A stretch of 64,000 nucleotides of DNA from Octopus vulgaris (lineage: Eukaryota). Within the stretch, counting starts at the first letter, position 1, and each line of letters begins with the position of its first letter. The stretch spans positions 84,692,001 to 84,756,000 of the forward strand of contig OX597820.1 of NCBI GenBank assembly GCA_951406725.2, given 5' to 3'. The notes under the pieces were generated by a model. The model worked only from the letters and a program-made list of their open reading frames with translations. It had not been told where the DNA came from and made no database searches. Below, in pieces: positions 1 to 64,000 of the stretch. The position numbers were made by a program, and so were the translations under genes.

Positions 1-33
1 CATACATTTTCCTTGATATCAGGAATTATTATC

Positions 34-64
34 ATTCCTAGTTCGATTCCAGGTAGTTACCAGA

Positions 65-131
<67 letters not shown>
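34..131 (+). mobile_element. Penelope-like terminal repeat segment plus (TAA)n; left half of a repeat split by the Dong insertion
   Basis: attcctagttcgattccaggtagttaccagag(taa)n closely matches the reverse complement of 7567-7630, the 3' end of the PLE at 7567-8675. Confidence 0.6.
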
Positions 132-2074
132 GGATCGACTACAAAAAGGCGTTTGATAGCACCCCCACACATGGATCCACGAAACACTAGCCATTAACAA
201 AGTAGCACAAACAATTATAAAATTCATAGGACACTCTATGAATGAATGGCAAACAGTGCTACAGCTCCAAACAAAAGAGGGACTCATGAAAACCAAAGCC
301 ATCCCCATTAGAAGAGGAATATTCCAGGGAGACACGCTCTCTCCACTCCTTTTCTGCTTGGCACTGTCACCTCTATCTGATATGCTAAATAGAACTAGAT
401 GCGGATATAAATGTTACGGCAAAACGATCAGCCACCATTTATATATGGATGACTTAAAACTATACGCTGCAAATGACAAACAGCTGGAAACACTATTAAA
501 GACAGTTCATGGATTTACCAAAGAAATAGATATGAAATTTGGATTAGAAAAATGGGCCAAAGTAACCCTGAAAAGAAGAAAACTAGTTAAGAGTAGCAGC
601 ATCACACTAGATAAAACCAATGAAATAAAAGAATTAGACCAAAGCCAAACTTACAAATACTTAGGAATCCATGAACTAGATACGACACAACACACACAAG
701 TGAAAGACAAAATTAAAAAAGAATATTTTAGACGAATTAGATCAATACTAAAAACAGAGCTCAATGCTAAAAACAAGATAATAGGTATTAACACTTTAGC
801 TGTCCCAGTTATAAGTTACAGCTACAATATCCTTAACTGGACACTAACTGATCTGACCAAAATAGATAGGAAAACAAGAAAAATAATGACATGATCTAGG
901 ATGCATCACCCAAAATCTGACATAGAAAGACTATATATACAACGTATAGAAGGTGTTAGAGGCCTTATACAGCTGGAAAACTACTATAAAATAACCAACA
1001 TAGGACTGCAAAAATATCTACTTCAGAAGGAAGGAAAACTGATACAAATAGCGGCAAAACACGAGCAAAGCAAAAGACTGTTCTCAGTATTTAAGGAAGC
1101 TGACAAATACAAACAAAAAATCATACCACCTAACAAATATGAAGAAGAAGATGAAGAAACAACAAAAGCTATAAAACAAATGAAGTCCAAACTAACACTA
1201 GAACAGCAAAGAACCATGATAAAACGATGGCAAGTAAAGCCCCTTCATGGTAAATACTGGACTAAACTAAATTCAAAAGAAATAGACGAAGAAAAATTTT
1301 GAGAAGCTCAGGACTCAAAGCAGAGACAGAGGGATTTTTAATTGCAGCACAAGACCAAAGCCTCCCCACCAGAATCTACCAAAAACATATAATGAAAAGA
1401 AATATTAAAAGTAACTGCAGAATATGTGGAGATGGACAAGAAACAATAAATCATATTATCTCTGGCTGCCCAGTTCATGCTAAGAAGGAATATATTCACA
1501 GACATGACCGAGTTGGAACCTACATACACTGGAGCTATGCCAACATTATGGAATAACAACAGAAAAAAGATGGTATAGGCACACACCAGAAAAGGTCACA
1601 GAAAACGAGAAAGCAACCATACTCTGGGATATTCCAATACACACAGACAGAGAAATTAAGGCCAACAGACCAGATATAGTTGTCAGAGATCATGAAGAAA
1701 AAAATGCTTTCTAATTGCTGTACCAATACCAGCAGATGACAACGTGTCTCTATAAGAAATGGAGAAACTTTCAAAATACAAAGACCTGGAAATAGAGGTA
1801 ACCAGAATGTGGAATCTAAAAACAGAAACAATCCCTATCATAGTAGGTGCATGATAAAAAAATATTCAGACAAATACATAACAAAAACACCAGGACTTAC
1901 AAACACATATAACATACAGAAAATTGCAGTACTAGGCACTGCACACATCTTACGCAGAACACTTTCCATACAATAACCATCAGAGCATCACAACAAATCA
2001 CAGCACATACCCAAGGCACACAGAGCTGCGCTCGGTAGTGAAGTGAAAGCACGCTATAAAAATAAAACTACTGA
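132..2074 (+). mobile_element. 5'-truncated R4/Dong-clade non-LTR retrotransposon (RT, CCHC finger, restriction-like endonuclease), disrupted by stops and frameshifts
   Basis: RT motifs GIFQGDTLSPLLF and HLYMDDLKLYA (ORF 238-894); CRICGDGQETINHIISGC and RHD (ORF 1299-1556); ANRPDIVV and KYKDL further downstream; 3' UTR with aataaa; (TAA)n on both flanks. Confidence 0.92.
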
Positions 2075-2290
2075 ATAATAATAATAATAATAATAGTAAT
2101 AATAATAACAACAACAACATCGAAAAATACCTTTAGAATGCGAACCCAGGTTTGAAATTTCCCCAAGACACCTGTTAAAGACTGCATGGTGTATCAGCTG
2201 AAACGTTGTGTTAACAACAAAGATGAGGACAAATATCCGTTAAATATATATAATGTACATAATTCCTCATCTCTTAAATTTAGAACTGTA
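2075..2290 (+). mobile_element. (TAA)n/(CAA)n followed by the right half of a Penelope-like terminal repeat with a decayed hammerhead motif (2167-2212)
   Basis: gacac CTGTTAA a gactg..cagct GAAAC GTT gtgtt: stem I acac/gtgt, GAAAC intact, core mutated relative to CTGATGA. Confidence 0.55.
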
Positions 2291-3039
2291 TTTAGAACTT
2301 ACAACGTACCTTGCGAGTAGGCTGGGGTTTTTGTTTCTAATTTGAAAAGCTTGCTTGTCTTAAATTTTGCTCAAGTCCAGTTTCACATTCATCACTATCA
2401 CACTTCGTTTTAATAAGAATCCTATCCATTTTGTATGGGTGTGCTTTTTTAGCAAGTGGAATCTACAACATTTCCACTCTGAACGCCTGTATAATTCAAT
2501 GAAAAACACCACCTCTGCTACTACTGGCTGTAACTGCCACACTTCCGCACGCTAGAATTTTGCAGAGTCGTTCAAATCTCGTTCAAAAAGTGTTCGCGCA
2601 CGCGTATGGAGCCTGCTTGCAGGCCTGAAGATGGCTGTTCGTTGCAAAGAAGAGTGCTGTTGTTATGATATTTTGTTGATGGAAATACCGGAATATCCGT
2701 AAAGTAATTGTAATATGGGAATGTAGCTCTGCATTTAATTCTTTATATCTAAATGCAACGTCTTCGGAAAATCTCAGTGTGCACCTAATAATCTTCTGAG
2801 GCGCACCTTTTGAGAAACACTGGTATAAGCAAGCTAGCTTTAAAATTTACTCCTTCCGTTTCTCTCTTAACTTATATACCACCCATAATATCTTAAGCGC
2901 TATTCTTTTTAACAGCTCACTTCTTTCTTCTCCTTTAATTTGCCAATGAAAATAAGCTTTATTAGCTATCCCTATCCCCTCTTTTTTCTTATCAACAATT
3001 GTACATCAGACGTCCTCGATAAACACCCCATGAACTATC

Positions 3040-3180
3040 GGGAGTGGCTGTGTGGCAAATAGCCTGTTAACCAACAGCATTATTCCGGGCCCATACCCAC
3101 TGTGTAATATATCTTCGTGATGTTTAAAGCCCTGTCAGTGGATTTAGAAAATGGAACGAGGAAGAAGCCTGTGGAATATA
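3040..3180 (+). mobile_element. Degenerate tRNA-derived SINE (family A) 5' fragment
   Basis: ggagtggctgtgtggcaaatagcc...gtggatttag...gaagaagcc is similar to 24308-24470. Confidence 0.6.
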
Positions 3181-3689
3181 TATTATATATATATGTATGT
3201 ATATATATATATATTTGTAAAAAATGAAGTTCGAAAATGCTGCTATATTATACAATTTTTAATTTTTATATATACGTTATAACATGTTTCAGTTCCTGAA
3301 ATGAACCTTATCAAAAAAAGTTATATATAAAAAAAGACAGCACATGCCGTCAAACACAAGAAATTCATTTATAATACACAACGGAGTCAGACATCTTAGA
3401 GTTCATGTATAGTTGATATATAGTTTGAAGTAAGTTCATTCATGCTATATGTTCAAAGTGTTCGATGCAGTGGCCCACGGTGGCGATACGTATTCAATAC
3501 AAAAAACAGATCAAAGTGGTGGAAAGCAGTCAATACAGAAGATTGCTGTTTCCGAAAGAGCGAGGAATTCATTTTTACCTTAAGCAATTGTGATGACCCA
3601 TGGTGGGTGTTCGCTGGGTGGTCCTAGTGAGTTTTGTGAATTGCTCGGTTTTATAATGCCTGTTAGGTGGTCAGTCATATATATATATA

Positions 3690-3752
<63 letters not shown>

Positions 3753-4378
3753 GCACTAAACAGTATAACGTAACAATAAATGACACTGCGTTTTTCCGAC
3801 AATGACAATTCAGTTAATCTGGCAATTTCCACCAATTAATAATCGCTAATAAAAGTCGTTGCGTACATAAATTTTAGGGATCTTTAATAATTACTGTCAC
3901 AAAATCCCAGTTATGTTCATTTTAGGGAAACGACTCATATAAGCACAATAATCCATCTATTTATCCATGATTAACTTGTAATTTGCCACTTTTCTCCCCA
4001 ATACATGCCCCAGTTTATGTACTGAAATATTTAATATTAAAAGTAATATAGACGATTACATTGAAAACACGGGCAAATGCATGTTAAATTCATGTAATTT
4101 ATTGCCATTTAAAGAAGTAATACTGCCCAAAATATGTTAATAAATGCATTTTCCTAAACATAAGATTTGTCATCGAAAATAACAATATTACTTTCAGACC
4201 GTAATACGAAAGCAAGATAATCTAAAATAGAAATAGAAATATATCAAAGTGAAATCATTCGCAATAATGCAAGTTGATTAAATGTTTTACATTGCGTGCA
4301 TAAATAGGAAATGTGCTTTATATATATAACGTAATTTGGAAGACATCTTAAACGATTATATTATATTATCTCTCTCTG

Positions 4379-4414
<36 letters not shown>

Positions 4415-4554
4415 TGTATGTATGTATGTATGTATATATGTATATTCGTGAACACATAATTGTCCTCCAATTCCGATATATTGGTATATCTACCTGTTTT
4501 TCGATCTAACTTTCTGACTCTCTTTCACTTCCTATATATATATATATATATATG

Positions 4555-4594
<40 letters not shown>

Positions 4595-4779
4595 TGTGTA
4601 TGTGTATGTGTGTGTGTATATATGTATCGTTCTCCTGCTCTCTCTCTCTCAATCTATCTCTCTCAAACATCGATGCGCATATATATCTATTAACAATGTA
4701 GTGATGAGCAATTTTGTTGCAGCATAGACATTTTTCGCATGCTTTTTCGAGTAAGTTATTTTGACAACTTTGTTTCCAA

Positions 4780-5350
4780 ATTTCATTGTCAGAAATTACT
4801 CAGCTATTGGGATAAGTAAACATAATTAACAACAAATTAATATCATACATGAATGTCTCCTTAGTTAATTTTACTATACCTGTATCTGTATCATTTCAAT
4901 AACCGCACAACCACCAATGTTACAAATATCATATCAGTATTCAGATCACAGATGCCAGCTGTCTCTGTGTCTGTACAGATATTTTCATATCTAAGTGTTG
5001 CAGCATCCTGTCTTGGATGTGATGCGTAGAACTGGAACCGTTCTGATTAGTAATGGTCCGAGACGAATATATCCGGTGGATTAGATTTAATCTCCGTGTT
5101 AATGTGATATTGCATCTGATACATTTTTTGCTTTATTCTCATACCGTAATGTTTTGCCTAGTATTCTTAAATAATTTTGTAATTTCCAATGTAATATATC
5201 CTACATTTCTTTTATGCCTCTAGATATATTCTTTTCTGGTTAACATTGGTCACAAATAGGATAATGTTGTTGAATGTTTCCTCATAACCTCCTGTTCGGA
5301 GTTGCTTAACGCATTCTGTTTCATTCCTTTGTATATCGTAACTCAAGATC
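4780..5350 (-). mobile_element. Highly decayed R4/Dong-like endonuclease-region fragment
   Basis: Reverse strand gives broken matches to ETxxHIIS-C, KEYIxRH, HWK, EIKSNPPDI and the terminal WxLKT segment seen in the 132-2074 element. Confidence 0.5.
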
Positions 5351-5799
5351 AATAATAATTCAACCTGTGTATAAAGTCAGTGGGATTTATATAGCAGTGA
5401 TTAAAATGATTTCAGCATCAATTTGGCTCCTGCCGATATTACACATAACAAGATCAACTAGAAGAAAAAACAAAAGCAATCGCAACAGCAGTATCATCAC
5501 CAAGAATATGATGCATCCATCACTATACAGGAATCCTTACATCTACAAAAAGGGGTGGCGCAGATGCAACTGCACCACAACCGATCCGGTCAATGAAAAT
5601 TGCTATCTAAACTACTGCAACGAGATTGCAGCGACAACGACACCAATAACAACAATGCAAACTGTGAAAACAACAACGGCAAGAGGCAGGCCAACAACAG
5701 CAACACCTAACAGGAACAACATCTAGACAGAGAGCATCAAGTGTAACATCTATCATACCGACAGCAAGAGACGCACTCAGAAAAGACGTACATGAGGAG

Positions 5800-6680
5800 T
5801 ATAAGCCAACGAAAAAGAACTGAGAAATTACATAATACTCGGCATCGAATTTTCCATCTAAACAGCCTTCCGAATATACAACGAAAATTTAATGGAATAT
5901 GAGTATTCTAATTCATGCATTTGTAGTGTATCATTCCATCAGTAACCATTTATAATATCAATATTAGACAAGGAGTGTGTTAAAGAACCTCAGAAATGTC
6001 TTAATAATAAACACTTTTTATGAGACCTTCTACACCAGTTGTATTTTGCTTATCCTCAATAAATACAAGAATTTGATAGCTGGCAAGGCTTCTGAACCCC
6101 CAAAATCACTTACTAAAATCACGAAAGATTGTGGAGAAAATAGTCTCTACAATGAGTATCAAAACAATAATGTTAAACCCCTTTTCTGCACCAAGGATCT
6201 AAAATATCTAACATCTAAAATCATTAACATCGTTATCAATAATGCAACATTCAGATAAAAGGATGAAAACAACAACACTTCTAGCAATTTTGCCACGTCT
6301 AGAATTCCCACGGGAAGCTGAAAAATTTTATTGAAGAATGCCCCACTTTAGAGTCATCCAAATCTTTTATATTGTATGCCATTGAATTTCAAATCAATTG
6401 CTCTGGACTTACACATATAAAATAAAACAGCAGAAACATATTGAATAAAGAATATATTTCATTTCACATCAGCAGGAAGCCGTTTACTCTTGCATGGAAA
6501 ACTATCAATGAAATAAATATCCGGAAAAGTAACAATAAGTGGACATTTATTCCAAAACCTTCAGACTAAATATTACAGCTTCTGTGAAACATTATCCTGT
6601 TATACAGAATGGCGGGTTTTCATTAAAGAAACTCCCTCACGCACTGAAGAAATGACAAAAACTAGGATAGCAGATGTCTG
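5800..6680 (+). mobile_element. Possible decayed Penelope-like (Neptune-type) linker/GIY-YIG remnant
   Basis: Fragmentary resemblance to the CPL..IxY and TIKWxI segments of Neptune-type PLEs; many stops. Confidence 0.3.
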
Positions 6681-7566
6681 CAACAGATATATATTTTATT
6701 TTTATATTCTTTTTTGTTTTGGTTTTTGTAATGCGGAAAACAATCAAAACTAATTTTACAAAAGAACTAATTCCTATGTTCTACTATTACCACTAAACAA
6801 ATTTAGTGCGGCAAAAATGTACAGAGAAATTTCTTTTACAGTTACACTAACAAAATCTGCAACAATTGCTCACGAAAATATACACAGGTAAAGTGGTATT
6901 TTCCGAAGAAAACAAAAGAATATTGAACCTACTTATCAATTAAATATTTTTTTTATATATAGTAAGCAGGTATTAGGCTTAAATACAATATCATTGCTAA
7001 TTAACCAGGTAGGTTATCTTTCCCTATTCATTATTGTCTTTATGTGAGGTTACAATAATAAAGAAACATTACAGCAATGTCTGATTTGTAGCAAAAATTC
7101 GCAACAAAATATAAAATGTTGCCATATTCAGTAAATGACTATAATCAGAAACGTGTAAAACTGTCAATAAAAAATATAATTTTCAAATCTATACAGACCA
7201 AAACAAAATTAGTTTTTGTATCAACAAAATATAAACCATTCATAGTCTAACCGATATTACACGGTTAAAAATTGTTATCAATCTTAAATGATAATTACAG
7301 TAAACAAATGAATAAGAATGAAACCAGTAATTGAAGACAAATTAATACATTCCATAACTTTGAGAAGCATCGGTAATATATTAATGGTTTATAGTAGACT
7401 TACTCAAAGTACGAATACAGGGTCATTACACAATTGACTTTAGGTAGTGGAAGCTGATCTATAAATGATTAGATATAGTATAACTTAACGTATATTAGCT
7501 TTGCCTATGGAAATCCTATATAATTTAGAGAACGCTCACTTAAAATTTTGAAATAGATATGTTATC

Positions 7567-7601
<35 letters not shown>

Positions 7602-8675
7602 TCACTGCCTGGAATCGAACTCGGGATCTACGCCATATGCCCGTGGGCAATTATGTAGTAAATTTTAGGGCTTATAAATCTAATATTTTCCTATCCATCT
7701 TTAATACCGCTATTCATATCGGTCTGCTTAAGAGGTTGTTGTTTCCTAGCATATGCGCTGCTTCTTTTAGTTTTCGTATTTTCCAGTGGTGTTCTCTATC
7801 TATTATTTTAACTTCATCCCACATGGGGGGAGGTGGTCACCATTTTCTCTACAGAATCAGCTATACCCGATTTACCATCATTTCCTCGTGTCACAGCTTT
7901 GCGATAATCCTCTACCATTATTTTGAGGGGGCGGCATGTTTTGTCTTTGTATAACCTACTACAGCAGCATGATATGTAGTACACACAGTGTTTGGTCATA
8001 TTCTCTTCTATTGGTGGTTTTACTCGAATGAGATATTTGCGAAGTGTTGTATTACTCTTGAATACTGTCCTGATGTCATAAGGGACGCATATCTTTTGTG
8101 TCTTTCGGGAACGCCTTTCACACAGGGTAGACAGACTGTAGAGAGTTTATTGGTTTCGTCCTCTCTTTTCTTCATAATTGGAGTAGATAGTATGCTTTTT
8201 TTGTGGCAGTTCTTGCTTAATAGATTGTTACTGAGCTTGATCATTTCGTCGTGGTGGGTATCACGATTGCTACTTATAGTCTTTTCTCGATGTTTTAGGC
8301 ACTGAGCCATTCATCTCTGTATGAATGTTGTAATTTGAAATTAAGGTATCGTCGAGTGATGTTGGCTTGCGGTATAAAGATATCCTGAATCCATACTTGG
8401 TGCGTGTTATTAAAACTTCCAAGAATGCTAGCTGATTGTTTTCTTCTCCATTGTGATCTGTATGGATGGCTTTATTCAGTTCACATAATCTAAAAGTACT
8501 TGAACATATTCCTGGTAGAGCCAGAGAATGAAGGTACCATCAACATATAGCAGCCATAGGGTTGGTTTTAATGGTGTTGATCCTAAAGTCAAATTCTTAA
8601 AGTGATCTATGTATATATTGGCTATTATCGGTGATATTGGCAAACTCATAGCTAAACCCTCTTTTGTAGCCAATT
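7567..8675 (-). mobile_element. Penelope-like element fragment (RT C-terminal half, GIY-YIG endonuclease, 3' repeat ending in (TAA)n)
   Basis: ORF 8476-8673 LAMSLPISPIIANIY..LKPTLWLLYVDGTFILW (PLE RT, MGSPLSP/YVDD); ORF 7814-7999 VYYISCCCSRLYKDKTCRPLK..SGIAD (GIY-YIG). Confidence 0.85.
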
Positions 8676-8679
8676 TTTT

Positions 8680-11190
8680 GTTGTGGCAGTCTGTTTTTGG
8701 TTGAAATCTTTACGATTCCGACGAAGTAAGTGGTGATATTGTTATCATTGTTAAAGGTCTCCCCACCTTTTGTTCCGTGTTGAAATTGCTGTTTCTACTA
8801 ACGTGTATTTTTTAAATTGTGTATTTTTTCCCATTTAAGGGAGAGCCGGACAGAAGAAATGCAATGGAAACTGGACCAGCAAATATCCACAGTTATGCAG
8901 CTGCAACTAGCAGAGGAATAGAATTAGAAACTTTAGAAGTTCGAGAAGTTAAAATCGATCCAAGTAAGCTGAAAGAATGCGGGAAACCGCTGCAAAAAGG
9001 AAGGCCACATATTTAATTGACGCCCTCAGTTGATTTAAAAAATGGAGTTCAGAAAAAGGACAGTGATATACAAAACACTGAAGGTATCGACAAGAAAAAA
9101 TTATATAGCTACTATAGAAGACATTGAGAATTGTAGGAAGGATGTCAAAAAGGTTGCCACGTTTATAACAAGAGAAATATGTTGCAAAGTGGATGTGCGA
9201 TTCGCAAGTGAAGAAGATGACACTGATGATACAAAGGCAGAAGAGTGTGTGCGCCTACCAACATACTGTGGCAAGCGAGTTGTCAGAGTAAGGATGGAAA
9301 AGGGCCACCAGTGTTGGATGAAACATGGTTGGTTGCCACAGTAATGTACAATATGGAGGAGGATGCGAAATTCCTGAGAGTAACAAGAACGAAGAGAGTG
9401 AACTGTTGGGGATACGGAATCGAGATGGCAGTACAGGTAAGTGTGAATGGTATGAAAAAAATTCCGGAAGAATTTATTCTACCCGAAGATAAGAGATTTA
9501 GAGTGGTAGTGGAGGGTAGGCCTCCCATATGCTACCAGAGTGGCGAGAAAGGCCACATAAAGGCGAGATGCCCTCAGACAGAAGAGAAGGAACACCAGAT
9601 GTAAAAGTCTGAGGAGCATGAAAGAGTGAACGATGTGGTGTAGGGAGATTAGATGGAGACAACAGGAATAGAGGATGAATTTGAAGTGGTTAAAAAACGA
9701 AAGATGAAAGAAAGAGCGGGCCTCTCCGCAGGAGAGACAGAAAAAAAAAGAAGTATCAGATAAAGAGATGGAGAAGGAAGTCGTAAAGTGGTTAAAAAGA
9801 AAGCCGTAAAGCATATTGAAAAGTAGGTGGAGACCTAGTTAGAAAAAGTGGTTGAAAAGGAGGTTTCGGAGGAGGAGGAGGAGAAGGAGGTAGAGTTAAA
9901 AGCAAGCATACGAGAGAACCTTTTTGGACAGAAACAGAAGAAACAGCGACACTTACCAGAATGAGGGAGGTGGCACCAAGAGTGGAACATGGCAAACAAG
10001 CAAGAAGACAAAGAAAACAGCTGGACTTTCGTGACATATTCTAAAAGCATATATACCGAAAGAATGATAACCAAGCTTATATCCATTATAAGGGTTAAGT
10101 TACCCAAGGAGATATACGGTGAAAACGTAAAAGCTTTTCCAATCGATAAGTAAAATATAAAAAGTTGAAGGAAAAGTGTCAAATTGAGCAGCCGGGAATT
10201 GTGGATGGGTTCGCCAAACTGCTGCCAGCAGTACCATTAAGTAAACTAGATCCGTATGTAAGATATTAAGAAAAAGGGATCGTTTCCTTTTGAACGGTAG
10301 ATGTCAACACAATTTCTAGTTAACTAAACACTTTTAAACTTCGTATACTGGTAGAATGTGTTTATAAAACATCATTTTCTCTTGGTTTCATTGAGAAAAT
10401 TCTATAGTTTGTAAGATATTTCGTCTTAAAATCCGAGCATTTCAGCAAATTTAACCAATCCTATGCTCTCTTTTGAGCTAAAATCATTTACTGCGTCTAA
10501 AACTGAGACAACATCCTGTCACTACCCCTAAACCTAACTCTAACCCTATTTTTTTTTCTTAATATTTAAATGAATTTAATTGTTACGCGTGTAAAAAATA
10601 CCGAAAGCAATGGAAAATGATTTAAACAATTAACAAACAAAATAATTCCATAATTTTATACACACGATTTCCATACGTATACGGAAAGCGTGTGTTACGG
10701 AAAGCGTGTGTTACGGAAAGCGTAACAATTCGAAAAATTAAACTACGTTAAACAAACAAATTACAATTTTCTCAAGAAAGCCAAGAGAAACAAATGTTTT
10801 CTTAAGAAAGCCAAGATAAAAAAATGGTTTATTTTGACACATTCTCCCAGTATACAAAGTGTTAAAGTGTTTAGTTAACTAGAAATTGTCTGCCGTTCAA
10901 AAGGAAAAGATCTAGAAAAAGAGAGTAAAATGTATTTGTTTTTTTATTTTAAAGAAGAAAAAAGAGTAAACTAAATGATGCTAATAAGGAAAAAAGGAAA
11001 AGATAACGACCTGAAAGTAAGAACTTCCAATTGGTACTGTATCTCAGTGGGGCTCATGCACCCATTTCACCACCATCGATTTATTGTATATGTTTCATTT
11101 GTTTTATGTTTTTTGTCCCCACTGTGGTGTTCTCTCTGTCCTTGTGCTCTCCATTCTGTGTCAGGGCTTCGGTGCCAAATAAAAAGAATT
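8680..11190 (+). mobile_element. ORF1-only (RT-less) L1/Tx1-related retroelement, copy 1, pseudogenised and interrupted by a MITE
   Basis: Broken ORF from the ATG near 8864: SYAAA..LEVREV..RTVIYKTL..LPTYCGKRVVRV..VVEGRPPICYQSGEKGHIKARCP (gag-type zinc knuckle), then a K/E-rich region; ends ggcttcggtgcc-a-aataaaaagaa; no EN or RT. Confidence 0.7.
10277..10913. mobile_element. Non-autonomous DNA transposon (MITE) with about 120-bp imperfect TIRs and an 8-bp TSD
   Basis: Left end ggatcgtttccttttgaacggtag, right end ctgccgttcaaaaggaaaagatct; agaaaaag duplicated at 10269-10276 and 10914-10921. Confidence 0.85.
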
Positions 11191-11193
11191 ACT

Positions 11194-12660
11194 GTCAGTG
11201 AGATATTTTTGTTAGTGTTAAATCATTTTTGATACCGGTTTACGTAAATCGTGTTATACTTTGTGGTATCTTTCCGGAAGTTTCTCCTCGAGCAGGTGAG
11301 CCTTGTTTTGTTGAATTTGTTAAATACCGTTGCTGTATTTGCTTTCGGTCCTGTTGAATTTCGTGTTTTTCTTCTTCACCATTTTGGAGCGAAGTGATCG
11401 GGAAAAGAAAAAGAAATGACGTGTGAACCAGTTCAAGTACATGCCGGGAGTTATGCTTTGGCAGCTGGGAAAGGTGCAGATTCGCTAGAAGTGCGGGAAA
11501 TTGAAATTGAACAGAAGCTGAAAGAATACTACAGCCTGATTCAGAAGGAGGGATCCAGTTTAAAGCTGACCCCTCCAGAAGAAGTGACAACCAGTACCGA
11601 GAAAGGAACAGTGGTGCAGAGAACACTATCGACAACCACGTAGAAAATAGAGATAGCTACAAAAGAAGCAATTGAAGAATGTCTTAAAAAAATTAAGAAC
11701 CTGACAACATTCTATACAAGAGGCAGAAATACAGCACAGTAGAAGTGATATTCGGCAACAAAAATGGGGCAATAAATCACTCCACTGTGACACTGAAGAC
11801 GGGGAAATAGGTACTTCTACCTACCTACTGCAGCAAAAGGGTCGGCAGTGTCAGAATAGGCAGACTACCACTAGAAATCAAAGAAACGTGGCTGGTAGCA
11901 ACCGTAATATATAAAATCGAAGGAAACGCCGAAATGTAAAGGTGACAAGGACAAACAAGATATATTGCTGGGGATACGGACTTGGAATGGTCTTTCAGGC
12001 TGGAAAAAAGGATCTGAACGAAATCGCTGATGATTTTACTGGAGGACATAAGATTGTTGGTGGAAGGAGGGCCACCGACCGGCTATCAATGCGGAGAGAA
12101 GTGACACGTTAGAATAGAGTGTCCCCAGAAGGAAATTAAAAACATGGAAAGCCAACAGGAGCTGAATGCCGAAATGGCGGGCTTAGAAAATGAAAAATGC
12201 ACGGAAGAAGTGGAGAACCATTTAAGGAGATGACCAAAAGAAAAACGAAAGAACTAGTAAATTCACCTCCGAAGAGTCCAAAAGAGAAAAAAGAAGAGTA
12301 AAATAGACATTGCACAGCTTATGAGGCATACACTTCCAAAACCATCACCAACAAAAGGAAAGGAAAAGGATATCTACCCAAACAACAGAAGTTCACTCCA
12401 GAAACAAACAAAGAGCCTAGGAAAAATAAATGATATATGGTAACATATACAAACAAGTAGTGTGATAGAAAAGAAAATAACCAAATTAAAATCGGTATTT
12501 AGAGTAAAATTACCAGCGGCGATTTACACAGAAAATATAAAAGGCATATTAACAGACCAAGAGAGGTATGGAAAATTAATAGACCAAGAGAGTTAGGGAA
12601 AATTAAGAGAATGAGGATGTAATCGACTCATCTCCACCCCCCCAAGCTTCCCTTGTAGCA
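11194..12660 (+). mobile_element. ORF1-only retroelement, copy 2 (diverged, 3' end not recognisable), head-to-tail with copy 1
   Basis: ORF 11416-11643 SYALAA..LEVREIEIE..LKLTPP..TVVQRTL; then LPTYCSKRV, ETWLVATV, LVEGGPPTGYQCGEKxHVRIECP and VKLPAAIYTENIK, all collinear with copy 1. Confidence 0.7.
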
Positions 12661-13224
12661 AACAATTGAAGTAATATTCATTATTATTGTTATTTATTCG
12701 TTTATCTATCCTTCTATTTCAACATCTTGTCTTGGGGTTTGATTTCCTCATAATCAACTTACACGTAAACGTTTTAGACTTTTTGGCTATTTTCGCTTTC
12801 ATTGTCGTATTTTTATTCTAGATTACCGTCCTATCTACATTCCCGTCCGTCTTACTGTGAAACTGGAGATTTATCAAAATCAACGCATGTATATAAGTCG
12901 ATACAAATTGTTGGCTTCATACGTTATTTTAAAATTTCTTATATTATATCATATATTTTATAGTATATTATTTTATATCATAATGTAAATATATCGTTAG
13001 TTTGTCAACTGTATTTCTTTTTTTTTCCATTTAATACTTGTATTTGGTATTTATGACGCTTTTTCTGTGATATTCAACTGCTGCAGTTGAAGTGGATATT
13101 TTACATCTCTTTGTAGGAATTGCTTTTCCTTCGTTTTTTTTTAAATATAATATTTCATTATTTTTATTATTTTCATTCATTATTATAAATCTTTATTTTT
13201 ATTCTTACATACTTCAATTTATTT

Positions 13225-13270
13225 TCATTATTATTATTATTATTTATTATTATTTTTATTATTATTATTA

Positions 13271-13320
<50 letters not shown>

Positions 13321-13325
13321 TTATT
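13225..13325. repeat. (ATT)n microsatellite
   Basis: Directly visible. Confidence 0.9.
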
Positions 13326-13563
13326 TTAAATTTGTTATGTTATATTATGTTATATTTTTATAGTAAATTATATTATATTCAAATGTAAATAAATTGTTAG
13401 TTTGTCAATTGCATTTCTCTGTTTTATTAAATATTTGTATTAGTAATATAAAAAGGATAAGATATAAATAAAAATAAATGTTTTTTGTAGATTCATTGAT
13501 GTCCATGATCTATTTTTAGTATATGTATGAGTTTATATTCGTGTGTTTATATGTGTTCCCGTA

Positions 13564-13632
<69 letters not shown>

Positions 13633-14119
13633 TGCATACTGGCTTACGTTACACGCATATAAGACTACTACGGAGAGATATAAAGTGTATTACGTCATCA
13701 ATATTAGTGTTATCGATAGATTCATGGCATTTGCATGTAAAATAAGATGTTTTATATTATCTTAATATTATTATTAAATTGATATTTAAATATTATATTA
13801 TATAATATATATATAGTTATACTATTTTTATCCTATGTTTGGTTTGTAAATTAAGTTACACTTATTATATGATGAATAAAAAAAATAATGTTTATGTTTT
13901 TCATTTAGTTTACTAAATGTCTTATGTTTTATGTGCTGAGAACATGCCAAGAAATGTTTTATATCAAATTTATTGTCCAGCACAATCGTCAGATACTGCC
14001 AACCTGGCAGTAATAAAATGGATCATAACATTTAGCAACAGGACAATAATTGCAGCCGAAAAAAAAAAACCAAATAACGAATTGTAAGACTTTAAAACGG
14101 TCGTACGCGGGCAAAGAAA

Positions 14120-14538
14120 CGATTTCCTATCTACTGTAGGCCCAAGTCTGAAATTTGAGGAGGAAATAGATGATTACATCAACCCGAGTTGGAAGAAATG
14201 CTGCTAAGCATTGTGTCTGGCATTTCGTCGGCTTTGGCATCTAAATTTACTCGTGGTAGCGCAATATTAAGAATTTTCCTTTTCCAACAGTCTAATCTGT
14301 TGTACGTATGCGAAAGAATAATGGTAATCTTTTATCACTGAAGTCACAATTCATGAAATTTTGCGTCGGGGCTAGTCGATTGCATGGACTCCAGAACGCA
14401 TCTGGTATTTATTTTAACGGCCCCGGAAGGATGAAATGCAAGATCGAACTCGGCCTGATTTGACATCAGAGCGTAAAGTCGGACGAAATGACGCTACGCA
14501 TTTTGCCTGGCGTGCTCACTTTTCTGCAAGATCGCTGT
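14120..14538 (-). mobile_element. Two degenerate SINE family B fragments
   Basis: ccccggaaggatgaaatgcaagatcgaactcggc..gaaatgacgctacgcattttgcctggcgtgc is similar to 35160-35280. Confidence 0.65.
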
Positions 14539-14552
14539 AATGATAACAACAA

Positions 14553-14674
<122 letters not shown>

Positions 14675-15160
14675 ATAGACATTATATTGAAAGACCTCAG
14701 ACAAAAATCATGTCCCTTATTGATATGACTTCCCAACTGATATAAAATATCTGTCAATACCCACCAAAAACTGAGCAAATATAAATATCTGGAAATAGAA
14801 ATTGGCAAAGCGCTGAACCTCAAGACTAAAACAGTACTTGTTGCCATATGTGCCCTAGGAATGATAGCAAAAGTGGTTGGCAATTACATAGCTCAGATGC
14901 CATGAATGGCCAAAATGGTAGAAATTAAAAAAAATAGTGCTTAAGGGAAAAGCCCATATCCTACATAAAATACTATGTAATCTAAAATTTCAAAACAAAC
15001 TTATAATTTTCTTGCTTTCTTAAACATTCTCTTCAACAATACTATGTGCAAAACCAAATCTATGACACCCTAGGCATAACACCAACATGAACTTCTAATT
15101 ACTTGTGTCTTGAAGTCAATGGGTGAGACTTGGAATCAACTTGTATAAATACAAGATAAG
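14675..15160 (+). mobile_element. R4/Dong-like 3' fragment (RLE C-terminus and 3' UTR)
   Basis: DIILKDLRQKSC..ID..HQKLSKYKYLEIEIGK..NLKTKTVLVAICALGMI. Confidence 0.75.
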
Positions 15161-15164
15161 AGCT

Positions 15165-17520
<2,356 letters not shown>

Positions 17521-17559
17521 TCAGTGTTAATAAATTGCAACTAGTGTTAACTGTAGTAA

Positions 17560-17756
<197 letters not shown>

Positions 17757-18499
17757 TGTGTTTGTTGTTATTCGAACATTTATTACATGAACGTTCATAT
17801 TCCTCTTGCTGAATATAGGGGTAAACAATTAGCTAGTTGGTCTTTCATGTGGAATTTAATTTTAAATAATATTTTAGACTGAACAGTTGGTTGAAATGTT
17901 ATTATCAGGTTAATGTATCTGTTCATTTATGACTACTCATTTCTCTTTGTTGATCGTATTATATTCCGAACAATTTTATGTAAGTCTATATCTCACCTTT
18001 ATAAGGTTCGGCTATTAGCATTCAAACCTAGTATGGAGTGAGAGGTATCCATATACCAGCCCATATTCAGCTATACATTTTAGTACTTAATATGCATCTC
18101 TTGAACGGTGGCGAATTGAAAAATCGTGGCATAGTTTCTAGCAGTTTCTGGTTAAATTTTCTCTGCTGTGGTTCAGCTTTCACTTCTTTCATTCGATCGT
18201 TAACACAAGTAACAATATAGAGCGATAAACTGGCGGAGATTTAGACACTGAAATATGTCTTGCATATCTATAAATTCAGATGGAGGACAACGTCATCTGA
18301 AAGGACGGTCCTATGATGTATCAGTAATAAATTGATGGCCTTTCCTTTGCATCTCCTCGTAGAAGAATATTATATTTGTAATTTATTTAATGTTGAAATT
18401 GCTGTTTTCTATATCGAATCGAGATGATGATTTACATACTTTTTCCACATACTCTGTAAAGCATTTCCGATGTTCGTTTAAGTTGTAGAGTGTCTTCAT

Positions 18500-18565
18500 G
18501 CACTACAAAGTCTATTTTTATGGGACGTCGATAGCACTACAAAGTCTATTTTTATAGGACATCGA
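18500..18565. repeat. 34-bp tandem duplication
   Basis: gcactacaaagtctatttttat(g/a)ggac(g/a)tcga occurs twice. Confidence 0.85.
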
Positions 18566-19543
18566 GTGCTTGAGGTACCTGCCGTTCTGAATCTAGACTG
18601 TGACATCCGACAACATCACAAGTATTTTTAGTATGTAAGATGAAAGTATTGTGTTTTGGTAGAGCAGAAAACAAACGTTCAGCTGTTCGTATTTTCCTGA
18701 CCGAACAGCAATAACTCCATTAATTTCAGTGTTATATGTTAAACGCTCAGCTGGAAAACATTGGACCAGCTTTCCGAAAGCAGAGCATTGGAACTTGTCA
18801 AATGAAATTTTGTGAATGTACATACAGCTTGTCCATTTATATAAAACAAATGATTTGGGGGTTTTTTTCTTTAGAAGAGAATATTGTGTTTGTTTTTTCG
18901 AGTGAAGTTCCATGACAATGGAAATGGATAGATAGAATTATACTGATCAAAAGTTTCCCTCCAAAATTGAATGTTTGGAAGGTGAGGCAGTACATTTTTT
19001 TATTCTAAGTATAACCCAAAGACGAGAAAAAAAAAGAAGGAAACGGGAAGAGAGAAAGAAAGAAAAATGATTTTCAGTCATTACCAAACCTTACCAGTTT
19101 TTTTTAAGAGGTCGCCATTTTAAAACCCATTCAAATACAATGGTAAAGGACAAATTATTAACAAAATATATATGAATAGGACGAGGGTAGCCCTTCTATC
19201 TCTCTCCCTCTATCTATCTGTATATCTGTCTGAGTTTCTATCTATCTATATATCTATCTATCTATCAACCTATCTACCTACCTATTTTTCTATCTATTCA
19301 TCTCCATTGCCATGGAACCTAATCCCCCGAAAAAACAAAAGAAAAACATTGTTGTCTCCTAAACAAAAAAGGCCCCAAGACATATGTTTCATATAAATGA
19401 ACAATCTGTTTGTACATTCACAAAATTTTAAATGACAGGTTTGAGAAAGGAACGAAAGCGTTATAATAATGAAGAAAGAAAAAGACTTTTTTTTCTAAAA
19501 TTCTGACGAATTTTTTCTCAATATTCAACTTCTGTACATCGTA

Positions 19544-19620
<77 letters not shown>

Positions 19621-21419
19621 TATTTGTGTATGTATATATATATATACATACACAAATGTATTTTTATTTCGTGTATTTGTATTTCATTCAATATCGTTGT
19701 ATATGCTACTTATTCACTGCCACACTTCATTCCTATTGAAATTATCAACACAATCTACAAGTTATACGAGGTGAGCTAGACTGCACATTACAAATCTAAG
19801 CAGCCTGACAATATAATATAGGAATGATTAATTGCTAAGGGGATTTGCAGTGTACTCTTAGGTGTAGCATTGTATATATATATACATACTTACATATATA
19901 GAGATAGATAGATAGATATATAGATAGACAGATAGATACATATATATATATGTGTGTGTGTGTGTGTTATGTATGTATACATACACACACACTCATGCAC
20001 TCACACGCATACGCATACACATATACACTATAATCAGTGATTGTGAAACTGGGCACAGAGAATATATAGATTTGAACTCAATTTGATTTGAAAATATCTT
20101 TCACTCAAAATCTCGTAATATTTAAAGATTTTCACTTGTTACCTCTGAGTATCTATCCAAGACGGTGAGATAGCTATAACTTAATTTCGCTATGTACGAA
20201 AGTCAAAATTCTTAAAGTATTGAAAAAAATGTAAAACATAGAAAATAGAAACTAAAATTTCCCATACGTTGAGGTTAACTTCCTCGAGGTGTCAGAAGTA
20301 GCCATAACGTGCAGAGATGAGGTTTGTCAGGTCTCTGGGGTTGTTGGTCTTGCACGCGAATTTAGGTTTTTTTTGAGTTTTTATTGCAGTACGTACAGTT
20401 GTTATTATAATTATATTAGTTTTCTGTCATTTGTAAAATCTCCAACGATCACTCTTGGAATTGTCGTTATAGGCTATGTTGGATATCTGCCAAAGCAGAA
20501 CAAAGGGTACAATATATGTAAACGTTTTACGACATCAACAACAATATTGCCACAGATTTGGCAATTAACATATATTTCTACTTTTTCATTTTTATTGTCT
20601 TGGCACACATCTATGCAATAAAAGATTGCCAATCAAGAGAGAAAATGCTCGTCCTATAATTTAGAGGATACTTCATGAGGGAGAAGTATTTCGAAAATAC
20701 CTTTATGATAATAGCACCTAGGCTAATGGAAGCGTTAATAGTAGGAACTTGGTTACAAGGACAAGGTTACATTATCAGTCTTCCTGTTGGTTGGAATCTT
20801 TCTCAGCGTATAATTTTCGCGAATCTCATTAATAACAGAGACATGAAACACAAAGTGAAATTTAGTTTAGGAAATATAATTAAACATTTCAGTCAATTTG
20901 AAATTCTAGAGTTTAGCGCCTTTAAGAAACGTCGATTAATCATGTCTCGGAGTGTAAGTTTTATAATTCTCCGTTAATCGATTCTAGTACGTAGTTCGAA
21001 ATGTTCTAGCCTGCTTTAAATGATCTATTGATAAAACTACTTTTTCAGAGGTGGCATGTGTGCACCACATGGGTCTTTGCAAATAAATGGCGTGAAATAT
21101 TTAATAGCCAATCATTAGCATGGGACTTGCAAGCCGGCAAACATTAAAATCAGTTGTCGAAATTACTGCTCACATTGCATAACATATAAGAGAGAATAAT
21201 AATATACTATTATTTACTAAACCAAAAGTTTGCTTTTACATGTCGTTGTCATTTATTGCTTGAAATCTACAGACAACTGTGATTTGTTAACGACAACATT
21301 CAGTCTGTTCGCAGGTGAGTAACACAGGACCTGCTACAGACATAGAATTTTAATATAATTTCATCAACGAGAATGATATTCTAGACTAGAATATATATGT
21401 ATGTATGCATATGTGTATG

Positions 21420-21473
<54 letters not shown>

Positions 21474-21478
<5 letters not shown>

Positions 21479-22130
21479 GGTTTGAAAATGCAACTTTAAA
21501 AGATGTTTATTTACTTGAACGGTTTCACTTCTTTAGAAAAATATTGTCAAAGGTAACATGTAAAAGCTTGGTTATGTTAAATACTGGTTGTCACAAAATA
21601 TTACAATATATATATACATTCTTTGATAATGATGAGAACATGTTAAAAACAGTTTAGAAGGGAAAATGTTGAGAAAATATAAAAAAAGTCTAACAAGTTC
21701 ATTAAAATATTGGGCACAAAAGATTACAATATATATATATTGGGATCACGTGGATGAGAAAGGCGCAATGTGACCAGCGGTGTCAAATGGACGCCTGACG
21801 GACTGGTCGCTCAAAGTGATCAAAGTGATATATATGTATATACATTCTTAAGAAAATTTTAAAAACAGCTTACAGAAAGAATTATTAAAAAAGTTCAGAG
21901 GGATATTCATATTATATCTGTACATATAAACACAGAAAATTATAAGTTCAAAAAGGTTACATTTTATTATTATAGTTTTAACTGATCTGATTCACCATAT
22001 TATCGTAAAAGACTATTTTCTATTTCAAGGGACAGTTTTACATGTTACTTTTGACAATCTTTTTCTAAAAAGTGAAACCTGTCAAGTAAATAAACATCTT
22101 TTAAAGTTGCATTTTCAGACATTCTCTCAT
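21474..22130. mobile_element. Inverted pair of about 95-bp PLE-like terminal segments, each carrying a decayed hammerhead
   Basis: 21474-21567 is the reverse complement of 22033-22130; 22047-22087 reads actt TTGACAA t ctttt tct aaaaag t GAAAC ct GTC aagt. Confidence 0.65.
21742..21830 (+). mobile_element. Short LINE/SINE 3'-tail fragment in a TA tract
   Basis: tgtgaccagcg..ctga.gg.ctggtcg(tcaaagtga)2 resembles the tail of the SINE at 40731-40849. Confidence 0.6.
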
Positions 22131-22170
22131 ATATAATTCCACTCGTACGGTACCTTACTACTCCACTTTG

Positions 22171-22438
<268 letters not shown>

Positions 22439-22619
22439 AATGAGGTAGAGTCAACAAGAAGGAGCAGATATGGATAGTTATTTTGGAATGTGTACACATG
22501 TTCCCATACAACATAGTTCTTCATATATAGATGAATTTCATTGTTTAAAGGTTTACCTGTATAACGGGTTACACTTGCATTTATTCAGGTGATATTGTAT
22601 TGCTGTCCCCGCTACTTAC

Positions 22620-22773
22620 AAAACCTTCAACTTCGAGGCTAACAGTTTTATTTCACACATGATGAATGCCCAAATCTAGACTTCGAAATATATCGTAAAT
22701 CTACCAGCTATTTGGTAATTCTAAGGGTGAACAAGTTCTATTATGTATCCTTTATATTCTTAAGGGAATATAC
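22620..22773 (-). other. Candidate exon of an unidentified minus-strand host transcript
   Basis: On the minus strand: atttttcag| acceptor and |gtaagt donor in non-repetitive sequence; early stops in all frames, so a terminal or UTR exon if real. Confidence 0.25.
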
Positions 22774-22780
22774 CTGAAAA

Positions 22781-22826
<46 letters not shown>

Positions 22827-23349
22827 GAAGACATACGCACACACCACAAACACACGCACAAACTTATGCATGTAATCATATAATATTATATAAGTATGCA
22901 TGTCATCATTTAGTTTTATTTCAAGATTTCTTGCCAATAGAGAAAGAGCAGATTTTCAAACTAGATCCAAGGCTCCATCATTGGAATTTCAACATCAATA
23001 CAGGGTATTTTTTATGTACATATGTAAGTATGTTTGTATGTATGTATGTATGTATGTATGTATGTATGTATGTATGCATGTATGTATGTATATATGCGTG
23101 TGTGTAAGTGTGTGTGTATTCGTAATACTACGTTTCATAATGGAAAGATTTTTCTGTGAAATATTTTATGAAAACGACAGTATTTTGTAAATCTGTTATA
23201 TATGTATATACATACAACCATCTATCCATCCATATATCTATATTTATAGGTGTCTATATGTACTTATCAGTACATTATACACACACAAACACACAGAGAC
23301 ACAGACACACACACATACACTTACATATATAAATATATATACACACACA

Positions 23350-23417
<68 letters not shown>

Positions 23418-24210
23418 ATTTATTCAGATGAAAAATTAGTTCATGTCTTACGGGAATTGTTGTCTAGATTTCCAATTTCGTATATTCGTAAGAATGTATT
23501 TAAGCAAAAATATCATTACAAGAGATGATTTATTAAACGTTACATCTAATAAAATGACCTGAAGCAGTTTTTTTTTGTTACTTATGGATTTCTTAATTCA
23601 TTATTTAATACTTCCAGACAGCTGTTTCTGTATAAAAGGGGACAATAACATAATTTTTTTCAAATAATTACAAATATGTCTATTATACGGTAATTTCTTT
23701 TCGAACTTCATACGTATTATTTGATTAAAATTAAAGTAAATTTAAAATCAGTACTTTGAGTTTTTTCTTCACTATCATAATGTAAAAGGCCTTAGTTCCT
23801 TAAACTTTCAACTTGTAATTCAGTAATAGGGATATATAAACAAATATTGAAATTTTTTTTTCTTTCTTCTATGTCTTATTTTTACTCTTAATCCCTCCCT
23901 GCTATAAATAGATAGATAAATAAATAAATAAATAAATATATGTCCTTTATATCTAACATAGTTGTCAAAAGAAAGGCAAGTATATATACAAATATACTAC
24001 CGAAAAAGGATCTACATCTTATGTCAAATCAGACTTACATTTACTAACTGTTATCTATCAGAGCACACATACATTTTATCTCTGTTTTATAGTTTTGCAC
24101 ACAAAGAAATAAAGATATCTATCGTATTTTCGGTTCATTATATGTGATAATTAGTAATTATTACTGGTATCAAATTACAGTAATAATGTAAAATAATTCA
24201 TAGTTATATA

Positions 24211-24761
<551 letters not shown>

Positions 24762-24829
24762 CTGCAATAATTAATCAAGAGAATATCTCAGTATTAATAT
24801 ATTGTTATGTTTAAAAACATACTTATAAC

Positions 24830-27800
24830 TATGAAAATTTTGGGTAAAATTTTCGGTGAAAATTTTCCAAAAACTTTGGGTAAAATTCACGGTGAAAAGT
24901 TTCGAAAAATTTTTGGGTAAAATTTTCGATGAAATTTTTGGGTAAAATTTTCGATGAAAATTTTCCGTGAAAATTTTGGAAAAATTTTGAAAAATTTTTA
25001 GAAAAATTCTCGGAGAAAATTTTTGAAAAAGATTTGAGTAAAATTTTCGAAAAATTTTTCGGTAAAATTTTCGTTGAAAATTTTGGGAAAATTTTTGGGT
25101 AAAATTTTCGGTAAAAATTTTCGTAAAATTTTTAGGGAAAATTTTCCCAAAATTTTTTGGAAAAGATTCGGTAAAAATTTTTGAAAAATTTTTGAAAAAA
25201 TTTTGAAAATGTTCGGGTCAAAATTTTGGAAAAATGTTCAGATGAAAATTTTGGAAAAATGTCTGCTCAAAAATTTTTCGAGAAAATTTTCGAAAAATTG
25301 TTTGGTAAAATTTTCGGTGAAAATTTTCCAAAAATTCTTTGGTGAAATTTACGGTCAAAAGTTTTGAAAAATTTTTGGGTAAAATTTTCGGTGAAAATTT
25401 TCGAAAGATTTTTGGATAAAATTTTCGGTGAAAATTTTGGAAAAATTTTTAGGAAATTTCTCGGTGAAAATTTTCGCGAAATTTTTGGTAAAATTTTCGG
25501 TGAAAATTTTTGAAAAAGTTTTGGGTAAAATTTTTGAAAAATTTTTAGGTAACATTTTCGTTCAAAATTTTTGAAAAACTTTTCGTTCAAAATTTTCGAA
25601 AAATTCTTTTGTAAAATTTTCGGTGAAAAGTTTGGAAAAATTTTTGGGTAAAATTTTCGGTTTTCGAAAATTTTTGGAAATTTTCGATGAAAATTTTTGG
25701 GGAAAATTTTTGAAAAATGTTCGGATGAAAATTTTCGGTGAAAATTTTGTGAAATTTTCGGTGAAAAGTTTAAAAAAATTTTTGGGTAAAATTTTCGGTG
25801 AAAATTTTCGAAAATTTTTTGGGTAAAATTTTCGGTGAAAATTTTGGAAAATTTTGTGTAAAATTTTCGGTAAAAATTTGGGAAAAATTTATGGGTAAAA
25901 TTTTCGGTAAAAATATTTGAAAAATGTTCGGGAGAAAATTTTTGAAAAATGTTAGGATGAAAAATGATCGGTTGAAAAATTTTTCTAGAAAATTTTCGGT
26001 GAAAATTTTCGAAAAATTCTTTCGTTAAATTTTCGCTGAAAACTTAGGAAAAATTTTTGGGTAAAATTTTCGGTGAAAATTTTCGAAAAATTATTGGGTA
26101 TATTTTCGGATGAAAAATTTTTGATAAATGTTCGGGTGAAAATTTTTGAAAAATGTTCGGATGAAAATTTTCGGTGAAAATTTTTGTGAAATTTTCGGCG
26201 AAAAGTTTTAAAAAATTTTTGGGTAAAATTTTCGGTGAAAATTTTTGAAAAATTTTGGGTAAAATTTTCGGTGAAAATTTTCGAAAAATTTTGGGTAAAA
26301 TTTTCGGTGAAAATTTTGGAAAATTTTGTGTAAAATTTTCGGTAAAAATTTGTGAAAAATTTATGGGTAAAATTTTCGGTAAAAATATTTGAAAAATGTT
26401 CGGGAGAAAATTTTTGAAAAATGTTAGGATGAAAAATGATCGGTTGAAAAATTTTTCTAGAAAATTTTCGGTGAAAATTTTCGAAAAATTCTTTCGTTAA
26501 ATTTTCGCTGAAAACTTAGGAAAAATTTTTGGGTAAAATTTTCGGTGAAAATTTTCGAAAAATTATTGGGTATATTTTCGGATGAAAATTTTGATAAATG
26601 TTCGGGTGAAAATTTTTGAAAAATGTTCGGATGAAAATTTTCGGTGAAAATTTTTGTGAAATTTTCGGCGAAAAGTTTTAAAAAATTTTTGGGTAAAATT
26701 TTCGGTGAAAATTTTTGAAAAATTTTTGGGTAAAATTTTCGGTGAAAGTTTTTGAAAATTTTGTGTAAAATTTTCGGTAAAAATTTGCGAAAAATTTATG
26801 GGTAAAATTTTCGGTAAAAATATTTGAAAAATGTTCGGGAGAAAATTTTTGAAAAATGTTAGGATGAAAAATGATCGGTTGAAAAATTTTTCGAGAAAAC
26901 TTTCGGCGAAAATTTTCGAAAAATTCTTTCGTTAAATTTTCGCTGAAAACTTTGGAAAAATTTTTGGGTAAAATTTTCCGTGAAAATTTTGGAAAAATTT
27001 TTGGGTAAAATTTTCGGTGAAAATTTAGGAAAAATTTTTAGGAAAACTCACTGTGAAAATTTTTGAGAAGTTTTTGGGTAAAATTTTCGTTGAAAATTTT
27101 TGAAAAAGTTTTGCGTAAAATTTTCGAAAAATTTTTGGATAAAATTTTCGATGAAAATTTTGGAAAATTTTGTGTAAAATTTTCGATAAATTTTTTGGTA
27201 AAAGAGTGTGGAAAAATATTTGGGTAAAATTTTCGGTGAAAGTTTTGGAAAAATTTTGGGTAAAATTTTCGGTGAAAATTTTGGAAAAATTTTTAGGTAA
27301 AATTTTCGGTGAAAATTTTGGAAAATTTTGTGTAAAATTTTCGGTAAAAATTTTTGAAAAAGTTTTGGGTAAAATTTTCGGTGAAAATTTTTGAAAAAGT
27401 TTTAGGAAAATTCCCGGTGAAAATTTTGGAGAAGTTCTTGGGTAAAATTTTCGTTGAAAATTTTTGAAAAAGTTTTGCGTAAAATTTTCTAAAAATTTTT
27501 GGGTAAAATTTTCGTTCAAAAGTTTGAAAAATTTTTGGGTAAAATTTTCGGTGAAAATTTTCTAAAAATTTTTTGGCAAAATTTTCGGTGAAAATTTTCC
27601 AAAAAGTTTTTGTTGAAATTTTCGGTGAAAAGTGTGGAAAAATTTTTGGGTAAAATTTTCGGTGAAAATTTTTTAAAAGTTTTGGGGAAAATTGTCGGGA
27701 AAATTTTTGAAAAATTTTTAGGAAAATTCTCGGTGAAAATTTTCGGGAAATTTTGGGTAAAATTTTCGGGTGAAAATTTTCGAAAAATTATTTGTTAAAA

Positions 27801-28411
27801 TTTTCGGTGAACATTTTCCAAAAATTCTTTGGTGAAATTTTGGGTGAAAATTTTTGGGTAAAATTTTCGGTGAAAATTTTGGAAAAATTTTTGGGGAAAA
27901 TTTTCGGGAAAATTTTAGAAAAATTTTTAGGAAAATTCTCGGTGAAAATTTTCGAGAAATTCTTGGGTAAAATTTTCGGTGAAAATTTTTCAAAAAAGTT
28001 TTGGGGAAAATTTTCGAAAAATTTTTGGGAAAAGTTTCGTGAAAATTTTCGAAAAATTTTTGGGTAAACCTCTCGGTGAAAATGTTGGAAAACTTCAAGT
28101 GAAAAACTTGGAAAAATCACAAGGCAAGCGGTGCCATAATCACGAAGTATGGAAGGCCAGCGGTGCGAAAATCACAAAATATGGAAGGCCAGCGGTGCCA
28201 TAATCACAAAGTATGGAAAGCAAGCGGTGCCAAAATCACAAAGTATGGAAGGCCAGCGGTGCCAAAATCATGATTTTCCAAAATTTTGACCGAAAATTTT
28301 ACTCAAAAATTTTTCGGAACTTTTCACCGGAAATTTTCACGAGCAATTTTGGAAAAATTATTGCAAAATTTTCACAGGAACATTCTACCAAATTTTTCCC
28401 CCGAACAATTT
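24830..28411. repeat. Complex A4T4 satellite or foldback-like element: 12-13-bp subunits, about 37-bp unit, higher-order repeat, 32-bp core array and inverted terminal arm
   Basis: aaaattttcggtg/aaaattttgggt repeats 24830-28110; marker atgatcggttgaaaa at 25964, 26436 and 26871; 32-bp repeats 28138-28270; opposite-orientation arm 28272-28411. Confidence 0.85.
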
Positions 28412-28439
28412 TGTATGTATGTGTGAGTATGAATATATG

Positions 28440-28494
<55 letters not shown>

Positions 28495-28502
28495 TTATAT
28501 AT

Positions 28503-28775
28503 ACTTTACCTATCAGCGAACTTGTCGCTTCAGATGAACCACTCCAACTAAACAGTGTCAACAAATTCAAAATGCGCAGGCGTAAATCTCTGCACTCCCC
28601 ATTCCACCCACGTGGTCTATCTAGCAAACACTATATTTTAACCGCGAGAACCGAGGCAGTATGACCGAGAGAAATGAATTATAATATCAACAATTGAGGG
28701 TAAAATTAATTAATTAATCAATTAGTTTAGTTGGAGTGGTTCATCTGATGCGACAAGTTCGCTGATAGGTAAAGT
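28503..28775. repeat. 51-bp inverted repeat (1 mismatch) with a 171-bp spacer
   Basis: actttacctatcagcgaacttgtcgcttcagatgaaccactccaactaaac (28503-28553) vs the reverse complement of 28725-28775. Confidence 0.9.
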
Positions 28776-28813
28776 TCCTTCTTTTTAGTGTTTCCAAATC
28801 CAAATTAAGAAAT

Positions 28814-28876
28814 TTTGAGCTGACGAAAGAAATGCTGACTTTATTTGGCTAATCTTGAAACGTTGACGTACTCAAA
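28814..28876 (+). ncRNA. Type I hammerhead ribozyme with an intact core, probably PLE-associated
   Basis: Stem I tttgag/ctcaaa; CTGACGA; stem II aaga/tctt extended by gctga/ttggc; GAAA; stem III ACG-ttga-CGT; GUA cleavage triplet ending at 28870. Confidence 0.75.
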
Positions 28877-29436
28877 CGATCTATGTACTTGTGATATTTT
28901 TCTGTATTTACCCCCAAACCTTCGTGAGCTGTCTGGAGTAAACATTATCTGAGAGAAATTTTCTTTAAGTAGTAGAAATGCTAAGAAAATCTTTTTTTGG
29001 CTGCTATTTCTACTAAGTTCAGTATGTGGCAAAGTAATTTATTTTACTAAGCCCTAATTATATAATATATATATATATATATGTGTGTGTGTGTATATAG
29101 GATACAATCTTTAGAGTATAATTATTATACCTATAACTTACTCAAAATAAACACACGCATGTATACATAAACAAACACACATACAAATACATGTACATGC
29201 ACAAAAATACATAAATACATACACTTATATTAGATATTAAATATTCTACATACAGTTAGAAATATTCACTTTTTTAAAATGCATATATTCATATTATTGA
29301 AGTAGACAATTATTTACTTATTAAAAGTACCTATATTCATATTTTTCATGTACACAAGAATCTATTCAAATATAAATATATAAAAAATAAAATAAACATA
29401 AAAATTACATATATATGTATGTGTATATATATATAC

Positions 29437-29488
<52 letters not shown>

Positions 29489-29671
29489 CCACATGAATGC
29501 TCGCATCCACCACATCCATATATATGCATCCAAATGTGTTCAAAAACGAAAATAGTTAATCTAGATATTGAATATCCAGAGAGAGAGAGAGAGAGGGGAG
29601 GAGAAGAGAGAGAGAGATGCATACATATGCAGAAATAAAAAATAAATTTTTAAAAAATTAAATAAAAAGGT

Positions 29672-29699
29672 ATAGATAGACAGATAGATAGATAGATAA

Positions 29700-29750
<51 letters not shown>
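29672..29750. repeat. (GATA)n tract at the 3' flank of the Tx1 element
   Basis: Directly visible; a matching tract lies at 32502-32594. Confidence 0.95.
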
Positions 29751-29751
<1 letters not shown>

Positions 29752-32501
29752 GTTTCTTTATTGGCCACACCGGGCTGCACACAGATGGGACAAGTTACTT
29801 GGTAGAGCTTTTCTTTTGGGGGATGAAAAAAAGTGGGTGGCGTAGGTTTTCGATCAAGAGGGATCGTAAAAGAGAAGAAAAGAACAAAAAAAAGAAAAAA
29901 AAGAAAAAAAGTAGAATAAAAAATAAAAAGAATAAAAGAAAAAAAAGAAAGGGAAAGGAACAAAAGAAAAGAGAAATGAAAAAAGAAGAAAAAGGTGAAA
30001 AAAAGGGGAAGAGGAAAAAAAAAAGGAACGATCAATAGTGATCGCGTATCACAGTGTTATGATACATGGTGTAAAGGGGAAAGCAAGTAAGGTTTATCCG
30101 TAGGAAGAAAAGCCTACGAAAAAGACCACGGTAACCTTGGTCAATATTGTTATATGTTACCACATTTGTTTGCAAGTGGGTAACCCTCTGTTTTTAATTT
30201 CTGGGTTCATAGGATTATGCTCAAGGTGGCTTCGTTATTCATACGTGCCATCCTTGCTACATTCACCCATCTTTTTTAAAACATTCGCTAGACAAAACTT
30301 GCCTCTCTACTCTCACTTTCCTTTTCAAGTGGTACTTGAAGAAGTTGATGAGAGATTGACCAGAGAGGAAAGTGTTTGTCTCCAATCCTTTCAGACGCGT
30401 CCACCAGATACATTCTTTCGCCATAGCCACAAGGATGATGAAAATAGCTCTTCCTTCCCGTTTCAAGGAAGGAGGCGTGACAATATTGACGATAGACTCA
30501 GCTGATAAACCGACTCGTTCCACACGTGACAGCAGTTGTTCGACACAAGCCCACAGGTCGGAAATTGTTGGACACTGCACGAGTGCGTGCAGAACGGTTT
30601 CGTCGCTCTGACCGCATCTCGGGCAGGTCGGCCCCGTGTTTCTCGAGCCGTGTCTGTAGAGCTTATCCCGAACGGGTAGCGCTTCTCGGTAACACTGCCA
30701 GGCCAGGGATCTCTGGAAGTTGTCCATGGGCCCTGGCCCGAAAGTCGTCCTGAACAGGCGGGTCAGGTACTCCTCGTCGACGTCCAGGTTCGCCCCGAGC
30801 TCGTCGTCGTACCTCCCCTCCACTAATCCCCTATAGAATGCTTTGGTTGTGTTGAAGTCACTCAAGGTCGACCCAGGACGGCAGAGTTGCTTGAGAGCAA
30901 CGCGACACTCGCGGTGCCATTCGCCCTTCCTCGGCCTCTTTTTGATCCACGACTGCAGTTCGGTCATGGAGACGAGCTGCGGGAAAGCGTGCCTCACAAA
31001 CGGCAACCACACCTGTTCACCGTCGTCTACATAGAGCCAGAGATGTCGCAGTCTCAGCGCGTGTCTGCGCATCATCAACCACGGCATGCCCAGGCCTCCT
31101 TTTAACGGGTGTTGACAACAAATGGATCGCCTGACCATCGGGACGCATCCTTTCCACAAGAAGCGAAAGAGAATGCGTTGTAGTTTGGTGATGGTAGGGT
31201 CGGGACAAGGTACGACGGTCAGGCGGTAGCAGATGACGAACGCGATGTACGTGTTCGCCACCTCCGCCCGACCTTTTAGGGACAGTTTCCTCTCGGCCCA
31301 TTGCCGGGCGAGAGTGACCACCCTACTCGTTATCTCGTTCCAGTTCTTCTCCACTTGGAGGTCCTGCCAAACCAGACCCCGAGCAACTCAACCGGGCCGT
31401 CGGTCCAGCGTCCCACGACGGAGGCTTGCTTCTCCAGGTGCCTAGTCGCAAGCCCACTGACTTTTCCCGGTTGATTTTCGCTCCTGTCACCGCTTCGTAG
31501 TTTTTCAGTGTCTCGCCGACCTGCTCGATATGTTGTGGCTAGACACTATGACGGTGACGTCGTCCGCGTATGCAGACACGCTCGTCCCGCATCCCAGTTC
31601 TCGCGGGATGCCCCTCAAAGTTGCCAGCTTCCGCGATAATGGCTCGAGAGTCAATACGTATAGAAGCGACGAGAGGGGGCATCCCTGACGGACCGAACGT
31701 GCGATGTCGAAGGGTCTCGATAGATGTCCATTCACGCGAATTACCGAACGGATGCCTCTGTACAAAGCGGCTATCCAGCCGCGGAAGACCGGACCGAAGC
31801 CAGCCGCTCTGAGGACCGTCTCCAAGTATCGATGGTCTACCCTATCGAAAGCTTTCGATTGATCCAAATTGATCAGCGCCCCACCCATGCCAGGTTCGTT
31901 AACTACCCTGTCTATGATGTAGCGCATCAGGTGGAGGTTGTCATGGATGGTCCGGCCTGGCACGGCGCATGTTTGCGCCTTGTCGACCAGTTTCTCGATG
32001 ACAAGCGCCAACCTCTTGGCTAGCACCTTGGCCAAAATTTTCAAGTCTGCATTAAGCAGAGTGATGGGCCTAAAGTTATCTATTACATTTCCCTTGTTTA
32101 GATCTTTCTTCAGCAGTGTTACGGCTCCTCGGCTCACAAAACCAGGAATGCTCCCGTTTTGCTGCCAGTTGCAGTACACCGCCGCCAAGAGATCTCCAAA
32201 CAAGTCTGGCATACAATTGTAAAGCTCGTAGGGTAGACCATCCAAACCCGGTGATTTGTCCCTCGAGCATTCTGCCATCGCGTCCTGCACTTCCGCCGCC
32301 GTGATGGCACCTTCGCAGCACCCTGCCTTTCTTGTCGAGAGTCGTTGTAGGCTATGTAGGTAGGCACTGAAGTCCACCCTACGTTCTTGCCCTCCACTCG
32401 TCCCGAACAGTCGGGCAAAATGCTGCTGAAAGGCCTCACACATTTTACTTGGCTCGAGCAATTCGCGCCCCTGTTCGTCTACCAGGGACCGAATGCTGGC
32501 T
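29751..32501 (-). mobile_element. 5'-truncated Tx1/L1-clade LINE (ORF2 RT and C-terminal zinc finger; few lesions)
   Basis: ORF 31505-32461 KSPGLDGLP, NFRPITLLNADLKILAK, DQSKAFDRVDH, VRQGCPLS, AYADDVT; ORF 30263-31354 LSLKGRA, GGLG, CPRCGQSDETVLHALVQC; GC-rich; pyrimidine-rich 3' UTR ending ..tggccaataaagaaact. Confidence 0.95.
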
Positions 32502-32567
<66 letters not shown>

Positions 32568-32702
32568 TATAGATAGATAGATAGATAGATAGATGAGTAA
32601 AATATCTATAAGTATACTATTAGTGTGATAGCCTCACTAAATTTTCATTTGTCTCCATAAATCAAGTTTCAGAAAATATGGTAGAAGCATATATCAATTT
32701 AC

Positions 32703-32769
32703 TTGTTATAAATCTCATTAATAAATATGTCGCTGCTCAGGATGCAGATGGCAGTCGGAGTCTCATATA
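32703..32769 (-). CDS. Candidate coding exon B (..LYETPTAICILSSDIFINEIYNK), unknown product
   Basis: ctgactttattcag| acceptor and |gtaaat donor; open frame that is phase-compatible with the candidate exon at 33157-33229. Confidence 0.25.
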
Positions 32770-33156
32770 CTGAATAAAGTCAGACAGACAATCATTGACA
32801 GACGTTTACTGAAGAAGATTTTAATTTTTTCATTTTATTTTGACAAAAACAAATTTTTAACATGCAATAACTTCTGTAAACAGATGCATAAAATAAAATA
32901 CCCACATACACATTGACATTTATACAAACATATATATGCATAATTTATATAAATTCATATACATGCATATATATAGAGAGAGAGAGAGTAGAGAGAGAGA
33001 GAGTGAGAGACATAGAAAGAGAGAGAGAGTGAGAGACATAGAAAGAGAGAGAGACTGACCAATAGACAGAGATGCTTACATACATATATATATGTGTGTG
33101 TGTATGTGTGTGTGTGTGCGTGCGTATTTCGTCTGGTATCGATTAGTGATACTAAC

Positions 33157-33233
33157 AAACTTCAGCCGAGTTCCTTCCTTCTTTATCAATACTGAGCACA
33201 ATATGGAATAAACAAAAATGCCAGTTAATCTAT
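33157..33233 (-). CDS. Candidate coding exon A, unknown product
   Basis: aatttcag| acceptor (alternative tag| with the exon starting at 33229) and |gttagt donor; open frames INWHFCLFHIVLSIDKEGRNSAEV or RLTGIFVYSILCSVLIKKEGTRLKF. Confidence 0.25.
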
Positions 33234-34238
33234 CTGAAATTGTTATTTAAATATAAACGCTGGAGATGATGAATTGTAAAGCACGGTTTTTAAAGAAAAA
33301 TAGAGTATGCATAGGTTATATTTTTTGAATTTCAGTTGTTAAGCAAGAATTTTTGAAACAATTGATGGTACAGAAAAAGTACTTAAACACTAGAATGAAT
33401 AGAGAAATGAAATATTGCGGTAATAAAATATTTTTTACAATGTAAAAATATCGATAATGTTGTCAGTTTAAAAAATTTATTGCCGATTGAGAATACAGGG
33501 TGCACGTATGCATTTCTGTGTGTATGCAGTTGGTTGGTTTGTGTATGTATGCTGGTGTTTTGTGTTTGTGTGTACATTTATGCTTAAGCTTTATTGCGAG
33601 TATATTCAATACTACAAAGTACACACACACACAGACACACGCACACATAGACACAGGGACACAGACAGAGACACCCTCACCGTACACACACGGATATATA
33701 CAGATAGTTATGTGTATTAATGTCTGTGCGTTTATAGGCATGCAGAGATCACTAACACACAAAAAGTTTCCTGCACTTGTGTTCTTTGGATAATGTGTGC
33801 TGAATGAACATTCGTACAATGTTATATACATATACACGTCGGTACGTGTGTCATGTTTCTTATTTGTGTTCGTGTTGAATGCTTCTGTCTTTGTGAAAAA
33901 TGCATTGAAGTATGTGTAAACGTTCAGCTATATACAAGTATTTATTAATATAAATTTATTTCAGATGAAATAGAGAATTAAAGTAGTAGCAGAAGTACAT
34001 TTGTGTTGTAGGAGATAAAACAATGAAAGGAGAAAAACAAAAACGACAGCAATTATGTGTGAGAAAACAATTAAATTAAGAAACTGAGCGAATAAAATAA
34101 GACAGACAAGAAATATTTATCAATTTTCATTGATGTATAGTAATACATTTTAGAAATAATATCAAACAAAAAACAACTAATCACCAAACACTTGGTGCAG
34201 CCATGTAATAAAACATAGATTATGAAGTTGGAAATTTC

Positions 34239-34292
<54 letters not shown>

Positions 34293-34667
34293 AAAACTAT
34301 TATGGAATCGTCCAGGTGTCATGATTTTCGTTTCTCCTAAAAATGTCCTATATTAAAAATAAAACAAGCAGGATATGAAGGAAAATGATGAAATATTATA
34401 TCTAAAATTTAAATCGATATATTTTGTGAAACGGAACAGTCAGATATGATATGTTACAGCAAATAAATAAGATAAATTTGAGAAGTATTACACTGTATAT
34501 TATACAACGAGAAAAAGAGAGAGAGAGAGATACATTGAAATATACTTGTAAAACAGAGGATCAAGGGAGGCTTGTTACCGTTTGTGTTGTCCAATGCATC
34601 AGTAAGAAATTGCGGTATTTGTATGCTGTTAGAATATATTTAATAACAAAATCGTTTATACAGATAT

Positions 34668-35283
34668 TCATTTCTACTCCAGAAACAAGGCCTAAAAGTT
34701 TTGGGGAGGGGGACAGTGTATTAGATCGACTCCGGTACACAGCTGATATCTAATTTATCGACCCCGAAAGAATGAAAGACATGGTCGACCTCGGCGGAAT
34801 TGGAACTCAGACCCTAAAGAGAGATGAAATACCTGCTAAGCATTTCGCCTGGCGCGCTAAAATTTCTTATTTCTTTACTGCCCACAAGAGGCTACACAAC
34901 GAGGGGACAAACAAGGACAGACAAACGGATTAAGTCGATTATATCGACCCCAGTGGGTAACTGGTACTTCTTTAATCGAGCCCGAAAGGATGAAATCAAA
35001 GTCGACCTCGGCGGAATTTGAACTAAGAATGTCGCGGCAGCCGAAATACCTATTTTTTTACTACCCACAAGGGGCTAAACACAGAGGGGACAAGCAAGGA
35101 CAGACAAACGTATTAAGTCGATTACATCGACGCCAGTGGATAACTGGTACTTAATTTATCGACCCCGAAAGGATGAAAGGCAAAGTCGACCTCGGCGGAA
35201 TTTGAACTGAAAACGTAACGGCAGACGAAATATGGCTACGCATTTCGCCCGCCGTGCTAACGTTTCTACCAGCTCGCCGCCTT
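34668..35283 (-). mobile_element. Tandem or nested cluster of three SINE family B units; two carry a Tx1-like tail
   Basis: Body gttcaaattccgccgaggtcgac..cctttcggggtcgat occurs three times; tails ..tgtccttg.ttgtcccc..tagcc.cttgtggg.agtaaa at 35051-35109 and 34868-34927; a different tail at 34668-34715. Confidence 0.85.
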
Positions 35284-35559
35284 AGAAAAATAATGATGCT
35301 GGCTTGGCTATTCGTCTATGAGGGCGAAAATACAAGAGGAATACACGTAAAACCATTAAATAAATAAATAAATAAAATAAAATGTGGTTGGTAGAAACTT
35401 TCTTGTAGATTGAACACGTGCAATGTTCAAGAGAAAAAGAGCGTCTCGAATACAGTAACGGTTTGATGTGGAAACAAATAAAAACCTAGAATGAACGGAA
35501 GTTCAACGGAGCAATAACATTAAAACAGGGAAGTGTTGCTTTCTCTTATTGTTGTTGCT

Positions 35560-35940
35560 GTTGTTTGTTTGTTTGTTGAGCGAAGCGGTCTTCCTCCCAT
35601 TTGTGTGTAGCGGGAGAAGTTCCAAACGTGGTCCTTTGCTATTCGTAAGACCCGCAGAAGTGAAAGCAGGTCAACCCCCGACACCGAGAGCATCGACTGA
35701 TGAATGAATGCGCATCCAGGCTCAGCGGTTGCGTAGGAAGTCTGGGACAGGAAACAGGAAGAAAGAGTGAGAGAAAATAGGAGCCAAGGAATACAACAGG
35801 GGCCGCCACCATCCCTGCCGGAACCTCGTGTAGCTTTAGGTGTTTTCGCTCAATAAACACAGAATGCCCGGTCTGGGAATCGAAACTGCGATCCTCCGAC
35901 AGCGAGTCCGCTACCCTAACCACTGGGCTATCGTGCCTCC
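35560..35940 (-). mobile_element. tRNA-derived SINE family C, tail type 1 ending in (AAAC)n
   Basis: A box tagcccagtggtt and B box gtttcgattccc; head and body match 40850-41033. Confidence 0.85.
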
Positions 35941-36639
35941 TCTTGTTGATGTTGACATTATTGTTGTATCTGATGTTTCGAAACGTAGGAAATCAGTTTC
36001 ACAGTAGCCAGCCTAGAGATAATTATACGAATGACTGGTCAGAATAATTTAGCTAGTTCGTAAGGTCATACGATTTTTAGGAGCAGTGACAGACTTAAAT
36101 GCATATATATGCACACATATATATATATATCCATGTATACAGCATACATACATGCTTAAATACATACATACATAAATATATCTATACATGCATACATATA
36201 TACATACATACAGGCACACATATATATGGTGATCAGACACTCATATAACTTGTGTCACAAGTTTGCATGATTTTAGAGGCATATCCACGCTACCGGAGCT
36301 ATGTGGTATATTACAAGTCAGAATGTATAATATATACGCTTTTCTTCGCTACACATATGCGAACCTTAAACTGAATGCTCACACAAACACACACACACAC
36401 ATAACAACGTTAACTCATACAATGAGTTAACTCGGTATAATGAATTAAAAACAAACTCACGCACACGCATGTAATATTGTAATTGGGTACTATAATTGTG
36501 GTGTGTGTGTGTGTATACTTTTAATATTTAGTAGCCAACTAATGCATACATTAATATTAGGTAGGTTTTACATCCTGTATGCACGTACCACGATATTACA
36601 TTACATGATATAGTACGAGCTGGCAAGTTGGGTTCGGCG

Positions 36640-38700
36640 ACAACGTTCTTGGAATCAAGAAACAATTCACCTTTTATCGGGCTTCAAGGGAACAAGTAAG
36701 TGAGTTAACACCATAACATATAAATTTTTTATGACCGCTGAAAATAGAGTGAATCAAATCAATATTGTGTATATTCATTTTCAACTCATTCCAGTGGTCT
36801 TGAATATGAGCATGATTTTGGATATCATCTTCATAGACGCGACACGCCCATTACCTATGTGTGAATAAAAAAAACCGCTCAATCTTATGAGGCAAGAAGA
36901 CATTTAGTCACCGGTGTTTTGGAATATAAGCGTCCAATTTAAACTCTGAAGCTACAGAAGAATAATGGCTTCGCTCTTCAGAAATCTATGAAAGCTACAA
37001 ACAAAGATGTACAGTTAAGGCTATAAAAGATGCCATAAATTTGATGTATTTATGGCGCCCGAAATATCTCTCTCTTTCCACAATATCGAAAACCTTCATG
37101 AAACCGCTAAATACAATTGAATTTACGGTAAGATAGACAGATCCTGACACTGAATCAATGTAAACATGTTGCTATTGTTTCCCATACCGACACAATATCA
37201 ACACTGACATTCTACATGAAATAGTGTGTGTATATTTGCAGTTACCCAAGCATTATTTATGTTAATTTCTTTGGGACTGAAAGCAAAGCACCCCTTGTTA
37301 ATTTCTGTACTTCTTGTCATTCTCTGGAAGTAAACGTTTATTGTACGGACATCATTGAGATGTTACTGCAGCATTGCCAACAGTCTACATATATTTTAGA
37401 GCGATATATATTTCAGTTCTCTCCCACCATACTTGTAATCCTTTATGGGAAAGCATGAAACTAAGACATTTCCTCAGTCTTGGCTCAGAGACAGCAGTTA
37501 CAGGCACTTCCATATTTCGCAAGAGATCCGCATCTCTATTGTTTTGACTTTGCTACACACATTACAGATGGTCGCAAGAGCATTTTTCGGGTCGGTTTAG
37601 TTATTCAATACAATGTTGCCGCCAGTGATTCGTAATGCCCGCTTTTGTGGTGCATATGTAGGAACCATACTTACTTCTTAGTATGCATGAACAACTTTGG
37701 GAACATCTGTCTCAGCAAGTTTTATTATTGATTATAAAATGTCATTTCCGTTCCTGCTCCTGTAATCAGACACCCATATGACATACTGTTTTGCAGTAAA
37801 ACATTTGAGTGTGTGTTTATCTTGTAACGCATTCAATTTGGTTATGTCTTCAGATGTGAGATAATTTAATTTTCGCTAAACAGGTAGGAGGAGGACAACC
37901 AACATACTATCTGCTTTTTATATTGCTTCGCAGAACAGCAACCTACTAGAATGTCTGGAGAAAGTGCCAGATAGAGCATTGTTGCTCTTGCTACTCATAC
38001 TTCGTAAATGCATCGAGCATTTCAAGGCATTTTTAGTTTGCGTACAACCAATCTTCCGATAATTCATTTTTCTTAAAATCAAGTGATAAGAAACGATTCT
38101 ACGTCAGCGAATCATTCACATATCTCAAATTAAGTGTGCTAGTTATACGCGCAATGATGACTATGCAGGTAAGACTACAGTCAAAAGATGCCATAGATTC
38201 GATCTCTTTATTGGCCTGACCTTATAGAGTGCATAGTTCAACTTGGTACTCTCCATTCGAGTAGATATTTCCTCAGTTATATCATTGCTAATGCCTCTCA
38301 CTGTCGCACTAAAATTACAAAGTAAAAATCAGTTATTGTTTTGTTGATAACGTAACCAGTTTACTATATAAGGAATCGTAGAAGCACTCCATTTCATCCC
38401 TCTCGCTGAGTGTAGGCACTATGTACAGTTACATTCTATTTCAAGTTAGAGATTATTTCACCTTTCTTAGCTTACTTCATGGTACCAGAAGACAAGCCAA
38501 CATCGGATATTCAGATATATTCATTTCTTTGCCAGCATCTCTTGGAACTCTGTCTAGTTTACGTTTATTTCTGATAATGTACTTAGCATATCTATCAACT
38601 ATTGACATTCCATGTACATTCTTCAAGAATTAGCGATTTTAACAGAGCCTTGATATAACAAGTATCAACCATCAAACTCAAGAATTTCCTTCTTGCTTAT
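36640..38700 (-). mobile_element. Old, heavily decayed RTE-like LINE fragment
   Basis: Reverse strand gives broken KYGG..CWQ, NxxGxxLLS, ECQC..R..T..MF, and F.KVFDIVERE (KAFDxVxRE) motifs in RT order; boundaries approximate. Confidence 0.5.
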
Positions 38701-40683
38701 TGTTACTTCAGAAATGGAGAACACAACCGGCGTAGCTACAGACTGAGTTTCAGAGGCTGAGAAATATATATGACTAAATTTATCGGGATGTCATCAAATG
38801 TTCTAGCTGCTAATATTAATTTCTCTGTCGGATCACTTGTGCAGGTTTTTGGATGTCTTTCACACTTCGACGAATTCACGGTACTCTTATCAGCTGAATG
38901 TAATTTGTCAGGAAACGTATTTCAGCGTCCGTATTATGCCACATTCATTATATATCACTACTAAAAATAGAAGCCAACTGGACTAAATTTAACGCAATAT
39001 CGCCGTTTATTCCTGAATTACACATCTCATGCACATACACCCAATAATTTTCCCTCCAAGATCTTTTCACACCCTACATACTCCTTTCCACACTACAAAC
39101 CATTTCTATCTGTATATAATGCCTTTATAATTTAAACATATATATTTAAGCCTATACACAGCCTAAACACATTACCAGAACTTACATACACACTTACATC
39201 ACATCAGTTACTTTTACATATAGGCTTGTCACTTCATATTTACTCAAATATATATATATATATATTTATATAAGCACATATTGCTTCTCACAAGTTCCTA
39301 CGTATTTTTATTCCTTTATCTTCACTATATCATGCATATATAAAAACAGAGAAATAGATGGAGGGACAGACAAATATTCATACATGCATGCATACATACA
39401 TACATACATACATACATACATACATACATACATACATACATACATACATACATACATACATGCATAGACACATACATACATACAGACATACAGACAAATA
39501 GACAGACAGATAGATATATAGGTTGATACATGAAAATGTGTGAATATATAAATGCTGCGAATGAATTCGATTTTTGAACTAAGTTGTATATATTCAGACA
39601 TAATCTGCACCCGCCTTCACACATGAATTTCCGCACATTTATTTACGTGTGTGCGTATGAATGTTTACTCGTAAACACCACTTCATGCCCTCGAAGAAAT
39701 AAACTGCATTGGAAACATTCAACATGTAAAGGGAATACATTAATAATTATATAAGAAAAGCCGTAATTTGTAACAAAATTTTAGTCCGTATATTTTCCAA
39801 GATCATAAGTAATATGATATTGTATGGGGAATGTGTGATACGACAGATGGCAAGCATAATTGGTTTGCCATCATATATATTTTAACATGGCATATACTAT
39901 AACATGATTTGTTGTTAAAGACCTGAAGGTAACATGTTGATGAGAAAGATTTATATTACGCACTTCAACATTTCCTTCAAATGTGATATAATAGGCATCC
40001 ATTCAGCAAGATATATTTTCTCAGAATGGAAGTGTGTCTTCATATTACATTTGTCTCACTGGTTAAATTTTAATGCATATAATATTCTGTACAACTCTAG
40101 TATTGTTTCTCGATTATATCTTTCTGTCTCTCGCCACCCTCACTATCTTTCTCTGTACGTTTATTAATCTTGCTTGCACATGTGTTCTGAAAAGCACCGT
40201 TCGTATTCATGTATATTTGTGTGTATGCGTATTTGTGCGAATAAGTAAACACACACGCACAACCTTGATGCGCATACACTGGCTCAAACACACTTATGTC
40301 TATACACAGACATACATATATGTGCGCACACACAAACACACAACTTATCGAGTGTAAACTATGGGAAAAACAATGCCCAATCCCATTGTGGACAGTTGTA
40401 TATAATTTTGGTCGAGTTTGTCTTCTCTTTACTCTGAATTTTCCCTGTAGGCTTACATGATCCTTAGGCTAGTTTAGATTAGAAATAGATGGGATTGACA
40501 CATCTGTATACAGTTTCCTTATTATTGCATATGGTCTTAAAGACAAAGTGTGATAAAGGAGTAAAACGATAGAAAGAAACTGAAGAAAAAAGGCGTAAAA
40601 GAAAGAAGAGTGAGAGTAGGAAAACGAAGAATAGAAAAGGGATAAAGGCTATATGCATACATTTGTGTGCGTGTGTGTGTGAG

Positions 40684-40730
<47 letters not shown>

Positions 40731-40736
<6 letters not shown>

Positions 40737-41030
40737 ATCACGTGACCGACCAGACCATCAGATGTTTTACACATCGCTGGTCACAATGCTTTCGCATTGT
40801 TTTAGCCTTCGAATGACGCCACCCCGCTGGCTAAGCGAGCAGGCCAACAGAAGAAAGAGAGAGAGAAATAGTGGTGAAAGAGTACAGCAGGGATCACCAC
40901 CGCCTGCCGGAGCCTCGTGCAGCTTTTAGGTGTTTTCGCTCAATAAACCCTCACAATGCCCGGTCTGGGGATCGAAACCGCGATCCTACGACCACAAGTC
41001 CGCTGCCCTAACCACTAGGCCATTGCGCCT

Positions 41031-41033
<3 letters not shown>
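40731..41033 (-). mobile_element. tRNA-derived SINE family C, tail type 2 ending (tcacgtga)2
   Basis: A box tggcctagtggtt and B box gtttcgatcccc; flanked by TA/CA tracts. Confidence 0.85.
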
Positions 41034-41104
<71 letters not shown>

Positions 41105-41109
<5 letters not shown>

Positions 41110-41290
41110 ATCCAAACAAGAAAACACAAGAAAAAACACTGCAACGCGAGGACGTGGAACAATTAAAGTATTATTTGACGCTCAGTAAAGAAGGGAAGGA
41201 GGTTTTAACGTTTCGAGCGGAGCTCTTCGTCGGAAACAAACGAGAAGGAAAGATCTCGAGAAGGGAAGACAGAGCAAAAAAAATTTTTTG
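41105..41290 (-). mobile_element. PLE-like terminal repeat with a minimal hammerhead variant (41201-41238)
   Basis: gttt CCGACGA a gagc tcc gctc GAAACGTT a aaac. Confidence 0.6.
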
Positions 41291-41389
41291 CTGGTGGTGT
41301 TCAAGAGATGACATGTTGAAAGAACAGAAGTTGAAAGGTAGAAGAATCATGATTTTTAAAAACAAGAGAGTTTCAAAGACAGGGAATAT

Positions 41390-42693
41390 ATGTGGATGCG
41401 TGTATGTATGTGTGTGTGTGTGCAAGGATGACAAGTGTGTTTGTGCGTGCGTGCGTGTGTGTGTGTGTATGTATGTATGGTCAATAACAGGCATGGGATG
41501 CCAGCTGTCATAAAGGAGTGGCACTTTTTTGTATCCAGCGAGGTCAAAACCAGGTCGAAAACAAAGGGGTATATGTGTGTGCGTGTAAGTATATGTATCA
41601 TGTGTGTGTGTTGTTTGTAGTGTGTGTGTGTGCATGTGTGTGTTCGTGTGTGTATGCGTAGAGTTTGGGTGTGTGGCGAGTAACTGTGCTTAACCTAGTG
41701 TATGTGTGCGTGCGTGCTTGTACGTGCGTGTGTGTGTGTAGGGATGTATGTGTGGGTTCATTTGTGTGAGTGTGTATGTATGTACGTGTATGTGTGTGCG
41801 TGTACGTGTGCGTTTGTATGTGTTTATGTATATGTGTGCGTGCGCGGATAGGTGTATATTGTGTATGTATATCTGTCGGTTTGTATGTGAGTTTGTGTGT
41901 GTTTGTACGTGTGTATGTGTGTGTGCGTGTATAGTATATATATGTAAATGTGTGTGTGTGCGTGTGTATGTACGTGCGTCCGAGTGAATGTATGTATATA
42001 TGTGCGTGTGTGTACAATGTAGAGGCTTATCTGTGTGTTTATATGTTTATATGTGTGTATGTATGTATGTGTGTATGTGTGTAAGTGTGTGTATGTATGT
42101 GTGTGTGTATGTATGTGTATGTATGTATGTGTGCATGCGTGTATGTGTATGTGTATGTATGTATGTATATGTATGTGTATGTATGTATCTATGTATGTAT
42201 GTGTGTACGTATGTGTGTGTATGTCTGTATGTGTCTATGTATGTATGTATGTGTATGTGTGTGTGTGCATGTGTGTATATGTGTGTGTATGCATGTGTGT
42301 ATGTGTGTGTGTGCATGTGTGTATATGTGTGTGTATGTAAGTATGTGTGTGTATGTGTGTGTGTGCATGTGTGTTTATGTGTGTGTATGTATGTGTGTGT
42401 ATGTATGTGTGTGTATGTATGTGTACCTGCGTGTATGTGTGCATGTGTGTGTATGCATGTATATATATGTATGTGCGTGTGTGTGCATGTATGTATCTAT
42501 GTATGTATGTATGTGTGTATGTATGTGCGTGTGTATGTGTGTATGTATGTGTATGTATGTATATGTATGCGTGTGTGTATGTATGTATGTGTATATGTGT
42601 GTGTGTATGTGTGTGTATGTATGTATGTATGCGTGTGTGTGTGTATGTATGTGTGTGTGTATGGATGTATGTACGTACGTATGTATGTATGTG

Positions 42694-42739
<46 letters not shown>

Positions 42740-42758
42740 TTATATGTATGCAAACAGA

Positions 42759-42812
<54 letters not shown>

Positions 42813-42850
42813 TACATACAAATATGCACATTAACACACACATATATACG
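41390..42850. repeat. About 1.5-kb degenerate (TG)/(TATG)/(TA) compound microsatellite
   Basis: Directly visible. Confidence 0.9.
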
Positions 42851-44094
42851 TTGAAATGCTCTGTAGAGGTGGTAATCTCTACTGAGCCTCACACAGCATA
42901 AAATATTACCTTAAAGACGAATCCTCACATCCTTAAGCAATAACAAAAATGTCTGAGACAGATCTGAATATTTCATTCAGTAGTCAGACTGTTGCAGCTA
43001 AAAAATTTACAATGTTAATCTCCTCTTACAAGTCTGAGCGGGTCTATCTTGGTTTATCCCGAACGAAATAGCTAAAGTCTCCAACGGCAGAAGGAGATAA
43101 AAGCCTACGATCTCAAAGTCTGAAATGGCGGAAGAAAAACCTGATAAACAGGCTATGAAAGAGTAGTTCAAGCAAGATCTGAGATAACAGCAATCCTACA
43201 TAACATACTTCACGTCTTCCGTCACCCTAAACATAGCCACGCCACGAGCATTTTTTAATAGATCGTTCGTCATATAAATTCCAGTATCAATAAGCCTAAG
43301 ATACCATGGGTAATTTGTTTGAAAGTGACACGAATCTTCCAATTTATAAGCAACAAGTATTTAGATTTTCAATATGTTAATACATTTCAGTTCTGATTTG
43401 TTTTCCTCGATGAATGTTCCAATGATCCTTGGACCATCAAATTTATTGAGTGGTCCTTTAAATCATACTATGTGACTAATAACAGAAAGGGTTATCATTC
43501 ATGAATCGTTGGTTTGTGTTTGCATTAAATTGTTAGTGACATGTTGTAACAATTTTCTTTGATGCAATGGTAAGTCAAATTCCCACCACCTGTCAGAAAA
43601 TAGAAAGAAAACAAATGAAATATGCAGTAGATCATAAATCGAATGCATCGATTTGATACTTTGAAAGGGACTGTCTCCTGTAAGATGAATCTTATCGTCT
43701 TCCCCAATAAGTTTCTAGGATTGTGGCTTTTCCAGCTTTTCTTTTTGGTAAAATATACTGCAAATTGTTCCGAAGGACAGCTTCAAAATCGGAGACATTT
43801 TTTTCTTTTTGTTAGGGAACAAATATTTTGAAACGTACAGTTAACAGAGTAATTTTATACTTTGTTGTTATTGTGAAATTCGACATAATATGTTAATTTA
43901 GAATTATAGATTGTACTGATCCTACGTTTTAGACTTCAGTCTGGTTAGCGCAAGCATTCGTCGATTCCCTTAATATGTTATACGTTCAAATGTGTATAAG
44001 AGCAATAAATGTTCCTGATTTAGAGAAGCAATTACAAGTGAGAGGAACTGACCACTGATTGTTATGAATACACACATAATATAAGGAGACTTAT

Positions 44095-44308
44095 AAGGCG
44101 GTCAGCTGGCCGAATACTCAGTATGCCGAGCGAAATACTTAGTGGCATTTCGTCACTCTACATGTTCTGATTTCAAATTCTGCCGAGGTCTACTTTGCCT
44201 TCTAACATTTCGAACTCGATAAAATAAGCACCAGTTGAACTGTGGGATCGATGTAGTCGACTTACCCCACCTCTGAAATTACTCTCCTTGTGCTAAAATT
44301 TGAAACTA
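44095..44308 (+). mobile_element. SINE family B copy with an alternative tail (..ccttgtgctaaaatttgaaac)
   Basis: ggcggtcagctggccgaa..tcaaattctgccgaggtc..gatcgatgtagtcgactt. Confidence 0.75.
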
Positions 44309-45619
44309 GTATACAGCGGTTTAGATGTTTACTGCATATCACATGTTATGCGGTGAAGGTGGCTGGCGCTGAAATAGAAATGGTATTAAATCGATTTTTG
44401 ATATAGCGATCAGTAGTTAAAGAATTTAAATTGACTTGTTTAAAAGAAAATAGGTATTAATATGATTTTAAAATTCTGTACGGCTTTAAAATTAGCACGT
44501 CTTTAAATTAGTACGTCTTTACAATTCTGCCTATAAAATACAATATTCTACATATTAACCCACAAACATCATATGGCACATACATATACAGACATACATG
44601 TGGGAAGGTGAGAATGGGGAAAGGCAGATTATTAGATGTTATCATATTCGTCGCTGTTCATATTGTGCATCTATGTCCTATATCCTTTCGCTCTCACTTC
44701 ATTGTTCATCTCGAATATCTCGACAAATTCGTGTGGACAACCTGATTAGACTTATGCTTTCAGTATTTCACGATAGGTTGATTATATCATCACAACATTA
44801 AAAAGTTAATGCACCGCTGCATCTAATTAATGATCGAGGTATATCTATCCAATCCGTATTTATTTGCCAATCATGCTGTATTAGAAATAGGAAGTAACGA
44901 TGGCTCAGAATATTGCTATCAAACGATAGATAATTTCTGAATGAGAATACTTGCCAGTAAAAATAGTGAAAGGATGGATCACATTGATTAGTAAAATCCA
45001 TATCGTATGCTAGAACAACGCTAATCAAGATTTTAGCATCTCCAGGCAAACAAATATCTCCTGGGGTGTTTGAATAAATAGGAATGCGAAGAACTAAAAT
45101 TAAACCAATATTCCAAAATTAGTTTCCACACTCGTCAGCGCAATTATCAAAATATTGATGCTCTAGATAAATGCAGTCGGGTGATATTCATAGACATATC
45201 AAGTGATTATATATCTATAGACGTCTTTTATGTATGTCTGTGTGTATATTGACACAGATGAACGAACGATATTTACAATGTCAAGCACACACAAAAAGAG
45301 TGTTAGCGTTAGATAAAATCTTCGGACTTAAAGACTTCTCAGTGAATGGTTTCCATGGCTGAGAAAATATTTTCCATTATTCATTGTACTTTTCCACCAT
45401 CCCTTACTTTAACACATTTCAGTTTTGCTAAAAGATTTCTGGTGTCCATAATACATCTGAAATATATTAATATAATGGTGCTTATATTTATCGTTTTCTT
45501 TCTCAAACCAAACATTTTCCTCAATGCTACGACGAAAGATCAATATATTTGAAGAGTCTTTGTCTATTATTAAAATTCGAAACCTCCAAACTATAATATT
45601 AAAAATGGAAATGGATACT

Positions 45620-46630
45620 TTTTCTTAATTAAAAAGAGTTCATAACTAGAGGAATTACATCCTAACTTCTAACTTGAAAATTATGCAACTCTATGCAACT
45701 TCAAAAATCTCACTTCGCTTTAATCCTATTCTATGACGGACCAAAGAAATCTTTCTCAACGTGTCACCCAAACTACACAGACTTTGCCATTAGAATAATT
45801 TTAGGTAAGGTGAGAATCTCCACGCTAGTGACATCAATCCTGTTTGTAGATTTCTCTAAAGTTTCCGTAAACACAGACAGTACAAAAGCCGCAGTTAACA
45901 TTCAGGTTGACTCCCCGTTTCTTTCGCTCTTTGCGATTGCAATGGACCTCATCATTAGGAAGAGACGTTGACCTCCCTCAAGACAAATACCGCACTACCA
46001 AGCAAAAGTAATCAAGCAATCAGGAGAAATTGTGTCTCTCTGATTATGACTATGCTGATGGGTTTGCTATTACAGTTAAACTTTTGTGTGAGACGCTAGA
46101 CTTGTTGACATCACCCCGGAATACTGCAACCAAATCGGTGTGTTTCTAAAGAGATGAAAGAATTATATACAAATCCAACAATGAAGATCAAAGCCATCTG
46201 CTATTTACTTCAAAGGCTGGTACAAAATTCAGAGTAGAAAATCACTTGTTTCTTGGCCCCTACATGACTGAGAGTAAGAAAGATTTCTTCATATTAAATC
46301 AGCTACCCTGAAGTACGTCTAACAGGATTCAGAATATCTGGTATCCAAGCAAATTCAATATCAACAATGATTGCTTTTATTGGGCATGTTCAGGGAGCAC
46401 CTTTATATTTATATCTGAAACGTAACCCTTGAGCAAGGAGCGTTATTGCCTTATTGGTAGACACCATAGTCTCCTCAGCAGGCTAAAGTTCATGTCAAGA
46501 ATATTTTACCAACAGCGAAATTTATGAAAATGTTACAAACATGTCTACTTCTGTTACTCACGACAGAGTAAGCTTCTCTGATCATAACTAATGTGCTGAA
46601 CAAGAGACCATATCGGATATATATCTAAAC
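45620..46630 (+). mobile_element. Decayed RTE/RTE-X-like RT fragment
   Basis: ILFVDFSKV (FVDFSKAF), LFAIAMDLIIR and DYDYADG (DLDFADD) in order. Confidence 0.55.
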
Positions 46631-47057
46631 TTATAGGTGCAATTTTCCGTACGTGTTCGCGTAGATTCCTGCCTTTTACAAGACCAATGTCTTGTGGTTC
46701 AATGCAACAAACTGCGTACATTTGCAATCAGAGTGAGCCGAATAGTATTTCTATACAAATCTTTCTTCCACCAACGTGCAACAGAAATTCAGACTACTCC
46801 ATCGAAACTTTACCTGTTATATTTAGAAAAATTGCGAACTATCAAGGATAACAATGGAAATAGGGGTATAGAGAGAAAATACGATGGATATTATTTTGAG
46901 AAATATATTAACTTATTCAGAAATCGTATGAAAAGCAATGAGTATTATTAACTTAAAACTTGATTACCATTTAAATAAGATCTGGCTGCAGAGCACATTA
47001 AATATTAGTTTGAGTAAATATGTATCAGCGTTGCAATTTTGTTATTGTTCACATCCT

Positions 47058-47130
47058 TTCCCTGAAGACGCAAAGTAATTTCTACGTGCCGATATCCGAG
47101 TACAAATGATGCGAAACAAGACTGGAGAAG
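47058..47130 (+). other. Decayed hammerhead-like motif
   Basis: ttcc CTGAAGA c gca..tgc GAAAC aa GAC t ggag; the cleavage triplet is not canonical. Confidence 0.35.
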
Positions 47131-49649
47131 AGAAATTATATATCAAATAATCCAATCTCAAACCAGAATAAGCAAAAGTTGGATTTCACCCAAGACGTGA
47201 GAAAATATGTCGGTAAAATTTAGAATCGATATAACTAGGATGAAGTTTGATAAAGGATATATTAGAAAAGTAGTTGTATGAAGGATTTAGAAGATCGAGT
47301 GAAGTAATTTCTATTAAGAACATAAACCCACATGATAAATATTAATTTTGTCTCGTTGTATGAGTTCACCAAGGATGTCTCTATTTAAGCCAAATGCCGA
47401 ACAGCACTTCGCAGAAAACTCTCTAAATATCAATCCGTAGTCGGAGATTTAACTAGAAGTACATATAGTATATATATAAACGTATGACTGTCTCTATGTA
47501 TGTAAGTATGTTTGTATCTATGTACACACAGACACTCACACACACGCACACAGCATAATCACACACACACACGCAATAAGGTGCTGAAAAGTCCCTGGCT
47601 TTAGCTAAAAATGTCTATGATTTTGTCCCTATTGGATTGCCCTGTAACATTTCTGTATATTCATTTCAACAAAATTTTAAACTTTAAATATTATATATCC
47701 TCAATGTCTGAGTATTTATTTTATATGCAGAATGCAACAAATAGAGACATAAATCTATCTATGCAACAAATGCTGAGTCAGTAGCCTCAGTTATCGAAGC
47801 CTATCTTGAGAGGATCACAATAATGATAATACATAATTTTTTCAAGAGTCTTCATACAAGTTACAGTAACGAAATCTGATTTAACGATAAGGTTAGGCAA
47901 ATGCATTGTCTCTTAACATGTATAGGGGTTTGCAGTTACTAGTATTTGTCGCGTTTCTTGCATAGATATACAAGCTAAATTCTTCATGTGCCAATCTGTT
48001 GTTCAAAATATAATAGTATGTTGACATGATATAAAAATTGGCCAAATGCTACTTTTATCGTAGAGACGAAAAACAATTAAAAAACAATTACTAACATATA
48101 TTGACATAATGAAAAATATCTGTATTCCGAAAAGAAAAACGTTAACGAAATCACGGAAGCCAGTGCAATTAATATGAGAATCTAAACATCAACACAAAAT
48201 ACTAGGTGTGTTGTAGGTTGGGCGGTAGGTATGATCCATTAGACTCATATGTATGTACAAAATCAATTATACTAATTTCTTAATGCATCGCATTTATACG
48301 TCCGGCATTACAAAAGCAGTACTAAAAATAACAGTATAGTAAAAATATGGCAGCCCATAAATGCTTCCTCTGACAACAAGTATTCAATAATACAGCTTTA
48401 AATGTAATTTTATAGCAATTAGTTTTAAAGGTAATTTGCAGAACGAAGCGAACGGTTTTTCTTTTTTTTCTCTCTTCTATGATTTTTTTTGTTTTTTGTT
48501 TCAGTTACTGCTGTAGACAGATAAGGAGAAATAGCACATCATATAGGGAAAAACAGAAAAATGACTTAAATACAACATTAAATATATTTAAGTGCTGCCC
48601 GCGTCTGTGTATATATGCATGAGTATGTGTGTGTAAGTTTACACGCTTACATATATGGATATCTATGCATATATATATACACACACACACACATATGTGT
48701 ATGTCTGTGAATCTGTGTGTCTGGTGTCTGTGTATCTGTGTGTGTATGTGTATGGATACATTGTGTATGAGAGTAGAATTCTTAGTAAAAAATGAAAACG
48801 TAATAACATAGTGACCAAGCAAACTGAAACGTTCTAAAACATAGCATAAGGAATAATGTTAACCGAGCACATTCAGCAATAAAGATATTCTTAAAGATTT
48901 ACTGAACAGTCAAAAAGATGTAAATATACTTAGTCCTACACAATGATACATATCCAAACCGTAGTGAAATTAGTACTGTAATATCAGGTAAAAATAATTA
49001 AGTAAATAGTTAATGTTAATTCCATTTCGTATCAGTAATTATGTATACAGCTACAATGAATTATGACGCAACATTTCAACATAAATACTGACATGCAATA
49101 AACAGCAGCCAAATATCCCTTAAATAACATACTACTATTTTAAAATCGCTTAACAAATAATCCTGCATATACTTTATCTGAAAACATGTACAGCATGGCA
49201 AGTTATTCATAGATTTGAGGCTGCAAGTTTGATATAGTGCAAAATTAGTCAGATTAACTTTCACTTAACTATCGACAACCCTTATTAAACACATGAATGA
49301 CTATAAGGCAATGTAAGAGTATATCATGCCACGTACATATAAGAATTTCAGGTAGTTATTTTTGTCAGTACTGAAAGTATCAAGGTGAAATGTAGACAAA
49401 AAATCCCTAGGGACAACTGATGTTATATACTACCTGGAATTGTGTGAGGGTAGGCTAGGTCTCATGTGGTATATCTACATCATCTGTAACGAAGGGAGTC
49501 TTACATTTCCAGAATGCCCCTCTCCTCTTCACAATAAAGTCGGTCATGTGCGTGCCGGTGAGTTATACACGAAGGCAAACCTGGTTCCACAACATGGGAA
49601 GGTTTTTAAGAAGTATCTAAGTCATCGAACGATGCAAGACAGGGACTAA

Positions 49650-49846
49650 GGCGGTGAGATGGCAGAAACGTTAGCACGCCGGGCGAAATGCTTATCGGTA
49701 TTTCGTCTGCCGTTACGTTCTGAGTTCAAATTCCGCCATGGTCGACGTGGCCTTTCATACTTTCGGAGTCGATAAATAAAGTACCAGTTGTCTGTCCTTG
49801 TTTGTTCCCTCTAAATTTAGCCTCTTGAGGGCAATAAAGAAATAAA
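49650..49846 (+). mobile_element. SINE family B copy with Tx1-like tail and an internal deletion
   Basis: ggcggtgagatggcagaaacgttagcacgccgggcg..tgtctgtccttgtttgttccctc..gcctcttgagggcaataaagaaat. Confidence 0.85.
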
Positions 49847-50120
49847 ACTGGGATGTGGACTTACACTTTTTCCTACGCAATATGAAGAACATATATCGCG
49901 TGTATTTTCATTAAACACACTTGCTATCATATATGATCAGTACATTGTAATATTATTATATGATATTATGATAGTTTTATGTGTAGCAACTTGTTACGTT
50001 TTATTGTTTTTATATACACACAATCTCTTGCGCACACACACATACGTAATAACATAAATACACACACTAACACACATGTACATACATTATATATGTGTGT
50101 GTGTATATACATATATATAT

Positions 50121-50157
<37 letters not shown>

Positions 50158-50976
50158 GACAGAGAGAAAAAAGATAGAAAGAAAGATAAATAGATAGATA
50201 GATAGATAGATAGATAGATGGGTGGGTAGATAGATACATGAATGTATATAGACATCTACCAAGGCTTATACACCCATAAACCTATGCACATATCTTTCTT
50301 TTACTTTTCTTTTCATAATATATAAAGAGCAGGTGAATTTTTTAAAAAATTACATCGTTAAATGACTAATCTTTAATGGAAGGTTTATATACTGTTTTCA
50401 ATAGAATACTATTGACGAAGGAGAAAAGGTGTGTACGACTGCCCCCGAACGGTCAACAAATCACTCACTAGCCACAGGGGCGAAATACTGTCTCTTTCTA
50501 CACATCGAAAAATGCGTTTAACCCTTATTTATATTGTCTCACATCAACATTTGCAATATTTTGTTCTATTCCTATACCTACAACATTCATTGTTCATTAT
50601 TTATATTTGTATGTATGTACGTATCAATTTATCTATCTATCTATCTATCTATCTACTCTATCTCTCTCTGTCGTCTATGTGTGTATACATGATGTATGTA
50701 CGTATAAATAGATGTATATGCACTACATAAACTGTTCATACACATCTGTGTACATGTGTGTGTGTGTGTGTGCGTGTCTTTTCGTCTCAGTCTCTGTATG
50801 TATGGTTGATCTCAAAATGGAAAGATATACGCTTGCTACTTTTATTGGCTGTCTATAACTTTGTAGATTATAAGATTGCTAATGTCGCCTCTTTTAATAG
50901 TTTCATCCAATACTACTATTGCTTCGATATAATAACTTTGTCCTGTGATCTGTCATTAACTATTTGAATATATATG

Positions 50977-51051
<75 letters not shown>

Positions 51052-51749
51052 CACATACAAACATACCTTCTTACACACACTCACATATGTGTGTGATATA
51101 GGTAGTTATATTTACAAATATGAAAATATATATAAGAGAGAATCATACGTACATAGTAAGTACTTTTGTGTACAGAATTATTCTCCCAACATAAAATGCT
51201 ATTTCCAACTATCGTCTATCTCGAGTTTTATATCCTAGAGCAATTTCTGGCCATAAATATAATTCAGCGATGCACAGCAATATCAGAATATTTATCTCGA
51301 ATGCGCCAAAAGGTAATCACCTTACATTAAGTATATATGCAATATCTGGTGTATTATATATTTACTATTACTCTGTATACACTTACACTTCAACAGATAT
51401 GTAAACACCGAAGAATATGCGTACACACACACGCGTAACATGCAAATTTAGTTACATTTTACATAGCAACGAGGTGAAGTATCATATATAAACTGAGATA
51501 ATACTGTGTTAAACGTAGAATAATGAGTCTCTCTCATATTCGTACTATTTCTTATATCATCCATCAACCATAGATTAGCAAAGGATGAATAATCAAGAAG
51601 TGACATGAAGGACTCGTGGGTTTTATTATTATGAAGCAGTTCTACTGATATAGATATGCCTTTCGATGAATTTAGCAGAGCCTGAACAGGTTGCATATTT
51701 TGTATTGAGAAGAGGTACATCAAAACTAGAAGGGTACTGACCAACAAAC

Positions 51750-52030
51750 ATGAACAGCGATGCCGAAGGAATCTATGTGAGACAAAATTTGGAAGATATC
51801 AACCACATCTTTAGCAGTCACCCCAATATATCTACGAGATACTACCTGCCGCTGATGTATGATAGAGTTGCAAAGACTAATTACAATGCTATCTGCTGGA
51901 AAGATTGCCCCTACGTATACATCAAAGGCATGTCAGAATCAACATGTATTCACAAGTTTAAAAACAAGAAATACTGGTGGAACTCTCCAATACAAACATC
52001 AATTCGGAGTATTGAATGTGACATCAAGTC
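51750..52030 (+). mobile_element. Decayed RLE-type LINE fragment (CCHC/RHD region)
   Basis: EDINHIFSSHP..RYYLPLMYDRVAKT..YWWNSPIQT. Confidence 0.55.
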
Positions 52031-53091
52031 CAGGAAAAAGAGAGGCTCTATAGTGAATTATTGAAGAACTCACAGCTCCTGCATCCTAAATGTAAATTTT
52101 TATTTTTACCTATTATATGTGCATTAGTCTGTCTACCTACAAACTTACACAAAACTGAAAAACACTAAGTATTTCTACGAAAGAGCTGCAGAAACTAACG
52201 TAGGTTCCCCAAATACAGTCTATTTATAAGACTTTCCATCGATCATCCGTCTGAGAATTTTTTAGAGAAAAGGGGCACACAGGTGTGTGTGCATCGAGGA
52301 CCCAACCAAATATTTACAAATACAGGGAACTCTCTAACCGGAAAGAGTCCTGTCACTTTGTTTGTGGGCTACTTGAACTCTCTTAAAAATTCTAAAAGAA
52401 AACGCATATACACATACATACATACACAACGTATAAAGCATACTCACTTTTATATGCATATGTATAATACTAATTCGACTTTTAAACTTAATCTGATCTC
52501 ATTTTATACCTCATGATATATATCTAATACAATGAAAAACAATATAACAAGAATATTTCAATATAACTGCAATGTTTCGATATAACAGCAGTATTTCAAT
52601 CGCACATTATGCAGTTCTTCATTGCTTGCGCTCTGTTTTCAGCATACCTATAATGTTTCATTTTTTGTTCTTGTTATTGGAGATTTTTTTTTGTTTCATA
52701 TTGGAGATTTAACAATGAGAGAGCTATATATTTGTCTGAAAAAGAAAAACACGACATTTTATATCTTCAGCGGTTTTGCACAAAAAAGTTGATCGACTGA
52801 ACCTAAACTGTTGGATACCGTAGATCACCGTGAAATAATATAATGACTTCAATTCAGTGCATATTTGAAGGGAAGAAATGGAAATATGTTTTTACACACA
52901 CATACACATACACACACAGACACAAATAAATAATTTGGACAAATAAGCATAAGTTGATTAGTGTGTTTAAATGTTGAGAAGATCACCAGCATAATTTAGG
53001 CCACCTGTTGTCATCCGCAGATGGGGTAGTACACTTCCGTTGGATCTACTGCAGGGACACCGCAACGACAGTTAGAGTAATAGTATTATTT

Positions 53092-53310
53092 AATAGTAGG
53101 ATATGGATTTCGTGTTAGACTTTTATTAGGTACAACATTTGTTTCGACCTATCAATCTGGTTTTCTTCAGGTACATTGATAAAGATGTCTCACGAGAGAT
53201 TTTTAGTGCCATCTGGATTGTTATTATATGCATGAAGAGACCCAGACTGATGGCTCGAAACATATATTGTACCTAATGAAAGTCTAATACGAAATCTATC
53301 TCCTACTATT
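53092..53310. mobile_element. Inverted pair of about 80-bp PLE-like ends, each with a hammerhead-like core
   Basis: 53092-53172 vs 53231-53310; the left arm on the minus strand reads gtac CTGAAGA aa acc..ggt c GAAAC aaat GTT gtac. Confidence 0.65.
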
Positions 53311-53349
53311 GACACTACACACACACACATATGCATATATAAATGGGTG

Positions 53350-53409
<60 letters not shown>

Positions 53410-54509
53410 GATAGAGAGAGAGAGAGAGAGCGATCAAGGGAGAGGGTGTGAGATAGATAGATAGACAGTGTAGCTGATACGTAGTTTTAACAAAGTAATT
53501 GATGTATCAGGACATCCAGAAACAATTGCAATAACACAATTATAAGCAATTACTGATTTAAAGCATTCTGTATATTCATATTTGATATAGTTAAATGATT
53601 GGAAGTTAAAAAAAAACGTCATAAATATCACTGCACAGAAACTAGGTGTAAATGATTAACAAACCATAAACGAGAAATATAAGGAATTATTATGTTTAAT
53701 GGATAAACACATCTATTATTCGTATTAAAGTACATGCTGAGCAAGGATGTCTAATATCGAATTAAACACTTTTATCCTGTGGACGAAGCGTCTTTCATAA
53801 GATAGTTTCCATCCAGGAAGTGCGCAATTTTGTATTCGCACTTCATCAATATTACTGCATAATTATAAATATACATCATTCCGTCCAAAATTGCATTTAA
53901 TAAATGAGAATTAACAGCAGGCGCTCAAGGGGTGTGACAAATACTCTTACAATCCTAAACGCCTACAATTCATCATGAAATTACACCTCTGTATGTAAGT
54001 GTAAACATAGAAGCATGCATAAACACTCGCGCCCGCGTACACACAGCCGCACACACACTTACACACCCAGACAAAATGGATCAAACTTCTTCCCAAACAA
54101 TAGACTCAGAATTCCAATTTCCCGTATTCTGTAGCATATATATATTATCCAACTGGACTGGAGTAATGTGAAATGAAGTATTTTCTACATTGCAACGCAT
54201 CGCTCTGTAATGCTATCGAAATTATAATCTTAGGATCATGAGAGCAACATCACGGCTAAACCACACCCGTCTAAATACCGCAGTCCATGTTGAAAGTCTT
54301 CTTCACTGAAAATATTTGCGTAATTTTAATTTTTAATCAAGATATCCTCCCCATATGTCTTATTAAGTGGTAACCGACTGCATCCCCAAATACAGATCGA
54401 TCACACACTCACTTTTGCCCAAATTAGCCCTAAGGTTACTTACAAATTTGTTACTCTCGGCACGAAATTTTTATACGATATCAAACCTTCAAAAGTATCA
54501 ATATACTTA

Positions 54510-54695
54510 AGGCAACACTATGGCAAAATGTTCAGCGGCATTTGGTCCATTTTGTTTCATTCTGAGTTCCAATGCTGCCGAGTTCTATTTTGACTTACAT
54601 ACTTTCGAGGTCAACAAAATAATAACAGCTGCGCAATTGGGTCGATGTAATCGATTTAGCTACTAAATTGCTAGCTATATATAAAAATACAAATC
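54510..54695 (+). mobile_element. Degenerate SINE family B copy
   Basis: ttctgagttccaatgctgccgag..gggtcgatgtaatcgatt. Confidence 0.6.
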
Positions 54696-54732
54696 CCGTT
54701 TACTTAAGACAACATCGATATTAATGTTTTGA

Positions 54733-54884
54733 ACGTTTGGTTTAATCCCTCATTTTGTTGTTGCAGTCTTTTCAGTGCTGATTAATGTACCTGTTCTTAA
54801 TCTCCCTTTGGCATGATTGTTTAACACCATGCTTCTCGTCACGTCCTTGCCGAAGCTCTATGGACAATTCGTATATGTTTTTCC

Positions 54885-54944
<60 letters not shown>

Positions 54945-55108
54945 ACGTTTGGTTTAATCCCTCATTTTGTTGTTGCAGTCTTTTCAGTGCTGATTAATGT
55001 ACCTGTTCTTAATCTCACTTTGGCACGATTGTTTAACACCATGCTTCTCGTAACGTCTTTGCCGAAGCTCTATGGACAATTCGTAGATGTTTTTCCCATC
55101 ATCACCAC

Positions 55109-55172
<64 letters not shown>
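54733..55172. repeat. Tandem duplication of about 212 bp, each unit ending in (ATC)n
   Basis: acgtttggtttaatccctcattttg.. starts at 54733 and again at 54945. Confidence 0.9.
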
Positions 55173-55174
<2 letters not shown>

Positions 55175-55449
55175 TATTACTATTATTATTATTATTATCA
55201 TTATTATTATTATTATTATTATTATTGTTACGGAAGATATAGAGTATGTATTATTAAAATTACACTGTAAAAATATTTCCTGAATAAGTAATGAAGCCGT
55301 TTGCCCTCTTTTCTGCAAGTACACCCATCAAAGTGCACCACATTCACATACATATGTTTTTATATATGCATACATTCAACAATGAATACATTCATACATA
55401 CATGTATACACACATACGCTGACACACACATACACGTATATACGGATAC

Positions 55450-55530
<81 letters not shown>

Positions 55531-55547
55531 ATATATACATATATAAT

Positions 55548-55595
<48 letters not shown>

Positions 55596-57292
55596 GGATA
55601 TATTTAAGTATTTCTTAGGCTTCCTCATTTACTATTGCATTCTTCCGTTTTACATTTCAATATCCCCTTGTCATATTACTATCTTGCAATAATATTCTTG
55701 AATAGCATTATCAGGATTTTATTCTTCGAAATGTTGCTGTCCTTCAAAAAGTTTAAGCAGAGAATTGCATATTCAGTTCCTTTGTCATTCAATTTATCTC
55801 TCTTACTAGGATTTAGAACAATTTCAGATAATTATATTATGTATTCATTACTCGTTATTTTACTTGTCAATATAGCATCTCTTACTTTGCACAGAATGTA
55901 TAAAGAATACAAGTGAAAATACTCGTGTTCCTTTTACATTTATAATTTAAAATTTAGGAGTTTTATCTAAAGGTATGTTAGTGGTAAATTATCTTGTGTT
56001 TTTAAACAGGAATTTTATTCCAGTTATACGATATCTTATATTGTATCAAGAGAAAGAATAAAGTCAACATATTGCTGAAATAACCTATGAACTGTATATA
56101 TAATATACAATACAATCAAATATAAAGCATTCTTACTTTCCACACTTATATTTAATTCCAAGCCCACAAAACCTGGAAAATGACAGTTACGACACAATCC
56201 TATAGTAAATATTTTCTAAGACGTTGTATAATCATTTCGGTACATTTCGTATATTTACACTCTAACATGTCCCGGATATGCGCAGATTATGTTTCTGTCT
56301 TATCAGAAACGTTACACTGCATCTTAGAACCTGAAACATACGCATTAATGAATTTGACTGTGGATAATCTTTCTCATAGGAACTTATCATAACGTCTTGA
56401 TTGATAATCTGGACGGGTGAATTTAACTCCCAATTGTAAGAATTCGCATATTGCAACATCAACTTCCGAAAAATATTTATTTGTACAATATTAATACAGA
56501 GAAAATGTATCGCTTCTTCATGTGAGGCTATCCGCATACTTCTTAACTCTCCTCTCCCCTTTCAACAACTCACCGTCGCTGTAAAGGCACAGATGAGAAT
56601 GCATCATAGTGTGTATCAAGGAGAGGACTATGCGAGCATCGAAATTAAAGGGCACGATTATTGACATGTTTTATTGAAGCCAGTCGAGACTATGAAGACA
56701 AAGAGATAGCGAGATTCTCGCAAATTCTTTCGAACGTATACTGCAATTTCTGCGACGGAAATTCTGCTCAGATAATTACACATGGTCTAGTAAGTCAATT
56801 TGCAAATGGTTCATGCTCTCTGCATCAGTGGTCGACTATGGTTTCTTGTTTTCAAATTCTGTTAGTTATGTTCCTTAAGTTAATGGATTCAGACTTCTAC
56901 AACTAATGCACATACAACACGATTTGAAGATTACACCTATGTGAGTGTGTGTGAATGTGTTTGATTTTTTTCTTTTTATGTATATATGTTGGAGTGTGTG
57001 GTTATATATATATATATATATTGAAACTGTATACCCCTTCCGTTAAAAGACCATTATAAGTAAACTAGTAGCAGGTCGTCAAGTGAGGGTCGAGAGACGA
57101 AGAGTTGCGAGTCGACAGTCCTAGTCGATATCATGTTGAACCGTCGGTGATACTAAGACGGTAAATGTTAATCTATTACTATTACGGCATGAGGAAATAA
57201 AACAGTATCGAACAACTAGGAAATATTGTGGGTACTTGCTTAAAAAAGAAACAACAAAAGTACAACAGCAATCACACATCACACCAGTGGGT

Positions 57293-57915
57293 TGGACCAA
57301 CTGCGAAAGCCATGCTGATTTGCATTGTGAAGTTCCAGGATGTCAAATATCCTTGATTTTACCACTCTATTCAAACACCTCAATGATGTGGGTGGTGACT
57401 GAGTTTGGGACATAGTTGACTGTTTCCCAGTTTGAAAACCGGGATGACAAACGGGGAAGGGAGCTGTTTAGGTACATAACCTGAGTCTAAATTATTTCTC
57501 CGGAGTTTGGTCAGAGGGTCTGCAAGTCGGTGTCTACTTTCCTTCAGGAGACTAGCGGATAATTTATCATGGCCTACAGCAGAATAGAATTTTACTTCAT
57601 TTATTGCTGCTATGATGTCTGAGACAGTGATAGTGATGTCCAAGATTTTATGTTGGGAATCACTTCGTCCGCTTCCTTTACGTCAGTATCAGTGGGATCA
57701 TTAAAGACAGCAGTTTTGTTTCTGCAGTAGTTCTGCTATGTCTTCAGCATCGTGTTGGGGAATGCCGATAATATAAATCAATGGCACAATAACTGAGACA
57801 GCGGTCGATGCTTATTTGCATATGAGTAGAACATTTTAATGTTCTGTTTGATTTTTTTATTGGCCACTCATCCTCTGCATATCTCTGATTTCCAATGGAG
57901 GTTTTCATGTCGGCA
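57293..57915 (-). mobile_element. CR1-clade LINE fragment (pre-RT linker to RT QHGFR), inverted
   Basis: FYSYANKH, DAEDIAELLQ, DITITVSDIIAAI..SAVGHDK..VIPVFK, HIIEVFE, NQHGFRS. Confidence 0.75.
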
Positions 57916-58087
57916 TACGCATATATGGATATGTGCATTTATATAGGCATATAAGAATATACCTATATGTGTGTGTATATATATATGTATATGTTTATGT
58001 ATGTATACATGTATATGTATATATTTATATATGAATGTGTATATAATTATATACAGATATACGTATATGTTTATGCAGCAATAAATG

Positions 58088-59410
58088 AGGTCAAATACTA
58101 CTCTACACCACATTGAAGATGTACTCAAAGCCTTGGGAACAGGTTCGAACTCGGATGTCATATAACTTGACTTCAGTAAAGCGTTCGACAGGGTAGACCA
58201 TAATATCCTACTTTCAAAATTGGCAAATGTTGGAATCCGTGGAAAAGTTCTACACTGGATTAAGTATTTCCTGGCGAATAGAACACATGTTGTAGTTGAT
58301 GGAGTCCACTCAATCCCAACAAAATTCACCAGCGGTGTCCTCCAGGGTACTGTCTTGGGTCCGCTACTCTTCATAATCTACATAAACGACCTTTCCAGTG
58401 TCGTACGTTACTGTAAAGTGAAAATATTTGCTGATGACACTAAGCTCCAGCAAATCGTCAATGAAGAAGCAGACTGAACTCAACTCCAGTCTGATCTATA
58501 TGCTGTGAGTCAATGGGCACACAGAAACACAATGCAACTGAACGAGGGAAAATTTGAGCTGAAGCATTTTGGAAGGAATTCCTCACTAAAACAGCCATAC
58601 TCTCTTCCTTCAGGGGAACCGCTCACAGCCTCTAACAATATCAGATACCTGGGTGTAATTGTTGATGACGATCTCAGTTGGAGTGCACACATCAACAAGA
58701 AGGTCGATATATCTCGTAGGATGAGTTCCTAGATCTTAAGAACTTTCCGGTCCAGAGAACAAGGTGTCATCATACCACTTTTCTCCTCCTTTGTACGGCT
58801 ACACCTCGAATACTGCTGCCCACTGTGGTCTCCCCATACAAGACAAAACATCTCGAGGATTGAATCACCCCAGAGAGCACTCACTAAACGAATTGAAGGA
58901 ATGGCTGCTCTCGATTATTGGGATCGCCTTAAAGCCTTGAAACTCTACTCTCTCCAGCGTCGCCGTGAGCGGTACGTCATTTGTACGATGTGGAGAATAT
59001 ACCACCAACTTTGCCCAAACGACCTGAACATTAGCTTCAAGGTTCGTCCAAGACTGGGACCACGGGCCATACGTCCTCTACCCAATTCAAGATCACAGCA
59101 TACGTGTACACTGCAACATAATTTCTTTTCCTCAACAGGCCCTGTCCTATTTAACATTGTGCTGAAAGAGATCAAAGAGGAAAAGGATCCCATCAACTTT
59201 AAACGGAGTCTGGATAGATTCCTTCAAGGAATACCAGATAAGCCACGCATAATTGGATACAACTCACCCAACAAAAGCTCACTACTTGAATGGTCCATAA
59301 ACAAAACTTTACTTAAACAGGATTCAAATAATCCTATCAGGTGGTGCTATTAATTTAGACATGGCTTGGACCAATCATTGGTCGAAACATATCTAAGTTT
59401 ATCTAAGTTT
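58088..59410 (+). mobile_element. CR1-clade LINE 3' part (RT to 3' end)
   Basis: DFSKAFDRVDH, SGVLQGTVLGPLLFIIYIND, FADDTK, HLEYCCPLWSP, LKLYSLQRRRERY; 3' hairpin gaccaatcattggtc and terminal (atctaagttt)2. Confidence 0.92.
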
Positions 59411-60890
<1,480 letters not shown>

Positions 60891-61652
60891 GGAAAACATC
60901 AACTGGAAATATAGATTTAAATCGTAAATATATTAGACAACATGTTATCTGTCATTGTTCTTTGGTTTTGTTTAAATGTGATTTGTTAGAAAGTTAGTTG
61001 CCTAGGAAATGTTGAAATGTTTAGCCTTGATTTAGAGAGATGAGTCAACGTTACTTTTAACAAAATAGCACAATTTTCTTCGCAGGACAATCTAACATTA
61101 CGTTATGTACAATTAGTTTAGAAACTGCTGCAGAATCATTGCTGATAAAGCGGCATGTGAAGATGTTTTCGAAAACAACATCCTAAAACACGGATTAACG
61201 CTATTTTCCTATTCACGTCTCTGTGCGCAATTACGATACATTTTATCCATGTTTCCCTATTGCTATTCAGCGTTTAGTAAAACCGTTTCTTTCTACCTTA
61301 GACTAACAATGATATAATGCTGCGAATACTAAATGCTGTCCTCTACTTTATTCTATAGCACATCTGATCTGGTACATGGAGATTCATCAAAGTGAAGGAA
61401 AATAAAAGAAGCGAAGAGAAAAAAATGGGCCTCGAAATGAGGAAAGAAATCTTAATGTATTTTAATCATAACATTTTGTACTGTAACGCTTCAAGTCGTT
61501 GAGCAAATGACTAAGCCAGAAAATTAATTGGTTGGCTAATCTTTTATTAGGGGTAACAACGTGTATAAGTAATAAAAAATGAAATAAGTAGTTTTCTATA
61601 ACGGGATTCGCCAATAGGACTAGTAAATAAATAGCACTAAATATTTCGTAAA

Positions 61653-61686
61653 TAGGCGCAGGAGTTGCTGTGTGGTAAGTAGCTTG
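61653..61686 (+). mobile_element. SINE family A 5' head, split by the ORF1-only element
   Basis: taggcgcaggagttgctgtgtggtaagtagcttg matches 24307-24340 and continues at 63933. Confidence 0.85.
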
Positions 61687-63932
61687 GTTACAGGTTGCTT
61701 CTGCGCATGTGCGAGTCAGTGTTGTGTTTGGCACTGAAGCGGTGAAGACGTGCTTTTGAAGCCGTCTTGAATTGAAAATTTTTGAAGCCCCATTGTAAGG
61801 TAAGATTCTGTTTTCTGGGTCCAGTGGGAGTTTTTGTTGAAAATTGTTTTTTACAGGCAGGAAGTACTACTGGATTCAGAATTCTGATTCTGCCGACATG
61901 GGGCAAATATATTTTTCTCGCTGAATTGTGGAAATTTTGGGGGGCGTATTCGTCTTCGATAATTGAGTGAATATTTTTCTCACCTAATTATGAGAATTGT
62001 ATTGTGCTGTGAAGAACTTTAAGAATTGTGAGAACTGTTATATAGGGGAGTGTTTTGCCTCCGAAGTTTGAACAATTTTTACCAATTTTACACCAATTTT
62101 TGTGGAAGTTGTGTTCCATTTGCGGCGTTCCGGGTTCAATTTAGGCCGGGAGTACCGAATGGCCAGAAGGTTTTTGCTGTGTTATTGACTTTCTTTTTAA
62201 CTTTATTTGACTTTCTCCTTTTTGTTCATTGTGACTTTCTTCTGATTTCTTTTTCTTCTCGCTTTTTAAGTTTTATTTTGAATATATTTAAAAAAAAGAA
62301 AAAAAAAACATGGCAAGGAAAAATGACAAAATTTTGGAATGGGAGATCATACCGCCTAAAAAGTGGTTAAAAGACCGTGAAGATAGGACGGTGGTGTTGA
62401 GAACCTACTCCAAGGCACTCGACACCATCGCCCTGTTCGAAAAGACGGCAATTGAAAAGGAGTTGGCAGAGTATTTGCCAACAATTAAATTCATTTCCAG
62501 GGGTGTCAAATATGCAACGGTGTGGTTGCTATTTGACACCCCTGAAGAGGCTTGCAAATTTGCTAGTAAACCTTTGGCGAGTAAGGAAATTTTATTCCTG
62601 CCCACGTACCAAAAAAAGAGACTGACGAAAGCTTGGATTTGCGGGCTGCCACTCGGGATAGAACCCGAGTGGATACAGGAGACTATCCGCCGGGGTTTGG
62701 GTAGCAGCGAAACTAAGCTCCTTAATGTGAAATTTCTTCCTGCGCTGCTTGGGTTGGGTCAAAAGCAATTTTGACCCTTTGGACCCAATCAGCCAATCTG
62801 GTTCTTCCAGATTTTTTGAAAATGACCGGGTGCAGGTACCCGGTGATGCTTGAGGGTCGCCCCCCTAAGTGTCATCGGTGCTTGGAGTCCGGCCATATAA
62901 AGAAGATCTGTCCCCGGGAACAAAATAGGATCCCGGAACAGTTAAGTGAAACCCCTGTAGAAGAGGGAAAGATAACGGCCGAGGAAGCAGAGGACTCCTC
63001 AAACAGAGGCCGAAAGAGGAAGGTGAGCAACAATGGGTGCTCACCAAAGGACACTAGGGATGAGGAGGGAAAGGCGAATCTTCCGGCCACGGAGGAGACG
63101 CACCCTCCCTCAGTTGAAAAGAAAAAAAAAGAAAAAGAGGAAGAGAAACGGGACATTACTGGCTGTCGGTGACATAGCACCGGAATGTCCCGGAACTACG
63201 TCGGTTGGGGTTGTGCCACCGACAGGAGAATAAATACCGTTGGCGGGAACTGTGCCGCCAACGAAAGAATTGAGTATCCCGCACCCGAGCAAAAACGAGG
63301 TATTGATCCTCTTCCATAGAGGCGGAGAGATTGAAAAGGTGAAGGAAAAGCACCACAAGGGAGCACCTTTAGCCTTCACACAGGACCCCAAATGGCCTCC
63401 GCAGGTAGCTGTGGAGGCCGTGGCGTTCGACGTGACGCTTGGGCTGAAGGAGCTCAATGAGGATTATAGCTTGGTCCCGGGTGACGCTAACTCGGAACTC
63501 GATTACGTTCTGAGGGAGGCATGGTGGATGGTGGAGGATGCGGGCACAAGTTATTTCGAGGACGAGTCAAATTGTGATACGACTTGAGGGGCCCCGACCT
63601 AGAGCTGGCGCATTCCTAAGGGAAGTGTAAGCCAGGTCTGGGAGGAGGGTATTTGTGTATTGTATTTATATATGTAATTATTGAACTACGTTGTTATTAG
63701 TAATGGACTACTAAGACCAAAAATTGAAAAAATTGTAAGAGGTTTAATACCTCGTTTTGTGTTTGTTTTTAAAAGAACAATGTTTTAGAGAAGTAGAAGT
63801 CGGCGGACGCTTTTTGTCTTCTCCCATCCCCATCATATTTCTTTCATTATCATACACTTCATTAATGTCCTCGTCCAGCCCGCAAAGCTAACTTACTCTA
63901 TGTACTGCCTTTATGGCAAATGTTATGAAATA
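61687..63932 (+). mobile_element. Complete 2.25-kb ORF1-only (HAL1-like) retroelement, copy 3, with TSD
   Basis: About 620-bp 5' UTR; broken ORF 62310-63587 (RTVVLRT..LPTYQKKR..MLEGRPPKCHRCLESGHIKKICP); about 345-bp 3' UTR; aataaa at 63929; aagtagcttg duplicated at 61677-61686 and 63933-63942. Confidence 0.85.
62310..63587 (+). pseudogene. Disrupted ORF1/gag-like nucleic-acid-binding protein (probable RRM-like region, CX2CX4HX4C knuckle, acidic/basic linker, C-terminal domain)
   Basis: Consecutive ORFs 62310-62774, 62771-63172, the end of 63033-63233 and 63240-63587. Confidence 0.7.
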
Positions 63933-64000
63933 AAGTAGCTTGTCTACCAACCACATGGTTCCGAGTTCAGTCTCACTGCGTGGCACCTTGGGCAAGTGTC
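63933..64000 (+). mobile_element. SINE family A continuation, running off the window
   Basis: aagtagcttgtctaccaaccacatggttccgagttcagtctcactgcgtggcaccttgggcaagtgtc matches 24331-24398. Confidence 0.9.

Follow-up and report, generated by a model that had tools for sequence, protein, structure and literature searches.

Two decayed, same-strand ORF1-only elements stand head-to-tail in the genome of Octopus vulgaris, as a sequence-only reading of this DNA had observed, and they are taken here, with a probability of roughly two in three, to be non-autonomous LINEs of the HAL1 kind that an APE-type LINE, perhaps of the Tx1 clade, mobilised in trans. Both lie on the forward strand of the window, that is, the whole 64,000-nt stretch analysed, which also holds a more distant third copy. 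In copies 1 and 2 alike, the protein comprises a pair of predicted RRM folds, a degenerate CCHC knuckle, a charged linker and, at the C-terminal end, a small domain. No endonuclease or reverse transcriptase (RT) accompanies it; a search of positions 8687-15,000 with five Tx1-type ORF2 proteins gave no APE/RT match at E ≤ 1, in agreement with the earlier statement that neither copy shows RT. ORF2 is missing between ORF1 and the 3' end in copies 1 and 3, and none lies downstream in copy 2, whose right end is undefined. As the repeat has no copying enzyme, it has likely spread with RT borrowed from full-length LINEs.

Copy 1 occupies 8687-11188 (first outlined as 8680-11190) and starts at a CAGT at 8687, which we take to be a likely internal-promoter initiator. 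Its T-rich 5' UTR (8687-8863), which was aligned to that of copy 2, leads into an ORF1 pseudogene with several stops and frameshifts (8864-10269), whose folds are read from models of homologues; within it lie the degenerate CCHC knuckle (about 9530-9570), then an E/K-rich linker, and at its end the C-terminal domain (about 10016-10266). Directly after the stop comes a high-copy MITE foreign to the element (10277-10913), with terminal inverted repeats of about 120 nt (10278-10399 and 10797-10912, 79% identity), an 8-bp flanking duplication, AGAAAAAG, at 10269-10276 and 10914-10921, and a contig depth of 300,000-1,360,000 in run X1. The remainder of the 3' UTR (10914-11188) carries an AATAAA at 11178, followed by a short A-rich tail. 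Copy 1 had been described as running from its ORF into a 3' UTR and AATAAA, and this signal is indeed reached, but 645 nt of the apparent UTR consist of the MITE and its duplication; with the MITE removed, the native 3' UTR measures about 274 nt and the native element about 1.86 kb. No target-site duplication was found around copy 1. On its left, copy 1 stands head-to-head with a 5'-truncated, high-copy RT element outside the family (7560-8686, reverse strand), which we take from its motifs to be Penelope-like and which matches RVT_1 only at E 0.057, with a depth of 65,000-326,000 in X1.

Copy 2 extends from a CAGT at 11196, 7 nt past the tail of copy 1, to about 12620 (11194-12660 in the first outline). 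It consists of a 5' UTR (11196-11415) and an ORF1 pseudogene (11416-12620) of copy 1-like architecture, with a degenerate knuckle and a match to the C-terminal domain at 12456-12578. Because no AATAAA tail was recognised, nor any likeness to the tail of copy 1 (the score was reached by 186 of 500 shuffles), the right end of copy 2 is undefined; the earlier view that these are ORF1-only units is supported for copies 1 and 3, which have their own ends. A 7-bp duplication around copy 2 (11189 and 12852) was rejected as a target-site duplication, being too short to count. The idea that the RT element on the left flank resumes past copy 2 was also rejected: depth there is 227-500 as opposed to tens of thousands, and the six frames of 12620-13101 gave no RT match. 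A zf-RVT-like match at 15149-15646 was likewise rejected as the lost ORF2 of copy 2, from which it is 2.5 kb away, with microsatellites and other repeats in between; in translation, the zinc-finger match there (15194-15289) is similar to the C-terminal end of an element at 160-1900, presumably of the R4/Dong type. The junction of copies 1 and 2 is spanned by contigs in X1, X4 and X8 (three of four runs, among the matches listed) and the left junction of copy 1 in all four, so that the tandem arrangement is not an assembly artefact.

Homology between the copies had been proposed from collinear motifs, all of which are present in six-frame translation where they had been placed. In copies 1 and 2, respectively, SYA.A lies at 8891 and 11449, LEVRE at 8933 and 11485, ETWLVATV at 9326 and 11889, and VKLP at 10094 and 12504, while LPTY (9255, 11817 and 62598) and EG(R/G)PP (9512, 12063 and 62852) are found in all three copies. 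Copies 1 and 2 are collinear by tblastx (E 1.6e-33), and blastp of the cores, compared as read-through proteins with X at the breaks, aligned all three pairs significantly, as the proposed homology demands: copy 1 with copy 2 at E 3e-53 (98/221 identities), copy 1 with copy 3 at E 4e-12 (45/196) and copy 2 with copy 3 at E 8e-21 (51/193). The 5' UTRs of copies 1 and 2 are homologous from CAGT on (score 95.5, matched by 0 of 500 shuffles); between copies 3 and 1, the 5' UTRs show no similarity and the tails none that is significant. One Cys of the CCHC knuckle has been lost in each of copies 1 and 2, and CX2CX4HX4C is intact only in copy 3. Over 177 codons, copies 1 and 2 are 70, 79 and 34% identical at first, second and third positions; the codon blocks were chosen for their protein similarity, a choice that favours the first two positions. 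Because third positions stand at 34% as opposed to 79% at second positions, the source lineages of the two copies appear to have been under protein constraint, as had been claimed, and this constraint could have acted while ORF1 belonged to full-length LINEs. The three subfamilies are not established as one ORF1-only lineage with a single origin, copy 3 being distant.

Structure prediction points to an ORF1-type protein. A homologue model (pLDDT 89.6) matches tandem-RRM proteins, with 38 Foldseek hits at E ≤ 0.001 and VIA as the best structural match (Z 9.1, with an rmsd of 2.2 across 75 residues), and zf-CCHC was found in 12 of 19 aligned family members; the predicted combination of a tandem RRM fold and a CCHC knuckle is that of a Type I ORF1. 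No Pfam ORF1 family was significant beyond the knuckle, and Transposase_22 had no match in the 19 aligned members or in 149 relatives. The C-terminal domain is predicted to fold as beta-alpha-beta-beta-alpha-beta (pLDDT 84, 8 rows), a common ferredoxin-like arrangement, for which the best Z was 6.0, with no Foldseek hit at E ≤ 0.001 and no usable Atlas feature hit. Zinc knuckles also match retroviral nucleocapsids, RRM+CCHC ORF1s are present in several LINE clades, and other kinds of RT element lie in the window. On these grounds the protein might instead be a gag, from an LTR, DIRS or another non-LINE element, or an ORF1 from a LINE clade outside L1/Tx1 (e.g. L2, CR1, I or Jockey), moving with that partner. 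This explanation is held to be very unlikely: the ends of all copies lack long terminal or split repeats, the predicted fold upstream of the knuckle matches tandem-RRM proteins rather than capsid, and an AATAAA end with a duplication is in keeping with target-primed insertion. A LINE parent outside the Tx1 clade is possible and would alter only the name of the helper.

The best sign of ORF1-only retrotransposition is copy 3, a complete 2,246-nt ORF1-only unit (61687-63932, forward strand) with an ORF from 62310 and an intact knuckle, which lies on a 1.86 branch and is without the C-terminal domain. It is inserted in a SINE, its flanks matching the two halves of an intact SINE at 24303-24398, and is bordered by the 10-bp duplication AAGTAGCTTG at 61677-61686 and 63933-63942, the chance of such an anchored 10-mer being 41 in 20,000. 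It thus has the marks of a unit inserted through target-primed reverse transcription, namely an A-rich end, a duplication and no LTR or TIR. Early polyadenylation would likewise yield a duplication-flanked ORF1-only copy such as this one, and the copies might be by-products of full-length Tx1/L1-type LINEs, as early-polyadenylated cis copies or through deletion of ORF2 after insertion, with their constraint earned in the parents and no self-propagating ORF1-only lineage. In O. vulgaris, L1-Tx1 elements abound and have been active recently, with 13 recent families and 80 in all (PMC13282606, in excerpt), source enough for three diverged ORF1 types, and the undefined right end of copy 2 also agrees with this account. 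It is nevertheless judged unlikely, as all three window copies lack ORF2 and have kept their 5' ends, as opposed to the 5'-truncated Tx1-like copy of the window, and 274-345 nt of non-coding sequence separate stop and AATAAA. In addition, one contig in each of the four runs links an ORF end of the copy 2 type (12613) with a tail of the copy 1 type (11107), although third codon positions of the two types are near saturation. In three of the four runs, a further contig connects the tail/head junction (11210) with a 5' UTR like that of copy 1 (8725). Both joints, each a single contig in a run, with 33-39 letters in the shorter arm, 80% likeness and unknown letters between, fit other loci with ORF1 leading to a copy-1-like tail and other head-to-tail pairs.

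For the HAL1-like reading, a candidate class of helper is represented in the window by an APE-type (L1/Tx1-like) ORF2 copy (29750-32500, reverse strand), 5'-truncated between (TATC)n runs, which matches RVT_1 at E 2e-26 and zf-RVT at E 3.4e-8 and whose relatives carry endonuclease, RT and zf-RVT. Fusion of the family's ORF1 to ORF2 was not found: one of 120 ORF2-bearing proteins matched, in the knuckle region only, and an RT domain was present in one of 149 retrieved relatives, a protein that matches the family only at the knuckle. No attached ORF1 was found, and most of the 120 proteins begin at ORF2, which leaves Tx1 a candidate parent clade. In a profile search for longer proteins, a weak one because its candidate list was crowded, P0020 was the sole match among 8,000 scored candidates. 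The tail of copy 1 bears a weak resemblance to that of the window's Tx1-like copy, which, set against 159 other AATAAA sites, ranked first over 30 nt, shared second place over 40 nt and came fourth or fifth over 50 nt, and the whole UTRs were not significantly similar (score reached by 118 of 500 shuffles); a tail common to both is a lead only, suggestive at 30 nt and not at 50 nt or over the whole UTR.

The family is large and diversified. Of 152 retrieved relatives, each a separate 50%-identity cluster save two, 108 share the core (at least 40 profile positions before the knuckle), and all 19 for which a taxon was named, among 29 looked up, come from Octopus. An old, abundant and diversified lineage had been proposed, and its size and diversity are borne out, but abundance is modest at the DNA level: in X1, the contig depth summed across the ORFs of copies 1 and 2 is 325-2235, as opposed to 48-80 for locus-specific contigs and 65,000-1,360,000 for the neighbouring Penelope-like element and MITE, depth not being equal to copy number. 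No related locus was found in metagenome contigs (595 pattern matches, 0 confirmed), and Rfam gave no match in the window. Feature look-alikes in the Atlas, which serve as leads only, include RRM/CCHC, ZCCHC3-RBD (score 0.90) and DUF4283 clusters. The second of these raises the slight chance that the copies are processed pseudogenes of domesticated ZCCHC3-type host genes, whose proteins pair two RNA-binding domains with a knuckle, passively retrocopied by LINE enzymes, and retrocopies too carry a 5' UTR, an ORF, AATAAA and a duplication. However, ZCCHC3 is a conserved host gene, as opposed to many diverged, broken and interspersed octopus copies; three paralogues in 64 kb share only 23-44% identity, the 108 relatives are diverged and for the most part fragments from clusters of one member, no conserved orthologue outside Octopus occurs among the 19 named proteins, and the copies are placed head-to-tail.

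Under the HAL1-like reading, a master copy would be transcribed from its 5' end at CAGT and its RNA polyadenylated at AATAAA, and its own ORF1 protein may coat this RNA in cis, as retained coding constraint and the precedent of HAL1 and HeT-A suggest. A helper ORF2, possibly Tx1, would nick the target and reverse-transcribe from the 3' tail, insertion leaving a short duplication like that shown for copy 3, and tandem placement may stem from the target preference of the helper endonuclease. Decay would have followed insertion, with the MITE entering copy 1 and the tail of copy 2 either lost or never of the copy-1 kind. The insertion settings, for three insertions only, are a SINE head for copy 3 and a tandem for copies 1 and 2; the preferred targets of Tx1 elements include other repeats and microsatellites, and tandem insertion is frequent among their passengers (PMC4494074, in excerpt). 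A more ambitious reading, possible but doubtful, is that of an old, self-standing octopus radiation of Tx1-derived ORF1-only retrotransposons, with dozens of subfamilies at 25-45% protein identity, never with RT, in which ORF1 is under selection, a C-terminal ferredoxin-like domain was gained in one branch, a conserved 3' tail is read by the helper, and preferential insertion at each other's ends produces head-to-tail runs. If true, it would offer a natural test bed for why passenger RNA requires its own ORF1 protein.

The ORF1-only lifestyle itself is already known from mammals and insects, such passengers being listed for three clades, L1 (HAL1), Jockey (HeT-A) and CR1 (Ag-Sponge), which serve as precedents for non-autonomous LINEs with ORF1 (excerpts of PMC5786205 and PMC3627910). 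HAL1, which arose several times, consists of a 5' UTR, ORF1 only and a 3' UTR, has long kept its coding capacity and depends on ORF2 in trans (excerpts of PMC5753468 and PMC3627910), a layout shared by the octopus copies. The source of HAL1 is L1 proper, and in mammals the ORF1 of L1 is for the most part Type II with Transposase_22 (PMC5203782, in excerpt), as opposed to the tandem RRM and single CCHC predicted here, to which copies 1 and 2 add the ferredoxin-like domain, in a cephalopod host; without Transposase_22 and with a CCHC knuckle, the octopus copies are not HAL1 in the strict, mammalian L1-derived sense. HeT-A and Ag-Sponge likewise encode ORF1p only and need an autonomous partner (PMC5786205, in excerpt). 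Their parent clades are other than the one proposed here. HeT-A, too, forms head-to-tail runs. The octopus copies show no sign of a telomeric setting, are only a pair among unrelated repeats and have their own 5' UTR each. The order RRM then zf-CCHC defines Type I ORF1 and, in animals other than mammals, agrees with the Tx1 clade (PMC5203782, in excerpt), a feature not exclusive to Tx1; the octopus protein is likened to Tx1 ORF1 by domain order and not by sequence, and no ORF2 follows it.

No report of ORF1-only LINEs in octopus was found in the literature searched, including the available portions of PMC13282606, PMC9115989 and PMC8967140, which contain no mention of them; these families may already be present in Repbase, in Dfam or in the repeat library of O. 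vulgaris. A Type I ORF1 family in octopus would represent a further independent origin of ORF1-only LINE passengers, and many diverged subfamilies would permit a test of whether ORF1 must come in cis. As the window copies are dead, no host function is implied. In the annotation of three Octopus species, fossils of the family pass for host genes, either uncharacterised or 'CCHC-type domain-containing'; such misannotated fossils inflate gene counts, and repeat classification based on RT would miss ORF1-only elements.

Among the three ORF1-only copies in the window, copy 3 is the clearest case of unit insertion. This copy (61687-63932) is a 2,246-nt unit in which a 5' UTR is followed by one ORF and then by an AATAAA-type end, leaving no room for an ORF2, and it has moved as one piece, since it is enclosed by a 10-bp direct duplication (61677-61686 and 63933-63942) and its flanks are the left and right parts of a SINE found intact at 24303-24398. 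An anchored 10-mer match arose by chance in 41 of 20,000 random pairs. All three copies encode one ORF1-type gene, and copies 1 and 3 have their own 5' and 3' ends.

Copy 1 starts with CAGT at 8687 on the + strand, its ORF occupies 8864-10269, and its AATAAA lies at 11178. Directly behind its stop codon sits a 637-nt MITE (10277-10913), whose inverted ends measure ~120 nt and whose 8-bp duplication has a length that we take to be hAT-like; the MITE is very high-copy (depth up to 1.36 million in sequencing run X1). With the MITE removed, the 3' UTR measures about 274 nt up to the AATAAA and the element about 1.86 kb, in agreement with an earlier sequence-only reading in which copy 1 ran from its ORF into a 3' UTR and AATAAA. 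Copy 2 begins seven bases past the end of copy 1, with CAGT at 11196 (+), and its ORF is recognisable to about 12620. The 5' UTRs align from CAGT onward (score 95.5, reached by 0 of 500 shuffles), so both copies retain their 5' ends, whereas the right end of copy 2 is left open because its ORF is followed neither by a copy-1-like tail (186 of 500 shuffles reach the score) nor by an RT in any frame. The claim that neither copy has an RT held, as Tx1-type endonuclease and RT were not found between 8687 and 15,000. Both copies are dead, with several stops and frameshifts and one cysteine of the CCHC zinc knuckle lost in each.

To the left of copy 1, a truncated high-copy RT element (7560-8686, - strand) ends in (TAA)n, and its truncated 5' end adjoins the CAGT; it reaches Pfam RVT_1 at E 0.057 only and is presumably Penelope-like by motifs. 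Contigs of run X1, which may be the window's own sample, show 0-1 differences from the locus, and for contigs from the runs of three further coded organisms the match is about 91-98%. Among the matches listed, all 4 runs have contigs crossing the left junction of copy 1, and 3 of the 4 have contigs crossing from copy 1 into copy 2. Because runs other than X1 show the same arrangement, it is real and older than the lineages of those runs.

Two contig joints hint at similar arrangements elsewhere. One, in 4/4 runs, connects 12613 (copy-2-type ORF end) to 11107 (copy-1-type tail) and fits a member with an ORF1 followed by the same tail; the other, in 3/4 runs, connects 11210 (tail and head) to 8725 (copy-1-type 5' UTR) and fits a second head-to-tail junction. 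Both were found among the joints listed (15 of 187), and each probably represents the same locus across runs; they are hints only, as each comes from a single contig per run with a short side of 33-39 letters and unknown letters between. Separately, in the Octopus bimaculoides gene model P0050, a piece of the C-terminal domain (residues 2-51) is followed by a knuckle region and then by the C-terminal domain a second time; the model may fuse two adjacent copies on the same strand, which would again hint at tandem placement.

At the protein level, all motifs named in the sequence-only reading were present, copies 1 and 2 proved collinear as it had stated (tblastx E 1.6e-33), and the three cores align significantly (blastp E 3e-53 to 4e-12). 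With breaks read through as X, the cores of copies 1 and 2 are 44% identical (98/221); that of copy 3 is 23% (45/196) identical to copy 1 and 26% (51/193) to copy 2. The core of a stored relative, P0020, modelled from a 19-row alignment (pLDDT 89.6), matches tandem-RRM proteins (38 at E<=0.001; best Z 9.1). A Pfam scan of the 19 members gave zf-CCHC in 12 and no ORF1 family, and Atlas look-alikes provide leads to RRM/CCHC, ZCCHC3-RBD and DUF4283 clusters. The combination of RRM and CCHC is that of Type I ORF1p, which is described as agreeing with a Tx1 affiliation in animals other than mammals (PMC5203782). In copies 1 and 2 and in nine stored proteins, a charged linker leads to a C-terminal domain of ~87 residues, absent from copy 3, with a predicted ferredoxin-like fold and no specific structural match.

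Searched against 50%-identity representatives, a single 124-residue query retrieved 150 proteins (E<=0.001), and 108 of 152 stored proteins cover at least 40 profile positions ahead of the knuckle; many are short pieces that were probably translated from other fossils. RT domains occurred in 1 of 149 scanned relatives, a protein that matches at the knuckle only. At the DNA level the subfamilies are modest, the summed depth of their ORFs in X1 being 325-2235 versus 48-80 for locus-specific contigs (depth, not copy number). All 29 family proteins looked up either bear an Octopus name (19; O. bimaculoides, O. sinensis and O. vulgaris) or have no taxon (10), with no other genus; the top match of copy 3 is an O. 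sinensis protein (71% identity). Six unnamed Logan family proteins (P0042, P0049, P0085, P0008, P0015, P0017) lie on contigs of 1.6-1.9 kb, near copy 1's native 1.86 kb, and for four P0042-cluster members the listed length is 1,884 nt each; these could be transcripts or mere contig breaks. Two Octopus gene models carry spliced-in pieces of the family, P0025 in an RGS-domain protein and P0002 in an integrase-domain protein; both are probably annotation artefacts.

The sequence-only reading had further proposed an old ORF1-only lineage under protein constraint, of which the constraint stands and the single lineage does not follow. Over 177 aligned codons, in blocks picked by protein similarity and thus somewhat biased, copies 1 and 2 are 70%, 79% and 34% identical at first, second and third positions, which shows protein selection on the lineages they came from. 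Such constraint fits one old ORF1-only lineage and repeated derivation from different full-length families alike, and HAL1 is reported to have arisen several times (PMC5753468). The tree places copies 1 and 2 in one group (91/85, not starred) inside a 10-row clade (95/91); having the 5' UTR, C-terminal domain and tail joint in common, they probably share an ORF1-only ancestor. The sequence around these two copies gives no order of insertion. Copy 3 sits with the stored relative P0001 on a 1.86 branch, its 5' UTR shows no similarity to that of copy 1 (246/500 shuffles reach the score) and a marginal one to that of copy 2 (11/500), and its tail comparison is reached by 32/500; it may have a separate origin. 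A single deep ORF1-only radiation behind the octopus copies seems rather unlikely; if true genome-wide, it would raise their relevance above a moderate specialist level.

For mobilisation, transcription would start from the element's 5' end, ORF1p would bind its own RNA, a helper ORF2 would reverse-transcribe the element, and target preference would cause tandem placement. Tx1 elements often target repeats or microsatellites, and SINEs they move often insert in tandem (PMC4494074); L1-Tx1 is described as an extensive group with recent activity in O. vulgaris (PMC13282606). In the window, a 5'-truncated APE-type LINE ORF2 copy (RVT_1, zf-RVT; 29750-32500, - strand), GC-rich, only lightly decayed and sharing 71% identity with a protein of Argonauta hians, has (TATC)n on both sides, which looks like microsatellite targeting as in Tx1 families. 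When the 30 nt before each of 159 other AATAAA sites are compared with the copy 1 tail, those of this ORF2 copy match best, but its rank drops as comparison length grows and the whole 3' UTRs do not align, so it stays a candidate class of helper.

The octopus ORF1-only element is a real feature and probably works like HAL1, HeT-A and Ag-Sponge, as far as these are described in PMC5786205 and PMC3627910, adding to the already known ORF1-present non-autonomous LINEs, with moderate specialist relevance. It falls outside HAL1 as strictly defined, because its protein lacks Transposase_22 and has a knuckle. A search of the article literature found no description for octopus, the passages covered including some from PMC9115989, PMC8967140, PMC11203168, PMC10351740 and PMC4161310.

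The surrounding DNA is AT-rich, animal, and dense in microsatellites and repeats. It includes a degenerate 3.3-kb satellite (24832-28117) with 12-13-nt subunits, higher-order periods and strong G/C skew, a tandem pair of 212-nt copies (54733-55156; 97% identity), each closed by (CAT)n, and a further RT fragment (58094-58396, +) with 34-41% identity to Tx1-type ORF2 proteins. Fragments of a single-ORF LINE type bounded by (AAT)n, which we take to be R4/Dong-like by motifs, lie at 160-1900 (+), 14690-14980, 15149-15700 and 16150-17400, and comprise an RT (RVT_1 E 7e-15 at 160-891) together with, C-terminally, a zinc finger/nuclease-like part.

What the first reader, a model, noticed from the sequence alone, without database searches (positions are those of the whole stretch)
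29751..29800. Shared 3' tail links the Tx1 LINE, a SINE subfamily and the ORF1-only elements
Seen: the Tx1 end is cttgtcccatctgtgtgcaGCCcggtgtGGCcaataaagaaa. SINE B ends are cttgtcccctctgtgtttaGCCCcttgtGGGtagtaaaa (35051-35109, minus) and ttgttccctc..taGCCtcttgagGGCaataaagaaa (49790-49842). ORF1-only copy 1 ends ctgtccttgtgctctccattctgtgtcagGGCttcggtGCCaaataaaaagaa, with the stem arms swapped. Copy 3 ends TGCCtttatGGCA..aataaa. Known: stringent-type LINE RTs recognise 3' stem-loops that partner SINEs share, whereas mammalian L1 is relaxed. Inference: an autonomous LINE, half-LINEs and a SINE may all use one Tx1-type RT through a conserved hairpin-AATAAA signal, without long poly(A) tails.
Basis: partly seen in the sequence, partly recalled or inferred. 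Interest (0 to 1): 0.8.

Follow-up and report, generated by a model that had tools for sequence, protein, structure and literature searches.

The report
Octopus Tx1 LINE shares SINE tail
In an octopus-type genome, a self-copying retrotransposon of the L1/Tx1 group and an abundant short parasitic repeat (a SINE) end in the same roughly 45-base sequence, which likely means the SINE took this end to be copied by an enzyme of that lineage, though a role for a hairpin and a single shared enzyme remain untested and are only weakly supported.

Summary
The shared tail is real. The last 42 nt of a 5'-truncated L1/Tx1-type LINE match 3 SINE ends at 33, 32 and 29 of 42 ungapped; the best of 300 shuffles is 27. 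Contigs from four organisms show the tail belongs to the LINE family, not only to this copy. Four older copies of the SINE lack this tail, so the SINE likely swapped ends. ORF1-only copy 1 carries a diverged version; copy 3 only a short motif.

The mechanism is weaker than proposed. The hairpin is 3-4 bp, not stable and not significantly covarying. Two of 3 SINE ends read AGTAAA. This LINE family mostly sits before (TATC)n repeats, but 0 of 3 SINEs do, which points to a sister family, not one shared enzyme.

No animal L1/Tx1-SINE tail pair appeared in the papers I could search; Repbase and Dfam were not visible. The scan noted a hairpin-ended Tx1-like LINE in another genome (e1-7511246), not this shared tail.

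The parts
29753..32501 (-). 5'-truncated L1/Tx1-type LINE copy (ORF2 from the EN-RT linker onward, plus about 510 nt of 3' UTR)
   Evidence: RVT_1 E 2e-26 and zf-RVT E 3e-8; best solved relatives are human L1 ORF2p, E 6e-31, versus R2, E 7e-18; 65.6% to P0001 over the whole piece
31505..32500 (-). ORF2 piece 1 (RT domain)
30263..31387 (-). ORF2 piece 2 (C-terminal zinc finger), in a different frame from piece 1
29753..29794 (-). Shared 42-nt 3' tail of the LINE; with family-majority letters the shared block likely reaches about 29806
   Evidence: (table 3)
29672..29750 (.). (TATC)n microsatellite 3' of the LINE, likely the target site
32502..32574 (.). (TATC)n microsatellite 5' of the LINE, same orientation
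35051..35285 (-). SINE copy S1, full length (A/B-box-like head, body, LINE-like tail)
34868..35050 (-). SINE copy S2, lacking the first 53 nt, LINE-like tail; abuts the head of an older copy
49646..49845 (+). SINE copy S3, 30-nt internal deletion, LINE-like tail; 7-bp one-mismatch TSD candidate at 49639-49645 / 49847-49853
   Evidence: null rate 0.028
34672..34867 (-). Older copy of the same SINE (head+body) with a different tail
44091..44315 (+). Older SINE copy, different tail
14322..14535 (-). Older SINE copy, different tail
54522..54715 (+). Older SINE copy, most decayed, no LINE-like tail
8860..11188 (+). ORF1-only element copy 1 (decayed ORF1, inverted-repeat insertion 10278-10912, tail 11136-11188); 5' end not defined
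11190..12690 (+). ORF1-only element copy 2 (decayed); 12612-12690 resembles the older SINE tail; 3' end not defined
61687..63932 (+). ORF1-only element copy 3, full length, 10-bp exact TSD (61677-61686 / 63933-63942), inside the head of another SINE; short motif at 63897-63920

Best explanation
A young subfamily of an abundant octopod tRNA-type SINE ends in the same 42-55 nt as a family of L1/Tx1-type LINEs, likely because the SINE replaced its older tail with the 3' end of a LINE of this lineage and was then likely copied by that lineage's ORF2 protein, which would recognise this RNA end. Shown: the sequence sharing, that the tail is family-wide in the LINE, that older copies of the SINE have another tail, and that ORF1-only elements carry L1/Tx1-type ORF1s, one of them with a diverged form of the tail. 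Inferred: the direction of transfer (LINE to SINE, by template switching), tail-dependent recognition, and that the mobiliser was a sister Tx1 family, not this (TATC)n-preferring one. The recognised element is more likely the short primary-sequence core (TCTGTGT, 2-4 nt, a 3-bp G/C stem, then an A-rich end) than a stable hairpin.
For: Ungapped 33, 32 and 29 of 42 versus a null maximum of 27. This is about the range accepted for bivalve SINE-LINE pairs, 35-61 bp at 72-95% (PMC11481361, passages), with one copy (69%) just below it. In four runs from four coded organisms, depth continues from the tail into LINE-specific UTR at 0.53-0.77 of tail depth. All 4 listed loose-end rows at 29793 continue into LINE UTR, none into SINE body. 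Only 2 variable positions (4% or more) are listed in the last 33 nt, against 15 positions in 29786-29835. 3 of 7 SINE copies carry the tail; they are 81-89% alike in the body versus 69-81% for pairs involving the other 4. A profile built only from ORF1-only homologues ranks ORFs upstream of the RT in L1/Tx1-like loci first among 1648 pieces (best E 2e-9). A descriptor drawn from the tails hits the LINE, S1, copy 1 and copy 3 ends plus 1 false site in the window, and 0 sites in 842 kb of other loci.
Against: No stable fold: z between -0.53 and +0.82 for 5 of 6 tail segments; the sixth (-2.39) is a different, longer stem. The SINE 4-bp stem is broken in the LINE in sequence register, and covariation is matched by 197 of 500 shuffles. 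The descriptor misses 2 of 3 SINE ends and was written after seeing the ends. No TSD was found for S1 or S2, and the S3 candidate has a 2.8% chance rate. Target context differs between LINE and SINEs. The tail is absent from 81 loci of distant relatives (best match 26 of 42), so direction of transfer cannot be rooted. Apparent tail conservation may be inflated by alignment anchoring.
Confidence: 0.6

Rival explanations
1. One reading: this very LINE family's RT mobilises the SINE and the ORF1-only elements through a conserved hairpin-AATAAA signal.
For: Shared tail. A 3-bp G/C stem can be drawn in every end, with one compensatory middle pair in copy 1. No variant of 4% or more at the six stem positions in the LINE family.
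Against: Most listed LINE 3' loose ends lie after 13 or more nt of TATC repeat: 58 versus 16, 63 versus 23, 16 versus 17, and 19 versus none listed, in the four runs. 0 of 3 SINE ends and 0 of 2 defined ORF1-only ends are followed by TATC. Covariation is not significant. AGTAAA stands in 2 of 3 SINE ends. The three ORF1s are only about 24-57% alike in aligned blocks, so they are separate old lineages.
Confidence: 0.15
2. Reverse transfer: the LINE lineage picked up the end of the abundant SINE (3' capture or recombination), and the tail has no recognition role. The LINE would then be relaxed-type and use AATAAA only for polyadenylation.
For: SINEs are very abundant in octopus (11.6% of O. vulgaris; PMC13282606). 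Distant relatives of the LINE lack the tail and several end simply in AATAAA. No structure signal.
Against: ORF1-only copy 1, an old separate lineage, has a diverged form of the same end. No SINE body sequence extends into the LINE UTR. Older SINE copies lack this tail. The tail is the least variable part of the LINE stretch laid.
Confidence: 0.15
3. The LINE-SINE pair is real but the ORF1-only links are chance or generic (pyrimidine-rich run, GC patch, AATAAA).
For: Local alignments LINE versus copy 1 and copy 3 are not significant (p 0.14 and 0.43). Copy 3 scores equally against an older SINE end that lacks the tail. Shuffles do not keep the generic polarity of 3' ends.
Against: Copy 1 shares 10-11 identical nt with the SINE at the 5' edge of the tail and aligns end to end. 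Control ends from three other element types do not match the LINE (p 0.20-0.86). The descriptor rate in background is 0 in 842 kb.
Confidence: 0.25
4. The similarity is chance or specific to this single copy.
For: Only one LINE copy is in the window.
Against: It exceeds all 300 shuffles, and the tail is present in 1232-4442 laid contigs per run in four organisms, joined to LINE UTR.
Confidence: 0.02

Closest known systems
Maize/sorghum ZmSINE2/ZmSINE3 with LINE1-1_ZM, and Chlamydomonas SINEX-3_CR with L1-1_CR (Ohshima 2012 PMC3472496; 2013 PMC3747384; passages, section 7 and Table 1 text read)
   Same: L1-clade LINE sharing about 45-50 terminal nt with a tRNA SINE; taken as a sign of stringent recognition.
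   Different: Those are plant and algal; the maize/sorghum ends have hairpins of -10.8 to -17.7 kcal/mol with compensatory changes, and the algal pair ends in poly(A). Here the host is an animal, the ends are short A-rich runs and the hairpin is weak and not covarying. That table of 58 pairs lists no mollusc and no animal L1/Tx1 pair.
Crocodilian SINEU with Tx1-Mar (Kojima 2015 PMC4494074; passages and section 16 read)
   Same: SINEs proposed to be mobilised by Tx1-clade LINEs in an animal.
   Different: There the link rests on shared target preference and age; no LINE shares the SINEU-1 3' end and all SINEU have poly(A). Here the tail is shared and the target context is not.
Kibi (TC)n, Koshi (TTC)n and crocodilian (TTCC)n/(TTTC)n Tx1 families (PMC4494074, PMC3812793; passages)
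   Same: Tx1-type LINE found inside a microsatellite.
   Different: The repeat here is (TATC)n, not among the targets listed in the passages read; preference is partial. Relationship by RT tree was not tested.
HAL1, HeT-A and Ag-Sponge ORF1-only non-autonomous LINEs (Kojima 2018 PMC5786205, passage; Bao and Jurka 2010 not held, nothing read)
   Same: Retroelements with ORF1, no ORF2, a LINE-like end and a TSD (copy 3).
   Different: Here three divergent octopod lineages with L1/Tx1-type CCHC ORF1s; the parent LINE is unidentified.
Bivalve HCD SINEs with several LINE partners (PMC11481361, PMC4824008; passages)
   Same: Same SINE head and body carrying alternative LINE-derived tails (mosaic tail exchange) in molluscs.
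   Different: PMC11481361 has no occurrence of Tx1, octopus or cephalopod; PMC4824008 names CR1 and L2 partners in the passages read.
Eel UnaL2/UnaSINE1 and zebrafish ZfL2-1/ZfL2-2 stem-loop recognition (PMC4176376, passages)
   Same: The mechanism proposed by analogy: ORF2p binds a 3' tail RNA.
   Different: L2 clade, with an experimentally required stem-loop; nothing equivalent is shown here.

Membership tests
L1/Tx1 group LINE | RT closest to L1 ORF2p, followed by a C-terminal CCHC zinc finger | tested here: met
L1/Tx1 group LINE | N-terminal APE endonuclease and an upstream ORF1 | tested here: inconclusive
   The copy is 5'-truncated; relatives at about 50% carry PF03372, and loci L002 and L008 show ORF1 plus ORF2
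Tx1 clade (as distinct from L1 proper) | RT groups with reference Tx1/Keno/Kibi/Koshi elements | not testable with these tools
   No named reference was fetched; the tree only shows a supported clade with P0001 and Argonauta P0005
Tx1 clade (as distinct from L1 proper) | Target-sequence preference | tested here: met
   (TATC)n on both flanks. Depth 5-10 nt into the repeat is 0.60-0.65 of tail depth in 4 of 4 runs, while such arrays are 0.28% of the window. Preference is partial and could be inflated by end extension.
Stringent-type LINE with partner SINE | 3' terminal sequence shared with a SINE | tested here: met
Stringent-type LINE with partner SINE | Stable stem-loop with compensatory changes | tested here: not met
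   (only 5 sequences aligned; weak power)
Stringent-type LINE with partner SINE | Matching TSD/target signature and overlapping age | tested here: inconclusive
   LINE TSD hidden in the repeat; 1 of 3 SINEs has a weak TSD candidate; target context differs
Stringent-type LINE with partner SINE | Tail required for retrotransposition | not testable with these tools
   needs an assay
tRNA-derived SINE | Pol III A- and B-box-like motifs, under 500 nt, dispersed copies | tested here: met
   235 nt, 7 copies; boxes read by eye against recalled consensus motifs; ARAGORN and Rfam found nothing
MetaSINE | Meta domain after the head | tested here: not met
   By-eye comparison with BivaMeta/BivaMD alignments in the supplement of PMC4824008, part 1 of 4: no likeness
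Deu/Nin-domain SINE, or the octopus OK family | Central Nin/Deu domain; identity with Ohshima and Okada 1994 consensus | not tested
HAL1-like ORF1-only element | L1/Tx1-type ORF1 and no ORF2 between ORF1 and the 3' end | tested here: met
   for copies 1 and 3; copy 2's end is undefined
HAL1-like ORF1-only element | Retrotransposition hallmark (TSD) | tested here: met
   copy 3: 10-bp exact TSD, null rate 0.005; none found for copy 1; copy 2 not tested
HAL1-like ORF1-only element | Derived from the partner LINE by internal deletion (shared ORF1 and ends) | tested here: inconclusive
   The LINE copy lacks ORF1; tail similarity holds for copy 1 and is equivocal for copy 3

The most novel reading that the evidence does not exclude
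Octopods carry an animal L1/Tx1 lineage that has kept stringent, poly(A)-independent recognition of a short 3' RNA motif, and a three-tier guild depends on it: autonomous families with diverged target sites (one homing to (TATC)n), several old ORF1-only half-LINE lineages, and a major SINE that gained its recent expansion by swapping to this tail.
Probability: 0.35. Interest if true: 0.75.

Novelty: new variant of a known kind. Interest (0 to 1): 0.52.

Why it matters
Shared LINE-SINE tails are common, but L1-group LINEs are the noted exception: 3 of 58 listed SINEs had L1 tails, all in plants or algae (PMC3747384). Whether the ancestral L1 was stringent or relaxed is posed there as an open question. 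An animal L1/Tx1 element with a SINE-shared end gives a second kingdom in which to test it, with a compact 45-nt target for mutagenesis. It also names a candidate driver for part of the octopus SINE expansion (SINEs are 11.6% of O. vulgaris; PMC13282606). The (TATC)n preference would add a target to the Tx1 list.

Tried and rejected
No whole genome is held for this window, so no family consensus, TSD census or age landscape could be made. Rfam and ARAGORN found nothing. Distant relatives from metagenome and viral contigs (81 loci, mostly 30-47% RT identity) do not carry the tail: 13 loci passed the filter for an ORF2 end, and the best 42-nt match in 421 kb was 26. No RNA holder was listed on record among the 24 runs; I draw nothing from that. 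My first idea that the SINE is a MetaSINE was dropped. The idea that old and new SINE tails are homologous was not supported (global p 0.09-0.19 for the best old copy). The first ORF1 profile was built from ORFs chosen by the motif under test and is circular; I rely instead. The structure was off by one column and is disregarded; one search replaces it. The printed label says 1000 shuffles; 400 were run. A fifth descriptor hit at 41039 is a TG repeat plus the head of another SINE, so it is a false positive. Sequence look-ups in earlier scan notes gave nothing; so did a place look-up and one word look-up. The tree has an unreliable outgroup and does not decide Tx1 versus L1. 'TX1' in PMC4176376 names mutants, not the clade. 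Literature: 10 full-text searches found no report of this pair. Albertin 2015 and Bao and Jurka 2010 are not held. Ohshima and Okada 1994/2005, Repbase, Dfam and SINEBase were not visible and may already record it. The O. vulgaris supplement (5,371 characters) was searched by term only. One MetaSINE supplementary file could not be searched.

Full report
Context. The window is from an octopod. The LINE's nearest named relative is an Argonauta hians protein at 71%. ORF1-only copy 3 matches an Octopus sinensis protein at 71%, and further relatives of that protein are from O. sinensis, O. bimaculoides and O. vulgaris. No genome is held, so family-level evidence comes from one read-laying run.

The LINE. 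29753-32501 (minus) is a 5'-truncated non-LTR element. It has an RT domain (E 2e-26) and a C-terminal zinc finger (E 3e-8) in two frames, followed by about 510 nt of pyrimidine-rich UTR. Its best solved relatives are human L1 ORF2p (E 6e-31), ahead of R2 (E 7e-18). It forms a supported clade with two close relatives. (TATC)n arrays flank it on both sides in the same orientation.

The observation. The last 42 nt match three SINE ends ungapped at 33, 32 and 29 positions. The next best places in the window score 26 and 25, the 25s including the ORF1-only copy 1 tail. The best match of 300 dinucleotide shuffles anywhere in the window was 22-27. The SINE is 235 nt with A- and B-box-like motifs read by eye. 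Seven copies are present; three have the LINE-like tail and four older ones do not. Bodies of the three are 81-89% alike; pairs involving the other four are 69-81% alike. This is the pattern of tail exchange described for bivalve SINEs (PMC4824008, PMC11481361; passages).

The tail belongs to the LINE family. The LINE coding region is held at half its words or more by 20 of 24 listed runs, from six coded organisms. I laid 4 of these runs (four organisms, contigs only) on 29735-29867 at 80% likeness; 4442, 4021, 1530 and 1232 contigs were laid. Summed depth is not copy number. It runs from the tail into LINE-specific UTR at 0.53-0.77 of tail depth. All four listed loose-end rows at 29793 continue into LINE UTR; 258 weaker rows were not shown. 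Only two positions in the last 33 nt vary at 4% or more, one being this copy's own change in the loop; 15 positions vary in 29786-29835. Majority letters at 29799-29800 differ from the window copy and extend the match to the SINE by about 11 nt, to roughly 55 nt (my reading of table 3, not a computed alignment). One run shows a subfamily with a different upstream part that keeps the TCTGTGT core (15 contigs, table 7). Caveat: alignment anchoring can exaggerate conservation.

ORF1-only elements. The three copies are homologous but distant (about 24-57% in aligned blocks). A profile built only from homologues of the O. sinensis protein was run on all 1648 six-frame pieces of 81 loci. It ranked ORFs upstream of the RT first (L008 E 2e-9; L021, L007, L002, L011, L001, L005 at E under 1e-5) and also found all three window copies. 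The Atlas gave CCHC and ZCCHC3-type RNA-binding clusters as leads. Copy 3 is full length, with a 10-bp exact TSD inside the head of another SINE, so it retrotransposed without its own ORF2. Copy 1's end aligns end to end with the LINE and SINE ends (p 0.002-0.012) and is identical to the SINE over 10-11 nt at the 5' edge. Locally it is not significant against the LINE (p 0.14). Copy 3 shares only a short core. A descriptor for that core hit the LINE, S1, copy 1, copy 3 and one false site in the window, missed S2 and S3, and had 0 hits in 842 kb of other loci. It was written after the ends were seen, so this is suggestive only.

The hairpin. Five of six tail segments fold no better than shuffles (z -0.53 to +0.82); S3 reaches -2.39 through a different, longer stem. 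The consensus fold of five ends is a 4-bp stem of -2.96 kcal/mol with a zero covariation term, and the LINE breaks its second pair in sequence register. One pair shows a two-sided change (copy 1), which 197 of 500 shuffles reach. A 3-bp stem can be drawn in each end only with loops of 5 to 7 nt. AATAAA is present in the LINE, S3, copy 1 and (further 3') copy 3, but S1 and S2 read AGTAAA. Several distant LINEs end in plain AATAAA, so it is probably just the polyadenylation signal (inference).

One RT? Depth 5-10 nt into the 3' repeat is 0.60-0.65 of tail depth in all four runs. Listed loose ends fall after 13 or more nt of repeat more often than at the element's end in three of four runs: 58 versus 16, 63 versus 23, 19 versus none listed, and 16 versus 17. 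Such arrays are 0.28% of the window. With the 5' array in the window copy, this indicates a partial (TATC)n preference like Kibi and Koshi (PMC4494074, PMC3812793; passages). A terminal-repeat origin of the 3' array is not excluded. None of the three SINEs or two defined ORF1-only ends is followed by TATC. S1 and S2 abut SINE heads, and S3 has a 7-bp one-mismatch TSD candidate (chance 0.028). In crocodilians, SINEs inherit the target preference of their Tx1 partner (PMC4494074, section 16). A sister family with the same end is therefore the likelier mobiliser; O. vulgaris has 80 L1-Tx1 families, 13 of them recently active (PMC13282606; part 1 of 3 of the text, plus a supplement term search).

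Comparison and novelty. Ohshima's table of 58 pairs lists three L1-tailed SINEs, in maize/sorghum and Chlamydomonas, and no mollusc. SINEU-1 shares no 3' end with any LINE. The 2024 bivalve survey has no mention of Tx1 or octopus. Ten searches found no report of this pair; Repbase, Dfam, SINEBase and the 1994 octopus SINE paper were not visible. It works like a stringent LINE-SINE partnership, but the covarying stem-loop that defines the well-studied cases was tested and not met on five sequences, so I do not file it as a proven stringent LINE.

Verdict. Real shared tail, family-wide, with a likely SINE tail swap and a probable link to at least one half-LINE lineage. New variant of a known kind; interest 0.52.

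Noticed in passing
window 29672-29750 and 32502-32574: The LINE family appears to prefer (TATC)n microsatellites, a target not listed for Tx1 elements in the passages read.
   Followed up: partly
window 12612-12690: Directly after the ORF1 stop of ORF1-only copy 2 lies a stretch homologous to the older SINE tail (p 0.0025 against 44235-44325). Either a second half-LINE/SINE tail pair or a truncated SINE insertion.
   Followed up: partly
window 34672-35285: Three SINE units head to tail; each junction falls inside the SINE head (about positions 19 and 53) with no TSD found, as expected from insertion into a SINE head with homology-assisted 5' joining, or from a multimer.
   Followed up: partly
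window 61652-64000: ORF1-only copy 3 sits inside the head of a second SINE family (intact copy at 24305-24475; CORE-like by recall).
   Followed up: partly
window 40846-41032 and 35753-35940 (minus): A third tRNA-headed SINE family, two copies 82% alike.
   Followed up: no
window 10278-10912: Element with about 120-nt terminal inverted repeats (MITE-like) inside the 3' UTR of ORF1-only copy 1; a similar arrangement at 18792-19441.
   Followed up: no
window 160-2100, 15149-15646, 57868-59410: Remnants of other LINE types: an RT-bearing element ending in (AAT)n, a related C-terminal piece, and a fragment ending in a short tandem repeat. Their ends tested do not match the tail.
   Followed up: partly
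window 24700-28300: A 3.6-kb satellite with 12/13- and 37-bp periodicity.
   Followed up: no
window 54733-55156: A 212-bp tandem duplication at 97% identity.
   Followed up: no
proteins P0123-P0167: The ORF1-only protein family has dozens of divergent relatives; several are annotated as uncharacterised host genes in Octopus species, and some lie on contigs of 1.7-1.9 kb.
   Followed up: partly
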